DNA from: Synechocystis sp. PCC 6803 substr. PCC-P
GTDB lineage: Bacteria > Cyanobacteriota > Cyanobacteriia > Cyanobacteriales > Microcystaceae
Length of the DNA: 32,000 nt
Direction of reading: 5' to 3'
Assembly (NCBI RefSeq): GCF_000284455.1
Contig: NC_017039.1
Location: 360,001-392,000, forward strand
In this document: positions 1-32,000 of the stretch, one piece after another
Numbering within the stretch: position 1 is the first letter of the stretch
Layout of the letters: each line of letters starts with the position of its first letter
Position numbers and translations under genes: made by a program
Notes under the pieces: generated by a model
Databases searched by the model: none
Seen by the model: the letters and a program-made list of their open reading frames with translations, nothing else
Told to the model about the DNA's origin: nothing

Positions 1-29
1 TATGTGGAGTTCAAATTAAGACTGATTTT

Positions 30-1166
30 ATGGCTAAATCCCGCATTTACTACACTAAGCCCTCAATAACTGAGCTGGAAGTCGAGTATGCTACTGATGC
101 CGCTCGCAATGGCTGGGGCGATCGCTGTTATGAATATATTGTGCGTTTTGAAGAAGTATTTAAAAAATATTTAGGGGTCGAATATAGCATTGCAACTTCT
201 AGCTGTACGGGGGCTTTGCACATGGGGATGGCGGCTCTGGGGATTGGCCCTGGTGATGAGGTGATTTTAGCGGATACGAATTGGATTGCTACGGTGGCTC
301 CCATTGTCCATCTGGGGGCCAAGCCGGTATTTGTGGATATTTTGCCAGATAGTTGGTGTATTGATCCCGTTTTGGCGGAGCAAGCGATTACGCCACGGAC
401 GAAGGCGATTGTGGCGACTCATATTTACGGCAATCTCTGTGATATGGAGGCTTTATTGGCGATCGAGCAACGCCATGGCATTCCGATTATTGAGGATGCG
501 GCAGAGGCGATCGGCTCGGTTTACCATGGCAAGCGGGCTGGCTCGATGGGTAAGTTTGGCAGTTTTTCTTTCCACGGTACGAAGACGTTGACAACTGGGG
601 AAGGGGGGATGTTCGTGACCAATGATCCTGATTTATACGAGACGGTGTTAACGCTCTCGAATCATGGCCGGGCTAGGGGGCAAACGAAGCAGTTTTGGGC
701 GGATATGGTGGGCTTTAAATATAAGATGTCCAATATCCAAGCGGCGATCGGCTGTGCTCAAATGGAGCGCATTGAAGAGTTGGTTAGCCGTAAACGGGAA
801 ATCCTTAGTTACTATAAAGAAAATTTGGAGTCTTTACCGGGGATAACAATGAATCCTGAGCCAAAGGGTATGGTTAATGGTGGATGGATGCCAACGGCGG
901 TATTTAGCCCTGAATCTGGTATTACTCGGGAAAAGTTACAAGTCCTTTTTAAGGAGGCGAATGTGGATGCCCGTGTTTTCTTTTGGCCGTTATCGAGTTT
1001 ATCGATGTTTGATGATAAGCCCACAAATAAGTTGGCATGGGATATTCCAACAAGGGCAATAAATTTGCCTAGTTATCATGATTTGAGTGGCAAGGATATT
1101 AAACAGGTTATTGATTCTATGACAGACAATCTTTATCCGAAAAACGCAAATAGATCAAAAAAATGA
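30..1166 (+). CDS. DegT/DnrJ/EryC1/StrS-family PLP-dependent nucleotide-sugar aminotransferase
   Basis: 378-aa ORF with motifs SSCTGALHMG, DEVILADTNWIATV and FSFHGTKTLTTGEGG (PLP-lysine context). Its stop overlaps the next start (ATGA). Confidence 0.9.
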   Translation: MAKSRIYYTKPSITELEVEYATDAARNGWGDRCYEYIVRFEEVFKKYLGVEYSIATSSCTGALHMGMAALGIGPGDEVILADTNWIATVAPIVHLGAKPVFVDILPDSWCIDPVLAEQAITPRTKAIVATHIYGNLCDMEALLAIEQRHGIPIIEDAAEAIGSVYHGKRAGSMGKFGSFSFHGTKTLTTGEGGMFVTNDPDLYETVLTLSNHGRARGQTKQFWADMVGFKYKMSNIQAAIGCAQMERIEELVSRKREILSYYKENLESLPGITMNPEPKGMVNGGWMPTAVFSPESGITREKLQVLFKEANVDARVFFWPLSSLSMFDDKPTNKLAWDIPTRAINLPSYHDLSGKDIKQVIDSMTDNLYPKNANRSKK

Positions 1167-2188
1167 ATCAACGAATCAAAGTAATGATTGCTGGGATTGG
1201 AGGGGCTTCTCTTGGCACAGAAATTTGTAAGTCCCTCAAACTGGCTAAAATATACGACGTATTTGGATGTGATATTTCTGCTACTGCCTATGGTATGTAT
1301 GAAAATGACTTTTTGAATACCTATCAAGTCTCATCTAGTAACTATGCGAGAAATGTTCTGGATGTTTGTGTTGATGCGGGCGTAAAATGGCTAATCCCAG
1401 GTGGCGAAGAGCCAATGAAACTGTTAGGTCAAGAAACAAAAATGTTTGCTGCGGCAAATATTCATGTGGTAGCAAATTCACCTAGTTTAATATCTATTTG
1501 CTCCAATAAAAAGCGTACTTTTAATAAATTAACTGAGTTAGAAATATCAATTCCTAAAACTATTGCGCTACAAAGTAAATCAGATTTAGACTACATCGGA
1601 TTGCCCTGTATTGTTAAGCCTTCAACGGGAACAGGGGGTAGTGTTTCTGTCTTTTTTGCTGTTAGTTTTGAAGAGGCTATGGTTTATGCTGAGTTTATTA
1701 AACGTAATGGAAGCGAGCCTATCGCTCAAGAATATATTGATATTAACGAGGGCGAATTTACGATTGGTGTTTTGTCTCTTCCCAACCAAAATGTTGTCGG
1801 TTCGATTGCTCTAAAGCGAGAATTGAGCGCCAAATTATCCGTTGCATACCGAGGCCGTGGTGGTATTATTTCTAGTGGCTACTCCCAAGGGTACATTGGT
1901 GAATATCCAGAATTGTGTAAGCAAGCGGAAGATATAGCTAAAGCACTCAATAGTGCTGGCCCTATTAATATCCAAGCAAGAGTCAGGAATGGAAAACTTA
2001 TGCCATTTGAGATTAATCCACGATTTTCAGCATCAACATATCTTCGGGCTATGGCTGGTTTTAATGAAGTTGACATAATGCTTCGGTATTTAGCCTTGCA
2101 AATAGAACCTCAAAAACCGTTAATTCAGACTGGTTGGTATTTGCGTAGTTTAACTGAGCAGTATGTTTCAGAAGAGGCCTTAAGATGA
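1163..2188 (+). CDS. ATP-grasp domain enzyme (carboxylate-amine ligase type) in a sugar-modification operon
   Basis: 341-aa ORF with CIVKPSTGTGGSVSVF, AQEYI..GEFTIGVL and FEINPRFSAST (E-x-N-P-R ATP-grasp signature). Translationally coupled on both sides. Confidence 0.8.
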   Translation: MNQRIKVMIAGIGGASLGTEICKSLKLAKIYDVFGCDISATAYGMYENDFLNTYQVSSSNYARNVLDVCVDAGVKWLIPGGEEPMKLLGQETKMFAAANIHVVANSPSLISICSNKKRTFNKLTELEISIPKTIALQSKSDLDYIGLPCIVKPSTGTGGSVSVFFAVSFEEAMVYAEFIKRNGSEPIAQEYIDINEGEFTIGVLSLPNQNVVGSIALKRELSAKLSVAYRGRGGIISSGYSQGYIGEYPELCKQAEDIAKALNSAGPINIQARVRNGKLMPFEINPRFSASTYLRAMAGFNEVDIMLRYLALQIEPQKPLIQTGWYLRSLTEQYVSEEALR

Positions 2189-3420
2189 AAATACGTTGGA
2201 TTACACCACTTCTAGGTACGGCTGCTTTTAACGCTGTTCAGAATATTACAGATATTACTGTTGTTGATGTTCGAGATCTTGTAGATAAAGCTGGCAATGA
2301 TAACAGTGCTATTTTGCATAAAATTCACCAAGGAGTCGATTTAATTAAGCAAGGTAAGCGCACTGTAATTTGTTGTGACTATGGAATGTCTCGGAGTAAT
2401 GCCATAGCTGTTGGTATTATTACAAACTTGGAAAAAATCCCTTTTAACCAAGCTCTGCGTCAAGTTCAAGAAGCTACTGGCGAAGCAGAAATTAAGCTTG
2501 ATCCACTCAACGCAGTTCGTCAAGCTTTAGGAGTGAATATTAAAAAAGAAAAGTGTAGTCAATATAGAAATATTTTAATCACAGGGGGGAGGGGATTCAT
2601 AGGCACAGCCTTGCAAGGTGCTTTAATTAATAGTGAATTTAGGTTAATATCTCCAACTCGTGAGCAGATTGACATTTTTGCTGGGAGTACAAAGCTTGAT
2701 TTATTGGCCAGTGAAGAAAATATTGATTGTATTGTTCACTTGGCAAATCCCAGAGTTTATACTTCCAACGTTGCGATGGGACAAACTCTAACAATGTTGC
2801 GTAATGTTATTGATGTATGTCTTGCAAAAGATATTCCCTTGATTTATCCATCTAGTTGGGAAATCTATTCTGGATATGCTGGCACAATTCATGCTGACGA
2901 ATCTACACCAGCATTGCCTCGTGGTCCATACGGAGAGACAAAATATTTAGCAGAAATATTAATAGATCATTGTCGGCGTACTCGTGGCTTACGTTGTGCT
3001 ATCTTGCGATCTAGTCCAGTTTATGGCTCAATGTCTGACAAACCGAAGTTTATATTTAACTTCTTTAAAAAAGCGAGTCAAGGGCAGAAAATAGTTACCC
3101 ATCACTATATCAATGGCAATCCCAAATTAGATCTCCTTCACATCGATGACCTTATATCGTCTATCGTTGCGACCCTCAAGTCTAGGTTTATCGGTAATCT
3201 TAATATAGGAACTGGACAATTAAGTTCAACCTTGAAAATTGCCGAGATGATTAGAGATGAGTTAGGCAGTTCTAGTATGATCCAACAAATAGAGGTAAAT
3301 ACAGAAGTTGCATCAATTGCAATGAATTATGGGCGAGCTAATCATGTTTTAGATTGGGAGCCTGTAATTTTCTTTGAGCAAGGTTTAAAGTCCCTTCTAC
3401 ATCAAATTTCCACCAACTAA
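2185..3420 (+). CDS. Fusion protein: N-terminal dual-specificity-phosphatase-like domain plus C-terminal NAD-dependent epimerase/dehydratase (SDR)
   Basis: The N-terminal ~115 aa carry VICCDYGMSRSNAIAVG (C-x5-R-S P-loop). The C-terminal part has ILITGGRGFIGTAL (Rossmann GxxGxxG) and YGETKYLAE (YxxxK). Confidence 0.75.
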   Translation: MKIRWITPLLGTAAFNAVQNITDITVVDVRDLVDKAGNDNSAILHKIHQGVDLIKQGKRTVICCDYGMSRSNAIAVGIITNLEKIPFNQALRQVQEATGEAEIKLDPLNAVRQALGVNIKKEKCSQYRNILITGGRGFIGTALQGALINSEFRLISPTREQIDIFAGSTKLDLLASEENIDCIVHLANPRVYTSNVAMGQTLTMLRNVIDVCLAKDIPLIYPSSWEIYSGYAGTIHADESTPALPRGPYGETKYLAEILIDHCRRTRGLRCAILRSSPVYGSMSDKPKFIFNFFKKASQGQKIVTHHYINGNPKLDLLHIDDLISSIVATLKSRFIGNLNIGTGQLSSTLKIAEMIRDELGSSSMIQQIEVNTEVASIAMNYGRANHVLDWEPVIFFEQGLKSLLHQISTN

Positions 3421-3432
3421 GAAAGCAAGCAA

Positions 3433-4218
3433 ATGCACCTAAAAACAGAAAAAGAACTACAAGAAGGATTTACGTGGGCTAGGTCTAAAATGTTTGCTGA
3501 TTACAACAGCATTCTAGGCTACTACCAAGCGAAAGCTTGCATAGAGCACTCTCGTGGTGACAGCTTATTAGATATGCCCTGCGGAGATGGAACTTTAACT
3601 TCCCTTTTAGCACCAGCTTTTAAGACTGTTGTTGGTTTAGATGCCTCTAGTCAGCACCTCGCATTAGCCAAAGAAAACATGCCCAGTGCAGAATTTTATG
3701 AAGGCTTGATTGAGGAATTTGAGACTAATCAAAAATTTGACACCATTACAATGCTTAATATTCTTGAGCATGTAGTAGATCCAATAAGTGTCTTACAAAA
3801 AGCGGCTAGCTTGCTGAGTCAAAATGGCATTTTATTAGTTCACGTACCTAATGCCCTAGCTGTAAATCGAAGACTAGCAGTATTGATGGGAACTCTGACT
3901 CACTGCGAAGAACTCTCACCTTTTGATATTCAAGTCGTAGGACATCGCCGTTCCTATTCACTGTCAACTCTCTGCAATGATATTGAACAAGCTGGGCTTA
4001 AAATTAATGCAACTGGTGGTGTATTTTACAAGTCTCTCTCCACTCCTCAAATGGATTGGTTCTTAGCAAATGGACTATGGGAAGAAGGTGGATTTGGTTG
4101 GGGGCGAGTTGGTGGTGAGCAAAAAGACTGGAAAGCAGAATTTTGTCGCGCATCCTATGAGCTAGGTAAACAACATCCTGAAGATTGTAATATTATCTAT
4201 GCTTGTATTACTAAGTGA
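3433..4218 (+). CDS. Class I SAM-dependent methyltransferase
   Basis: 261-aa ORF with LLDMPCGDGTLT (motif I), ITMLNILEHVVDP and GILLVHVPN. Confidence 0.8.
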   Translation: MHLKTEKELQEGFTWARSKMFADYNSILGYYQAKACIEHSRGDSLLDMPCGDGTLTSLLAPAFKTVVGLDASSQHLALAKENMPSAEFYEGLIEEFETNQKFDTITMLNILEHVVDPISVLQKAASLLSQNGILLVHVPNALAVNRRLAVLMGTLTHCEELSPFDIQVVGHRRSYSLSTLCNDIEQAGLKINATGGVFYKSLSTPQMDWFLANGLWEEGGFGWGRVGGEQKDWKAEFCRASYELGKQHPEDCNIIYACITK

Positions 4219-4246
4219 TTAACTTATTCAATTAAGAGGTAATTCA

Positions 4247-4996
4247 GTGAATCCATTAGACTCTTTTAAATCTCAAGTTGAAGCAAATGTTACGGGACTT
4301 GGAGCGGACAAAGATATTCAGGCGCTATCTCGAATATGGTCGCGTGAAACTAATCGAAATGGTTACACTTATAACTATTCATGGCTAGGCCGCCCCATTA
4401 TTCAATATCCCCAAGACATTATGGCCATGCAAGAGTTGATCTGGTCAATTCAGCCAGATTTAATCATCGAAACGGGCATTGCCCACGGTGGATCGCTGAT
4501 TTTTTCGGCTTCCATGTTAGAACTCAATGCTATTTCTGGTGGTCCCCAGGATGCAGAAGTGTTGGGTATAGACATTGACATTCGTCAACATAATCGGGAA
4601 GCCATTGAAGCCCATCCCATGGTTAAGCGCATCTCCATGATCCAGGGTTCTAGCATTGCTCCAGAAATAATTGAACAAGTTAAAGCTAAAGCCGAAGGCA
4701 AACAAAAAATTCTCGTTTGTCTGGATAGTAATCACACCCATGATCATGTGCTGGCAGAATTGGAAGCCTATGCTCCCCTAACCTCCGTGGGTAGTTACTG
4801 CGTCGTATTCGATACAGTAGTCGAAGATCTGCCTGACGAGATGTTTGGCGACAGGCCCTGGGGCGTGGGGAATAATCCCAAGACAGCGGTGTGGGAATAT
4901 CTCAAAACCCATCCTGAATTTGAAATTGACAAGAGCATCCAGCACAAATTGTTGATTACTGTGGCTCCCGATGGCTATTTGAAGCGGTTAGGTTAG
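4247..4996 (+). CDS. CmcI/cephalosporin-hydroxylase-family protein (methyltransferase fold, sugar O-methyltransferase-like)
   Basis: 249-aa ORF with WLGRPIIQYPQDIMAMQELIW..PDLIIETGIAHGGSLIF, typical of the CmcI family. GTG start preceded by AAGAGG 7 nt upstream. Confidence 0.8.
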   Translation: MNPLDSFKSQVEANVTGLGADKDIQALSRIWSRETNRNGYTYNYSWLGRPIIQYPQDIMAMQELIWSIQPDLIIETGIAHGGSLIFSASMLELNAISGGPQDAEVLGIDIDIRQHNREAIEAHPMVKRISMIQGSSIAPEIIEQVKAKAEGKQKILVCLDSNHTHDHVLAELEAYAPLTSVGSYCVVFDTVVEDLPDEMFGDRPWGVGNNPKTAVWEYLKTHPEFEIDKSIQHKLLITVAPDGYLKRLG

Positions 4997-5022
4997 TTCT
5001 TGTTTAAAGGTAGTCACTTTAC

Positions 5023-5040
5023 CTAGATTATCTAGATTAT
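5023..5040 (+). promoter_or_regulatory. Tandem direct repeat CTAGATTAT x2 (contains palindrome TAGATTATCTA); candidate operator/promoter region of the TA operon
   Basis: A perfect 9-nt tandem duplication about 40 nt upstream of the antitoxin ATG (5077), followed by TATAAA. Assignment is by position only. Confidence 0.3.
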
Positions 5041-5076
5041 TATGTATAAAGAAATGTCGATTTTAGGTAATGAACG

Positions 5077-5283
5077 ATGTACGCAATAGAGTTTGAAGCA
5101 GATCTACAAGATGGTGTTCTTACAATTCCAGATCATTACAAATCTCTGAAAAATCAGCATGTACGTGTAGTCATTATGCTAGATGGCCATGGTAATGAAT
5201 TGGAACTACGGGCCTTATCAGATCATTCAGCAACATTGATTGATGAATGGCATGATCCCTCCGAGGATGATGTATGGATCTGA
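5077..5283 (+). CDS. Putative type II antitoxin (small acidic-tailed protein upstream of a MazF/PemK-like toxin)
   Basis: 68-aa ORF whose stop overlaps the start of the downstream toxin-like ORF by 10 nt. Acidic C-terminus (DEWHDPSEDDVWI). Assignment is by context. Confidence 0.6.
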   Translation: MYAIEFEADLQDGVLTIPDHYKSLKNQHVRVVIMLDGHGNELELRALSDHSATLIDEWHDPSEDDVWI

Positions 5284-5621
5284 AGCAGGCAGAAGTCGTC
5301 CTATGCGAGTTCTATTTTTCTGACCTCAAGCAGAATAAACTAAGGCCCGTTGTTGTTTTTAAGGACAATTTGCCCTTCGATGATTTTGTTGGAATGCCGG
5401 TGAGTAGCAGGGTAGGTCAATTAAATGACGATGAAATCGTGTTGGATGAGTCGGATTTTATTGAGGGCCTTCTGTCCAAGTGCTCCAAAGTGATGGTGAG
5501 AAAAATATTCGTCATCTCAAAACAGGTTGTCATCAAAAAGCATGGTACGCTCTCTACCCAAAGCTTTAGTAAACTTCATCTGACTTTCTGTAGGTATTTT
5601 GGATGTGAAAACCAGTCTTGA
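5274..5621 (+). CDS. PemK/MazF-like type II toxin
   Basis: 115-aa ORF. The N-terminus AEVVLCEFYFSD....LRPVVVF..........GMPVSS resembles the MazF/PemK SH3-like fold signature. Paired with a small upstream ORF. Confidence 0.6.
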   Translation: MDLKQAEVVLCEFYFSDLKQNKLRPVVVFKDNLPFDDFVGMPVSSRVGQLNDDEIVLDESDFIEGLLSKCSKVMVRKIFVISKQVVIKKHGTLSTQSFSKLHLTFCRYFGCENQS

Positions 5622-5691
5622 ATTTAAGATTGGCAAAAGTATTCAGCATAAACTGTTGATCACCGTTGCCACCGATGGGCGCATAAAATGA
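5620..5691 (+). pseudogene. Orphan 3-prime remnant of a second, diverged CmcI-family gene
   Basis: It reads EFKIGKSIQHKLLITVATDGRIK*, against the intact gene tail EFEIDKSIQHKLLITVAPDGYLKRLG* (4916-4996). About 46 of the first 60 nt are identical, and most differences are third-position. Coordinates +/-1. Confidence 0.7.
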
Positions 5692-5715
5692 ATTCACTAG
5701 ATTTGCTAAAATTCT

Positions 5716-7785
5716 ATGTCCAAAAATGACAAGCCATTAGTCAGCATTGGTATACCAACTTATAATCGAGCAGAAAGCTTAAAACGAGCAATAAATTCTG
5801 CTGTTAATCAGACATACACAAACCTCGAAATTATTATTTCTGATAACTGTTCAATTGACGAAACCCAACAATTGTGTGAGGAACTTTGTAAACTTGACTC
5901 CCGTATAACTTACATACGTCAAGCTAAAAACTTTGGTGCTACTAACAATTTTAGTTTTGTTTTAAAAAAAGCGACTGGAGAATACTTCATGTGGCTGGCA
6001 GATGATGATTGGATTAGTGAAAACTATATTTATGACTGTCAATTTTTTCTTCAAAATAATCATCAGTATTTACTTTGTAGTGGAATTGCCAAGTATTATT
6101 TGGGTGATGATATCCGTATGGGAGAAAATATTTGCCTAGAAGAAAACTCTCCCATAGAAAGGGTGAAAGAATATTTTAATAAAGTTCAAGATAATGGAAT
6201 TTTTTATGGACTTTATCGCAAAGAAGCCGTTCTAAAATTGAGAATTCCTTCATGTTTTGGAGGTGACTGGGTTTTTATCGCTTGCATATTATTACTCGGC
6301 AAAGCCACTACATTAAATACTTGTGTTATTCATAGAGTATTTCAGGAAAAGAGTACAGAAGACTATGCAAAAGAAATTAATTCTAAATATGTGCTGGAAA
6401 AATCTTATCCGTATGCTTTTATCTGTTTTCATTTCTTTTCGGAAATTGAAAGAACCTTGATTTTGCAAAACATATTAACAAAACAACAAAAAATACTCTT
6501 GTTTCTTGATATTTTATTGACTTTAATGCGTCGTTTCGGTCACTTATATTCAATTGAATATGGTTGGTTGAATATCTTTTGCATTCGTAAAAAATTAATC
6601 TCTTTGCTAAAGATAATAATTAGAAATTTCCGCCAATCGTGTTTATATTTCATTGATTCGCTACGAACATTTATTTATAACTTAAAATATACACCACAAA
6701 TGTATCAATTGTATGCATCAAGCAAACAAAAGAATTCTGACTTAAAGAAATTAGCTTTTTTTTCTCCTGTGAAACCAATAAAATCTGGTATATCAGATTA
6801 CTCGGAAGAATTGATTAGATTTCTCTGCAAGAAGTATCAGATTTTCGTCTTTATAGATGACTCATACACAGAAAAACAATGCCCAAACATTGAAAATACT
6901 TTTTACTTAAATCACAGATTATTTCCCATAACCTCAAAGATACTTGGAATCAAGAAAATTGTTTATCAAATTGGAAATAATTATTATCACAACTATATGT
7001 TTAAATATATCAATAAAAACCATGGAATAGTAGTCTTGCACGACGGAATACATATGTCCGGGAATGTCTTGCAGCAACCAGAAAGACATAAGATTGTAGT
7101 ACATAGTCTTTCTGCATCTACCCAGGTAAAGAGTAAGTATCCAAATTTAAGTGTAAATGTAATTAGTCTTCTCATGAGTTTGCCTGAAGAAAACTTAAAG
7201 CAAGATAAAAATTCACTAAGACATGAATTAAATATTGATATAAATACTTTTGTTTTTGGAGTATTTGGAATTATATCTGAGCCCAAGATGGTTTACGAAT
7301 TATTATTAGCTTTTTGTCATTCTTTTGTTCAAAATGAGAATGTAGCATTTCTTATGGTCGGCTATGAAATTGCAGATTCAAGAGTACTAAATTTTCTCCG
7401 AGCAAATGAAGATGATAAAAGGCTTGTGTGTAAACTTGGTGTAAGTATGGAAGACTTGTATAAATTCATAAAAGTCACCGATGCTTGTTTTAACTTAAGA
7501 TCTACTTCACGAGGAGAAACATCTAGCTCATTGCTTAGGGTAATGTCTTGCGGTATTCCCGTAATAGCTAGTGATATTGACAGCTTTTCAGAATTACCTA
7601 GCGATGTTCTGCTAAAAGTCTCTCAGAACTTATCTCAAGATGAATTATCTTCCATATTAAAAAAAATTTACAATGAGAAAGACAAGCTCAAAGAAATAGG
7701 TAAAAAAGGAAAATCTTATATTAATTCTTTTCATTCTCCCAGCAAAATTTCTGATATTTATTCTACTCTTATTGAAATAGAATAA
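5716..7785 (+). CDS. Bifunctional glycosyltransferase (N-terminal GT2 domain, C-terminal GT-B/GT4-like domain)
   Basis: 689-aa ORF. N-terminal part: VSIGIPTYNRAESLKRAINSAVNQTYTNLEIIISDNCSIDET and WLADDDW. C-terminal part: RGETSSSLLRVMSCGIPVIASD. Confidence 0.8.
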   Translation: MSKNDKPLVSIGIPTYNRAESLKRAINSAVNQTYTNLEIIISDNCSIDETQQLCEELCKLDSRITYIRQAKNFGATNNFSFVLKKATGEYFMWLADDDWISENYIYDCQFFLQNNHQYLLCSGIAKYYLGDDIRMGENICLEENSPIERVKEYFNKVQDNGIFYGLYRKEAVLKLRIPSCFGGDWVFIACILLLGKATTLNTCVIHRVFQEKSTEDYAKEINSKYVLEKSYPYAFICFHFFSEIERTLILQNILTKQQKILLFLDILLTLMRRFGHLYSIEYGWLNIFCIRKKLISLLKIIIRNFRQSCLYFIDSLRTFIYNLKYTPQMYQLYASSKQKNSDLKKLAFFSPVKPIKSGISDYSEELIRFLCKKYQIFVFIDDSYTEKQCPNIENTFYLNHRLFPITSKILGIKKIVYQIGNNYYHNYMFKYINKNHGIVVLHDGIHMSGNVLQQPERHKIVVHSLSASTQVKSKYPNLSVNVISLLMSLPEENLKQDKNSLRHELNIDINTFVFGVFGIISEPKMVYELLLAFCHSFVQNENVAFLMVGYEIADSRVLNFLRANEDDKRLVCKLGVSMEDLYKFIKVTDACFNLRSTSRGETSSSLLRVMSCGIPVIASDIDSFSELPSDVLLKVSQNLSQDELSSILKKIYNEKDKLKEIGKKGKSYINSFHSPSKISDIYSTLIEIE

Positions 7786-7806
7786 AACTAGTTTACGTTT
7801 CATAAT

Positions 7807-8910
7807 ATGAAAATCTTTTACGATGGTTTAATTTATGCAGCTTACTCCAAGCAATCTGGGGGGATTAGCCGCTACTTTGATAACTTAATAAGTCGATTGC
7901 CAGAAGACTTTTATCCTGGTTTAACCACCGGCAGGGAAAAAACAGGTAGTCATCCCATCCATCCCCACCTTGAATTGTATCGTTTTGACTTAAGGTTTCG
8001 CCCAGGTAGAATTTGTAACTGGGTAAGAAAAGAGTATTTTCAATATCTTTCTGAAAAATATAAACCTCAATTAGCTCACCCAACCTATTATTCGCTTTTA
8101 ACCGGTCGTCGAATTGAAAGCTATCAATGTCCAGTTGTCATTACAGTCCATGACATGATCCATGAAATCTTTGCCGACTACATGGATCCTAATGGTGAGC
8201 AGGCTGAAATTAAGCGAAACGCTATTCTTGCTGCACAGGCAATATTATGCAATTCAGAAAACACAAAGAGAGATTTATTAAATCAATATCCTGCCTTAGA
8301 GAATCGCGTCAGTGTAACCTATTTAGCTACAGAGTTTAGTGAAGATAATATTGACGTTAATGCTTCAGTGCCAACACAACCTTACTTTCTTTATGTGGGT
8401 GCTAGGGGAACATACAAAAACTTTGATCAATTACTACTTGCGTTTCAAAAAGTCACTGCCAAACCCAAATATGCCGACTTACTGCTTTGTGTCGTTGGCT
8501 CACCCTTTGAAAATCAAGAAAAAGAACGCCTTGAATTCCTAGGCTTATCGAAAAATGTCGTCCATTATGGCAGAGCTACAGACGGACAACTAGCCAAGCT
8601 TTATAATCAGAGCATTGCTTTTGTTTATCCTTCCCTTTATGAAGGGTTTGGTATTCCACCTTTAGAAGCCATGGCCTGTGGCACTGCCGTAATTGGATCT
8701 AATGTTTCTAGCATTCCGGAAGTAGTAGGTGACGCAGGGCTACTATTTGATCCCAAATCGATGGATCAGTTAGTTGATCAACTTTTGTATGTTTTAGAAA
8801 ACCCAATAAAACGAGATAGCCTGATTCAAAAAGGTAAAAAACAATGCAAAAAATTTAGTTGGGATAAAACTGCACAACAAACAGTTGAAACATATCGTTC
8901 TCTTCTATAG
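7807..8910 (+). CDS. Glycosyltransferase family 4 (GT-B)
   Basis: 367-aa ORF with PSLYEGFGIPPLEAMACGTAVIGSNVSSIPEVVGDAGLLFDP. Confidence 0.85.
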   Translation: MKIFYDGLIYAAYSKQSGGISRYFDNLISRLPEDFYPGLTTGREKTGSHPIHPHLELYRFDLRFRPGRICNWVRKEYFQYLSEKYKPQLAHPTYYSLLTGRRIESYQCPVVITVHDMIHEIFADYMDPNGEQAEIKRNAILAAQAILCNSENTKRDLLNQYPALENRVSVTYLATEFSEDNIDVNASVPTQPYFLYVGARGTYKNFDQLLLAFQKVTAKPKYADLLLCVVGSPFENQEKERLEFLGLSKNVVHYGRATDGQLAKLYNQSIAFVYPSLYEGFGIPPLEAMACGTAVIGSNVSSIPEVVGDAGLLFDPKSMDQLVDQLLYVLENPIKRDSLIQKGKKQCKKFSWDKTAQQTVETYRSLL

Positions 8911-9148
8911 AATAATTTTAACCAAGTAGGCCATGGCAGTTCAGCGAATGATTAAAATAAAAATATTTCTACTTTGCTTTAAAAGCAAGTATATGCTCTG
9001 ACATTGCTACTTATTGCGGCTCTGACTTCTTTATTGATAGTGATTTCAATTTATAAATGAGAATTCCTAAAGGCGATCAACTCTTAACACCAATCATGCT
9101 AACCGTATAAAATTACGAGAACTTAAATATTTATTTGCGAACGTTTAT

Positions 9149-10219
9149 ATGAATCCAATAGTAAAAGCTCCCACTCTTAATGATTTGCCAGCTCCCCCAC
9201 CGGGTAAAACAGGCTGGCCCTGGACAGAGCAAAATGAAGCTTTACCGGAAAAAATGCCTGATGGTTCGGATTGGCCAAAAATCAGTATTGTTACTCCTAG
9301 TTATAACTATGGTCAGTTTATCGAAGAAACTATTCGTTCTGTTTTACTACAAGGCTATCCTAACCTTGAGTACATAGTCGTTGACGGTGGTTCGACAGAT
9401 AACACAGTTACAATTATTCGAAAATACGAAAAATATTTGAAATACTGGGCAAGTGAGCCCGATCATGGACAAACAGATGCTATTAATAAGGGGTATCGTT
9501 ATTGTTCAGGAGACGTGTTTGCCTGGCTCAACGCCGACGATCTCTACTATGATCAATCTACACTTTTGAAAGTTATCAACTTTTATCAAAAAGGATACGA
9601 TTTAATTGTTGGTGAATGTCTAAATATTAATGCTGATGGAACCCATTTTAATCAAGCAATTACATCCACAGAAAAATCAGATCCCACTTATTTCAAAAAA
9701 TATCTTCGATATTGGTCGTCTGGCTTTTTGCCACAGCCAGCAATCTTTGTAAAAAAAGAAATGGCAGACCAATGTTTTCCACTAAGTATAGAGCTATACT
9801 ACGCCATGGATTTTCAATTTTTTCTAAGAGTCTTAAATCAAGAACCTAAGTCAGTTTGGATTCAAGAAAAACTAACTCGACTCAGATGGCATGAGGACAG
9901 TAAAACCATGGGAACAATATCACGAATAGACTTTCATGCAATAGTGCCAGAACCGGAGGTGCATAAAGTAGCTCTAGCAGAAGCTGAAAATTTACCAACT
10001 TGGCTGGAAAAAATATTTTTTCGAATCCAAGCATTTGATTATCTCTCTCTCCAACCTTATATAAATTCCTTGGACAATTTTCATTGGTTACAAATTACTA
10101 AAACCATTGTTAAAAGACCTACCCTGGCTGTTTGGCCATTATTTTGGAAAATATTTTTTCGATCTTTGCTTGGCGAACAAATTTATAAACTTCTAAAAAG
10201 AACTATTAGGACAAATTAG
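9149..10219 (+). CDS. Glycosyltransferase family 2
   Basis: 356-aa ORF with ISIVTPSYNYGQFIEETIRSVLLQGYPNLEYIVVDGGSTDNT and WLNADD. Confidence 0.85.
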   Translation: MNPIVKAPTLNDLPAPPPGKTGWPWTEQNEALPEKMPDGSDWPKISIVTPSYNYGQFIEETIRSVLLQGYPNLEYIVVDGGSTDNTVTIIRKYEKYLKYWASEPDHGQTDAINKGYRYCSGDVFAWLNADDLYYDQSTLLKVINFYQKGYDLIVGECLNINADGTHFNQAITSTEKSDPTYFKKYLRYWSSGFLPQPAIFVKKEMADQCFPLSIELYYAMDFQFFLRVLNQEPKSVWIQEKLTRLRWHEDSKTMGTISRIDFHAIVPEPEVHKVALAEAENLPTWLEKIFFRIQAFDYLSLQPYINSLDNFHWLQITKTIVKRPTLAVWPLFWKIFFRSLLGEQIYKLLKRTIRTN

Positions 10220-10284
10220 TTTAATGGGTTTCTTCAAGAGGCAATCTAATCAATTAATATCCCAAACTTGGTCTACCCAATCTT

Positions 10285-11490
10285 ATGGATAAAAAGCAAT
10301 TAAAAATCTTAATGGTATTACATATGCCTTGGGACGCTAACTTAGGGGGACCCAAACCCCAAATGGAGTTAGCAAAAGAATTCTCTAGACAAGGACATAT
10401 TGTTGAAAAATTTGACTACTATGATGCTTTTCCTGAAATAAAATCCTTGCCACCAAAATTACTATGGCTTTATAGGCTATTTATGCCAAGTTTTTCACAG
10501 AGAGCCAAAGAATATATTCAAAAACATGCTAACTTTTTCGACATAATTGATGCTCAACAGGGTAATTTACCCTTTTCCAAAGAAGAATTAAAATTCAATG
10601 GAACCTTGATTGTAAGAAGCGTTGGATTATATGCTTTTCATCAACAATTTCAAGAGCTTGTGCAAAAAACATGGAACTTATCTGGTAATAACAATGTATT
10701 TAAATTGTTGCTGCGGAAATTACGCAAAATTAAACAGAAAAAGCAAAATCAAAATTATTTATTAAGCTTTCAAAAAGCAGACGGAATAATTTTGATAAAT
10801 TCTGATGAGTTAGCTTATGTTCGTGATGTTTTAAACTTAGGTGACAAATCTGTTTATTTACCAAATGGATTGACAGAAAAACAGCATCAAGATTTTTTCA
10901 GAGAATCTAAATTGCCTAAAATTAGGTTGATGAATCAACAAATTGTTTTTGTCGGTTCTTGGGGGAATGGTAAAGGGGCAAGAGATTGGCCTGCGATTAT
11001 TAATAAGGTTCGAAATAAACTTCCATTTGCTAATTTTTTATTCCTAGGTACAAGTGGATATTCAAGAAGTGGTGTAGAAGGAATCATGAAAGACTTAAAT
11101 TATCCTTCATCAGATTGTCTCAGGATTGTACCAAGTTATAAAAACGCTAATTTGCCAACTCTTCTAAGTGAAGCAACTGTAGGCGCTTTTCCAAGTTATA
11201 TAGAGGGATTTCCTACTTCTATTTTAGAAAAACTGGCATCTGGTTTACCTGTTATTGCTTACGATATTCCAGGTACAAGGGAAGCTTTACGTCGCTTTGA
11301 TAATTTACTATTAGTTCCCGCTGGAGATGTTGAACAATTTAGCCAAAAGCTCATAAACTTACTGTGTCTGGACGAGACAAGCTATACAGAGTTGTCAAAA
11401 CAGTGTGTTGAAGTTGCTCAAAGTTTTGATTGGTCGAGTATTGCCAATGAAACCTTGAATGCTTACCACGATTTTAGGAGTAAACAATGA
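10285..11490 (+). CDS. Glycosyltransferase family 4 (GT-B)
   Basis: 401-aa ORF with VFVGSWGNGKG and PSYIEGFPTSILEKLASGLPVIAYDIPGTRE. Confidence 0.8.
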   Translation: MDKKQLKILMVLHMPWDANLGGPKPQMELAKEFSRQGHIVEKFDYYDAFPEIKSLPPKLLWLYRLFMPSFSQRAKEYIQKHANFFDIIDAQQGNLPFSKEELKFNGTLIVRSVGLYAFHQQFQELVQKTWNLSGNNNVFKLLLRKLRKIKQKKQNQNYLLSFQKADGIILINSDELAYVRDVLNLGDKSVYLPNGLTEKQHQDFFRESKLPKIRLMNQQIVFVGSWGNGKGARDWPAIINKVRNKLPFANFLFLGTSGYSRSGVEGIMKDLNYPSSDCLRIVPSYKNANLPTLLSEATVGAFPSYIEGFPTSILEKLASGLPVIAYDIPGTREALRRFDNLLLVPAGDVEQFSQKLINLLCLDETSYTELSKQCVEVAQSFDWSSIANETLNAYHDFRSKQ

Positions 11491-12509
11491 CCCAGTCTTC
11501 CCCACCCAAAATCTTAGTTACAGGAGGAGCGGGTTATATTGGCTCCAGTGTTGTCCGCCAGCTCGGTGAAGCAGGATACAGCATAGTCGTATATGACAAT
11601 TGTTCGACTGGTTTTCCCAGTTCAATACTCTATGGTCAACTTGTCATTGGCGATCTTGCCGACACCGAACGTCTTCATCAGGTATTTCATGAGCATGAGA
11701 TACTTGCGGTAATGCATTTTGCTGGTAGCTTAATAGTTCCAGAATCTTTAATTCATCCTCTTAACTACTACGCAAACAATACTAGTAACACTCTCAGTTT
11801 AATACGATGTTGTCAGATATTTGGTGTAAACCGACTGATTTTTTCAAGTACTGCTGCTGTTTATGGTAACTCCTCGTCTAATCCCATATCTGAAGCCGAG
11901 ATTCCCTGTCCAATAAATCCCTATGGTCGATCAAAATTAGCCAGTGAATGGATAATTCAAGATTATGCAAAGTCCTCTGCTCTACAATATGTAATTCTAC
12001 GTTACTTTAATGTTGCAGGAGCTGATCCAGAGGGGCGTTTAGGGCAAATGTCGAAGACAACTACCCATTTAGTACGGTCGGTTTGTGACGCAATTCTGAA
12101 TCTTAAACCCTCGCTAGATATTTTTGGCACAGATTTTCCAACCCGTGATGGCACCGCTGTTCGTGACTATATTCACGTAGAAGACTTAGCTAAGGCCCAT
12201 CTAGATGCTCTTCGTTATTTAGAAAACGGGGGAGAAAGTCAAATTCTGAATTGTGGTTATGGTCAAGGCTATAGCGTACGAGAGGTGGTTGATCGAGCTA
12301 AAGCAATCTCTGGGGTTGATTTTTTGGTCAGAGAAACAGAAAGACGTTTGGGCGATCCAGCTTCAGTTATAGCCTGTGCAGACTCTATTCGCCAAGTGTT
12401 AAATTGGACACCAAAGTACAATAACTTAGATATTATTCTTCGCACCGCATTAGCTTGGGAAATTAAACGAAATAATTTAAATAACAGACGTATTCATAAT
12501 ATTATTTGA
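11487..12509 (+). CDS. galE: UDP-glucose 4-epimerase
   Basis: 340-aa ORF with ILVTGGAGYIGS, STAAVYG, YGRSKLASE (YxxxK) and RYFNVAGA. ATGA overlap with the upstream GT. Confidence 0.9.
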   Translation: MTQSSPPKILVTGGAGYIGSSVVRQLGEAGYSIVVYDNCSTGFPSSILYGQLVIGDLADTERLHQVFHEHEILAVMHFAGSLIVPESLIHPLNYYANNTSNTLSLIRCCQIFGVNRLIFSSTAAVYGNSSSNPISEAEIPCPINPYGRSKLASEWIIQDYAKSSALQYVILRYFNVAGADPEGRLGQMSKTTTHLVRSVCDAILNLKPSLDIFGTDFPTRDGTAVRDYIHVEDLAKAHLDALRYLENGGESQILNCGYGQGYSVREVVDRAKAISGVDFLVRETERRLGDPASVIACADSIRQVLNWTPKYNNLDIILRTALAWEIKRNNLNNRRIHNII

Positions 12510-12795
12510 AAAATATATAACGATTCTGCATAATACTTGAAAAAATATAGAAGTTATTTATCCACCGATTAACCATTAGATTTTCAGATTTGATCGAAGG
12601 TTATTATAGCTATTCTTGACTATCTAATAAATGCATGGAGGTTACTAAACAATTTTCTTAAAACACAAAATTTTCACATGAATTACTTAGCATAAGATTA
12701 AGCAACAAAAATACTTTTTCATCGTCACCAAATTGCACCTAGAAATCAAAATCGTTTATGTTTACTAAACAAATCTTAAAACTATAAATGAGTAT

Positions 12796-13644
12796 TTGTA
12801 TAAAAATATCATGAAAACAACTATTAACGACTACATTGGTCAATTTATCAAAACAACTCCTGAATTTAAAGGTAAATGGAGAATTATTAGATATTGGATG
12901 AATCAAAATAAAGACCATAGAACCAAATATAGAATATTGCCAGGCGGCGAAAAAATCCTATGTGATTTGAGTATTCCTTACGAAGCTATGGTTTACTTAA
13001 AAAGAGAGGAGCAAAAAGACTTAGAATTACTCACTCAATTATTGAAGCCGTCAGATACTTTTGTTGATTGTGGTGCAAATATTGGTATTTGGTCTTTAGT
13101 TGCTGCTTCTAGAGTGAGTTATTCTGGCAAAGTATATGCTTTTGAACCCAATCCATCAACTTTTTAAAAATTATCGGACAATGTATCTTTATCAAGATTT
13201 AAGAATGATATTAATTTGATCTCCCAAGCCGTGGGCAATGAACAAAAAACAGTATTTTTTGAGTGCAATACTACTCATAATATTTCTTGTATTAAAGACA
13301 ATGCAACGCGAGATACACAAGAAGTTTTTTTAACCACAATAGATCAAGTTTTAGACGGAGCTATTGTTAACGGTATTAAAATAGATGTTGAAGGTTTTGA
13401 GCTTGAATGTTTGCAAGGAAGCTACAAGACCTTAATTAGATATCAACCCTGGTTATGTGTCGAATTCAATACTTTGTTAGCCAAAGTCAGCAAGTTGTCA
13501 GAATGGAACGTACATAATTATCTAAAAAAGTTAGGCTATAGATGTCGTCATTTTCACAATGCCCTTGACAAAAGTCAAGAAACTATTTTGTCTGACAATT
13601 GGGAAACGAAAGGCTATTGTAACTTGTTTTATTTCATTGAATAA
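12796..13644 (+). pseudogene. FkbM-family methyltransferase interrupted by a premature stop (two ORFs in the same frame)
   Basis: ORFs 12796-13167 (FVDCGANIGIWSL, AFEPNP) and 13216-13644 (IKIDVEGFELECLQG) are the two halves of one FkbM-type domain. Both starts are congruent mod 3. The likely true start is ATG 12811. Confidence 0.7.
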
Positions 13645-13653
13645 AAAATAATT

Positions 13654-14511
13654 ATGGTGAATCAACAAGAAGAAATTAATTTAAGTGTTGCTTTAGTGAC
13701 TCGTAATCGTCCTGATAGCTTAGAGCGTTGTTTAAAAAGTTTGCGAGATCAGAAAGTTCAACCTTTTGAAGTCGTGGTTTCAGACGACTCAGATGATTTA
13801 TATAAGAGTTCAACCAAAGAGATTGCTCAAAAATGGGGATGCCGTTACATCGACGGACCAAAGCGGGGACTTTATGCTAATCGTAACTATGTTGCCTTAG
13901 CTTGTTACGGTACTCATATTCGCACAATGGATGATGATCATGAATTTCCTGAACAACATATCGAAGTTTGTTTAAATGCTATTCAGTCAGATCCATCTTC
14001 TATCTGGATTATTGGAGAATATTCGCCAACATCGTCTATCGAAAACGCCCCACATCCCTGTCCTGGTCAATTACATCCTCGTGGTTTTTCTTTCTATCCT
14101 AAAGACACTCAAAATTGTTGGGCGATCGCCGATGGTGCTAGTATTTATCCGAAGAAAATTTTTGCATCAGGTTTAAGATTTGTTGAATACTATAAGTTTG
14201 GTGCTTCTTACTTAGAATGGGGGAGTCGTTTATATTATTTAAGCTATCGCATACGTCATTTAGATTCTACCTATATTATTCATCATTTTAATCCTAAAGC
14301 TCGGTCATTTTCTGACCAAGAAATGGATCAATCATCCAGATTTTTTGCGATGTTATGTCATTCGTTTCTATATCAATCAACTTTTAAAAATAAATGTCTA
14401 TTTTCCTATGAAATTTTGAAGCAATTTATTCTTGACCCAAAATTAACCATTAAATGCATAATAAATTCATGGTCAAATTTCGAATTATTTTCTAGGTCTT
14501 TTTGTGCTTAA
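13654..14511 (+). CDS. Glycosyltransferase family 2-like
   Basis: 285-aa ORF with LSVALVTRNRPDSLERCLKSLRDQKVQPFEVVVSDDS and MDDDH. Confidence 0.75.
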   Translation: MVNQQEEINLSVALVTRNRPDSLERCLKSLRDQKVQPFEVVVSDDSDDLYKSSTKEIAQKWGCRYIDGPKRGLYANRNYVALACYGTHIRTMDDDHEFPEQHIEVCLNAIQSDPSSIWIIGEYSPTSSIENAPHPCPGQLHPRGFSFYPKDTQNCWAIADGASIYPKKIFASGLRFVEYYKFGASYLEWGSRLYYLSYRIRHLDSTYIIHHFNPKARSFSDQEMDQSSRFFAMLCHSFLYQSTFKNKCLFSYEILKQFILDPKLTIKCIINSWSNFELFSRSFCA

Positions 14512-14520
14512 ATTTTAAAG

Positions 14521-14542
14521 GCTCAAAGTTTTTATTTTGAGC
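14521..14542 (+). terminator. Candidate intrinsic terminator hairpin
   Basis: GCTCAAA-GTTTTTAT-TTTGAGC (7-bp stem, 8-nt loop) lies 10 nt after the stop at 14511, followed by TATATTT. AT-rich, so only a modest call. Confidence 0.4.
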
Positions 14543-14645
14543 TATATTTAAAATCGAATAAATTTGATATGCATTGGCATGATCATAACACTTATTTTGT
14601 AAAGACTTTGCTTTACCACTTGGATAGTATAACCACTTAAAAACC

Positions 14646-15452
14646 ATGAGAAAAATTTTTTGTCAGAATGATTGGCCTGATAGCTGGAAATATAGTTATC
14701 CATACGATTTATTGGAAGTTTATGGTTCATTAAAGTTTCCTGGTTATGCTTATGCTTATGAAAGCCGAAGAAAGCATACATTAAATTTGATTAAGAGTGT
14801 CGCTAGGCCTGGAGCCAGAATTCTAGATGTAGCTGCGGCACAAGGCAATTTTACGTTAACACTAGCAGAAATGGGATACGAGGTTACTTGGAATGATTTA
14901 CGCGAAGAATTAATTGATTATGTCAAACTAAAATGGGAGTCAGGTACTGTTAACTATGCACCAGGAAATATTTTTGATTTGAATTTTGACGGGCAATTTG
15001 ACGTGGTTTTGATTGCGGAAGTAATCGAACATGTTGCTCATCCTGATAATTTCTTGAAAAATATTGCCAAAATGCTTAAGCCAGATGGTCATATTGTCTT
15101 AAGTACCCCTAATGGAGAGTATTTCAAAAATCATTTACCTAGATTTTCTGACTGTTCTGATCCTAGTCAATATGAAAAAATGCAATTTCAACCAAACTCA
15201 GATGGACATATTTTTTTACTTCATTTAGACGAGGTTGAACAACTAACACATCAAGCAGGATTAGTTATTAAAGAAGCTAGACTGGTGACTAATTCATTAA
15301 CAAATGGCCATATTAAACTACATTATTTATTAAAGTTTTTACCCAAGTCTTGGATTTTAGTTTTTGAAAATGTAACTTGCTCTATGCCCTTATCGATAAA
15401 GCGTAAATTGCACACGACAACCCTTGTTTTGTTGTCGCATAAGAGTGAATAA
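14646..15452 (+). CDS. Class I SAM-dependent methyltransferase
   Basis: 268-aa ORF with ILDVAAAQGNFTLTLAEMGYEV, DVVLIAEVIEHVAHP and GHIVLSTPN. Confidence 0.8.
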   Translation: MRKIFCQNDWPDSWKYSYPYDLLEVYGSLKFPGYAYAYESRRKHTLNLIKSVARPGARILDVAAAQGNFTLTLAEMGYEVTWNDLREELIDYVKLKWESGTVNYAPGNIFDLNFDGQFDVVLIAEVIEHVAHPDNFLKNIAKMLKPDGHIVLSTPNGEYFKNHLPRFSDCSDPSQYEKMQFQPNSDGHIFLLHLDEVEQLTHQAGLVIKEARLVTNSLTNGHIKLHYLLKFLPKSWILVFENVTCSMPLSIKRKLHTTTLVLLSHKSE

Positions 15453-15469
15453 AAATTCTATAATTTATT

Positions 15470-16432
15470 ATGAAAATAGCATTAATTTCTGGCATATCAG
15501 GACAAGATGGGGCATATTTAGCTCAACTACTAATTGAAAAAAGTTATGCCGTTTGGGGTACGTCAAGGGACGCTCAAATATCCAATTTCCGTAATCTCAA
15601 AATTTTGGGTATCCGGGAGTCTATAAAAGTCGTCTCCATGGCCTTAACAGACTTCCGCAGTGTCTTGCAGGTGGTTTCACAGGTCAACCCCGATGAAATT
15701 TATAACCTTGCCGGACAATCTTCCGTTGGTTTATCCTTTGAACAGCCCGTTGAAACTCTAGAAAGTATCACTATCGGCACCTTAAACCTATTAGAAGTTG
15801 TTCGCTTTTTGGACAAACCAATCAAACTCTACAGCGCTAGTTCTAGTGAATGCTTTGGAGATACAGGCAATTCCGCCGCTGATGAAAATACCGCCTTTCG
15901 TCCTAGGAGTCCCTATGCCGTGGCCAAGTCCGCCGCCTTTTGGCAAGTGGCAAACTATCGAGAAGCGTATAATCTATATGCGTGCTCCGGCATTCTTTTT
16001 AACCATGAATCTCCCTTGCGGCCAGAAAGATTTGTGACTCAAAAAATTATCGCTACTGCGTGTCGTATTGCCCAGGGCAGTCAGGAAAAGCTCTATTTGG
16101 GCAACACCAGCATCAGTCGGGATTGGGGATGGGCTCCAGAGTATGTCGAGGCTATGTACCTAATGCTCCAACAGGCAAAACCAGATGATTATGTCATTGC
16201 CACAGGGGCGAGTTATCTTTTACAGGATTTTGTGGAAATTACTTTCTCTTCATTGGGATTAAACTGGCGGGAGCATGTCATCATCGATCAAAGTTTATTT
16301 CGTCCTACGGATTTGGCAATGGGTAAAGCAAATCCCCGCAAAGCTCAGGAGCAATTGGGGTGGAAAGCAGAGTATAAAACCCCAGACGTGGTAAAAATGA
16401 TGATTAATGCGAGGTCAAATGGGAAATATTGA
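15470..16432 (+). CDS. gmd: GDP-mannose 4,6-dehydratase
   Basis: 320-aa ORF with ALISGISGQDGAYLAQLL, NLAGQSSVGLSFEQP, PRSPYAVAKSAAFW (YxxxK) and GILFNHESPLRPERFVTQKI. Confidence 0.9.
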   Translation: MKIALISGISGQDGAYLAQLLIEKSYAVWGTSRDAQISNFRNLKILGIRESIKVVSMALTDFRSVLQVVSQVNPDEIYNLAGQSSVGLSFEQPVETLESITIGTLNLLEVVRFLDKPIKLYSASSSECFGDTGNSAADENTAFRPRSPYAVAKSAAFWQVANYREAYNLYACSGILFNHESPLRPERFVTQKIIATACRIAQGSQEKLYLGNTSISRDWGWAPEYVEAMYLMLQQAKPDDYVIATGASYLLQDFVEITFSSLGLNWREHVIIDQSLFRPTDLAMGKANPRKAQEQLGWKAEYKTPDVVKMMINARSNGKY

Positions 16433-16484
16433 TACTCACAAAAACAAAGATCGGATATGAGAGTAATCGTTATTCAATTTTGCC

Positions 16485-17639
16485 ATGACAACCTCCCAAT
16501 TAAACCCCGTTGTGACCATTACAGCAAAAACCCATCCCTATGTCTGCGGTGTTGGGGACTATACGGTTAATTTGGTCAAATATTTTAATCAATATCAAGA
16601 CATCGAACTGAGCTTGCTAACTGGTAAAAGTTGTGAATCTTTTCATGGTGAAGTTCCGGTGTTTCCAGTGTTAGAAGGAAATACCCAAAAAGATTATGAA
16701 AAACTATTGAATTTGCTTAATCAAGCATCAGTAAAAATAGTTGTGTTGCAGTACGCTCCCTACCTATACAATTCTCAAGGATATGACCTAAATTTGGTGA
16801 ATTTCTGGAAACAATGTGCCCAGTCTATGCAGACTGTTTTGATAGTTCATGAAACCTATTATTGGTTTTTGCGCTATCCTGGTACCTGGTTTAAAGGGAT
16901 TGTTCAGGCTCATGCACTTAAAGCTTTAGCCTTGTCTAGTGATAGTATCTTTTGTGGCTCTGAGCAATATTCTCGGCAGCTTCAACGCTTAGTTCAAGAT
17001 CAAAAAATAATTTGCTACCTGCCCATTCCAAATAATATTGCTCCAAATATAATTTCATCCCAGCAAAAAGATAATTTACGTCAACAGTTGAATATTTCTC
17101 CAGATAGCTTAGTACTAACTCTGTATGGATGTATTGGTTCTATTCGTAAATCATGGGTGATTAAGTTAGATCGTTATCTCCGTTCCCGTTCTCTGTCCGT
17201 TACTTGGCTTTTCCTAGGAAATGCCCAGTCTCTGAACATATCTTGCACAAATCCTGTAGTTCGTCCTGGCTATCTCTCGGCGGACATTTTGTCTCAATAT
17301 CTGCAAATCAGTACCTTACTGATAATGCCCCATGAATTTGGGGTAAGCGCTAAAAGAGGGTCATTGATGTCTGCCATTGAACATAAACTACCTATCTTAG
17401 GAACTGATGGTGATTTAACTGACTCGTTTTTGAAAGATCAACCAAGTATATTTTTAGTACCTGATGGTATATATTCTAGTTTCCAATCAGAACTGATAAA
17501 AATTTTAAGTATGTTAAGTACAAAATCTGCCTTTGCTGATTTAACTGAAAAAACCTATGCTTATTACCAAGAAAATTTAAGTTGGAGAAACGTTGTTACT
17601 ATACTAAACCAACACGTTCATGCCCACCATAAGAATTAA
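16485..17639 (+). CDS. Probable glycosyltransferase (GT-B-like), weakly supported
   Basis: 384-aa ORF. The N-terminus VVTITAKTHPYVCGVGDYTVNLVKY resembles GT-B N-terminal motifs. Operon context; no clear catalytic motif recognised. Confidence 0.45.
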   Translation: MTTSQLNPVVTITAKTHPYVCGVGDYTVNLVKYFNQYQDIELSLLTGKSCESFHGEVPVFPVLEGNTQKDYEKLLNLLNQASVKIVVLQYAPYLYNSQGYDLNLVNFWKQCAQSMQTVLIVHETYYWFLRYPGTWFKGIVQAHALKALALSSDSIFCGSEQYSRQLQRLVQDQKIICYLPIPNNIAPNIISSQQKDNLRQQLNISPDSLVLTLYGCIGSIRKSWVIKLDRYLRSRSLSVTWLFLGNAQSLNISCTNPVVRPGYLSADILSQYLQISTLLIMPHEFGVSAKRGSLMSAIEHKLPILGTDGDLTDSFLKDQPSIFLVPDGIYSSFQSELIKILSMLSTKSAFADLTEKTYAYYQENLSWRNVVTILNQHVHAHHKN

Positions 17640-18951
17640 TAAATTAACGGATCCAGTCGTTTTTCTTCATATCCTATTTTTTTTAATTATTGCCTCCTCT
17701 AGCTTGACTTATTGGAAGATGTCTGATTATGCCGTCAATCAAAGCTGGGATGCTTATTTCTATAAATACAGTGATTACCTAGACTTGGTGCCTACTTGGG
17801 AAAAGATACTTAAAGATGCTTTTTCTCTGGTGTTACTACTGGCAAGCATATATTTCCCCCGAAGAAAAATTCTGGATTTTAGTCCCAATATAAACCTTCA
17901 GAGATATTATCTATCTTTCATCCTACTGTTTTTTTTGTCCCTATCAAACCTTTTTGCCAGTAGAGATGTCACTAATTTAACTCTATTCACCATAGTGGCG
18001 GTGATTAGGCCATTTTTAATTACTGCTTCTTTGCTATTTTTTTGCCATAAGCATCTCAATTTTTTTTATTTCAGAATAATTTTAGAATGCGTAAATATAA
18101 TTGGCATTATTCAGGTTTATCACTCTTTTCTTCAACGCAATAGTGCAATCATCAATAATGGTCTTGATTGGCTACATTCTGGCTCTGCGAGATCCGTCGG
18201 AACTTTTGCCGATCCCAATACCTTAGGACGCTTCTTAGCTCTACTGATAATGGTAAATCTTTTTATGCTTCCGCCTAATATAATTCGTTTTTTCTTAATT
18301 ATAAGTTATGGTATTGCTCTGTTTTTTACAGGGTCGCGAGCATCGTTGTTAATAATTGGCATATTCATTTTGTTATTTGTAGCTATAAAGCTATCTCGTC
18401 AATCCATAGCTTCAACTAGAGCTAAGAACTTAACTTTTGCCTTTTTGCTTACAGTCCCTCTTTTACAATTTCTTCTCTTAAGAATTAACCTTATCAGTAA
18501 CCGTGCAGATGACACTGCATCGCCTTTACAAGACGGTAGATATCATATTCTTTTCAACCTAATTAACCGACTCAATCCTTACGAATTCATTTTTGGCAAC
18601 TATTTAGGTTATGGCTCTAATGCATTGATCCTGACAGGTTATGATGGCAGTAATTTTTTATCTGACTCTACACCAGCATCTTTAATTGGTCAGTTTGGAA
18701 TCACAGGTCTGTTATTATTTATATTGATTGTAATAAACTTATTTAAGCAAACTCCTAGGCATATTAATATAAATAACAGTCAAGACTACCTAGTTCTAAC
18801 AGGAGATTTGCTACAAAGCAGAAATGCCCTATCTTTTTACCTTATTATTTCTTGTTTCACGACGATTATATTCGAGAGCTATGCTGTTATTCCAATTTTA
18901 TTGGGACTAATATTTTATGATAATTTAGATCTTAAAAACATCAAGTTTTAG
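17620..18951 (+). CDS. O-antigen polymerase/ligase-family (Wzy-like) polytopic membrane protein
   Basis: 443-aa ORF with many hydrophobic segments. The FFTGSRASLLIIGIF loop is typical of the O-antigen ligase/polymerase family. Confidence 0.7.
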   Translation: MPTIRINKLTDPVVFLHILFFLIIASSSLTYWKMSDYAVNQSWDAYFYKYSDYLDLVPTWEKILKDAFSLVLLLASIYFPRRKILDFSPNINLQRYYLSFILLFFLSLSNLFASRDVTNLTLFTIVAVIRPFLITASLLFFCHKHLNFFYFRIILECVNIIGIIQVYHSFLQRNSAIINNGLDWLHSGSARSVGTFADPNTLGRFLALLIMVNLFMLPPNIIRFFLIISYGIALFFTGSRASLLIIGIFILLFVAIKLSRQSIASTRAKNLTFAFLLTVPLLQFLLLRINLISNRADDTASPLQDGRYHILFNLINRLNPYEFIFGNYLGYGSNALILTGYDGSNFLSDSTPASLIGQFGITGLLLFILIVINLFKQTPRHININNSQDYLVLTGDLLQSRNALSFYLIISCFTTIIFESYAVIPILLGLIFYDNLDLKNIKF

Positions 18952-18992
18952 CAGTTTTCCTTGAAAGACCCTGGAAGTATTCCCAGCTTTTA

Positions 18993-19939
18993 TAGTCACT
19001 TCAATTAACGATGAGAGAATTTAATGTAAAATTATGGGGTGTACAAAATGAACAGGTTTAAACAATGGCTTACAGTTTAGATTTAAGGCAAAGGGTAGTA
19101 GCTTATATAGAAGCTGGAGGAAAAATAACTGAGGCTTCCAAGATATATAAAATAGGAAAAGCCTCGATATACAGATGGTTAAATAGAGTAGATTTAAGCC
19201 CAACAAAAGTAGAGCGTCGCCATAGGAAATTAGACTGGGAAGCTCTAAAAAAAGACGTAGAAGAAAATCCCGATGCAAGATTGATAGACAGAGCCAAGAA
19301 ATTTGGAGTGAGGCCGAGTGCCGTATATTACGCATTAAAGAAAATGAAAATAAACAGAAAAAAAAAAGAACTACGTTATCGAGAAAGAAACCGGGAGGAA
19401 CGAGTTAAGTACTATAGAATGTTAAGAGAACTAATCAAGCTCTATGGTAGTCAAGCTATAGTTTACATAGATGAATCTGGATTCGAAGCAATCCAGGCTT
19501 GTATTTATGCCTGGTCAAAAAAAGGAAAAAAAGTTTATGGAGATAGACAAGGAAAAAGGGGAGTCAGAGAAAATCTAGTAGCAGGGAGAAGAAAAGGAAA
19601 AAAAGATTTGATTGCACCGATGGTTTTTACTGGGAGTTTGAATGCAGAAGGCTTTGAAGGATGGTTAAAATTATATTTACTACCCTCCCTCGACATTCCA
19701 TCAATATTAATAATGGATAATGCTCCTATTCATCGTAAAACTGCCATTAAAGAATTGGCTAAAGAAGCAGGTCATGAAGTTCTTTTTTTGCCGAAATATT
19801 CTCCTGATTTAAATGATATTGAGCATGACTTTAGTGCCTTGAAACGAGCTAGAATGTACGCTCCTATTGACACGTCTCTTGATGAAATTATCCGTTCTTA
19901 CTGTGGCGTTTAGCGTCTCAGCCTTATTTGAAACTACTA
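18993..19939 (+). mobile_element. IS630/Tc1-mariner-family insertion sequence (ISY100-like), 947 bp, with TA target-site duplication
   Basis: TA at 18991-18992 and at 19940-19941. Imperfect terminal inverted repeats: TAGTCACTTCAATTAACG versus the reverse complement TAGTAGTTTCAAATAAGG (13/18 match). One 282-aa transposase ORF fills the element. Confidence 0.9.
19065..19913 (+). CDS. IS630-family (DDE) transposase
   Basis: 282-aa ORF. N-terminal HTH-like region (GKASIYRWLNR), then VYIDESGF and ILIMDNAPIHRK....LFLPKYSPDLNDIEH (DDE/D motif context). Confidence 0.95.
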   Translation: MAYSLDLRQRVVAYIEAGGKITEASKIYKIGKASIYRWLNRVDLSPTKVERRHRKLDWEALKKDVEENPDARLIDRAKKFGVRPSAVYYALKKMKINRKKKELRYRERNREERVKYYRMLRELIKLYGSQAIVYIDESGFEAIQACIYAWSKKGKKVYGDRQGKRGVRENLVAGRRKGKKDLIAPMVFTGSLNAEGFEGWLKLYLLPSLDIPSILIMDNAPIHRKTAIKELAKEAGHEVLFLPKYSPDLNDIEHDFSALKRARMYAPIDTSLDEIIRSYCGV

Positions 19940-20029
19940 TATGTGTCTAAATCAGGTTCATATTCAGAAAATATCAATCTAATTTTTAAGAATATATAGG
20001 ACTAAAGAATTAAAATTTAAATAAAAACT

Positions 20030-21175
20030 ATGCCTAGAAACCTCAAAGTTCACCTTTGGTTGCCTAATATTTTCCAGTTTAAAGGAGGAATTCAAGTTTA
20101 TTGTGCTTTTTTGATCGAAGCTTTACAGGAAGTCTATCCAAATGCCTTCTATGATGTCTTTTTAAAACATGATACCCATTACACGCCTAATGTAAGAGTT
20201 TTGCCTGAAACTAAATTTCATTATGGAGGAAATATTCCTCTAAAATTGAGAACTTTTTATTTTGCTCTCTTATTATTTATCAGTAGCTTCCAAAAAAGAC
20301 CAGATTTAATTATTTGCGGCCATGCTAATTTCACTCCTGTAGCTCATTTGGTTCAACGATTAATGGGTATTTCTTACTGGACAGTGGCCCATGGAGTAGA
20401 TGCCTGGAACCTCCAAAATCCGCATATCATTCAAGCTTTGCGCCATGCTGACCGAATTCTGGCCGTTAGTCACTACACCCGCGATCGCCTCCTCCAGGAA
20501 CAAGCTCTTGATCCAGAGAAAGTTGTTGTTCTTCCTAATACCTTTGATACTTCACGCTTTCAAATTGCCCCGAAACCCCAATCTTTACTCGAAAAATATA
20601 ATCTCACCCCAGATCAGCAGGTTATTTTGACCATTGCCAGATTAGCTGGGGAAGAACGTTATAAAGGCTATGACCAAATTATCCGTGCTTTACCAGAGAT
20701 TATTAAAACTATTCCCAATATCCATTACCTAATCGGCGGTAAAGGAGGCGATCGCCCTAGAATCGAAAAACTAATTCAAGATCTAGACTTAGAAGATTAC
20801 GTTACCCTAGCAGGATTCATCCCCGACGAAGAACTAGCCGATCACTATAACCTCTGTGATGTTTTCGCCATGCCTAGTAAAGGGGAAGGTTTTGGTATTG
20901 TGTATCTAGAAGCCATGGCCTGCGGAAAACCCACCATTGGTGGTAATCAAGATGGGGCGATCGATGCTCTATGCAATGGCGAACTGGGAGTGTTAGTGAA
21001 TCCCGATGATCTGGACGAAATTAGCACAGTAATTACCCAAATCCTAGAAAAGACCTATCCCTTACCAATTCTCTATCAACCAGAAACTCTCCGGCAAAAA
21101 GTGATTGAAATTTATGGATTTGAGCAGTTTAAACAAAATTTAGCTCAACTTTTATCTGCTCAATTCAACCAGTAA
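20030..21175 (+). CDS. Glycosyltransferase family 4 (GT-B)
   Basis: 381-aa ORF with LTIARLAGEERYKGYD and MPSKGEGFGIVYLEAMACGKPTIGGNQDGAIDAL. Confidence 0.85.
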   Translation: MPRNLKVHLWLPNIFQFKGGIQVYCAFLIEALQEVYPNAFYDVFLKHDTHYTPNVRVLPETKFHYGGNIPLKLRTFYFALLLFISSFQKRPDLIICGHANFTPVAHLVQRLMGISYWTVAHGVDAWNLQNPHIIQALRHADRILAVSHYTRDRLLQEQALDPEKVVVLPNTFDTSRFQIAPKPQSLLEKYNLTPDQQVILTIARLAGEERYKGYDQIIRALPEIIKTIPNIHYLIGGKGGDRPRIEKLIQDLDLEDYVTLAGFIPDEELADHYNLCDVFAMPSKGEGFGIVYLEAMACGKPTIGGNQDGAIDALCNGELGVLVNPDDLDEISTVITQILEKTYPLPILYQPETLRQKVIEIYGFEQFKQNLAQLLSAQFNQ

Positions 21176-21176
21176 T

Positions 21177-22337
21177 ATGAGAATTTCACACATAATTGCA
21201 GACTTGGCCCCTGAAGCAGGGGGGCCATCCATAACTGTTACCAATTTGACTGATGCCCTTTCCCACCAGAACTTCACCGAAGTTACTCTTTTGAGCCAAT
21301 GCTTAACAGATAGCTCAGTTGTTGCTCCTGCTCCAAACTCTAAAGTTAATCGAATCATTGTAAACAGCTCTCACAGAATTGCCCTATCCCTAGGATTGCC
21401 ATTAAATAACCTACTCCGCTCCCGTTTAAGCTCTTACCCGTCCGACATTATCCATGGCCATGGCCTGTGGCATCCGATTAGCTATTGGAGGAGTCAAACT
21501 GCCAAGCAATATAACATTCCCCTAGTTATCCATCCTAGAGGCATGCTCGAACCCTGGGCCCTCAACTACCGTAAATTCAAAAAACGGATTGCCCTATGGC
21601 TCTATCAAAATCGTGATCTACAACGGGCTCAAATACTGTTTGCCACAGCCAACCAGGAAGCCCAGAGTCTTCGTCATTTTGGTCTGCGTCAGCCTATAGC
21701 TATTACTCCCAACGGCATTCTTTTCCCCACGCTAGAATCTCAAGCATCTCCTCCGGAATCATCACGCCACCGAACAGCTCTATTCCTCAGTCGCATTCAT
21801 CCCAAAAAGGGATTAATGAACCTAATCCAAGCCTGGCATCAAGTTTCCCCCCCAGACTGGCAACTACTCATTGCTGGCCCCAACGAAAATAATCACCGTG
21901 CTGAAGTTCAAGCCCAAATCAAACAACACCAATTAGAGCAAACGATCAAAATCCTTGACTCTGTGGAGGGAGAAGCCAAAGCCAACCTTTACCGTCAGGC
22001 TGATCTGTTTATTCTGCCCACCTTTAGTGAAAACTTTGGCGTCGTAGTTGCCGAAGCCCTTTCCTATGGCATTCCCGTCATCACCACCACTGGGACTCCC
22101 TGGCAAGATCTCCAAACTTACCGTTGTGGTTGGTGGGTAGAACCGACAGTTGCGACTATTGCCGATGCTCTCCAGCAAGCAACAATTCTACATCCCCAGG
22201 AATTACGAACTATGGGGGAAAGAGGTAGAGCATACGTCAAATGCTACGACTGGAATGCCATCGCCCAGGACACCCTTGCCGTTTACCGCTGGATTCTGAA
22301 TCAGGGACCAAAACCTGACTGCGTTATCTTGGACTAG
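21177..22337 (+). CDS. Glycosyltransferase family 4 (GT-B)
   Basis: 386-aa ORF with LFLSRIHPKKGL and LPTFSENFGVVVAEALSYGIPVITTTGTPWQDL. Confidence 0.85.
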   Translation: MRISHIIADLAPEAGGPSITVTNLTDALSHQNFTEVTLLSQCLTDSSVVAPAPNSKVNRIIVNSSHRIALSLGLPLNNLLRSRLSSYPSDIIHGHGLWHPISYWRSQTAKQYNIPLVIHPRGMLEPWALNYRKFKKRIALWLYQNRDLQRAQILFATANQEAQSLRHFGLRQPIAITPNGILFPTLESQASPPESSRHRTALFLSRIHPKKGLMNLIQAWHQVSPPDWQLLIAGPNENNHRAEVQAQIKQHQLEQTIKILDSVEGEAKANLYRQADLFILPTFSENFGVVVAEALSYGIPVITTTGTPWQDLQTYRCGWWVEPTVATIADALQQATILHPQELRTMGERGRAYVKCYDWNAIAQDTLAVYRWILNQGPKPDCVILD

Positions 22338-22341
22338 AGCC

Positions 22342-22395
22342 ATGGCAAGTTTTCTAGCTTTACTGCCCCGCTCCCTGACGACGTTTCCCTTATGA
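22342..22395 (+). repeat. Head block copy 1: 17-codon leader ORF MASFLALLPRSLTTFPL*, truncated by the hicBA cargo
   Basis: Codons 1-15 encode the same peptide as copies at 23300, 24277 and 24980, differing only by synonymous changes. The stop TGA overlaps the hicB ATG (TTATGA). Confidence 0.8.
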
Positions 22396-22646
22396 AAAAA
22401 GTAACCATGACAGTCACTCCCAAGCAAATTTATAACTATACTGTTCTTCTAGAAAAAGAGCTTGATGGCGGTTATCACGCCTTTTGCCCAATGCTCAAAG
22501 GATGCCATTCCCAAGGAGACACCTTTGAAGAAGCCATACAAAACATTACAGAGGCTATTGAACTATACATTGAAAGCTTGATAGCCGAACATCAGCCCGT
22601 TCCTAAGGAAGATTTAATTGTCAAACCATTGAGTATTTTGGTGTGA
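22392..22646 (+). CDS. hicB: HicB-family antitoxin
   Basis: 84-aa ORF with GGYHAFCPMLKGCHSQGDTFEEAIQNITEAIELYIESL, a typical HicB N-terminal domain. GTGA overlap with hicA. An alternative start is ATG 22407. Confidence 0.85.
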   Translation: MKKVTMTVTPKQIYNYTVLLEKELDGGYHAFCPMLKGCHSQGDTFEEAIQNITEAIELYIESLIAEHQPVPKEDLIVKPLSILV

Positions 22647-22873
22647 GCAATCTTCCAAGCGTCCAAGCCAAAGATTTTATTCGAGTAATCAAAAAGCTCG
22701 GATTTTTTCTGGAGCGCCAGAAAGGGAGCCATGCCATTTATAAAAATACCCAGGGTAATCGAGTTGTGGTTCCCATCCATCCCGGAAAAGATTTAAAGCA
22801 GGGGACACTGATGGGCATGATTAAAGATATTGGACTTGAAAAAGAAAAATTTTTTGACTTACTACAAAAATAG
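22643..22873 (+). CDS. hicA: HicA-family mRNA-interferase toxin
   Basis: 76-aa ORF with KDFIRVIKKLGFFLERQKGSHAIYKN.....VVVPIHPGKDLKQGTLMGMIKDIGL, a typical HicA. Confidence 0.85.
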   Translation: MSNLPSVQAKDFIRVIKKLGFFLERQKGSHAIYKNTQGNRVVVPIHPGKDLKQGTLMGMIKDIGLEKEKFFDLLQK

Positions 22874-22884
22874 TAATTTGTGTG

Positions 22885-22935
22885 ATCGCTCATTTGCTTA
22901 GCTTCCTCCAGGAGTACGGTGAATAAATAGGCGAT
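22885..22935 (+). repeat. Tail block copy 1 (...LLSFLQEYGE* plus ATAGGCGATC), orphaned downstream of hicA
   Basis: Aligns with the 3-prime ends of ORFs 23300-23794 and 24980-25390. The last 9 codons are identical in amino-acid sequence and differ only at synonymous sites. Confidence 0.75.
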
Positions 22936-23266
22936 CAACGTCAACGACGTGGCCCAGGCCCACGTTCTCGGATTAACTTACCTTTTGCAGGGGGGAGCTA
23001 CCAACATCTTTAACCTCGGTAATGGCAATGGCTTCTCTGTGCGGGAAATGATTGCAACAGCCCAGTTAGTCACCAATCGCCCCATTCCCGTGCTACAAGG
23101 CGATCGCCGTCCGGGAGACCCCCCGATTTTAGTGGGCAGCAGTGAAAAAGCTCGGCAAATCCTCGGTTGGCAACCCCAATATCCCCTGGCAAAAGATATT
23201 CTGACCCATGCCTGGGCTTGGCACCAACAACGCCATGGCGATAATTCCCCATGCACACAACCGTAG
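22936..23266 (+). pseudogene. 3-prime third of a second UDP-glucose 4-epimerase gene (galE stump)
   Basis: It reads (I)NVNDVAQAHVLGLTYLLQGGATNIFNLGNGNGFSVREMI...GDPPILVGSSEKARQILGWQPQY, collinear with residues ~225-330 of the intact GalE at 11487-12509. No N-terminal Rossmann part. The left junction abuts tail block 1. Confidence 0.8.
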
Positions 23267-23287
23267 CAATGGCGATCGCCAGTTAGC

Positions 23288-23299
23288 TAAACTGTAACC
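23288..23299 (+). promoter_or_regulatory. Candidate -10 box TAAACT placed 6 nt before the unit ATG (possible leaderless transcript)
   Basis: The same geometry recurs at 24265-24276 (TAAACT) and 24968-24979 (TAAAAT). No Shine-Dalgarno sequence precedes these ATGs. Motif-and-spacing argument only. Confidence 0.3.
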
Positions 23300-23794
23300 A
23301 TGGCAAGTTTTCTGGCTTTACTGCCCCGTTCATTGACCACTTTCCTTTATGCCGTTGCGGCCCTACTGAGGTTTTATGGCAACATCGACACCACCCCCAT
23401 CCCCCGAATCCCCCTCACCATCTTTGGATGGAGCTTCCTGGCGTTCACGTTGGGCACAGCGGCTCTCCTGGTTAATCTCGGCCTTGAGTGGAACACTGGA
23501 AATCGAAGCCGAAACCGAGAGATTGAAACAAGAGAACGCGAAACTCGACGAGATAATCTTGCAGACGAAGAAAGAAACCGAGCGTCTGAGGAAAGAGAAA
23601 AAGCCGATCGAGAAAGAGATCGAGCAGATCAAGAAAGAAACCGAGCAGATCAGGAAAGAAAACGAGCGGCTAGCCGTGCTCGAATCCAAAATCGAGGATT
23701 TGTTCTCCAAACACGGTATCAACTTGCCCCTAGCCCAGAAGCCAGAGCAACCCTAATCGATTTCCTTAGCTTTCTCCAGGAATACGGCGAATAA
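23300..23794 (+). CDS. Intact unit 2: small membrane protein with hydrophobic N-terminus, one clear TM helix and a charged heptad-repeat tail (unknown family)
   Basis: 164-aa ORF. TM segment IPLTIFGWSFLAFTLGTAALLVNLGL, then R/D/E/Q-rich 7-aa repeats, ending LIDFLSFLQEYGE. Paralog at 24980-25390. The N- and C-terminal codons differ from the paralog only synonymously. Confidence 0.6.
   Translation: MASFLALLPRSLTTFLYAVAALLRFYGNIDTTPIPRIPLTIFGWSFLAFTLGTAALLVNLGLEWNTGNRSRNREIETRERETRRDNLADEERNRASEEREKADRERDRADQERNRADQERKRAASRARIQNRGFVLQTRYQLAPSPEARATLIDFLSFLQEYGE
23376..23756 (+). other. Alternative +1-frame ORF inside unit 2 encoding a heptad coiled coil (candidate overprinted gene or frameshift product)
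   Basis: 126 codons: ...EIEAETERLKQENAKLDEIILQTKKETERLRKEKKPIEKEIEQIKKETEQIRKENERLAVLESKIEDLFSKHGINLPLAQKPEQP*. ATG and stop are conserved in the paralog (25056-25352). Several paralog differences are synonymous in this frame but not in the annotated frame. Confidence 0.35.
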
Positions 23795-23816
23795 ACGGCG
23801 AGCTTGATAATCTTGA

Positions 23817-24053
23817 ATGAAATTTACCCAATATTTTTTAGCTACCAGACAAAGACCAGATCGGTTAATTATTCACTTGGAGTGGATAGAATACACTATG
23901 AACAATCCTCTCAAGGAAGAAATTCAAACAGACGGTAGAATCAAATTATGGGCTTCCATCCCGGAAATGGAAGGTAGATATCTGCGTGTAGTTTTATTGT
24001 CAGATCGAGAAACTGTCCATAATGCATTTTTTGACCGCTCCTTCAAACCATGA
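23817..24053 (+). CDS. Small TA-like protein (DUF4258-like; family name from memory, moderate certainty)
   Basis: 78-aa ORF with RPDRLIIHLEWIEYTMNNP....DGRIKLWASIPEMEGRYLRVVLLSDRETVHNAFFDRSF. ATGA overlap with the downstream DUF2283-like ORF. Confidence 0.55.
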   Translation: MKFTQYFLATRQRPDRLIIHLEWIEYTMNNPLKEEIQTDGRIKLWASIPEMEGRYLRVVLLSDRETVHNAFFDRSFKP

Positions 24054-24247
24054 AGATTAAGTACTTTACTGATACAGATACCCTTTATATTGAATTTCAG
24101 TCTGCCAATATTGTCGAAACCAGGGATTTGGACGATAACACTTTAATTGACATTGACATGCACGGAAATGTCTGTGCCATAACCATTGAACACGCTCAAC
24201 AAAGAACCAATATTCCTAACATCTCGTTCGAGCAGATTGTGGCATAG
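24050..24247 (+). CDS. DUF2283-like small protein (putative partner of the upstream ORF)
   Basis: 65-aa ORF with MKIKYFTDTDTLYIEFQSANIVETRDLDDNTLIDIDMHGNVCAITIEHA, the typical DUF2283 pattern. Confidence 0.6.
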   Translation: MKIKYFTDTDTLYIEFQSANIVETRDLDDNTLIDIDMHGNVCAITIEHAQQRTNIPNISFEQIVA

Positions 24248-24276
24248 GGCGATCGCCGGTTAGCTAAACTAAGACT

Positions 24277-24336
24277 ATGGCAAGTTTTCTGGCCCTACTG
24301 CCCCGGTCCTTGACCACTTTCCTTTATAGCGAATAA
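24277..24336 (+). repeat. Collapsed unit 3: head block fused directly to the last 9 nt of the tail block (19-codon ORF MASFLALLPRSLTTFLYSE*)
   Basis: 17 head codons, then AGCGAATAA (compare GGCGAATAA at 23786-23794). Preceded by GCGATCGCC-GGTTAGCTAAACT as in unit 2. The Uma2 ATG follows 6 nt after the stop. Confidence 0.75.
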
Positions 24337-24342
24337 TTCCCC

Positions 24343-24975
24343 ATGACCCTCACCGTTGCCATTCCCCGCATTGAGATCGCCCCTGGTAGTCATTTAACTA
24401 TCCCCAATGTATCCTGGGTAGACTTTATCTCTTTGCTAAAAGAACTCGGAGAAAAACGTCATTCCCGACTCGCTTACTATCAAGGCCGACTGGAAATCAT
24501 GGCTCCCCTGGCCCTACATGAAAAACCAAATCGTCTGATTACCGATATCGTCAAAGCTATTTTGGAATGCCAAGAGCGCGACTGGGAAGACTTTGGCTCC
24601 ACCACCCTTAAACAGCCTCCCTTCGCTGGCATAGAACCAGATAGCTGTTTTTACATCCAAAATGCATCCCAGATGCGGGAATACAAAAACCTTGATCTGA
24701 ATCAATCTCCCCCCCCAGATTTAGCAATTGAATGCAATTTAAGCTCCAAAACCGTCATCGATGCGTACCAAGCCATTGGCGTTCCTGAAGTGTGGATTTA
24801 TAGCAACAATCAACTACAAATTTACCTTTATTCAGAACAAGGTTATTTAGAAAGCAACCAAAGTCAAGTTTTTCCAGATTTGGCCGTAATGTCAATGATT
24901 CCCCAACTAATTCAAAAAGCTTACCAAGTTGGCACAAGGCAAATGTTGGGTGAGTTGAAGGCACAGCTAAAATGA
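24343..24975 (+). CDS. Uma2-family (DUF820, PD-(D/E)xK-fold) putative endonuclease
   Basis: 210-aa ORF with YYQGRLEIMAPLALHEKPNRLITDIV, EPDSCFYI, PDLAIECNLSS and YQAIGVPEVWIY. Confidence 0.8.
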   Translation: MTLTVAIPRIEIAPGSHLTIPNVSWVDFISLLKELGEKRHSRLAYYQGRLEIMAPLALHEKPNRLITDIVKAILECQERDWEDFGSTTLKQPPFAGIEPDSCFYIQNASQMREYKNLDLNQSPPPDLAIECNLSSKTVIDAYQAIGVPEVWIYSNNQLQIYLYSEQGYLESNQSQVFPDLAVMSMIPQLIQKAYQVGTRQMLGELKAQLK

Positions 24976-24979
24976 ACCT

Positions 24980-25390
24980 ATGGCAAGTTTTCTAGCCTTA
25001 CTGCCCCGCTCCCTGACCACTTTCCTTTATGCTGTGGCGGCCCTACTGAGATTTTATGGCAACATCGACACCACCCCCTTCCAACTCATCCCCCTCACCA
25101 TCCTCGACTGGAGTTTCCTGGCGTTCACGTTGGGCACAGCGGCTCTCCTGGTTAATCTCGGCCTTGAGTGGAACTCTGGAAATCGAAGCCGAAACCGAGC
25201 AGATCAGGAAAGAGACAGAACAGATCAAGAAAGAGACCGAGCAGATCAGGAAAGACAACGAGCGGCTCGCCGTGCTCGAATCCAAAATCGATTCTTCCTT
25301 CGACCAACACGGTATCAACTTACCCCTAGCCCAGACACCAGAGCAGCCCTAATCGATTTCCTCAGTTTCCTCCAGGAATACGGGGAATAA
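24980..25390 (+). CDS. Intact unit 4: paralog of 23300-23794 (membrane protein with a shorter heptad-repeat tail)
   Basis: 136-aa ORF with the same N-terminus, TM helix and LIDFLSFLQEYGE end. Exactly 84 nt (four 21-nt repeats) shorter than unit 2. Confidence 0.6.
   Translation: MASFLALLPRSLTTFLYAVAALLRFYGNIDTTPFQLIPLTILDWSFLAFTLGTAALLVNLGLEWNSGNRSRNRADQERDRTDQERDRADQERQRAARRARIQNRFFLRPTRYQLTPSPDTRAALIDFLSFLQEYGE
25056..25352 (+). other. Alternative +1-frame ORF inside unit 4 (coiled-coil reading), paralog of 23376-23756
   Basis: 98 codons: ...EIEAETEQIRKETEQIKKETEQIRKDNERLAVLESKIDSSFDQHGINLPLAQTPEQP*. Three near-perfect 21-nt repeats at about 25200-25262. Confidence 0.35.
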
Positions 25391-25466
25391 ATAGGCGATC
25401 GCCCAACCCTTTCCCAACATACTCATTGTTAAGATTGACTAGTCCCCCGTTGCCTGTGAAATAACC

Positions 25467-26012
25467 ATGGTTACCCTGCTGAAATGGACAGTTCCAGACT
25501 ATCACCACCTCATTGAACAGGGGCTATTGGACGGTAAGAAAGTGGAACTTTTAGACGGAGACCTAGTGACCATGGCTCCCGAAGGACCACTCCATAGCTA
25601 CACCACCACCACCGTTGCCGACTATCTGCGCCAAAACCTGCACGGATTAGCTCTAGTGAGGGAAGCCCATCCCATTACCCTGAGTCAATCTGAACCGGAA
25701 CCTGACATTGCCATTGTTCTAGCTCCCCAGGAGCGCTACAAAGAAAGGCATCCTCAGGCCGACGATATTTTTTGGTTAATTGAAATAGCTAACAGTACCC
25801 AAGCCTACGACCTCAACGACAAAAAACAAATCTACGCTCAAGAAGGCATCCCCGAATATTGGGTGGCAGACCTAAGCAAACGCCAATTATTTATTTTTCG
25901 AGCACCAGACAAAGAAGATTATCGCCTGCAACAAACCCACTCCGAAGGTATCATCCGTAGCCAAGCCTTTCCCGAAATAAAAATATCAGTACAAGAAATG
26001 TTCCATTGGTAG
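25467..26012 (+). CDS. Uma2-family (DUF820) putative endonuclease
   Basis: 181-aa ORF with VELLDGDLVTMAPEGPLHSYTTTTV, EPEPDIAIV, WLIEIANST and YAQEGIPEYWVADL. Confidence 0.85.
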   Translation: MVTLLKWTVPDYHHLIEQGLLDGKKVELLDGDLVTMAPEGPLHSYTTTTVADYLRQNLHGLALVREAHPITLSQSEPEPDIAIVLAPQERYKERHPQADDIFWLIEIANSTQAYDLNDKKQIYAQEGIPEYWVADLSKRQLFIFRAPDKEDYRLQQTHSEGIIRSQAFPEIKISVQEMFHW

Positions 26013-26027
26013 CTCTCCGACCATTGG

Positions 26028-26058
26028 CCAAACTGAAACCATGGCAAGTTTTCTGGCC
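26028..26058 (+). repeat. Head block copy 5 (fragment): CCAAACTGAAACC-ATGGCAAGTTTTCTGGCC, marking the right edge of the array
   Basis: Matches the first ~18 nt of the unit ORF plus 13 nt upstream. Homology then ends (short ORF MASFLAVFLLLCFW*). Confidence 0.65.
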
Positions 26059-26176
26059 GTATTCTTGCTCCTTTGTTTTTGGTAACCAACTGAGCGACCG
26101 CAGCATTCTCCCAAATTCTAAATAAATTCCGTTGTTTTTGCTGTCGAACCAGTTAATTTTGGCGTAAATTATTACC

Positions 26177-26719
26177 ATGCAACTTAATCAATACCAGCAA
26201 GGAGAATATCACCCTGGAGCCCCGCTGTTTAAACAATTGCTATGGTATTCCATTGGGGATTTTTTAGTCCAAACGCCCCTACTGCCCATGGCCAGGCTGA
26301 AGGTAGCTATCCTGCGATTATTCGGGGCCAAAATTGGTACAGGAGTTAATATCAAACCCCACGTCAAGATCAAATTCCCTTGGCGGCTAACCCTGGGCAA
26401 TTACGTTTGGCTGGGGGAAAAATGTTGGATTGATAACCTCGCCCCGGTTACCATTGAGTCCCATGTGTGTATTTCCCAGGGCGTTTACCTATGCACTGGC
26501 AACCACGATTGGAGTAAACCCAGCTTTGACCTAATCACCAGTCCGATTCACATCGCCGCTGGCAGTTGGATCGGTGCTAGCGCCGTTATTGGACCTGGAG
26601 TACGGGTGAATGAAAAGGCAGTTTTGACTTTGGGGTCTGTGGCTGTCAAAGATTTGGCGGCTATGACCATCTACTCTGGCAATCCCTGTCAGCCGGTCAA
26701 AAAACGGCAACTCCTCTGA
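26177..26719 (+). CDS. WcaF-like hexapeptide-repeat (LbH) polysaccharide O-acetyltransferase
   Basis: 180-aa ORF with LWYSIGDFLVQTPLLPMARLKVAILRLFGAKIGTGVNIKP...GNYVWLGEKCWIDNLAPVTIESHVCISQGVYLCTGNHDW. Confidence 0.85.
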   Translation: MQLNQYQQGEYHPGAPLFKQLLWYSIGDFLVQTPLLPMARLKVAILRLFGAKIGTGVNIKPHVKIKFPWRLTLGNYVWLGEKCWIDNLAPVTIESHVCISQGVYLCTGNHDWSKPSFDLITSPIHIAAGSWIGASAVIGPGVRVNEKAVLTLGSVAVKDLAAMTIYSGNPCQPVKKRQLL

Positions 26720-26782
26720 AATTACGCCAGGTAAAAACTAACTTTTGTTGTTAGTACCTTTAGGGATTTGATCTAATTATTG

Positions 26783-28057
26783 ATGAAGCTAACCATTCTT
26801 AACCAATTTTATCCCCCTGACTATGCGGCCACGGGGCAACTGCTAGAAGAACTGTCCATCGAACTGTCCAAAAAAGAGCTTGATGTGCAAATTTTTGCTG
26901 GGCAACCGGGTTATGCATTTGATCAGGAACTTGCCCCATCCCAGGAAGTCTCTCAGGGAGTTTTGATCAGAAGAACTAGGACTTCCCGCCTCTGGCCCCA
27001 GAGATTACGGGGGCGGGCGATCGCCGGAATTTTGTATTGTTTACGCGCCATCGTCAAACTCAGATTAGGGAGCAGACTGGGGGATTTGATTCTTGTTACT
27101 ACAGAGCCTCCCTACCTAATGGTGGTGGCCTATATCCTGCATTTGTTATACAAAAAACCCTATATCTGCCTGATTTATGATCTCTACCCCGATGTGGCAG
27201 TGAAGTTGGGGGTGGCGAAGGAAAAGGATGCCATTGTTAAATTGTGGCGTTGGCTAAATCGTTTAACTTGGCAAAAGGCAGAGGCTATTATTGTGCTCAG
27301 CGAGAGCATGGCTAAGGTGATCGCGGACCAACAACCAGCCCTAGCAGGGAAAATTGAGGTGGTCCATAACTGGGCGGATGGAGTGTTAATCCAACCAAGG
27401 GCCAAAGCTGATAACTGGTTTGCCCAACGCCATGGCTTGGACCGGACATTTACCGTACTGTATTCCGGTAATCTGGGACGGTGCCACGACCTGGAAACTG
27501 TTATGGAAGCGGCTCGCCTACTGCAGCAAGAAGAAGTCCAGTTTGTTTTTATTGGAGCTGGTGCTAAGGCCCCAGTCTGTCAAGAATTCGTACAACGCCA
27601 CCAGTTAACTAATTGTTTATTTTTGCCCTTCCAACCCAAGCCGGTTTTGCCCTTTTCCCTCACCGCCTGCGACCTGAGCTTGGTTTCCATTTTGCCCCAG
27701 GTGGAAGGGCTGGTGGTCCCGAGCAAATTCTATGGCTGTTTGGCCGCAGGCACGGCGATCGCCGCCATTTGTCCCCCCCATTCCTATTTACGGGAAATTA
27801 TTGCCGAAGCTCAATGTGGAGCAACCATTGATAACGGAGACGGGGCAGGATTGGCTCAATTTATCCTTCAACTTAAGAATAATCCCCGCCGAACAGCAAC
27901 CATGGGGCGTCGAGGCCGCCAATATTTTGAAGAAAACTTTACCCTGGACACCATTGCGGACCAATACCTATCTGTCATTACTAAAGTGGGCGATGAAGAA
28001 GTCGCCAAGCTCCAAGCAAATAAATTCTGTAACCATCCTGACTCAAGCTTGCTTTAA
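26783..28057 (+). CDS. Glycosyltransferase family 4 (WcaI-like)
   Basis: The track ORF starts at TTG 26780; ATG 26783 is preferred. Motifs: ILNQFYPPDYAATGQLLEEL, VLYSGNLGRCHDL, VVPSKFYGCLAAG. Confidence 0.85.
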   Translation: MKLTILNQFYPPDYAATGQLLEELSIELSKKELDVQIFAGQPGYAFDQELAPSQEVSQGVLIRRTRTSRLWPQRLRGRAIAGILYCLRAIVKLRLGSRLGDLILVTTEPPYLMVVAYILHLLYKKPYICLIYDLYPDVAVKLGVAKEKDAIVKLWRWLNRLTWQKAEAIIVLSESMAKVIADQQPALAGKIEVVHNWADGVLIQPRAKADNWFAQRHGLDRTFTVLYSGNLGRCHDLETVMEAARLLQQEEVQFVFIGAGAKAPVCQEFVQRHQLTNCLFLPFQPKPVLPFSLTACDLSLVSILPQVEGLVVPSKFYGCLAAGTAIAAICPPHSYLREIIAEAQCGATIDNGDGAGLAQFILQLKNNPRRTATMGRRGRQYFEENFTLDTIADQYLSVITKVGDEEVAKLQANKFCNHPDSSLL

Positions 28058-28151
28058 CCAAAGGGTCTGACAAACAAGTCATCTGCCACCGGACAACTGA
28101 ATCAATCCACTTGTTAGCTACAGTGATGGCAGGAATTTAGGGTTTATCAAG

Positions 28152-29303
28152 TTGCTGACCAACATTTTGACCAAAATTGCATTGAGGCTCATACTGCCAA
28201 TCGTTTGCTTTACCCTGGTGGCCTGTGGGGTTTCCCCCGATGCGGTGCAAGCAGAGTCCCGCCTATTTTTACCCCTGTCCTTGGAATTTTTAGATAGCTA
28301 TACCCTACCGAAACAAGCAATAGAGGATTTACCGGTTGGAGGCATTTCCGACCTTACCTATGATCGCCAACAGGATCTTTTTTATGCCGTCACCGACGAT
28401 CGGCGATCGCCTCGGTTCTACACCATGCACCTCACCATAGTCCCTGGGCAAGAGGGCATCGGGATTGCCAAAGCAGAAATAGTGGGAATGACCAAGCTCA
28501 GAACCAGCGGAGGGGAAGCCTACGGTCGTCAATTGTTAGACCCAGAAGGCATTGCCCTGTCTCCCCGCCAAACCCTGTTCATCAGCAGTGAAGGGGTTTT
28601 ATCGAGCCAAAGCCCGCCCTTAATTGCCGAATTTGATCCCCAAACGGGTCAGGAGTTGGAGCGATTGCCCCTGCCCAGCCGATTTTTGCCCCAAGCAGAC
28701 CGACCCCAGGGCATCCGGGATAACTTCGGTTTTGAGGCTTTAACCATTGCCGCCACTAGCACCCTAGCGGACGATCCTTTTCGCCTTTTTACTGCCACGG
28801 AAAGTGTTTTAGCCCAGGACTTTGACCCGGAGAATCCCCCCCAAGAAATTCCCTTACGGTGGTTGCATTACGTAATTAACTCCGTCGGGGCACCAGTTTT
28901 AGTCAGTGAAAATCTTTACCCCCTTGATCCAGCTCCAGCGGGCACTCTGCTCCATGGCCTAAGCGCCATGGTGGCTTTACCCAGGGAAGGTTATTTTCTC
29001 ACTTTAGAACGAACCTTTGGACTGACGGGATTCCAGGGCAAAATTTTCCAAACGGTCAATGCCAATGCCACCGACACCAGCCGCATAGCTAGCTTTCAGC
29101 CTGGTACCAACACCATTAACCCGATGCGCAAAGAACTACTGCTCGATCTGGAGGATTTGGGCATTGAGTTGGATAATCTAGAAGGAATCACCCTGGGGCC
29201 CCGCTTACCAGACGGTTCCACCAGTTTAATTGCCATCAGTGACGATAACTTTAGTGGGGATCAAAGCACCCAAATCCTACTTTTCCGTTTGCAGGGGGTT
29301 TAG
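28152..29303 (+). CDS. Lipoprotein of the esterase-like-activity-of-phytase family (beta-propeller-like)
   Basis: 383-aa ORF with signal peptide and lipobox (FTLVAC-G). GISDLTYDRQQDLFYAVTDDR and LEGITLGP...LIAISDDNF recall the phytase-like esterase family. TTG start. Confidence 0.6.
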   Translation: MLTNILTKIALRLILPIVCFTLVACGVSPDAVQAESRLFLPLSLEFLDSYTLPKQAIEDLPVGGISDLTYDRQQDLFYAVTDDRRSPRFYTMHLTIVPGQEGIGIAKAEIVGMTKLRTSGGEAYGRQLLDPEGIALSPRQTLFISSEGVLSSQSPPLIAEFDPQTGQELERLPLPSRFLPQADRPQGIRDNFGFEALTIAATSTLADDPFRLFTATESVLAQDFDPENPPQEIPLRWLHYVINSVGAPVLVSENLYPLDPAPAGTLLHGLSAMVALPREGYFLTLERTFGLTGFQGKIFQTVNANATDTSRIASFQPGTNTINPMRKELLLDLEDLGIELDNLEGITLGPRLPDGSTSLIAISDDNFSGDQSTQILLFRLQGV

Positions 29304-30455
29304 CAACGGCGCCAAATGATCAATGACTGGTTCCCGGCCGACGGTTAGGTGGTGGGCCAGTTTTTGCGCTAGGGGCGGCACATAGACCAAGGGATGGGTG
29401 AAGCCGGTGAACAACACCAACCCCGGTAGATTAGGCATTTCCCCCACTAGGGGTAGGGTTTGGCCACTAAAGGCCACTAAACAATGGTGGGCGGTGACCG
29501 GCAGTAGGGCCAGGCGGGGTAAAATTTTGGCGATCGCCGTTTGTAGCTGCTGTTGGGCCCAGGCCAGGTCGGGATGATAGCGGGGGGAAGTCACCAGTTG
29601 GCTAATTTGACCGATGAATAATCTGCCATCGAAAAACTGCACCGCTCCGGGTTCCACAACCGTGGCGACGCAATGGTCATCGGGCCGATGCCAATCTAAA
29701 GTCGGGGCTAGGGCTTCTAAATTGGGGCGTTGCTGTAAATCCGCCGGCATAATCACACAGCGGAGATTTTCTTGGGTAGGGACTGTTTGCAGCACAGCGG
29801 CATGGGTGAAATAGAGGGGCAAATTAATACCCGACTCCGGTAGCAGAGCAAGGCTTTGACCCCCCCCCGCCAGAATAACGTTATGGGCAAAAAAGTTTCC
29901 CGCCCCAGTGTGGACCCCCTGCACCCGGTTTTGCTTGGTAATTAATCCTTGCACCTCGGTGATGCGGACTATGCCTCCTAGCCGGAGAAAGGCTTGGAGA
30001 TAGGCGTTAACGGTTTTGCCGCCGTGGCAGTGGCCCTGGGGCACCACAAATCCGCCGCCAATGCCGTCCGGGCTAAGTTGGGGTTCAATGGCGATCGCCG
30101 TTAAACGGTCCACCCATTGAGGCCGAATTAAACAATGGTCAAACTGCTTAGCTAGGGCCTGGGCATCATCCTCAGGACGGAGATAGAGTAATAGCTCTAA
30201 CTCTCGATATTCCGTTTCTCCCCCCAACTCCTGGCTCAAATGGGTCCAACGATAGCGACTTTCATGGCCCAATTGCCGCTGTAGAGGAGTGGCCCCAGCC
30301 CAATAGATAATGCCACCATAGCTCAGGGCCGTGGCGTTGATAGGCTGACGATGTTTTTCGAGTAATAGTACTCGTTGCCCTTGGTTTTGCAATTCATAGG
30401 CGATCGCCGCTCCGGTAATGCCGGCCCCGACCACAATGGCATCGAAATTTTCCAT
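29277..30455 (-). CDS. FAD-dependent oxidoreductase (DAO/glycine-oxidase-like)
   Basis: 392-aa ORF whose N-terminus is DAIVVGAGITGAAIAYEL...RVLLLEK (GxGxxG plus acidic residue). Its 3-prime end overlaps the convergent gene by 27 nt. Confidence 0.85.
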   Translation of the reverse strand: MENFDAIVVGAGITGAAIAYELQNQGQRVLLLEKHRQPINATALSYGGIIYWAGATPLQRQLGHESRYRWTHLSQELGGETEYRELELLLYLRPEDDAQALAKQFDHCLIRPQWVDRLTAIAIEPQLSPDGIGGGFVVPQGHCHGGKTVNAYLQAFLRLGGIVRITEVQGLITKQNRVQGVHTGAGNFFAHNVILAGGGQSLALLPESGINLPLYFTHAAVLQTVPTQENLRCVIMPADLQQRPNLEALAPTLDWHRPDDHCVATVVEPGAVQFFDGRLFIGQISQLVTSPRYHPDLAWAQQQLQTAIAKILPRLALLPVTAHHCLVAFSGQTLPLVGEMPNLPGLVLFTGFTHPLVYVPPLAQKLAHHLTVGREPVIDHLAPLLNPLQTEK

Positions 30456-30736
30456 TAACCTTGATTAACAATTTGGCCCAAGGCGGCAAAACCCGGCACT
30501 TTCCCCGCTGAGGCGGCACCATCTTTCTCCGAAACAATGACCGCACTAATCTGATCGCTCATAATGGCCACCTTTTTCTCCGTCTGCTTTTCACAGGTGA
30601 GTTCCAACACTTGGGGGCGATCGCCCTGCATGGCAGTGACAATGGTCTGATAGAGTGCTTCCGCCCCATCCTTTTCCTTGCGCTGTACGGACACGGGCAT
30701 GGGGGAATATTTAAGGGTCAAATCAATGCTGATCAT
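30455..30736 (-). CDS. Small conserved hypothetical protein (93 aa, start moved to the internal ATG)
   Basis: The track ORF runs to 30877, but its first 47 codons look like off-frame read-in. [21 protein letters not shown]... starts at 30736. The stop overlaps the downstream FAD-oxidoreductase start (TAATG). Family not recognised. Confidence 0.45.
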
Positions 30737-31006
30737 AGGGGAACCGTAAACGGGAAGTGGTGAAACAGTCTTGCGACTCTCCCTATCTAGGTTATAGTTT
30801 TTTTGCCAAGAAGGGGGGAAAGCACCAGTTCCCAGGGCACTAAACCGCCAAGCTGCAATCCTCGTTTGTTTAAACAACAGCGCGACAAAGTTGAAATACC
30901 TTTTCCATGGAAGACGTAAAATTCTTGATCGGCTCGATTTTATTTTAGTTAGCCATAAAATCCTAAGGTAATGTCGGGCAGTTCTACATGGATAAATGAA
31001 TAAACA

Positions 31007-31942
31007 CTAGTCCCCATGGGAGATCTGGTGCCAGGGGGGTAACTGGATTAAATCTTCCAGGTTGGCCTGCATAGTCTGGCAAATTTGGTCTAAGGGCAGA
31101 TCGTTGGCATCGTGGCCGAAGGGGTTTTCAATCTCCACTCCAATTTCTTCAATGCCGAAGACAGTGAAAGCGATAATTCCCACCACAAAAGCCGTGGCCC
31201 AATGGAGGGTATTCACAATCTGGAAAGGGGTAATGAAGCAATAGAGAAAGATTAGCTGGCGCAAATGGATGGCGTAGGCCAGGGGAATGGGGGTTTTTAA
31301 AATTCGTTCGCAACTGCCCAACACATCCACCATGGTGTCTACCAAGCGCAACATGGCGGTGAGCTGATAGGCATTAATATTGTTTTGGTCGTATTCCCGT
31401 TGCAGATAATTACTGATCCAAAAGGCGATTTCTAAGGGTGGATTATTTAGGTCCTCAAGCTTCCGGTAACCGGATTCCGGCAACAGAGCCCAAATTTCTT
31501 CATTTAGGGGTTGAGAGCGCAGGTGTAACTTTGTGGCCACGGCAAAGGCCACCAGAAGATGCAGAATTTTAATTTTGTCTTGGTGGGCTTGGGGACTGGG
31601 TTCTGCCACCGAAACCCAAATGATCCGAGAGAGGTTACGAATGGTGTTGACCATGGTGCCCCAAGCTTTGCGTCCTTCCCAAAAACGTTCATAGGCGGTG
31701 TTGGTGCGAAACACTAACAGCAATCCCAACACAATGCTGGGCACAATGCTCTCCTGGATGGGAATGGAAAATTTATATCCCCAACCATCCACCAGGGTCA
31801 CCCCCAGGGAAAAGGCCATACACACTAGCACCCGGGAGGCGATCGCCGGAATAACGGAACCTTGCCAACGCAGCAGTATGTCCGTCCATATGCGGGGCGA
31901 TCGGGATGGATGGTGGCTGAAAAAGCTCAAGAATTTGCTCAA
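31007..31942 (-). CDS. Bestrophin/YneE (UPF0187)-family anion channel
   Basis: 311-aa ORF with LLVFRTNTAYERFWEGRKAWG and several TM helices, typical of bacterial bestrophin homologs. Confidence 0.85.
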   Translation of the reverse strand: MSKFLSFFSHHPSRSPRIWTDILLRWQGSVIPAIASRVLVCMAFSLGVTLVDGWGYKFSIPIQESIVPSIVLGLLLVFRTNTAYERFWEGRKAWGTMVNTIRNLSRIIWVSVAEPSPQAHQDKIKILHLLVAFAVATKLHLRSQPLNEEIWALLPESGYRKLEDLNNPPLEIAFWISNYLQREYDQNNINAYQLTAMLRLVDTMVDVLGSCERILKTPIPLAYAIHLRQLIFLYCFITPFQIVNTLHWATAFVVGIIAFTVFGIEEIGVEIENPFGHDANDLPLDQICQTMQANLEDLIQLPPWHQISHGD

Positions 31943-32000
31943 AATTTGCTCTCCCCCAACTTAGATAAACATTGCCAATCTAGGGGAATAATGGCCACAG

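Follow-up and report, generated by a model that had tools for sequence, protein, structure and literature searches.

The recurring blocks of a toxin-antitoxin and nuclease gene array in Synechocystis sp. PCC 6803 are the ends of slr1079-family gene copies

What are the short blocks that recur along 3.7 kb of a polysaccharide gene cluster in Synechocystis sp. PCC 6803, and how did the small genes between them come to lie there? The original prediction, made from a 32,000-nt stretch of this genome (the window), described five head blocks and three tail blocks with different cargo in every slot. Inspection of the window bears this out: the head ATGGCAAGTTTTCTRGC gives five exact matches, all on the + strand, where 0.03 are expected (ATGs at 22342, 23300, 24277, 24980 and 26041), and the tail CTCCAGGARTACGGNGAATAA gives three where 0.00 are expected, with ends at 22926, 23794 and 25390. 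Both sets lie where they were predicted, with a chance expectation of about zero, and a repeat search recovered identical block families, including the predicted upstream block in copies 2-5. Pfam and NCBIfam likewise identify the two flanks that had been named, a GT4 glycosyltransferase (HpsP-like; 21177-22337) and a WcaF-family EPS acetyltransferase (26177-26719; NF007797, 5e-71). All features described below are on the + strand.

Rather than ends of an element, the blocks are the promoter plus 5' end (head) and the 3' end (tail) of the slr1079/slr1082/slr0489 gene family. The head comprises a -10 box at -12 to -7, an ATG that is probably leaderless and the opening ~17 codons of a frame termed L, and the tail comprises the final ~13 codons and the stop, after which a HIP1 palindrome follows in many copies. 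Unit 2 is slr1079 (23300-23794, 164 aa, 100% identical) and unit 4 is slr1082 (24980-25390, 136 aa), the only two intact ORFs, as had been predicted. Units 1, 3 and 5 are relics of family copies, and the array is one of five copies, two intact and three broken. "Head" and "tail" frame the family gene and not the cargo, which lies either between one tail and the next head or in place of a copy's body.

Conservation across the family bears on the same point. More than 375 homologues retain the N- and C-terminal protein sequence encoded by head and tail. The L-frame homology of units 2 and 4 comprises a hydrophobic N-terminus, 7-aa charged repeats and a C-terminal ...DFLSFLQEYGE, and L lengths in the family differ by 7-aa steps. 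The relics match the L HMM only at positions 1-15 (unit 1), 1-18 (unit 3) or about the first 6-8 codons (unit 5). A second ORF, S, in the +1 frame is kept in 35 of 35 full-length copies (33 loci), beginning at nt +76 in 26 of them and at +49, +79, +82 or +172 in the others; it is present from codon 26 of L in units 2 and 4 and absent from the three relics. A TAnnnT hexamer precedes 47 of 78 family heads, versus 5.9% in the control; its last base lies at -7 in 46 of them and at -8 in the remaining one, and units 2, 3 and 4 carry it at -12 to -7. Transcription start sites (TSSs) are known from the literature for slr1079 and slr0489, and the slr1079 mRNA is leaderless (PMC4195498). A 2025-26 preprint by Hadjeras et al. 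(bioRxiv 10.64898/2025.12.20.695498) describes slr0489, slr1079 and slr1082 as "gene-in-gene" loci encoding a membrane protein L and an out-of-frame protein S. Both are translated and co-immunoprecipitate for Slr0489 and Slr1079, and Slr0489L alone slows growth and is rescued by S, with toxicity and rescue reported for slr0489 only. PCC 6714 is stated there to have no family member.

Reading the array from left to right, a putative -10 box, TATCTT (22325-22330), and the published hicBA TSS (22338) precede the unit 1 head relic (22342-22395; nhmmer head model 23-106), a mini-ORF encoding MASFLALLPRSLTTFPL and a stop. Family homology ceases at ~22387, and the TGA of the mini-ORF overlaps the hicB ATG (ATGA). 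As predicted, hicBA lies between the unit 1 head and tail: hicB (ssr1765; 22392-22646; Pfam HicB_lk_antitox, 5e-12) takes the place of the unit body and overlaps hicA (ssr1766; 22643-22873; Pfam HicA_toxin, 2e-21) by 4 nt (22643-22646), as a type II toxin-antitoxin bicistron. The unit 1 tail relic (stop 22924-22926; nhmmer tail model 166-223) and its degenerate HIP1 spacer ATAGGCGATCAAC occupy 22892-22937 and are orthologous to those of a 129-aa copy (X129) in S. salina by junction comparison. A galE 3' stump (22934-23266; Pfam epimerase C-terminal match 22949-23266) follows, as had been claimed; a ~690-nt deletion runs from the post-tail spacer into this gene, which is intact (335 aa) at the same position in S. 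salina LEGE 06099. A 30-nt fragment at 23241-23270, which resembles the start of the Uma2a gene (77% to 24333-24362), is another recombination scar.

Unit 2 is preceded by a HIP1 site, GGCGATCGCC (23271-23280), and the slr1079 -10 box TAAACT (23288-23293). Its L frame, assigned by family alignment, has the hydrophobic N-terminal region, charged repeats and conserved C-terminus, and nests the 126-aa coiled-coil S frame (23376-23756). The cargo beyond it (23817-24247) is a 78-aa ORF (23817-24053) overlapping a DUF2283 gene (ssr1768; 24050-24247; Pfam, 6e-17) by ATGA, a putative toxin-antitoxin pair. The prediction of a DUF4258/DUF2283-like pair holds for DUF2283 but not for DUF4258: the 78-aa partner matched no Pfam family, nor DUF4258 even at E<=10. 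The unit 3 relic (24248-24336) consists of HIP1 (24248-24257), -10 box TAAACT (24265-24270) and head (24277-24327; nhmmer head model); its mini-ORF ends at 24336, and its junction with the Uma2a leader falls in the microhomology CCTTT(A/T)T. The 9 nt there that were taken for the end of a tail, AGCGAATAA, are probably not tail. The homologue in sister strain CACIAM 05, AGCAAATAA, lies 95 nt downstream of a full copy and is Uma2a leader, and the 97%-identical alignment of the two strains begins at window position 24321, within CCTTTAT.

The two Uma2 nucleases predicted in the spacers are confirmed by Pfam. Uma2a (210 aa; 24343-24975; 7e-18) extends by its final codons into the unit 4 -10 box, TAAAAT (24968-24973). 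Unit 4 (24968-25403) carries its L frame together with an S frame at 25056-25352, and ends in HIP1 (25394-25403). Uma2b (181 aa; 25467-26012; 2e-35) is kept at its position in all five Synechocystis loci compared. The unit 5 stump (26021-26085; nhmmer head model) retains only about 18-23 nt of head, with a degenerate -10 box, CAAACT; its positional orthologue in S. salina and PCC 7339 is ~47 nt long. The WcaF-family acetyltransferase gene of Picosynechococcus has a family copy directly adjoining or overlapping it.

All cargo genes (hicBA, the 78-aa/DUF2283 pair and the two Uma2) are expressed. The preprint supplement lists the HicB peptide VTMTVTPK, seven peptides for HicA and twelve for Uma2a, and both the 78-aa and DUF2283 proteins were found by mass spectrometry. 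The TSS reported for ssr1766/ssr1765, 382338 F, 54 nt before hicB (PMC4963859, Table 1), corresponds to window position 22338, 4 nt upstream of the unit 1 head ATG, with the offset of 360000 (NC_000911 360001-392000 being the window) taken from that supplement. Among PADLOC phage-defence candidates, Uma2a matches PDC-S17 (1e-35) and Uma2b matches PDC-S03 (4e-18). L, HicAB, DUF2283, the 78-aa ORF and DUF29 match no PADLOC model, and S gives weak coiled-coil-type matches alone (E>=0.0015).

Comparison with other genomes indicates how the locus varies. Four further Synechocystis genomes carry the syntenic locus, with a common WcaF/GT4/phytase-like right flank, one to at least three full copies and differing cargo (DUF29, intact galE, MNT-HepT). 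The order is X181-Uma2b in PCC 7339, X-Uma2a-X136-Uma2b in CACIAM 05 and X143-DUF29-X129-galE-X178-MNT-HepT-Uma2b in S. salina LEGE 06099, X denoting a family copy, and in Picosynechococcus PCC 7003 X-X stands directly before the acetyltransferase. Homology between 6803 and S. salina stops 16 nt past the slr1079 stop, and the cargo differs beyond. The unit 3 head and upstream block are orthologous to the X129 head and the unit 1 tail and spacer to the X129 tail, and therefore the copies have recombined. Methyltransferase 3' fragments of differing length precede copies at three further loci (L030, L032, L033), which indicates segmental duplication. Other cyanobacteria also have head and tail blocks, and arrays in which DUF29 or Uma2 separates the copies occur even in distant ones (L005, L007, L011, L036-38, L048). 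Within 300 nt of a family copy, Uma2 and DUF29 are over-represented, with odds ratios of 7.5 and 13.7 computed from loci that are partly orthologous and not independent. Slots differ between Synechocystis genomes; the array is 100% identical in all sequenced 6803 substrains examined (five aligned; ~19 complete genomes on record). Because the blocks recur and the slots differ between genomes, the array is neither a private, invariant feature of one locus nor the ends of a catalogued IS/MITE family, the two outcomes that the original prediction had named against itself.

"Recombination-driven cassette hotspot" is accordingly a fair description, blocks recurring and slots varying, although no direct event was observed among the 6803 substrain assemblies, which are identical across the array. 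The suggestion of a new small modular mobile unit is not supported: the blocks are the ends of a protein-coding, dual-frame gene family already described in the preprint. As ends of five family-gene copies with lodged cargo, they mark the locus as a patch of recombination that varies between strains, not as a new kind of mobile element. The repeat search found no inverted-repeat relation between head and tail or at the junctions, where the sole palindrome is the 8-10-nt HIP1. No target-site duplications were seen at the array junctions, and Rfam has no match in the array. We rejected an IS or MITE, the blocks being direct repeats that code in two frames and are conserved as protein, with no target-site duplications. 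The predicted lack of an integrase also holds, with none among the 25 listed of the 39 Pfam families matched by 24 other window ORFs, and only an IS630 DDE transposase, at 19065-19913.

A very unlikely reading is a site-specific cassette system, integron-like or a new mobile unit, with head and tail as recombination sites of a dedicated enzyme, possibly a homing-endonuclease-like Uma2. Consistent with it, four apparently independent head relics (units 1 and 3, one in Leptolyngbya, L004, and the S. salina/PCC 7339 stump) break within 6 nt, at +46 to +51, a clustering that random microhomology deletion does not predict. Differing cargo also begins at one point, 16 nt past the stop of the slr1079 orthologue, in two species, and among neighbours outside the family Uma2 is the most frequent, with 16 cases downstream and 14 upstream for 123 elements. 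However, further relics break elsewhere, at +133 to +150 (L062, L063, L067), the neighbouring Uma2 fall into at least eight subfamilies unrelated to one another, and Uma2 is absent beside many copies. Head and tail encode protein in two frames, with conservation of the amino-acid sequence, and lack inverted-repeat or attC-like symmetry; the 25 Pfam families listed, of 39 matched, include no integrase, and plasmids, phages and viral contigs yielded no family copy.

Two further readings see a function in the array. That L/S, Uma2, DUF29, MNT-HepT and HicAB form one co-operating anti-phage system, kept together for joint function, seems improbable. The enrichment of Uma2 and DUF29 (at partly orthologous loci), the PADLOC matches of both Uma2, the recurrence of a methyltransferase-X-Uma2-MNT-HepT order in several metagenome contigs and Snowella, and the comparison of L/S with defence-associated toxin-antitoxin pairs in the preprint all favour it. 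Yet the partners are not fixed and their Uma2 subfamilies differ, many copies are singletons among housekeeping genes (PGK, MurJ, AcrB, argininosuccinate synthase), PCC 7003 has X-X without such partners, and three of the five copies here are dead. We consider it highly improbable that the family belongs to the polysaccharide pathway, for example as a membrane ruler or regulator whose coiled coil varies in length and which works with the WcaF-like acetyltransferase, its copies producing surface-structure variation. Copies are often located in glycosyltransferase clusters, immediately ahead of the acetyltransferase gene or overlapping it in Picosynechococcus, L005 and L045, and protein length steps by 7 aa would suit a ruler, but singletons occur in unrelated contexts, relics are tolerated at the locus, and the preprint reports both the absence of the family from PCC 6714 and the toxicity of L alone, neutralized by S, for Slr0489.

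We favour, as the probable explanation, a decaying tandem array of a selfish slr1079-family gene with lodged cargo, reshuffled without a dedicated recombinase. Each copy would encode two overlapping-frame proteins, a membrane L that inhibits growth alone and a coiled-coil S that binds and neutralizes it, a unit comprising the -10 box, leaderless ATG, L/S body, stop and, in many copies, HIP1. Tandem or segmental duplication may have produced co-oriented copies between the GT4 and WcaF-like genes of the polysaccharide island, where small toxin-antitoxin or defence-type genes (hicBA, the 78-aa/DUF2283 pair, two Uma2) would have lodged after tails or inside copies, as DUF29 and MNT-HepT would have done in other strains. 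Homologous exchange between direct repeats would add and remove slots, probably aided by natural transformation and by HIP1, a Chi-like booster of both transformation and recombination (bioRxiv 10.1101/2024.09.10.611283), and short-microhomology deletions would leave relics and the galE stump. The outcome would be a toxin-antitoxin/defence islet in whose making no dedicated recombinase takes part. Head relics with a -10 box and start site could serve downstream cargo as promoter and leader mini-ORF; this is backed by the mapped TSS for hicBA, and we infer it for Uma2a. Such promoter capture is not valid for every relic, since no -10 box survives in the stump that precedes the WcaF gene. A bolder and rather unlikely extension is that the family unit acts in naturally competent cyanobacteria as a recombinase-free gene-capture scaffold, building an integron-like array by homologous and microhomology recombination alone. 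Repeated copies would then be portable homology arms with ready-made leaderless promoters, HIP1 at unit borders a Chi-like or uptake signal, and a fragile point at +46 to +51 of the gene a repeated joining site for foreign small genes.

Among known systems the closest kin is the L/S family of the preprint (bioRxiv 10.64898/2025.12.20.695498), of whose three founding members units 2 and 4 are two, with the same nested +1-frame S ORF and, probably, the leaderless start and toxin/antidote-like behaviour. In the text and supplement parts that were searched, slr0489, slr1079 and slr1082 are treated as three separate genes, and there is no mention of the three relics, the array with interleaved cargo, differences in the locus from strain to strain, the -10/HIP1 unit structure seen across the family or the Uma2/DUF29 association. 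Sedentary chromosomal integrons resemble the array in their co-oriented small genes, many of them toxin-antitoxin, a recurring separator and strain-variable content. In contrast, the slr1079 array has no IntI tyrosine recombinase (among the 25 listed of 39 Pfam families) and no attC hairpins or attC-like inverted repeats, and we rejected an integron; the recurring sequence here is itself a gene, complete or broken, that brings its own promoter, and exchange appears homology-based rather than site-specific. Orphan cdiA-CT/cdiI and rhs arrays share tandem conserved gene-end fragments with differing downstream modules, reshuffled by homologous recombination between conserved pieces. A CDI/Rhs orphan-module array was rejected, since each head mini-ORF (ends at 22395, 24336 and 26085) either stops short of the cargo or is out of frame with it; the cargo is therefore not fused in frame to the head and consists of autonomous toxin-antitoxin and nuclease genes instead of alternative tips of one large protein. 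The "minimal mobile elements" of naturally competent Neisseria, reportedly described by Saunders and Snyder in 2002, are alike in that alternative cassettes at a fixed chromosomal slot have no machinery of their own and replace one another through transformation and flanking homology. A stabilizing role of toxin-antitoxin loci has also been proposed for the very 40-kb glycosyltransferase island considered here (Kopfmann et al. 2016; PMC4963859). What sets the slr1079 array apart from minimal mobile elements and toxin-antitoxin islets is that homology comes from selfish-gene copies inside the slot as well as from core genes, and that relics also appear to donate promoters.

Inspection of the window recovers the recurring blocks named in the original prediction, with the 17-nt head core present on the + strand at 22342, 23300, 24277, 24980 and 26041 (expected 0.03) and the 21-nt tail core ending at 22926, 23794 and 25390 (expected 0.00). 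A repeat search of the window also found these families, along with the upstream block seen in copies 2-5 and 21-nt internal repeats, and an Rfam search of the blocks gave no credible RNA or riboswitch. Pfam and NCBIfam assignments also agree with the predicted gene content (hicB, hicA, a galE stump, DUF2283 and two Uma2 genes), with the left-hand GT4 gene and right-hand WcaF-family acetyltransferase gene as flanks, and with IS630 at 19065-19913. The 78-aa ORF, which had been called DUF4258-like, is without any DUF4258 signal. The locus had further been considered a possible new kind of small modular mobile unit. Because the N- and C-termini are conserved as protein in the family alignment, head and tail are instead the ends of a real gene and not non-coding. 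The proposed upstream part of the head is real in copies 2-5, but it is the -10 box of this gene, since units 2-4 and many family heads carry a hexamer there.

What is repeated here belongs to a gene family known from earlier work, the L/S family, in which a membrane protein (L) is encoded together with a nested, out-of-frame protein (S). Unit 2 is slr1079 at 100% identity and unit 4 is slr1082, both intact; the preprint supplement places ssr1765 at 382392-382646 and slr1082 at 384980-385390 of NC_000911, so the window corresponds to positions 360001-392000 of Synechocystis sp. PCC 6803. This preprint (Hadjeras et al., bioRxiv 10.64898/2025.12.20.695498) describes an internal out-of-frame ORF for S in each of slr0489, slr1079 and slr1082, peptides of both L and S for Slr0489 and Slr1079 and of S only for Slr1082, co-immunoprecipitation of L and S for Slr0489 and Slr1079, and growth retardation by Slr0489L without S, a behavior its authors term toxin-antitoxin-like. 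Its supplement also lists peptides for all four cargo proteins searched (HicA, the 78-aa ORF, DUF2283 and Uma2a) and for HicB.

The family comprises more than 375 database members from Synechocystis, Picosynechococcus, Leptolyngbya, Snowella and other cyanobacteria. Alignment of 33 members reveals an N-terminus conserved as protein (MxSFLALLPRxLTTFLYAVAALLRFY...), a middle of 7-aa charged repeats that vary in number, and a conserved C-terminus (...DFLSFLQEYGE). An S ORF in the +1 frame was found in 35/35 full-length copies (33 loci, several cyanobacterial genera). Its start is nt +76 in 26 copies and +49, +79, +82 or +172 in the others; in the window, these ORFs occupy 23376-23756 (unit 2) and 25056-25352 (unit 4). 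Length variation proceeds in 21-nt (7-codon) steps that preserve both overlapping frames, so that heptads of the QIRKETE type in S are the counterpart of ADQERNR in L.

Family heads also share a promoter signature. The slr1079 mRNA is leaderless (PMC4195498), and TAAACT or TAAAAT lies exactly at -12..-7 in units 2, 3 and 4. Across the family, a TAnnnT hexamer is present in 47/78 heads (last base at -7 in 46 of them, at -8 in the other), compared with 5.9% at random positions. A sigma-70 consensus scan was uninformative, with 3 matches versus 4.8 expected; the -10-only leaderless signature was scored separately. The hicBA transcription start at 382338 (window 22338) is 4 nt 5' of the head-1 ATG (PMC4963859). 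Relics that retain the -10 box and ATG could act as promoter and leader for cargo.

Units 1, 3 and 5 are relics of the family gene. In unit 1 (22342-22926), the head extends to ~+46 and is followed by hicBA and then ~35 nt of tail; read as a mini-ORF, the head has 17 codons and stops at a TGA that overlaps the ATG of hicB. The unit 1 tail and following spacer ATAGGCGATCAAC are orthologous to the tail and spacer of X129 (X denotes a family copy, here with an L of 129 aa), the copy that precedes galE in S. salina LEGE 06099, where galE is intact. The galE stump of PCC 6803 results from a ~690-nt deletion reaching from the spacer after the unit 1 tail into galE. A HIP1-to-HIP1 deletion was considered and rejected; the junction has only a few bases of microhomology. 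A 30-nt scar after the stump is similar to the Uma2a start (repeat family D8). Past unit 2 (ATG at 23300), homology between PCC 6803 and S. salina stops 16 nt beyond the slr1079 stop, and the slot that follows holds the 78-aa/DUF2283 pair in PCC 6803, MNT-HepT in S. salina and nothing in PCC 7339.

In unit 3 (ATG at 24277), HIP1 and the -10 box precede a head that reaches +51, where it meets the Uma2a leader at the microhomology CCTTT(A/T)T. The 9 nt of tail originally assigned to it more likely belong to this leader, which CACIAM 05 carries at the same site 95 nt beyond a full copy. The unit 3 upstream block and head share 91% identity with those of S. salina X129, and the orthologue of the X129 tail sits in unit 1, indicating that copies have recombined. 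The last codons of Uma2a extend into the -10 box of unit 4 (ATG at 24980). Between Uma2b and the acetyltransferase gene lies unit 5 (26041), a stump whose -10 box is degenerate or lost; it is present in 5/5 Synechocystis loci, measuring ~47 nt in S. salina and PCC 7339 and ~18-23 nt in PCC 6803 and CACIAM 05. Directly after its 18-nt head, GGCCGTATTCTTG at 26048-26067 matches the tail core CAGGAATACGGCG in reverse complement (20 nt, 80% complementarity); this may be a coincidence or a piece of tail in inverted orientation.

To compare genomes, the syntenic site was defined by the common right flank, from the WcaF-like gene through GT4 and the phytase-like gene onward, and both family copy number and cargo vary there. 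The order is GT4, X181, Uma2b and stump in PCC 7339; X, Uma2a, X136, Uma2b and stump in CACIAM 05; and X143, DUF29, X129, galE, X178, MNT, HepT, Uma2b and stump in S. salina LEGE 06099. Picosynechococcus PCC 7003 carries DUF218, X143 and an X150 overlapping the acetyltransferase gene, and its cluster holds two further copies at other positions. Three copies fall inside 1 kb in L036-L038, and another locus (L048) reads X-Uma2-X-MNT-HepT next to housekeeping genes. Metagenome contigs gave no match to the exact head DNA pattern and were searched with a protein pattern in its place. Loci in two uncultured cyanobacteria (L007, 4032-10432; L011, 6848-9699) interleave X regularly with DUF29 and one Uma2, in the order X-DUF29-DUF29-DUF29-X-DUF29-DUF29-Uma2-DUF29-X, and represent a second, cleaner interleaved type. 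In Leptolyngbya sp. DLM2.Bin15 (L004, 4626-9940), four Uma2 paralogues of different subfamilies stand in a row upstream of a copy, which is followed by a head relic and the putative start of another Uma2 gene at the contig end.

Among 123 elements, downstream neighbors include X (21), Uma2 (16), DUF29 (10), acetyltransferase (9), MT (1) and GT4 (7), and upstream neighbors X (19), Uma2 (14), DUF29 (8), acetyltransferase (0), MT (9) and GT4 (7); the remainder are assorted housekeeping genes. Relative to genes >=2.5 kb away, those <=300 nt from a copy are enriched with odds ratios of 7.5 for Uma2 and 13.7 for DUF29. The adjoining Uma2 genes belong to at least 8 subfamilies, and Uma2a and Uma2b both match PADLOC defense-candidate models.

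Several features bear on how such arrays arise. All copies point the same way and thus form direct repeats, related genomes differ in how many copies they hold and in what fills the slots, and orthologous head and tail pieces are now split between units. Methyltransferase gene 3' fragments of varied lengths sit before copies and therefore point to segmental duplication. As originally noted, there is no integrase or recombinase at the array, judged from the Pfam families listed for the other window ORFs (25 of 39 matched), and the window repeat and family searches likewise revealed no inverted repeats or duplications there; the relic and galE junctions show short microhomologies only. We infer that tandem or segmental duplication builds the arrays, that homologous exchange between copies leads to slot gain and loss, and that illegitimate joins produce the relics. 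Such exchange could occur within a genome or, since Synechocystis and Picosynechococcus are naturally competent, after natural transformation. The simplest reading of the build-up of toxin-antitoxin (TA) and defense genes is a site tolerant of insertions combined with addiction-type modules that are not easily lost; the 40-kb island has been proposed to be stabilized by toxin-antitoxin loci (Kopfmann et al., PMC4963859).

A more novel reading, in which the family unit is a recombinase-free gene-capture scaffold, appears unlikely and keeps its standing mainly through the clustering of breakpoints. Four head relics, apparently independent, end within 6 nt of one another at +46..+51 (unit 1, unit 3, L004 and the S. 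salina/PCC 7339 stump). Another three relics, from metagenomes, break off at +133..+150. The clustering could possibly stem from a recombination-prone T-rich stretch TTTCCTTTAT, from selection against longer toxic L fragments without S, or from the site preference of some enzyme. In the mechanism inferred above, HIP1 may aid exchange between copies, and it is frequent just past the stop and just ahead of the -10 box. Exact HIP1 lies <=25 nt past the stop in 21/90 tails (expected 0.011 per such window), and among 49 copies it lies <=40 nt upstream in 9/49 and <=35 nt downstream in 14/49, against a background of 1.6%, although these counts include homologous copies and hence are not independent. 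HIP1 was rejected as an exact unit boundary for this reason and because the clade that has HIP1 at either end carries a HIP1-rich repeat throughout the intergenic region. Its presence at unit borders is treated as a lead only, since intergenic DNA of some genomes is HIP1-rich anyway. HIP1 is reported to stimulate transformation and recombination in a Chi-like manner (bioRxiv 10.1101/2024.09.10.611283). In Merismopediaceae-like contigs (L010, L050, L059-L061, L074), the intergenic DNA around copies is made up of a recurring HIP1-bounded repeat, GCGATCGC-GATTAATTGATAGTTGATAATGAATAGTTGATAATTATCCATTG...-GCGATCGC, which resembles a distinct family of short interspersed repeats.

Mobile origins were also considered. 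A phage or viral origin was rejected, with no relative among IMG/VR contigs or INPHARED phages, as was a plasmid origin, where the sole PLSDB match is a hicB gene on a Gloeothece plasmid. S. salina LEGE 06155 (L031) appears to carry X inserted into a methyltransferase gene, with complementary halves (aa 1-107 and 109-211); N-gaps and single-N joins fall exactly at the junctions, and because this scaffold is unreliable it was not used as evidence of transposition.

Within PCC 6803, the array is 100% identical in 5 aligned assemblies and gene order is the same in the ~19 complete genomes on record. In some 35 short-read Logan contigs (L078, L080-L084), Uma2a and the initial ~140 nt of slr1082 lead directly into the slr0489 body and on into its downstream genes GGACT and menE, 2.2 Mb distant. 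Substrain rearrangement was rejected given the reference order in all complete genomes on record. Because slr0489 is leaderless, the joins are most simply read as probable RNA-seq or short-read assembly chimeras via the common ~140-nt 5' end; if so, this identical stretch implies recent gene conversion between the distant slr1082 and slr0489 copies. Separately, the Kazusa reference BA000022.2 lacks 102 nt of the WcaF-like gene (26396-26512) present in the window and other substrains, giving a protein of 146 aa instead of 180 aa, and the deletion is flanked by 15-nt direct repeats.

Elsewhere in the island, a PemK/MazF-type toxin gene at 5274-5621 (slr1062, PMC4963859) lies amid a long glycosyltransferase operon as a further toxin-antitoxin module, and a single FkbM-type methyltransferase domain is divided into an N-terminal and a C-terminal part between adjacent ORFs at 12796-13167 and 13216-13644, which looks like a split or frameshifted gene.

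Taken together, an apparently exotic modular element becomes a concrete, testable picture. A dual-coding toxin/antidote gene, itself a recent discovery, would multiply in tandem within a polysaccharide island gained by horizontal transfer, its copies would decay to promoter-bearing stumps, and the repeats would let TA and nuclease genes be gained, lost and expressed. Beyond the three genes of the preprint, the analysis adds three previously unrecognized relics in the model strain, retention of the nested S frame in every full-length homologue examined, a leaderless promoter signature across the family and a strong tie to the enigmatic Uma2 and DUF29 families. The literature searched gave no account of an array with relics, promoter donation to cargo, slot variation between strains or the Uma2/DUF29 association. 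The array thereby offers a natural system to test the role of HIP1 and short repeats in cassette exchange during natural transformation. The whole locus behaves like a toxin-antitoxin-rich cassette array or 'minimal mobile element' slot, and it lacks the defining features of integrons, IS/MITEs and CDI/Rhs orphan arrays.

Follow-up and report, generated by a model that had tools for sequence, protein, structure and literature searches.

Gene content of the locus

The window analysed was a 32,000-nt stretch of the Synechocystis sp. PCC 6803 genome, and all positions are counted from its first nucleotide. Short coding blocks, termed heads and tails, recur in one part of it among small genes (Table 1); neither pattern gave a match in shuffled sequence. 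Copies 2 and 4 are the intact genes slr1079 and slr1082 of the Slr0489/Slr1079/Slr1082 'gene-in-gene' family, whose members each yield two translated products, a long protein (L) and a protein embedded in the +1 frame (S) (Hadjeras et al., bioRxiv 10.64898/2025.12.20.695498). According to the same preprint, L and S interact and co-purify, and L by itself is toxic and is neutralised by S. The slr1082 coordinates in its supplement place the window at positions 360001-392000 of the 6803 chromosome. For Slr1079, 392 database homologues were found at E <= 0.01, and every named one was cyanobacterial.

Table 1. Positions of the head and tail blocks and of neighbouring features in the window
Feature	Positions	Strand	Description
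Head starts, copies 1-4	22342, 23300, 24277, 24980	+	
Tail ends, tails 1, 2 and 4	22926, 23794, 25390	+	
Head 1, orphan 5' remnant of L/S gene	22342-22395	+	17 codons and TGA; family homology 22342-22387
hicB antitoxin, ssr1765	22392-22646	+	Pfam HicB_lk_antitox, E = 5e-12; between head 1 and tail 1
hicA toxin, ssr1766	22643-22873	+	Pfam HicA_toxin, E = 2e-21
Tail 1, orphan 3' remnant of L/S gene	22892-22926	+	Last 9 codons and stop intact
galE-type epimerase gene, 3' third	22934-23266	+	Left by deletion; matches only positions 234-329 of TIGR01179 galE
slr1079 leaderless promoter	23271-23299	+	HIP1 palindrome, then -10-like TAAACT (23288-23293), ending 6 nt before ATG; from sequence
slr1079 L, intact copy 2	23300-23794	+	164 aa; 100% identical to Slr1079; family alignment
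Slr1079S, embedded +1-frame ORF	23376-23756	+	126 aa; ORF listing
Small-gene pair	23817-24247	+	78-aa ORF and DUF2283 ORF, ATGA overlap; Pfam DUF2283, E = 6e-17
Head 3 with upstream HIP1, then -10 TAAACT	24248-24336	+	19-codon orphan remnant; family homology to 24327
Uma2-family nuclease-like gene	24343-24975	+	210 aa; Pfam Uma2, E = 7e-18; PADLOC PDC-S17, E = 1e-35
slr1082 L, intact copy 4	24980-25390	+	136 aa; ORF listing, coordinates in preprint supplement
slr1082 embedded S ORF	25056-25352	+	ORF listing
Second Uma2-family gene	25467-26012	+	181 aa; Pfam Uma2, E = 2e-35; PADLOC PDC-S03
Head 5, older decayed remnant	26024-26085	+	Degenerate -10 (CAAACT); six conserved codons, then unrelated sequence; 14-codon ORF

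L is a membrane protein encoded in frame 0. S occupies the +1 frame from L codon 26 to about 12 codons before the L stop, and the only single-coding parts of an intact gene are the head (L codons 1-25) and the tail (the last 12 codons). None of the 32 intact homologues sampled across many cyanobacteria had an interrupted S frame, and in 28 its start coincided with L codon 26; the +2 frame held 2-14 stops. The family genes were located in tandem arrays within polysaccharide gene clusters. The retention of the S frame and this location are both additions to the published description of the family. The dual coding had been overlooked by a first-pass annotation of the region; it explains the concentration of silent variation in head and tail.

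Peptides of both hicBA products have been detected: the HicB peptide VTMTVTPK, found by proteogenomics, places the hicB start at or before 22392, and seven HicA peptides are given in the supplement of Hadjeras et al. The 78-aa ORF/DUF2283 pair looks like a toxin-antitoxin module. It was absent from 39 loci searched by tblastn (L001-L039) and was found only in 6803-type assemblies.

Silent variation at the head and tail

The first-pass annotation had reported only silent differences among the copies of the blocks, about 16 with no replacement, and had argued from this for protein-level selection. A recount gave the identical set of nine variable head codons (codons 1-15, heads 1-4) and five variable tail codons (nine codons, tails 1, 2 and 4). 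The minimum of 10 substitutions in the head and 6 in the tail were all synonymous, within blocks whose limits had been drawn where peptide identity holds among the copies. Directly beyond these limits the peptides read PL versus LY in copy 1 and IAHL versus IDFL in tail 1. Third codon positions accounted for fourteen of the substitutions and first positions of Leu codons for the other two; second positions were unchanged. By chance, 0.27-0.33 of head changes and 0.19-0.26 of tail changes would be synonymous, which puts the joint probability of 16/16 synonymous changes under neutrality at 7e-11 to 5e-9. The stops after 17 codons in copy 1 and 19 in copy 3 were also confirmed by codon comparison. 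Nine of the 16 substitutions are differences between the two intact genes, and truncated copies are involved in only seven; for all seven, the variant codons are also present in intact homologues of other strains.

Among 29 intact homologues, the head had diversities of 0.23/0.08/0.52 at L codon positions 1/2/3 and the tail 0.20/0.16/0.50; values for the two overlap regions were 0.24/0.15/0.22 and 0.27/0.16/0.17. The corresponding pN/pS was 0.18 (head), 0.20 (tail) and 0.52-0.97 (overlap, either frame). Silent change is suppressed in the overlap because the third position of L is the second position of S. At the head and tail, where coding is in a single frame, L is strongly conserved and third positions are free, and therefore paralogues and alleles diverge there almost exclusively by synonymous change. 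The proposed selection on the protein was borne out by these ratios; the frame is that of Slr1079L/Slr1082L, and conservation in the family alignment is highest at the N- and C-termini.

Origin and decay of the broken copies

The head and tail blocks most probably represent the 5' and 3' ends of the slr0489/slr1079/slr1082 family together with leftover fragments, and the region comprises two intact members and at least three broken copies, namely head 1 with tail 1, head 3, and head 5 (estimated probability about 0.85). The truncated copies arose by deletion or replacement within the array, as comparison with other strains shows for head 3, for tail 1 with galE, and for head 5.

At the head 3 site, CACIAM 05 carries a full-length copy, with a nonsense codon in its L frame, followed by a 74-nt spacer. 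Downstream of these, identity to 6803 (97.4%) begins exactly at window position 24321, and the junction shows CCTTT microhomology. By this comparison, head 3 originated through deletion of codon 18 onwards, the tail and the spacer, and the head was joined to the sequence just upstream of the Uma2 gene. Over 49 nt, head 3 is identical to an intact S. salina gene (L002:3036).

Head 1 matched model positions 1-46 in a DNA profile search, and the 30 nt upstream of it are similar to the region upstream of the LKSZ1 homologue. Upstream of the intact codons of tail 1, weaker family homology can be followed to roughly the expected position of the S stop codon. Head 1 and tail 1, probably one broken copy, now bracket the hicBA toxin-antitoxin pair, possibly after replacement by hicBA; this insertion was carried by no other locus among those compared. 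Tail 1 together with ataggcgatcaac matches the S. salina copy upstream of a complete galE; in S. salina LEGE 06099 the complete gene occupies the corresponding site (L002 1848-2855). By this comparison, the 6803 galE has lost its 5' two thirds by deletion, with the junction inside a HIP1 remnant (GGCGATC/AAC).

All codons of head 1 (15/15), head 3 (17/17) and tail 1 (9/9) occur in intact homologues, and therefore no substitution needs to postdate truncation. Young remnants without changes of their own simply show the silent differences already present among their intact ancestors, and silent-only differences inherited in this way are no evidence for function of the short peptides. Two origins had been proposed in the first-pass annotation, recent truncation of diverged functional paralogues or selection on the 17-19-aa peptides themselves. 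The former is supported by the codon matches and by the full-length copy or complete neighbour gene found at remnant sites elsewhere.

Older remnants have decayed, as seen in head 5 and in other strains. Conservation in head 5 (26041-26058; MASFLAVFLLLCFW followed by a stop) ends at codon 6. Its site in S. salina LEGE 06155 holds a full-length pseudogene (L007 11795-12238), and head 5 itself is identical in CACIAM 05. This copy lay outside the coordinates covered by the earlier annotation and had been missed. Equivalent remnants in other genomes showed the replacements L7P, L8P, S3G and F15L, and decayed heads elsewhere read MASFLAPLPRSLTTFFLNN or MASFLAPPPRSLTTFFLNN, each followed by a stop, or SAGFLAP..., which has no start codon. 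Among decayed tails, one had a CAG-to-TAG change and two had a frameshift in common. Private allowed changes versus replacements or stops numbered 3:15 in remnants compared with 29:23 in intact copies (Fisher P = 0.006). The DNA profile search found partial family copies inside many loci, and in S. salina LEGE 00031 one copy was split by an IS4/5 transposase.

At the 2.6% divergence between 6803 and CACIAM 05, about three changes would be expected in neutral remnants totalling 123 nt, and the probability of none was 0.04. The remnants are therefore younger than the strain split, or refreshed by gene conversion, or weakly constrained. Since all 6803-type assemblies share the same remnants, there is no polymorphism by which to date them.

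Alternative readings and comparison with known systems

Gene conversion from intact paralogues could keep overwriting the remnants so that they look intact at any age, a tentative possibility that is compatible with the main explanation and not opposed to it. The heads are mosaic, with codons 1-12 of head 1 matching the CACIAM 05 copy and codons 13-15 being of the type found at loci L011 and L028. Together with the 29 nt upstream of it, head 3 shows 89% identity to the slr1079 head, and for remnants dating back to the strain split a lack of private changes would be slightly surprising. However, head 5 and the remnants of other strains were not saved from decay, and tracts of about 50 nt would be needed.

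It is unlikely that the heads are kept as expression signals, in which a leaderless promoter and start codon would allow mini-ORF translation to drive a captured downstream gene by coupling or close re-initiation, the driven genes being hicBA (head 1), Uma2 (head 3) and an acetyltransferase operon (head 5). Consistent with such a role, 18 of 32 intact copies have a -10-like TANNNT 6 nt upstream of the ATG, and an identical TAAACT precedes head 3. Transcripts of both slr1079 (PMC4195498) and slr0489 are leaderless, and the genes downstream of slr0489 are driven from its promoter. The head 1 TGA overlaps the hicB start codon (ATGA), a start confirmed by the HicB N-terminal peptide, and only 6 nt separate the head 3 stop from the Uma2 ATG. 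However, in PCC 7339, LEGE 06099 and LEGE 00031 the equivalent remnant persists although its -10 region, and in one case the ATG, is lost, and all three carry replacements. The -10 boxes of head 1 (TAGAGC) and head 5 (CAAACT) are degenerate, and the accessible parts of the published supplements gave no transcription start site or initiation data for the head positions. Such a role would explain the retention of heads but not of tail 1.

Translation of the short head and tail peptides as micro-proteins maintained by purifying selection, with MASFLALLPRSLTTFPL and MASFLALLPRSLTTFLYSE as candidates, is very improbable. The heads have a leaderless start available, and the 6803 blocks contain no replacements, but none of the substitutions need postdate truncation. 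The equivalent remnants of other genomes have decayed by replacements, stops, frameshifts and a lost start codon, which speaks against this second origin, and the stop position varies by copy (17, 19 and 14 codons). Tail 1 has no in-frame start codon: a TGA 23 codons upstream of its stop closes the frame with no ATG after it, and the sole possible starts, one TTG and one GTG, lie in non-conserved sequence.

It is scarcely credible that the conservation reflects a nucleic-acid signal, whether RNA structure or a recombination site resembling the attC sites of integron cassettes. In favour of such a signal, the blocks flank unrelated small gene cassettes, 10 of 32 copies have HIP1 no more than 25 nt past the stop (background 1 per 1751 nt), and a HIP1 remnant marks the galE deletion junction. 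Against it, variation follows the codon phase strictly, in the window and family-wide; the first 80 nt of the four heads fold no better than shuffled sequence (z = 0.14 to 0.61) and into a different predicted structure each; a head-tail inverted repeat was not above background; and the window ORFs include neither an integrase nor a tyrosine recombinase, but just an IS630 transposase, 2.4 kb upstream. The first-pass annotation had itself named conservation following RNA structure or a DNA site, instead of codon phase, as evidence against protein-level selection.

Relative to the published L/S family, copies 2 and 4, the heads and tails as single-coding ends, and the leaderless promoter motif are the same, whereas copies 1, 3 and 5 are fragments that are missing most of L along with the S frame. 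The main text of the preprint and the accessible portions of its supplements were found to contain no mention of these three. The comparison with Rz/Rz1, the embedded two-component spanins of phage lambda, was drawn by Hadjeras et al. Shared features are a second, +1-frame ORF inside the gene for a membrane-anchored helical protein and a proline-rich N-terminus of the embedded product. In contrast to the spanins, the L/S family has no phage context, with no relatives found in IMG/VR; S contains no cysteine and therefore no lipobox; and overexpression caused no lysis in their study. As in type II toxin-antitoxin modules, L alone is toxic and S neutralises it. The copies are also interleaved with hicBA, MNT/HepT, DUF29 and Uma2 genes, which count as defence-island cargo, and PADLOC gave matches to defence-candidate families for both Uma2 proteins in the window. 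The L/S partners differ in lying in overlapping frames of one gene, not in adjacent genes, and neither matched PADLOC models beyond coiled-coil noise.

The fragments resemble gene remnants left in accessory-gene islands by deletion, insertion-sequence insertion or paralogue recombination: their homology to an intact gene is partial, sister strains hold the full-length counterpart at the corresponding site, deletion junctions show microhomology, and older copies decay progressively. They represent ordinary decay of genes, in a family that is unusual but had been described before. The difference is that the youngest remnants look deceptively 'selected', since their parent genes, because of the two-frame architecture, vary only silently at exactly the ends that were retained.

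Silent differences among the head and tail blocks

The head pattern, taken from the 5′ end of the slr0489/slr1079/slr1082 gene family, matched the + strand of the window at four places (22342, 23300, 24277 and 24980) and the tail pattern, from the 3′ end, at three (ending at 22926, 23794 and 25390); shuffled sequence gave no match to either. Complete ORFs were present in copy 2 (23300-23794, 164 aa) and copy 4 (24980-25390, 136 aa), and a stop codon was reached after 17 codons in copy 1 and after 19 in copy 3. The 164-aa ORF was 100% identical to Slr1079 of Synechocystis sp. PCC 6803. Coordinates in the supplement of a paper, which place slr1082 at 384980-385390 and ssr1765 at 382392-382646 of the chromosome, put the window at chromosomal positions 360001-392000 and identified copy 4 as slr1082. 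The two genes within copy 1 are ssr1765 and ssr1766 (hicB and hicA).

The first-pass annotation had reported nine variable codons in the head and five in the tail, all silent, and a codon-by-codon comparison returned the identical list. The minimum number of substitutions was 10 for the head and 6 for the tail, all 16 being synonymous, with 14 at third positions, two at first positions (Leu codons) and none at second positions. The probability of an all-synonymous pattern arising by chance was 7e-11 to 5e-9, the range being set by the assumed transition bias. The silent-only pattern of the two blocks was confirmed as real and statistically strong. The peptide differs directly beyond the block boundaries chosen in that annotation, and 9 of the 16 substitutions merely distinguish intact slr1079 from slr1082. 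A fifth head at 26041, which had not been listed before, retains only the first six conserved codons.

The three genes have been described as 'genes-in-genes' in which translation yields a long frame-0 protein (L) as well as an out-of-frame protein (S) encoded within the same gene, and the two co-immunoprecipitate; Slr0489L without S retards growth, and the presence of S relieves this (bioRxiv 10.64898/2025.12.20.695498). Interaction and neutralisation were reported for Slr0489, and interaction only for Slr1079 (same preprint). Database searches returned 392 homologues at E <= 0.01, all named ones being cyanobacterial, with the highest conservation at the N-terminus and C-terminus. The lengths of family members step by 7 aa, corresponding to changes in the copy number of a 21-nt repeat. 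This heptad repeat, located at 23544-23670 and 25180-25260 in the window, varies in copy number family-wide (lengths 129, 136, ... 181 aa) and encodes RADQER-type repeats in frame 0 and an EQIKKET-type coiled coil in frame +1.

Both intact window copies have an ORF within the family range of ~129-181 aa, the N-terminus M-x-SFLALLPR-x-LTTFLYAVAALLRFY and the C-terminus DFLSFLQEYGE, and in both an embedded S frame opens at L codon 26 and closes ~12 codons short of the L stop. What is left at 22342, 24277, 26041 and 22892 amounts to 6-17 codons of the head or 9-12 of the tail, and every truncated copy breaks off before L codon 26 and so lacks the S frame. These fragments are remnants of L/S members and not members themselves. 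Unlike the Rz/Rz1 spanins, which are found in phage lysis cassettes and carry a lipobox cysteine in the embedded protein, the L/S loci lie in chromosomal polysaccharide clusters, and Slr1079S and Slr1082S are without cysteine. No relatives of the family were found in IMG/VR viral contigs, and a phage origin was rejected on this ground.

Dual coding in the intact homologues

The comparative set comprised 32 intact copies at 19 loci from other cyanobacterial genomes and metagenome bins. The S frame was open in all 32, with its start at L codon 26 in 28 of them; the third frame contained 2-14 stops. Since S ends ~12 codons before the L stop, only codons 1-25 and the last 12 codons of the L gene are single-coding. 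Nucleotide diversity at L third positions was 0.52 in the head and 0.50 in the tail, compared to 0.22 and 0.17 in the overlap, where the L third position is the S second position. Similarly, pN/pS was 0.18 in the head and 0.20 in the tail with pS of 0.66-0.82, and pS in the overlap was down to 0.21-0.33 in both frames. The protein-level selection in the L frame that had been postulated from the window was therefore upheld among the intact homologues: head and tail are under strong protein constraint, and their silent sites are free. Diverged copies consequently differ there almost only synonymously, and the two-frame reading of everything in between keeps silent variation to the two ends. The alternative that the open +1 frame is a by-product of purine-rich repeats was dropped once the ribosome-profiling preprint, the frame's conservation and a substitution pattern typical of dual coding had been taken into account.

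Origin and setting of the truncated copies

A DNA profile search with the L/S gene revealed many partial copies inside related loci. The genome of Synechocystis CACIAM 05 is 97.4% identical to window 24321-28077, and the identity starts exactly at the end of head 3. Directly left of the equivalent of 24321, CACIAM 05 has a full-length slr1079-like copy (L004 6752-7267), which is the counterpart of head 3 at that site, and then a 74-nt spacer ending '...cctttttagcaaataattccccATG'. The 6803 sequence at the head 3 junction is '...ttcctttatagcgaataattccccATG', and comparison of the two indicates that a deletion across the microhomology CCTTT joined head codon 17 to the end of the spacer. In S. salina LEGE 06099, an intact gene is identical to head 3 over 49 nt. 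In the slr1079 orthologue of CACIAM 05, L codon 83 has mutated from CGA to the nonsense codon TGA and the embedded S is still open, the outcome to be expected if losing the toxic partner were tolerated and losing S were not.

Tail 1 and the subsequent 'ataggcgatcaac' match an S. salina copy with a complete galE-type epimerase gene after it; of this gene only positions 234-329 remain beside tail 1 in 6803, with the junction in a HIP1 remnant (GGCGATC/AAC). Head 1 and tail 1 flank hicB and hicA. No hicBA was found in the other loci fetched, and the sole plasmid match in the search for its source was a hicB in Gloeothece (74% identical). The site of head 5 is occupied by a full-length, frameshifted pseudogene in S. 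salina LEGE 06155 (L007 11795-12238) and by 45-nt remnants in PCC 7339, LEGE 06099 and LEGE 00031; head 5 is identical in CACIAM 05. Another L/S copy, in LEGE 00031, is split by an IS4/5 transposase.

Two other explanations of individual remnants were rejected. A hidden 1-nt insertion in the T-run of head 1 codons 13-15 (ACG ACG TTT) was discounted because two intact or near-intact homologues (L011 and L028) carry ACG ACG TT[CT] at that position. For head 5 as an inverted tail, the 20-nt, 80% inverted match to tail 2 was no better than 28 other chance-level pairs. Separately, window 22313-22341, the last 30 nt of a glycosyltransferase gene (...PDCVILD and stop), resembles the intergenic promoter region upstream of the single-copy homologue of Synechocystis LKSZ1 (L005 7971-8000), and from this likeness the 3′ end of the gene may derive from sequence that once lay upstream of an L/S copy. 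A Logan contig (L043, SRR28113748, 4432-5945) carries Uma2-210, an slr1082 N-terminal half joined to an slr0489-like C-terminal half, and a GGACT-domain gene; the junction either reflects true recombination between paralogues or arose as a chimera when the repeat was assembled.

The window is taken up by a long + strand cluster for polysaccharide biosynthesis, with genes for aminotransferase, epimerases, methyltransferases, GT2 and GT4 glycosyltransferases and GDP-mannose dehydratase. A MazF/PemK-type toxin gene (5274-5621) and an IS630-family transposase gene (19065-19913) also lie within the glycosyltransferase cluster. Conservation between strains begins at the L/S array (24321), and to the left of this point 6803 and CACIAM 05 carry different glycosyltransferase clusters, so that the array marks the variable/conserved boundary of the polysaccharide locus. 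The genes interspersed with the array in the window are hicBA, a 78-aa/DUF2283 pair and two Uma2 genes; in the equivalent S. salina arrays they are DUF29, MNT/HepT and as many as five Uma2 genes, the latter number being seen alongside the L/S copies of LEGE 00031. The 78-aa/DUF2283 pair was not found in the other loci fetched, save for 6803-type assemblies. One Uma2 gene of LEGE 00031 (L018 13103-13864) ends in QERQRAE repeats, like the L repeats.

Features of the L/S array, in window coordinates
Feature	Position	Strand or frame	Remarks
galE-type epimerase, 3′ third	22934-23266	+	annotated 105-aa ORF; S. salina LEGE 06099 has the complete gene here (L002 1848-2855)
Slr1079S ORF	23376-23756	+1 frame	from ORF listing
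78-aa ORF and DUF2283 ORF	23817-24247	+	78-aa ORF has no family match; ATGA overlap, toxin-antitoxin-like layout
Uma2-family gene	24343-24975	+	PADLOC phage-defence candidate PDC-S17, E = 1e-35
Slr1082S ORF	25056-25352	+1 frame	from ORF listing
Uma2-family gene	25467-26012	+	PADLOC phage-defence candidate PDC-S03, E = 4e-18
Head 5 remnant	26024-26085	+	-10 degenerate (CAAACT); sequence unrelated after six conserved codons; ORF MASFLAVFLLLCFW and stop

The palindrome HIP1 (GCGATCGC) was present <=25 nt after the stop in 10 of the 32 intact copies, usually at 3-5 nt (in the window, for example, at 25394-25403), and <=45 nt upstream of the start in six; the background in the loci fetched was one per 1751 nt. 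The entire spacer of tandem L/S arrays consists of HIP1 and a -10 box.

Selection, decay or reuse of the fragments

Each codon of the remnants compared is matched by an identical codon at the equivalent position of one or more intact homologues (15/15 for head 1, 17/17 for head 3 and 9/9 for tail 1), so no substitution need postdate truncation. The silent-only pattern is inherited and is uninformative about the fragments. Together with the full-length counterparts in sister strains, this supports the first of two explanations originally offered, namely recent truncation of diverged functional copies. The blocks in the window are very probably the single-coding, protein-constrained ends of a dual-coding family and young deletion remnants of further copies.

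A role for the head remnants as donors of a promoter and leaderless start to downstream genes was also considered. The mRNA of slr1079 is leaderless (PMC4195498), as is that of slr0489, whose promoter is known from the literature to drive its downstream genes. A TANNNT -10-like hexamer ends 6 nt before the ATG in 18 of the 32 intact homologues, a placement that fits these leaderless mRNAs, and such a hexamer also precedes heads 2, 3 and 4 in the window. The stop of head 1 overlaps the hicB ATG, a start confirmed by the HicB N-terminal peptide, and the Uma2 ATG is located 6 nt after the stop of head 3. Against this, the remnant before an acetyltransferase gene is without a -10 region in three strains although the fragment is still kept, and in LEGE 00031 the remnant before this gene is without a start codon. 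No translation or transcription-start evidence for the mini-ORFs was found in the accessible part of the supplementary text of bioRxiv 10.64898/2025.12.20.695498. It is unlikely that broken L/S copies are reused as expression platforms, with a leaderless promoter and start in each head and a mini-ORF ending on, or a few bases before, the hicB and Uma2 starts, the heads and tails perhaps also serving as homology anchors for cassette swaps at the variable edge of the polysaccharide locus. If this were true, leftovers of one selfish module would now provide transcription and translational coupling for the next.

The second of the original explanations, that the fragments encode selected micro-peptides of 17-19 aa, did not survive wider sampling. 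Fragments in other genomes exhibited the replacements L7P, L8P, S3G and F15L, an ATG-to-TCG change at a start codon, a CAG-to-TAG change in a tail and a frameshift common to two tails, and the LEGE 06155 pseudogene carried several replacements. The ratio of private allowed changes to replacements and stops was 3:15 in remnants versus 29:23 in intact copies (P = 0.006). Equivalent remnants elsewhere have therefore decayed, and the stop position varies between copies. The three youngest window remnants, which are common to all 6803-type assemblies, show zero change and hence hold no information on relaxed constraint. If they were as old as the 6803-CACIAM 05 split, ~3 changes in 123 nt would be expected under neutrality (P of none = 0.04); they are either younger than this split or have been refreshed by gene conversion. 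A regulatory leader peptide or upstream ORF was likewise rejected, as the short ORFs end at 17, 19, 14 and 19 codons, and the remnant before the acetyltransferase gene has no start codon in LEGE 00031 and no -10 region in three strains.

Conservation through an RNA structure or DNA site was dismissed, since variation tracks codon phase in both window and family, and the first 80 nt of each head copy folded no better than shuffles (z 0.14-0.61), with folds inconsistent between copies. An integron-type cassette array (attC) was also rejected: there was no integrase among the window's ORFs, no hairpin sites were present, and the head-tail inverted repeat was not above background.

The L/S family has already been described; the remnants are new but unremarkable, and their cause is ordinary gene decay. 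The silent differences and truncations provide no ground for pursuing selected micro-peptides, and they call for caution in general, as a truncated ORF can owe a silent-only run to its intact ancestors, in which case the run is no guide to the fragment. The 32 intact copies, all with an open embedded frame, lend independent support to the recently reported L/S gene-in-gene family and do so far outside Synechocystis 6803. With its intact and broken copies, the array is a recombination-prone spot for accessory genes, which is relevant to those engineering this region in a model cyanobacterium.

Follow-up and report, generated by a model that had tools for sequence, protein, structure and literature searches.

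Introduction

How does a toxin-antitoxin gene pair come to lie between the two ends of a different gene, and by which signals is it then expressed? We address this question for the hicBA pair of Synechocystis sp. PCC 6803, which lies in a 32,000-nucleotide stretch of the chromosome (hereafter the window; NC_000911.1, 360001-392000). Positions are counted from the first nucleotide of the window, the offset of 360000 having been checked against the published coordinates of ssr1765 (382392-382646), ssr1766 (382643-382873) and slr1082 (384980-385390).

The pair belongs to an island of ~40 kb that is absent from PCC 6714 and largely forms one 22-gene transcription unit (PMC4963859; PMC4195498). ssr1765 and ssr1766 appear as HicB and HicA in Kopfmann et al. 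2016 (PMC4963859); no experiment on the pair was found in the literature consulted.

A second type of gene shares this neighborhood. According to the searched text of a 2026 preprint (bioRxiv 10.64898/2025.12.20.695498), slr0489, slr1079 and slr1082, the three loci that make up the family as described there, each encode a protein L and, internally and out of frame, a protein S. [quoted passage not shown] L and S pulled each other down for slr0489 and slr1079, and Slr0489L without Slr0489S slowed growth. The authors speak of a toxin-antitoxin-like system, L being toxic alone and S acting as its antidote. The slr1079 mRNA is leaderless (PMC4195498).

Results

The repeated units are genes of the slr1079 family

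Pfam searches with the large ORFs of the 32-kb window depict an island of glycosyltransferases, methyltransferases and epimerases, which also carries a PemK toxin gene (5274-5621) and, ~3 kb from hicBA, an IS630 DDE transposase gene (19065-19913). The hypervariable end of this ~40-kb glycosyltransferase island spans 22.3-26.2 kb; there, slr1079-type modules are interleaved with hicBA, a DUF2283 pair and Uma2 nucleases, all small genes of selfish or defence type. The interval is preceded by a GT4 glycosyltransferase gene, probably slr1077 (21177-22337, + strand; PF00534/PF13439), whose 67%-identical ortholog in locus L007 ends with the same C-terminus, KPDCVILD.

The original prediction had placed hicBA between the head and the tail of one of several repeated units. 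A 29-nt probe taken from the head at 22342 has four copies in the window with at most three mismatches (22342, 23300, 24277 and 24980), and a 27-nt tail probe has three (ending at 22926, 23794 and 25390), against 0 expected from shuffled sequences in both cases, and a fifth, shorter head lies at 26041. Head and tail are thus real repeats. The 164-aa ORF at 23300-23794 is 100% identical to Slr1079, and the units are protein-coding genes of the slr1079 family rather than non-coding repeats. Two are intact, both on the + strand: slr1079 itself (495 nt), our reference for head and tail, with its nested S at 23376-23756 in the +1 frame, and slr1082 (24980-25390; 411 nt), with an L of 136 aa and an S at 25056-25352.

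The family has 392 database matches, and those with a named source come from Synechocystis, Picosynechococcus and other cyanobacteria. Its members are conserved at the protein level and measure mostly 129, 136, 143, 150, 157, 164, 171 or 178 aa, steps of 7 aa that arise because the copy number of a 21-nt repeat varies. In a distant relative (L009), where arrays reach at least 12 tandem copies, both the L and the S frame are open and conserved. Other resources contributed little: units were absent from the plasmid collection searched, in which hicB had a distant match only; PADLOC matched neither HicA, HicB nor L, its matches to S being coiled-coil noise; and an Rfam scan of 21000-27000, with E up to 1, returned one meaningless match only.

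hicBA lies within the remnant of an L/S gene

The unit that holds hicBA, hereafter unit 1, keeps only its extremities. Head stub 1 (22342-22395, + strand) comprises the first ~52 nt of a slr1079-type L gene and forms a 17-codon ORF, MASFLALLPRSLTTFPL followed by a stop, in which the L N-terminus MASFLALLPRSLTTFLY is kept (22342-22394). Compared with intact heads, it has an additional base (ACGACGTTTCCC versus ACCACTTTCCT), which brings the stub TGA in frame. Tail stub 1 (22892-22926, + strand) comprises the last 11 codons and the stop of an L gene (..LLSFLQEYGE); the conserved L C-terminus (..DFLSFLQEYGE) persists as LSFLQEYGE plus stop at 22897-22926. Head stub 1 is 94% and tail stub 1 91% identical to an intact unit of strain CACIAM 05, the same one in both cases.

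What lay between these ends is gone. No M-anchor match follows head stub 1, hicBA lying there instead of the L membrane segments and the central 7-aa repeats, and no S-like ORF exists between 22342 and 22926. Unlike the intact modules, unit 1 therefore retains neither the two membrane segments nor the heptad repeats nor the S frame: it is the remnant of a dead module, of which ~52 nt at the 5' end and 35 nt at the 3' end survive around hicBA (22395-22889). The pair does occupy the place of the unit interior, as had been proposed, but the missing part measures ~325-410 nt, to judge from the two intact units, and not the 390-470 nt first given.

The two genes are assigned by their domains. hicB (ssr1765; 22392-22646, + strand) matches PF15919 (E 5.3e-12) and hicA (ssr1766; 22643-22873, + strand) matches PF07927 (E 2.1e-21), residues 9-65 aligning with positions 1-58 of the 58-position profile. 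The overlaps described at the outset hold in both places: the stub TGA (22393-22395) overlaps the hicB ATG (22392-22394), and the hicB stop overlaps the GTG start of hicA as GTGA (22643-22646). HicB has 84 aa and matches only positions 1-59 of the 123 in its profile; a C-terminal DNA-binding domain for autoregulation is not evident, and Pfam gives no other domain. This is typical of short cyanobacterial HicB proteins. At E below 1e-10, 586 homologs were retrieved, many of them named HicB by their source; among the 120 matches listed, most have 79 aa, align with 94% of the query and begin at its second methionine (22407).

Comparison with other hicBA pairs delimits the segment. An A-run just after 22394 is kept upstream of hicB in Picosynechococcus PCC 73109 and in a Dolichospermum relative (TCAAAAAA(A)CG), so the hicBA cassette most likely starts at 22395. 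The exact left junction, between head stub 1 and hicBA, is ambiguous within ~10 nt. On the right, tail homology had been thought to resume 11 nt after the hicA stop; it is firm only from 22892 (ATTTGCTTAGC). The preceding HIP1-like GTGATCGC (22882-22889) probably belongs to the hicBA cassette, as its 3' flank, and not to the tail, as PCC 73109 has GCGATCGC at the same 8-nt offset after hicA and the Dolichospermum relative has GTGATCGC directly after hicA.

Other islands show the pieces in other orders

A search for the same pair elsewhere, as the original prediction had advised, led to the syntenic glycosyltransferase island of PCC 73109, which reads: unit, three genes, second unit, 145-nt spacer, hicBA, 22 nt, hexapeptide acetyltransferase gene. 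There, hicBA stands beside an intact unit. Nucleotide identity between PCC 6803 and PCC 73109 is 79% for hicBA and ~80% for the units; this similar divergence, together with the adjacency in PCC 73109, makes hicBA an old neighbor of the units, dating back to the divergence of the islands. In the sister strains PCC 7003 and 8807, the order is unit-unit-acetyltransferase, the second unit filling the hicBA slot, and in PCC 11901 it is unit-acetyltransferase. The slot upstream of the acetyltransferase gene is conserved for slr1079-family genes in islands of two genera.

In other genomes, too, truncated units often lie next to other small genes. In L007, the 3' part of a unit comes directly after the glycosyltransferase ortholog, with an intact unit behind it. 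In S. salina LEGE 00031 (L014), a unit is split by an IS, and DUF29, MNT/HEPN and Uma2 genes have orphan tails and a 5'-truncated unit as neighbors. S. salina LEGE 06099 shows a longer series: unit (143 aa), DUF29, unit (129 aa), intact GalE (335 aa), unit (178 aa), MNT, HepT, Uma2, head stub and acetyltransferase. The comparison with strains carrying intact units, also part of the original prediction, thus yielded a unit before an intact GalE in LEGE 06099 and a unit at the position of head stub 3 in CACIAM 05. A direct precursor of the hicBA arrangement was found in no strain, whether as unit-spacer-hicBA-spacer-unit or as an intact unit flanked by the slr1077 ortholog and GalE.

Neighboring junctions in the window look like deletion scars

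Between 22.3 and 26.2 kb, we count at least five scar-like junctions (head1/hicBA, hicA flank/tail1, tail flank/GalE, GalE end/Uma2 stub and head3/Uma2), two of which, tail1/GalE and head3/Uma2, can be reconstructed from arrangements extant in other strains. At the former, tail stub 1 is followed by 13 nt, ATAGGCGATCAAC (22927-22939). The tail and flank of the 129-aa unit before GalE in LEGE 06099 match tail stub 1 and these 13 nt, at the end of which the PCC 6803 sequence jumps into GalE. What PCC 6803 retains of the epimerase gene is its 3' third (22940-23266, + strand; 5'-truncated, with a weak C-terminal match to PF16363), 90% identical in nucleotides to positions 2535-2843 of L043, inside an intact 335-aa gene. 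The junction corresponds to a deletion of ~715 nt with ATC microhomology. The 5' stub of a Uma2 gene lies at 23241-23270.

At the other junction, head stub 3 (24277-24336, + strand) breaks after codon 17 and is joined to the upstream flank of a Uma2 gene (24343-24975). CACIAM 05 is 98.6% identical to PCC 6803 from 24321 rightwards and carries an intact unit and a ~70-nt spacer at this place. The CACIAM 05 unit reads CTTTCCTTTAT/GCC and its spacer AAACCTTTTT/AGCAAATAA, while PCC 6803 reads CTTTCCTTTAT/AGCGAATAA. As judged from this alignment, head3/Uma2 is a ~530-nt deletion within a CACIAM 05-like unit-spacer-Uma2 arrangement, at an imperfect CCTTT.T similarity. The bases GCGAATAA after head stub 3 had been considered as the last bases of a tail, a reading rejected because CACIAM 05 shows them to be the Uma2 gene's own upstream flank. 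Finally, a degenerate head stub 5 (26041-26085, + strand) lies upstream of the hexapeptide acetyltransferase gene (26177-26719), at a place where PCC 7339, LEGE 06099 and LEGE 00031 have longer versions.

Origin of the arrangement

The account that we favor, with moderate confidence, is that decay by deletion in a variable island put hicBA behind the 5' end of a unit. Deletions between short similar stretches would have whittled down the unit or units beside the pair. The first would have begun at L codon 17, in a T-rich patch (CTTTCCTTTATG), and stopped short of the A-run that precedes hicB; the second would have joined the HIP1 site behind hicA to a similar patch of a tail, ATTTCCTTAG; and a third would have removed the 5' two-thirds of GalE. 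The closeness of head stub 1 and tail stub 1 to one and the same CACIAM 05 unit fits a single parent equally well. Stub similarity does not separate one parental unit from two, the stubs being too short and the paralogs probably exchanging sequence.

A single parent is what the strongest competing scenario assumes: the glycosyltransferase gene and GalE once flanked a single intact unit, which hicBA entered by illegitimate recombination, either in a one-step replacement or by insertion followed by loss of the interior, so that both stubs derive from one gene. Besides the shared CACIAM 05 relative, this scenario can invoke the common frame of head and tail (582 nt from ATG to stop codon), the L007 locus, in which a unit directly follows the slr1077 ortholog, the single unit before GalE in LEGE 06099, and the hicBA pair of PCC 73109, which fills the slot of a whole unit in PCC 7003 and 8807. 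Against these points, stubs of 35-52 nt are too short to establish parentage, and gene conversion among units is likely; two units, not one, follow the glycosyltransferase gene in L007; no mobility signals accompany hicBA; in the only extant relative, the pair lies outside a unit, behind a 145-nt spacer; and the neighboring junctions are documented deletions. We consider entry into a single unit unlikely.

A further question is whether the unit ends took an active part, as the original prediction had envisaged in calling head and tail cassette boundaries or recombination arms. Truncated heads that do not end at contig ends break at residues 15, 15-16, 17-18 and 19, in four independent events: head stub 1, head stub 3, the stub before the acetyltransferase gene (PCC 7339, LEGE 06099) and L013 in the distant LVE1205-1. 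A rough scan-type estimate gives p ~ 0.01, and simple random deletion would predict less clustering at codons 15-19. An ordinary cause may lie in CTTTCCTTTAT, a T-rich stretch of a kind that is scarce in this purine-rich gene, and the similar patch ATTTCCTTAG lies at the tail break.

From this clustering, one could imagine that the L/S 5' end, a leaderless start plus 15-19 codons ending in CTTTCCTTTATG with an out-of-frame ATG, serves as a recurrent capture-and-expression platform that requires no recombinase, an idea that we regard as rather improbable. If true, deletions or template switches would be channelled to, or selected at, the motif, and hicBA, Uma2 and the acetyltransferase operon would repeatedly have been fused behind a ready TSS and ribosome entry site; it would also explain why truncated heads outlive the rest of a toxic module both in Synechocystis and in the distant LVE1205-1.

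Functional cassette boundaries in the strict sense, be they site-specific sites or homology arms between which genes are swapped and expressed from the leader, as in an integron without attC, appear highly improbable. It is true that truncated heads precede three genes in the window (hicBA, Uma2 and acetyltransferase), that the four independent breaks at codons 15-19 occur in two distant lineages, that units mark the places where strain-specific and shared segments of the mosaic island meet, and that a TSS lies at the stub. Yet apart from the IS630 DDE transposase, Pfam finds no integrase or recombinase among all large ORFs of the 32 kb; a foreign gene in a head-X-tail arrangement occurs once in ~100 loci from genomes and metagenomes; other truncations fall at codons 23, 26, ~47 (twice) and ~55; and L coding explains the conservation of head and tail. 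The breakpoint motif and the joined flanks have CCTT in common, as in microhomology deletions, and hicBA is an old neighbor of the units, not a fresh insert. Two effects would moreover shift the visible breaks to this region, as tblastn misses heads shorter than ~13-15 codons and longer, S-less toxic L fragments may be counter-selected. The segment itself bears no sign of such a process: neither inverted repeats nor target duplications bound hicBA (22392-22892), the TTTCC.TTA-like motifs on its two sides are native parts of every intact unit, and attC-like repeats are absent, the fold of 22865-22960 pairing only two HIP1-like palindromes (z = -1.5). The head/tail pair in L014 is a case of IS insertion.

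Chance similarity or low complexity around a hicBA pair in an ordinary intergenic region, which could appeal only to the T-rich character of part of the motifs, has a negligible probability in view of the four and three probe matches against 0.00 expected, the 91-94% identity of the stubs to intact units of another strain and the orthology of the tail flank with a unit flank in LEGE 06099.

The remnant supplies the leader of hicBA

The published TSS of hicBA (382338 F, 54 nt before the ssr1765 start; PMC4963859) corresponds to position 22338 on the + strand; the stub ATG follows at a distance of 4 nt and the hicB ATG at one of 54 nt. The stub therefore makes up the entire 54-nt leader, and transcription begins practically at the start of L, as it does for the leaderless slr1079 mRNA. 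A -10-like TATCTT (22325-22330) is found just upstream, inside the last codons of the glycosyltransferase gene. A scan of 22200-23400 for consensus promoters and terminators gave nothing at head stub 1 and no terminator after hicA or the tail, so the published TSS is the sole promoter evidence. When folded as RNA, neither the leader nor the tail region nor an intact head differs from shuffled sequences (z = 0.34, -1.46 and -0.20, respectively).

Upstream of head stub 1, a likeness to unit promoters (GTTA.CT..ACT) was considered as a sign of an inherited promoter and rejected, as the L007 ortholog shows this stretch to be glycosyltransferase coding sequence. The -10 region of hicBA lies in conserved glycosyltransferase coding sequence and does not clearly resemble the promoters of intact units, so that inheritance of a promoter from the unit is conjectural.

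The start codon of hicB can be fixed from a published peptide. The proteogenomic table of the preprint gives the hicB coding sequence as 382392-382646, flagged as an extension relative to RefSeq, and its searched text reports the HicB peptide VTMTVTPK and seven HicA peptides, including the N-terminal SNLPSVQAK (bioRxiv 10.64898/2025.12.20.695498). Since VTMTVTPK (MKK/VTMTVTPK) needs a start upstream of 22407, the start at 22392 is the one used, and the peptide shows that HicB carries a five-residue extension, MKKVT. With a cassette beginning at 22395, the ATG at 22392 would be the unit's own: it appears to be the out-of-frame ATG that slr1079 has at 23349-23351, in the S frame. The hicB start codon thus looks to have been made by the head/cassette junction.

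The original prediction also placed hicB under translational coupling to a conserved leader. Given the TSS at the stub and the use of the overlapping ATG, such coupling is plausible. No purine-rich, SD-like run is evident before the hicB ATG, and termination-reinitiation from the stub ORF is therefore reasonable. Ribosomes would probably load on the near-leaderless stub AUG, end at the UGA and restart at the overlapping AUG, and translation of hicA may then follow through the GUGA overlap. The searched supplementary text of the preprint (bioRxiv 10.64898/2025.12.20.695498) does not contain the coordinates of the stub ORF.

Discussion

The toxin-antitoxin pair and its TSS were already published, and so was, in a preprint, the L/S family; the searched text of the latter makes no mention of the three stubs of the window (bioRxiv 10.64898/2025.12.20.695498). 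What is new here is the location of hicBA inside an L/S remnant that provides its leader and very probably also the start codon in use, along with the three head stubs of the window, the arrays of at least 12 copies and the conserved slot upstream of the acetyltransferase gene in two genera.

Three known kinds of systems help to place the locus. Like other type II HicAB systems, ssr1765/ssr1766 combine HicA and HicB domains in an overlapping operon that begins with the antitoxin, mass spectrometry detects both proteins, and their location in an island is usual for chromosomal toxin-antitoxin pairs; unlike the others, they feature a short HicB, a leader that is the remnant of another gene and a start five codons upstream of the one usual in the family. 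The array resembles integron cassettes in its small unrelated genes in one orientation, tightly packed and in some cases preceded by a recurring upstream sequence with a TSS, but differs from them in that it has neither integrase nor attC-like sites, that the recurring sequence is a coding 5' end and that the junctions look like deletion scars. A third parallel lies in the gene remnants and promoter capture produced by deletion in variable islands, such as defence and toxin-antitoxin islands or the ends of O-antigen clusters: PCC 6803 likewise has truncated genes within 4 kb (GalE, the Uma2 5' stub and three unit stubs), junctions at short similarities or HIP1 sites, and a content that varies by strain. 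The present case is set apart from these in that one toxin-antidote module is displaced by another and that the start codon in use, apparently made by the junction, is overlapped by the stop of a near-leaderless mini-ORF.

These observations explain the odd 5' end of hicBA, namely a TSS without a recognizable promoter region of its own, an N-extended HicB that differs from RefSeq and a start with no SD-like run. For the annotation of PCC 6803, it matters that the GalE fragment and the stub ORFs are remnants; at least two ORFs that are, or could be, annotated fall in this class. The cluster of breakpoints at codons 15-19 may reflect a deletion hotspot or selection against L fragments devoid of S. 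The L/S family, so far three loci of one strain, turns out to be widespread at the variable ends of glycosyltransferase islands, in the company of toxin-antitoxin and defence-type genes, and at hicBA one toxin-antidote module has taken over the place and the expression signals of another.

Overlapping reading frames in intact units

Two long overlapping frames, for the long protein L and the out-of-frame internal protein S, are kept in the units at window positions 23300-23794 (slr1079) and 24980-25390 (slr1082), as well as in the units at 3900-15400 of the Cyanobacteria bacterium LVE1205-1 locus (L009, CP089922.1), a distant genome in which both frames are likewise open and similar. The sequence of the second frame looks like that of a heptad coiled coil (…EIEAETERLKQENAKLDEIILQ…), and the double-frame structure matches the published L/S gene-in-gene report (bioRxiv 10.64898/2025.12.20.695498). 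An out-of-frame ATG at L codon 17/18 is conserved in intact units (window 23349-23369 and 25029-25049); it opens a six-codon mini-ORF in the S frame, MPLRPY*, whose stop lies 6 nt upstream of the S start, and from this point on, LVE1205-1 has an open S frame. On a leaderless mRNA, the mini-ORF or its ATG may help to bring ribosomes to the start of S.

The LVE1205-1 array comprises at least 12 units in tandem with a period of ~1 kb, separated by conserved spacers of ~450 nt, and at least 10 more unit loci are dispersed in the same genome. An identical gap of ~25 nt splits the mid-region match in 6 of 12 array units; in the two that were read through (at 5911 and 7061), it accompanies an additional segment, and this segment shifts the reading frame of L.

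Gene remnants near the units

The annotated-looking 105-aa ORF at window 22940-23266 represents the final, 3' third of a gene for a GalE-like epimerase; since S. salina LEGE 06099 has an intact copy of that gene (335 aa), the ORF is a gene fragment here. The ~30 nt at 23241-23270 are 77% similar to 24333-24362, where the Uma2 gene has its upstream flank and its first codons, and are probably the stub of a Uma2 copy lost between GalE and slr1079. A degenerate head stub, the leftover 5' end of an L gene, directly precedes the hexapeptide acetyltransferase gene in PCC 6803 (window 26041-26085, where a match is left in the first 18 nt only), PCC 7339 (L042, 11180), S. salina LEGE 06099 (L043, 5263) and S. 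salina LEGE 00031 (L014, 14460); its presence in four Synechocystis strains marks it as an old remnant.

Junctions and the hicBA insert

In Picosynechococcus PCC 73109 (L040), an imperfect direct repeat of ~45 nt (5857-5920 and 6476-6540) flanks the hicBA insert. The repeated sequence is the region immediately 5' of the acetyltransferase gene (GGCGATCGCCTTTTTTGTCTTCGGCC...), of which strains 8807 and 11901 have a single copy, and the repeat hints at the route by which the cassette entered its slot. HIP1 (GCGATCGC) or HIP1-like sites occur at or beside several deletion junctions and behind most unit tails (window 22882-22889, 22930-22936, 23239-23244, 23271-23280, 24248-24257 and 25395-25404), a placement that may be a chance effect of an abundant motif or may mark a favoured point of breakage and repair.

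Other toxin- and defence-type genes of the island

The glycosyltransferase island that harbors the units also contains an IS630-family transposase gene (window 19065-19913) and a PemK/MazF toxin gene (5274-5621, the published slr1062 toxin-antitoxin locus). Uma2 genes adjoin units repeatedly, at every Synechocystis locus examined, and both Uma2-family proteins of the window (24343-24975 and 25467-26012) match PADLOC candidate defence families, namely PDC-S17 at 1e-35 and PDC-S03 at 4e-18. A 78-aa ORF with no Pfam match (23817-24053) shares an ATGA overlap with a DUF2283 ORF (24050-24247); the pair lies after unit 2 and before head stub 3 and looks like a further small two-gene, toxin-antitoxin-like module.

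What the first reader, a model, noticed from the sequence alone, without database searches (positions are those of the whole stretch)
23376..23756. Substitution phase switches from frame 0 to the +1 frame and back inside the intact units: overprinted coiled-coil gene or programmed frameshifting?
Units 2 (23300-23794) and 4 (24980-25390) were compared. Upstream of the +1-frame ATG (23376) all 8 differences are synonymous in the annotated frame: 23314, 23317, 23329, 23332, 23333, 23353, 23356 and 23371. Downstream of the +1-frame stop (23754-23756) all 4 differences are again synonymous in the annotated frame: 23767, 23770, 23773 and 23788. Between those points the single-nucleotide differences at 23399, 23423, 23495, 23639, 23672, 23726 and 23750 are synonymous in the +1 frame but non-synonymous in the annotated frame; only 23434 shows the opposite pattern. 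In the +1 frame the 21-nt repeats read as heptads whose second residue is L,L,T,L,I,I,I,L,I. The annotated frame has I,T,D,S,D,D,D,A,N at the same nucleotides. The +1 ORF keeps its ATG and stop in both paralogs and ends in a conserved ERLAVLESKI....HGINLPLAQ.PEQP. The annotated frame, however, encodes a convincing TM helix in a 59-nt block that is identical in both copies. Three explanations fit: two overlapping genes, a +1 shift followed by a -1 shift, or a relaxed linker that mimics the signal by chance.
Basis: partly seen in the sequence, partly recalled or inferred. Interest (0 to 1): 0.8.

Follow-up and report, generated by a model that had tools for sequence, protein, structure and literature searches.

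The report
Nested out-of-frame gene inside slr1079
The phase switch is real and marks a second, 126-residue protein gene nested in the +1 frame of Synechocystis slr1079 (and of its paralog slr1082). A 2025/26 preprint has already shown by ribosome profiling, mass spectrometry and pull-downs that both frames are translated, so this is a known case of dual coding.

Summary
The window is Synechocystis sp. PCC 6803 chromosome NC_000911.1, 360001-392000. Unit 2 is slr1079 and unit 4 is slr1082.

Outside the +1 ORF, 12 of 12 paralog differences are synonymous in frame 0. Inside it, only 5 of 32 are (Fisher p = 3e-7).

I extended the test to 35 homologs from 46 cyanobacterial loci:
- The +1 ORF ("S") is intact in about 31 of them.
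- It starts at L codon 26 (TAT-G) and stops exactly 38 nt before the L stop in 24 of them.
- Frame-0 third-position diversity falls from 0.59 outside the overlap to 0.23 inside (p = 1e-11).
- Frame 0 also stays open and conserved, so both frames are under selection.

Double frameshifting and a chance or relaxed linker are rejected.

The case is already published. bioRxiv 10.64898/2025.12.20.695498 (Hadjeras et al.) reports initiation and termination Ribo-seq peaks for both frames, peptides of Slr1079L, Slr1079S and Slr1082S, reciprocal co-IP of L and S, and toxicity of the paralog's L alone. Its primers define Slr1079S as window 23376-23756.

New here are the family-wide evolutionary signature, the conserved GAGG before the S start, and the fact that the same 21-nt repeats encode both long helices.

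The parts
23300..23794 (+). slr1079, the host gene (Slr1079L, 164 aa): two N-terminal hydrophobic helices, a long charged helix and a short C-terminal helix.
   Evidence: 100% identical to database protein P0001 = slr1079. 375 homologs at E<=1e-3. AF2 model gives helices H3-27, H39-142 and H146-162, mean pLDDT 81.6. The mRNA is leaderless (PMC4195498).
23376..23756 (+). Slr1079S, the nested +1-frame gene (126 aa): Pro/Ser-rich N-terminus, the conserved WLISALSGTLEIE motif, a heptad-repeat helix and a LESKI..LFSK.GI tail.
   Evidence: ORF listed. The preprint's primers match these ends exactly. The ORF is conserved in about 31 of 35 homologs. 182 database proteins match it. AF2: residues 1-22 disordered, H23-112.
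24980..25390 (+). slr1082, the paralogous host gene (Slr1082L, 136 aa).
   Evidence: Genome coordinates NC_000911.1:384980-385390 appear in the preprint's supplement.
25056..25352 (+). Slr1082S, the nested +1-frame gene (98 aa).
   Evidence: The preprint reports peptides for Slr1082S.
23367..23378 (+). Initiation region of S: a +1-frame TGA stop (23367-23369), an SD-like GAGG (23368-23371), a 4-nt spacer, then the ATG (23376-23378), which is made from the Tyr26 codon TAT plus the G of codon 27.
   Evidence: TGAGGTTYTATG or a close variant is present in most homologs. Arg24 is AGG in 14/27 and AGA in 9/27, whereas AGG is 2% of Arg codons elsewhere. Tyr26 is TAT in 23/27.
23570..23669 (+). 21-nt tandem repeats (4.8 copies) that encode heptads in both frames: RxRADQE in L and ExEQIxK in S.
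   Evidence: Homolog lengths differ by multiples of 7 aa in both L and S.
25194..25263 (+). 21-nt tandem repeats (3.3 copies) in slr1082.
23754..23794 (+). S stop (TAA, 23754-23756) followed by the L-only tail (..IDFLSFLQEYGE*), where the normal frame-0 wobble signature returns.
   Evidence: The S stop lies 38 nt before the L stop in 24 of the 35 homologs. Third-position diversity in L codons 153-164 is 0.55.
23288..23293 (+). -10-like TAAACT ending 7 nt before the A of the L start codon. This fits a transcription start at the ATG (leaderless L). slr1082 has TAAAAT at 24968-24973.
   Evidence: Read directly from the sequence. Leaderless status comes from PMC4195498 and from the preprint's primer names and its description of slr0489. 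The promoter assignment itself is inferred.

Best explanation
slr1079 (23300-23794) and slr1082 (24980-25390) are dual-coding genes. One mRNA carries two overlapping reading frames, each translated from its own start.

- Frame 0 gives L, a small membrane-anchored protein: two N-terminal hydrophobic helices, then a roughly 100-residue helix, then a short C-terminal helix.
- The +1 frame gives S, initiated at an internal ATG formed by Tyr26 (TAT) plus the next G. S has a Pro/Ser-rich N-terminus followed by one roughly 90-residue heptad-repeat helix.

Shown (here or in the preprint): both frames are open and under purifying selection across cyanobacteria. Each has its own initiation and termination signals. 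Peptides of both exist. L and S pull each other down.

Inferred: L is translated from a leaderless mRNA. S uses a conserved GAGG-N4-ATG site and is made in excess. The two long helices are encoded by the same nucleotides, including the same 21-nt repeats, so they change length in lock-step and pair with each other. By analogy with the paralog slr0489, L alone impairs growth and S neutralises it, as in a toxin-antitoxin pair.
For: - Paralog substitution classes: 12/12 frame-0-synonymous outside the overlap, 5/32 inside.
- Of 35 homologs from 46 loci, S is intact in about 31 and L in 30. The S ATG sits at L codon 26. The S stop is 38 nt before the L stop in 24 of them.
- Frame-0 third-position diversity is 0.59 before the S ATG and 0.55 after the S stop, but 0.17-0.33 inside. 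Position 1 (the S wobble position) is 0.24-0.37 inside. Mann-Whitney p = 1.4e-11.
- Mean pairwise amino-acid identity in the overlap segments: S 0.58/0.78/0.72 against L 0.50/0.73/0.67.
- Resampling synonymous codons of L leaves the +1 frame open in only 2-19% of trials per gene.
- AGG at Arg24 and TAT at Tyr26 are enriched.
- AF2 models of both products are long helices, pLDDT about 82.
- Preprint 10.64898/2025.12.20.695498: Ribo-seq support for the nested frames of slr1079 and slr1082, with TIS and TTS peaks for both frames described in the text for the paralog slr0489. Peptides of Slr1079L, Slr1079S and Slr1082S. Co-IP with L as bait enriches S (log2 6.7) and with S as bait enriches L (log2 8.8). 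Slr0489L alone retards growth and this is rescued by S.
- slr1079 mRNA is leaderless (PMC4195498).
Against: - Within the two paralogs alone, the excess of +1-synonymous over frame-0-synonymous changes is not significant (8 against 5).
- Family-wide, position 1 does not significantly exceed position 3 inside the overlap (Wilcoxon p = 0.08).
- Openness of the +1 frame in the E/K/R/D-rich repeat is partly a compositional by-product.
- Some homologs lose one partner. L is interrupted while S is intact in L003 and L016_3897. S is interrupted while L is intact in L034 and L016_2515.
- The toxicity and rescue experiment was done for slr0489, not for slr1079.
- No peptides were found for Slr1082L.
- The pairing geometry, the membrane topology and the S>L stoichiometry for slr1079 are inferred, not shown.
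Confidence: 0.93

Rival explanations
1. Programmed ribosomal frameshifting. One polypeptide starts in frame 0, shifts +1 near 23376, reads the coiled-coil frame, and shifts -1 near 23756 to finish in frame 0.
For: The frame-0 wobble signature is seen only in the N-terminal 25 codons and the last 12 codons, which is what a chimeric product would also give.
Against: - Frame 0 stays open through the whole overlap in 30 of 35 homologs, and its amino-acid sequence is conserved there (RARIQNR, EWNAGNRS). That would not be maintained if frame 0 were unread.
- A +1-frame stop (TGA) sits two codons before a conserved ATG with an SD-like GAGG.
- There is no frame-0 stop or known slippery motif at either junction.
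- The preprint reports the slr1079 and slr1082 +1 ORFs as Ribo-seq-supported intragenic out-of-frame translons, with TIS peaks at both starts and TTS peaks at both stops described for the paralog slr0489. Its only reported case of frameshifting is prfB. It also expressed S alone from its own ATG.
Confidence: 0.02
2. Chance or compositional artefact. The middle of L is a relaxed, low-complexity linker. The +1 frame is open only because E/K/R/D codons rarely create +1 stops, and the paralog pattern is noise.
For: The repeat region is low-complexity. Synonymous resampling leaves +1 open in up to 19% of trials for single genes. The 8:5 count in the paralogs is not significant.
Against: - The S ORF, with the same ATG position, the same stop position and a conserved protein (16 invariant columns in 56 sequences, including W32 L33 A36-T40 and R98 L99 S104 K105), persists down to 34-40% L identity.
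- The drop in third-position diversity also covers the non-repetitive TM2 and C-terminal segments.
- Peptides of S were detected.
Confidence: 0.02
3. Only S matters in the overlap. L is functionally just its N-terminal membrane part, and its frame-0 continuation is tolerated read-through without selected function.
For: In two homologs (L003, L016_3897) L is cut by a stop in the repeat while S is intact. S is slightly better conserved than L in three of four overlap segments.
Against: - The 12-codon L tail after the S stop shows a clean frame-0 wobble signature, and DFLSFLQEYGE is conserved. So ribosomes in frame 0 reach the end and that end is selected.
- L is open in 30 of 35 homologs.
- C-terminally FLAG-tagged full-length Slr1079L was expressed and used as co-IP bait, and peptides of Slr1079L were detected.
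Confidence: 0.03

Closest known systems
[quoted passage not shown]
   Same: These are the same loci. Slr1079S in the preprint runs from ATGGCAACATCGACACC to CCCTAA, which is window 23376-23756. slr1082 is window 24980-25390.
   Different: Nothing differs in the object itself. The preprint describes a family of three genes plus one homolog in PCC 7003 and gives no codon-phase or evolutionary analysis. Here the nested pair is traced through 35 homologs in Synechocystis, Picosynechococcus-like, Leptolyngbya, Snowella, Petrachloros, Nodosilinea and other MAGs.
Embedded two-component spanins of phage lambda (Rz with Rz1 nested in the +1 frame)
   Same: A gene for a small Pro-rich protein lies wholly inside the +1 frame of a gene for a membrane-anchored, helix-rich protein, and the two products bind each other (comparison made by the preprint).
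   Different: - The locus is not in a phage or lysis cassette, and there are no relatives in viral, phage or plasmid collections.
- S has no signal peptide, lipobox or Cys (direct reading).
- There are no PHROG spanin hits.
- Overexpression does not lyse cells.
- The overlap covers about 77% of the host gene.
Toxin-antitoxin modules (protein-protein neutralisation, type II-like)
   Same: The product of one ORF slows growth and the co-encoded partner binds and neutralises it (slr0489 data). The genes sit among HicAB, MNT/HepT, DUF2283, Uma2 and DUF29 genes.
   Different: The two ORFs overlap out of frame almost completely instead of lying in tandem. Neither protein matches any Pfam, NCBIfam or PADLOC toxin-antitoxin (TA) family. 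Toxicity has not been shown for slr1079 itself.
Programmed +1 frameshifting as in prfB
   Same: Coding information switches to the +1 frame partway through a gene.
   Different: There is no in-frame stop or CUU-UGA-type shift site. The zero frame continues to a conserved C-terminus. S has its own conserved start codon and an initiation peak.

Membership tests
Slr0489/Slr1079/Slr1082 L/S nested-gene family (bioRxiv 10.64898/2025.12.20.695498) | The same loci and the same ORF boundaries as published. | tested here: met
   P0001 = slr1079 at 100% identity. The published primers and genome coordinates map to 23376-23756 and 24980-25390.
Slr0489/Slr1079/Slr1082 L/S nested-gene family (bioRxiv 10.64898/2025.12.20.695498) | S carries the Pro-rich motif at residues 6-8, and L carries N-terminal hydrophobic segments. 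| tested here: met
   S begins MATSTPPPSP. The L model has helices H3-27 and H39 onwards.
Slr0489/Slr1079/Slr1082 L/S nested-gene family (bioRxiv 10.64898/2025.12.20.695498) | Both frames are translated and the products interact. | not testable with these tools
   Taken from the preprint: Ribo-seq with TIS/TTS profiling, peptides, and reciprocal co-IP. My evidence is indirect, namely purifying selection on both frames.
Embedded two-component spanin (Rz/Rz1) | Located in a phage or prophage lysis cassette. | tested here: not met
   Neighbours are glycosyltransferases, HicAB, Uma2 and DUF2283 genes. No relatives in IMG/VR, GenBank phages or plasmids.
Embedded two-component spanin (Rz/Rz1) | The nested product is an outer-membrane lipoprotein (signal peptide plus lipobox Cys). 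| tested here: not met
   Slr1079S and Slr1082S contain no Cys and no N-terminal hydrophobic signal (sequences). No spanin PHROG hits.
Embedded two-component spanin (Rz/Rz1) | The nested gene is in the +1 frame of a gene for a membrane-anchored helical protein. | tested here: met
Type II-like toxin-antitoxin module | The toxin inhibits growth and the partner binds and neutralises it. | not testable with these tools
   Shown for the paralog slr0489. Binding is shown for slr1079, but toxicity is not.
Type II-like toxin-antitoxin module | Homology to a described toxin, antitoxin or defence family. | tested here: not met
   Only sub-threshold coiled-coil or low-complexity hits in Pfam, NCBIfam, PADLOC and PHROGs.
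Programmed ribosomal frameshift site | A shift site with a stimulator, the zero frame ending soon after it, and no independent start for the shifted frame. | tested here: not met
   Frame 0 is open to its conserved C-terminus in 30 of 35 homologs. A conserved ATG with GAGG follows a +1-frame TGA. The preprint reports only prfB as a frameshift.

The most novel reading that the evidence does not exclude
The nested L/S pair may not be a three-gene curiosity of Synechocystis 6803. It may be an old dual-coding module kept by selection across many cyanobacterial genera, with hundreds of members. The same 21-nt repeats encode the long helix of both partners, so gain or loss of a repeat changes both helices by the same number of heptads. 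That would keep the membrane-anchored, toxin-like L matched to its neutralising partner S, and it would be a reason for the overlap itself. A leaderless L start and an SD-led S start would set S above L. The module would spread through TA and accessory islands inside polysaccharide gene clusters.
Probability: 0.45. Interest if true: 0.6.

Novelty: already known. Interest (0 to 1): 0.4.

Why it matters
Long, conserved, out-of-frame gene overlaps with two functional products are rare in cellular genomes, and gene callers routinely miss them. In the databases some pipelines call L and others call S. This case shows that a pure sequence signal, loss of third-position wobble bounded by an internal ATG and stop, can find such genes. 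The same signal could be scanned genome-wide. For this locus the biology has already been reported. The added value here is evolutionary evidence that both frames are under selection across cyanobacteria, and the hypothesis that helix lengths are forced to co-vary.

Tried and rejected
- Antisense ORFs 23363-23722 and 25043-25318 as a possible third coding layer: their openness is not conserved in homologs (longest open stretch 50-143 codons, broken in many), so they are a compositional by-product.
- Family assignment of L and S: Pfam, NCBIfam, PADLOC and PHROGs give only sub-threshold coiled-coil or low-complexity hits. The 'DUF874' label on some database homologs is of that kind.
- Phage or plasmid origin: no hits in IMG/VR, GenBank phages or PLSDB.
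- Promoter and terminator consensus scan of 22800-25600: no more sites than in shuffled sequence, so uninformative.
- Openness of the +1 frame as a stand-alone test: weak for single genes (2-19% by chance). It is convincing only in combination with the conserved boundaries and the diversity profile.
- Fold search with the AF2 models: not run, because single long helices match non-specifically.

Full report
**Identity of the locus.** The frame-0 ORF at 23300-23794 is 100% identical to slr1079 of Synechocystis sp. PCC 6803. The supplement of a preprint gives slr1082 as NC_000911.1:384980-385390. The window is therefore NC_000911.1:360001-392000, 'unit 2' is slr1079, and 'unit 4' (24980-25390) is slr1082.

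**Check of the observation.**
- I aligned 23280-23810 with 24960-25406 and classified every difference in all three frames.
- Inside the +1 ORF there are 32 differing positions. Eight are synonymous only in +1: 23399, 23423, 23495, 23624, 23639, 23672, 23726 and 23750.
- Five are synonymous only in frame 0: 23434, 23605, 23620, 23621 and 23701. The rest change both proteins.
- The loss of frame-0 synonymy is significant: 12/12 outside against 5/32 inside, Fisher p = 2.9e-7.
- The heptad reading (L,L,T,L,I,I,I,L,I against I,T,D,S,D,D,D,A,N) is exact.
- The 21-nt repeats are real: 4.8 copies at 23570-23669 and 3.3 copies at 25194-25263.
- The invariant block over the second hydrophobic helix is 23435-23494.

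- The frame-0 protein has 375 database relatives at E<=1e-3, all full-length, with lengths stepping by 7 aa. An alignment of 58 shows conservation through the whole protein, including the part overlapped by the +1 ORF.
- I fetched DNA for relatives from genomes (26 loci) and metagenomes (20 loci) and extracted 35 near-full-length copies.
- The +1 ORF, called S below, is intact in about 31 of 35, down to 34-40% identity of the host protein, called L below.
- Its ATG sits at L codon 26 (TAT + G) in 23 of 27 analysed copies. In the three most divergent copies (L025, L026, L045) it is displaced by two codons, and in L046 by one.
- Its stop lies exactly 38 nt before the L stop in 24 of the 35.
- The S protein is well conserved (WLISALSGTLEIE, ERLA.LESKI..LFSK.GI). 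In a separate alignment of 56 database S proteins, 16 columns are invariant.
- L is open in 30 of 35.
- A few copies have lost one partner. L is interrupted in L003 and L016_3897. S is interrupted in L034 and in the distant paralog L016_2515. Both are interrupted in L020 and L007.

**Codon-phase analysis.**
- On a codon alignment of 23 homologs, mean pairwise diversity at frame-0 positions 1/2/3 is 0.28/0.09/0.59 in codons 1-25 and 0.23/0.19/0.55 in codons 153-164. That is the ordinary signature of single coding.
- In the four alignable overlap segments, position 3 falls to 0.17-0.33, and position 1 (the S wobble position) is 0.24-0.37.
- Outside against inside, position 3 is 0.594 against 0.232 (Mann-Whitney p = 1.4e-11). 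Positions 1 and 2 hardly change. The per-codon profile changes at codon 26 and at codon 152/153.
- Inside the overlap, position 1 exceeds position 3 only weakly (Wilcoxon p = 0.08).
- S is slightly more conserved than L in three of four segments (0.58/0.78/0.72 against 0.50/0.73/0.67). L is the more conserved in the last segment.
- The family-wide picture is therefore dual constraint rather than a clean transfer of constraint to +1.
- Resampling synonymous codons of L leaves the +1 frame open in only 2-19% of trials per gene. Maintenance across many lineages, with fixed boundaries, is not chance.

**How S is started.**
- The sequence before the S ATG is conserved as TGAGGTTYTATG. It holds a +1-frame TGA stop, an SD-like GAGG, a 4-nt spacer and the ATG.
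- The GAGG arises because Arg24 of L uses AGG in 14 of 27 copies and AGA in 9 of 27, whereas AGG is only 12 of 589 Arg codons elsewhere in these genes.
- Tyr26 is TAT in 23 of 27, whereas Tyr162 is mixed (17 TAT, 10 TAC).
- slr1079 mRNA is reported to be leaderless (PMC4195498). A -10-like TAAACT ends 7 nt before the L ATG, and similar hexamers precede all five copies of the unit's 5' end.
- The inference is that L starts by leaderless initiation and S by conventional internal initiation. This could explain the higher ribosome density that the preprint reports over the internal segment of the paralog.

**Published experiments.** Hadjeras et al. (bioRxiv 10.64898/2025.12.20.695498, version of 2026-07-30) report the following.
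- For slr0489, TIS-Ribo-seq and TTS-Ribo-seq peaks are shown for both frames. For slr1079 and slr1082 the text says Ribo-seq data support expression of the nested frames (Fig. S21).
- Peptides were found for Slr1079L, Slr1079S and Slr1082S.
- Co-IP is reciprocal: L as bait enriches S (log2 6.7) and S as bait enriches L (log2 8.8).
- For slr0489, growth slows when L is expressed without S (ATG-to-ACG, silent in L), and S rescues it.
- Their cloning primers for 'NesSlr1079' match window 23376 and 23756 exactly.
- The paper contains no synonymous-site or evolutionary analysis of the overlap, and it lists only prfB as a frameshift.

**Structure and mechanism.**
- AF2 with the family alignments predicts L as H3-27, H39-142 and H146-162 (pLDDT 81.6).
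- It predicts S as a disordered Pro/Ser-rich segment (residues 1-22) followed by a single helix H23-112 (pLDDT 81.9).
- L residue n and S residue n-25 share nucleotides, so the two long helices are encoded by the same DNA, including the 21-nt repeats. Any repeat gain or loss lengthens or shortens both by the same number of heptads.
- The two proteins bind each other (preprint). The most economical model is a membrane-anchored L helix paired along its length with the S helix, with the overlap enforcing matched lengths. This pairing geometry is inference.
- No curated family covers either protein.
- Compared with lambda Rz/Rz1, the resemblance is architectural only. There is no phage context, no lipobox or Cys in S, and no lysis.

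**Rivals.**
- Double frameshifting is contradicted by the open, conserved frame 0 across the overlap, by the conserved ATG preceded by a +1 stop, and by the published data: both frames translated, S expressed on its own from its ATG, and prfB the only frameshift reported.
- A relaxed linker or chance is contradicted by the homolog analysis and by the S peptides.
- 'Only S matters in the overlap' is contradicted by the frame-0 wobble signature and the conservation of the L tail after the S stop.

**Verdict.** The finding is already known from a recent preprint that covers exactly these ORFs.
- the family-wide evolutionary signature;
- the conserved S initiation site;
- the point that helix lengths must co-vary;
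- the recurrent association with toxin-antitoxin and accessory genes.

Noticed in passing
window 22342-22395, 22892-22936, 24277-24336, 26041-26061: Besides the two intact units there are truncated remnants of the same gene. Three are 5' ends that keep the -10-like box and the ATG. One is a 3' end. The 24277-24336 copy is a 19-codon fusion of the 5' and 3' ends (MASFLALLPRSLTTFLYSE*). Each 5' remnant lies just upstream of another gene (hicB, a Uma2 gene, an acetyltransferase), so the leaderless promoter may now drive those genes.
   Followed up: partly
window 22392-22873, 23817-24247, 24343-24975, 25467-26012: The spaces between the units hold a HicB/HicA pair, a small ORF plus a DUF2283 protein, and two Uma2-family putative endonucleases. 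This amounts to a toxin-antitoxin/accessory islet inside a glycosyltransferase cluster.
   Followed up: partly
window 22949-23266: This 105-aa ORF looks like only the C-terminal end of an NAD-dependent sugar epimerase/dehydratase (weak GDP_Man_Dehyd hit to profile positions 244-326 of 332). It is probably a gene remnant next to the unit-1 3' fragment.
   Followed up: no
L015:1545-4676: In a cyanobacterial MAG the L/S gene occurs three times, alternating with DUF29 genes (DUF29 - L/S - DUF29 - L/S - DUF29 - L/S - DUF29). This looks like a tandemly amplified two-gene unit. In the middle copy the codon at the position of L's usual ATG is a stop (TGA; a shorter ORF begins at a GTG four codons downstream), while S is intact.
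   Followed up: partly
L011:2994-7062 (Synechocystis salina LEGE 00031): One L/S copy is split after L residue 77 by an IS4/5-family transposase gene. Further L fragments lie among DUF29, Uma2 and MNT/HepT toxin-antitoxin genes, the same company as in the window.
   Followed up: partly
L006:4001-8441: Three L/S copies sit inside a glycosyltransferase cluster that ends with a homolog of the hexapeptide acetyltransferase at window 26177. This suggests a syntenic insertion site in a polysaccharide locus. The record is labelled Sphingobacterium thalpophilum MAG but the contig is clearly cyanobacterial, so binning or labelling is probably wrong.
   Followed up: no
database proteins P0121, P0140, P0141: Some GenBank annotations of Synechocystis 6803 substrains call shortened versions of the S-frame ORF (110, 112 and 77 aa) as hypothetical proteins. 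JGI pipelines give S homologs spurious names (MreC, SbcC, YlxW, ZapB) that reflect coiled-coil bias only.
   Followed up: no
window 23363-23722 and 25043-25318, minus strand: Long antisense ORFs (119 and 91 aa) run opposite both units. Their openness is not conserved in homologs, so they are a by-product of codon composition.
   Followed up: yes
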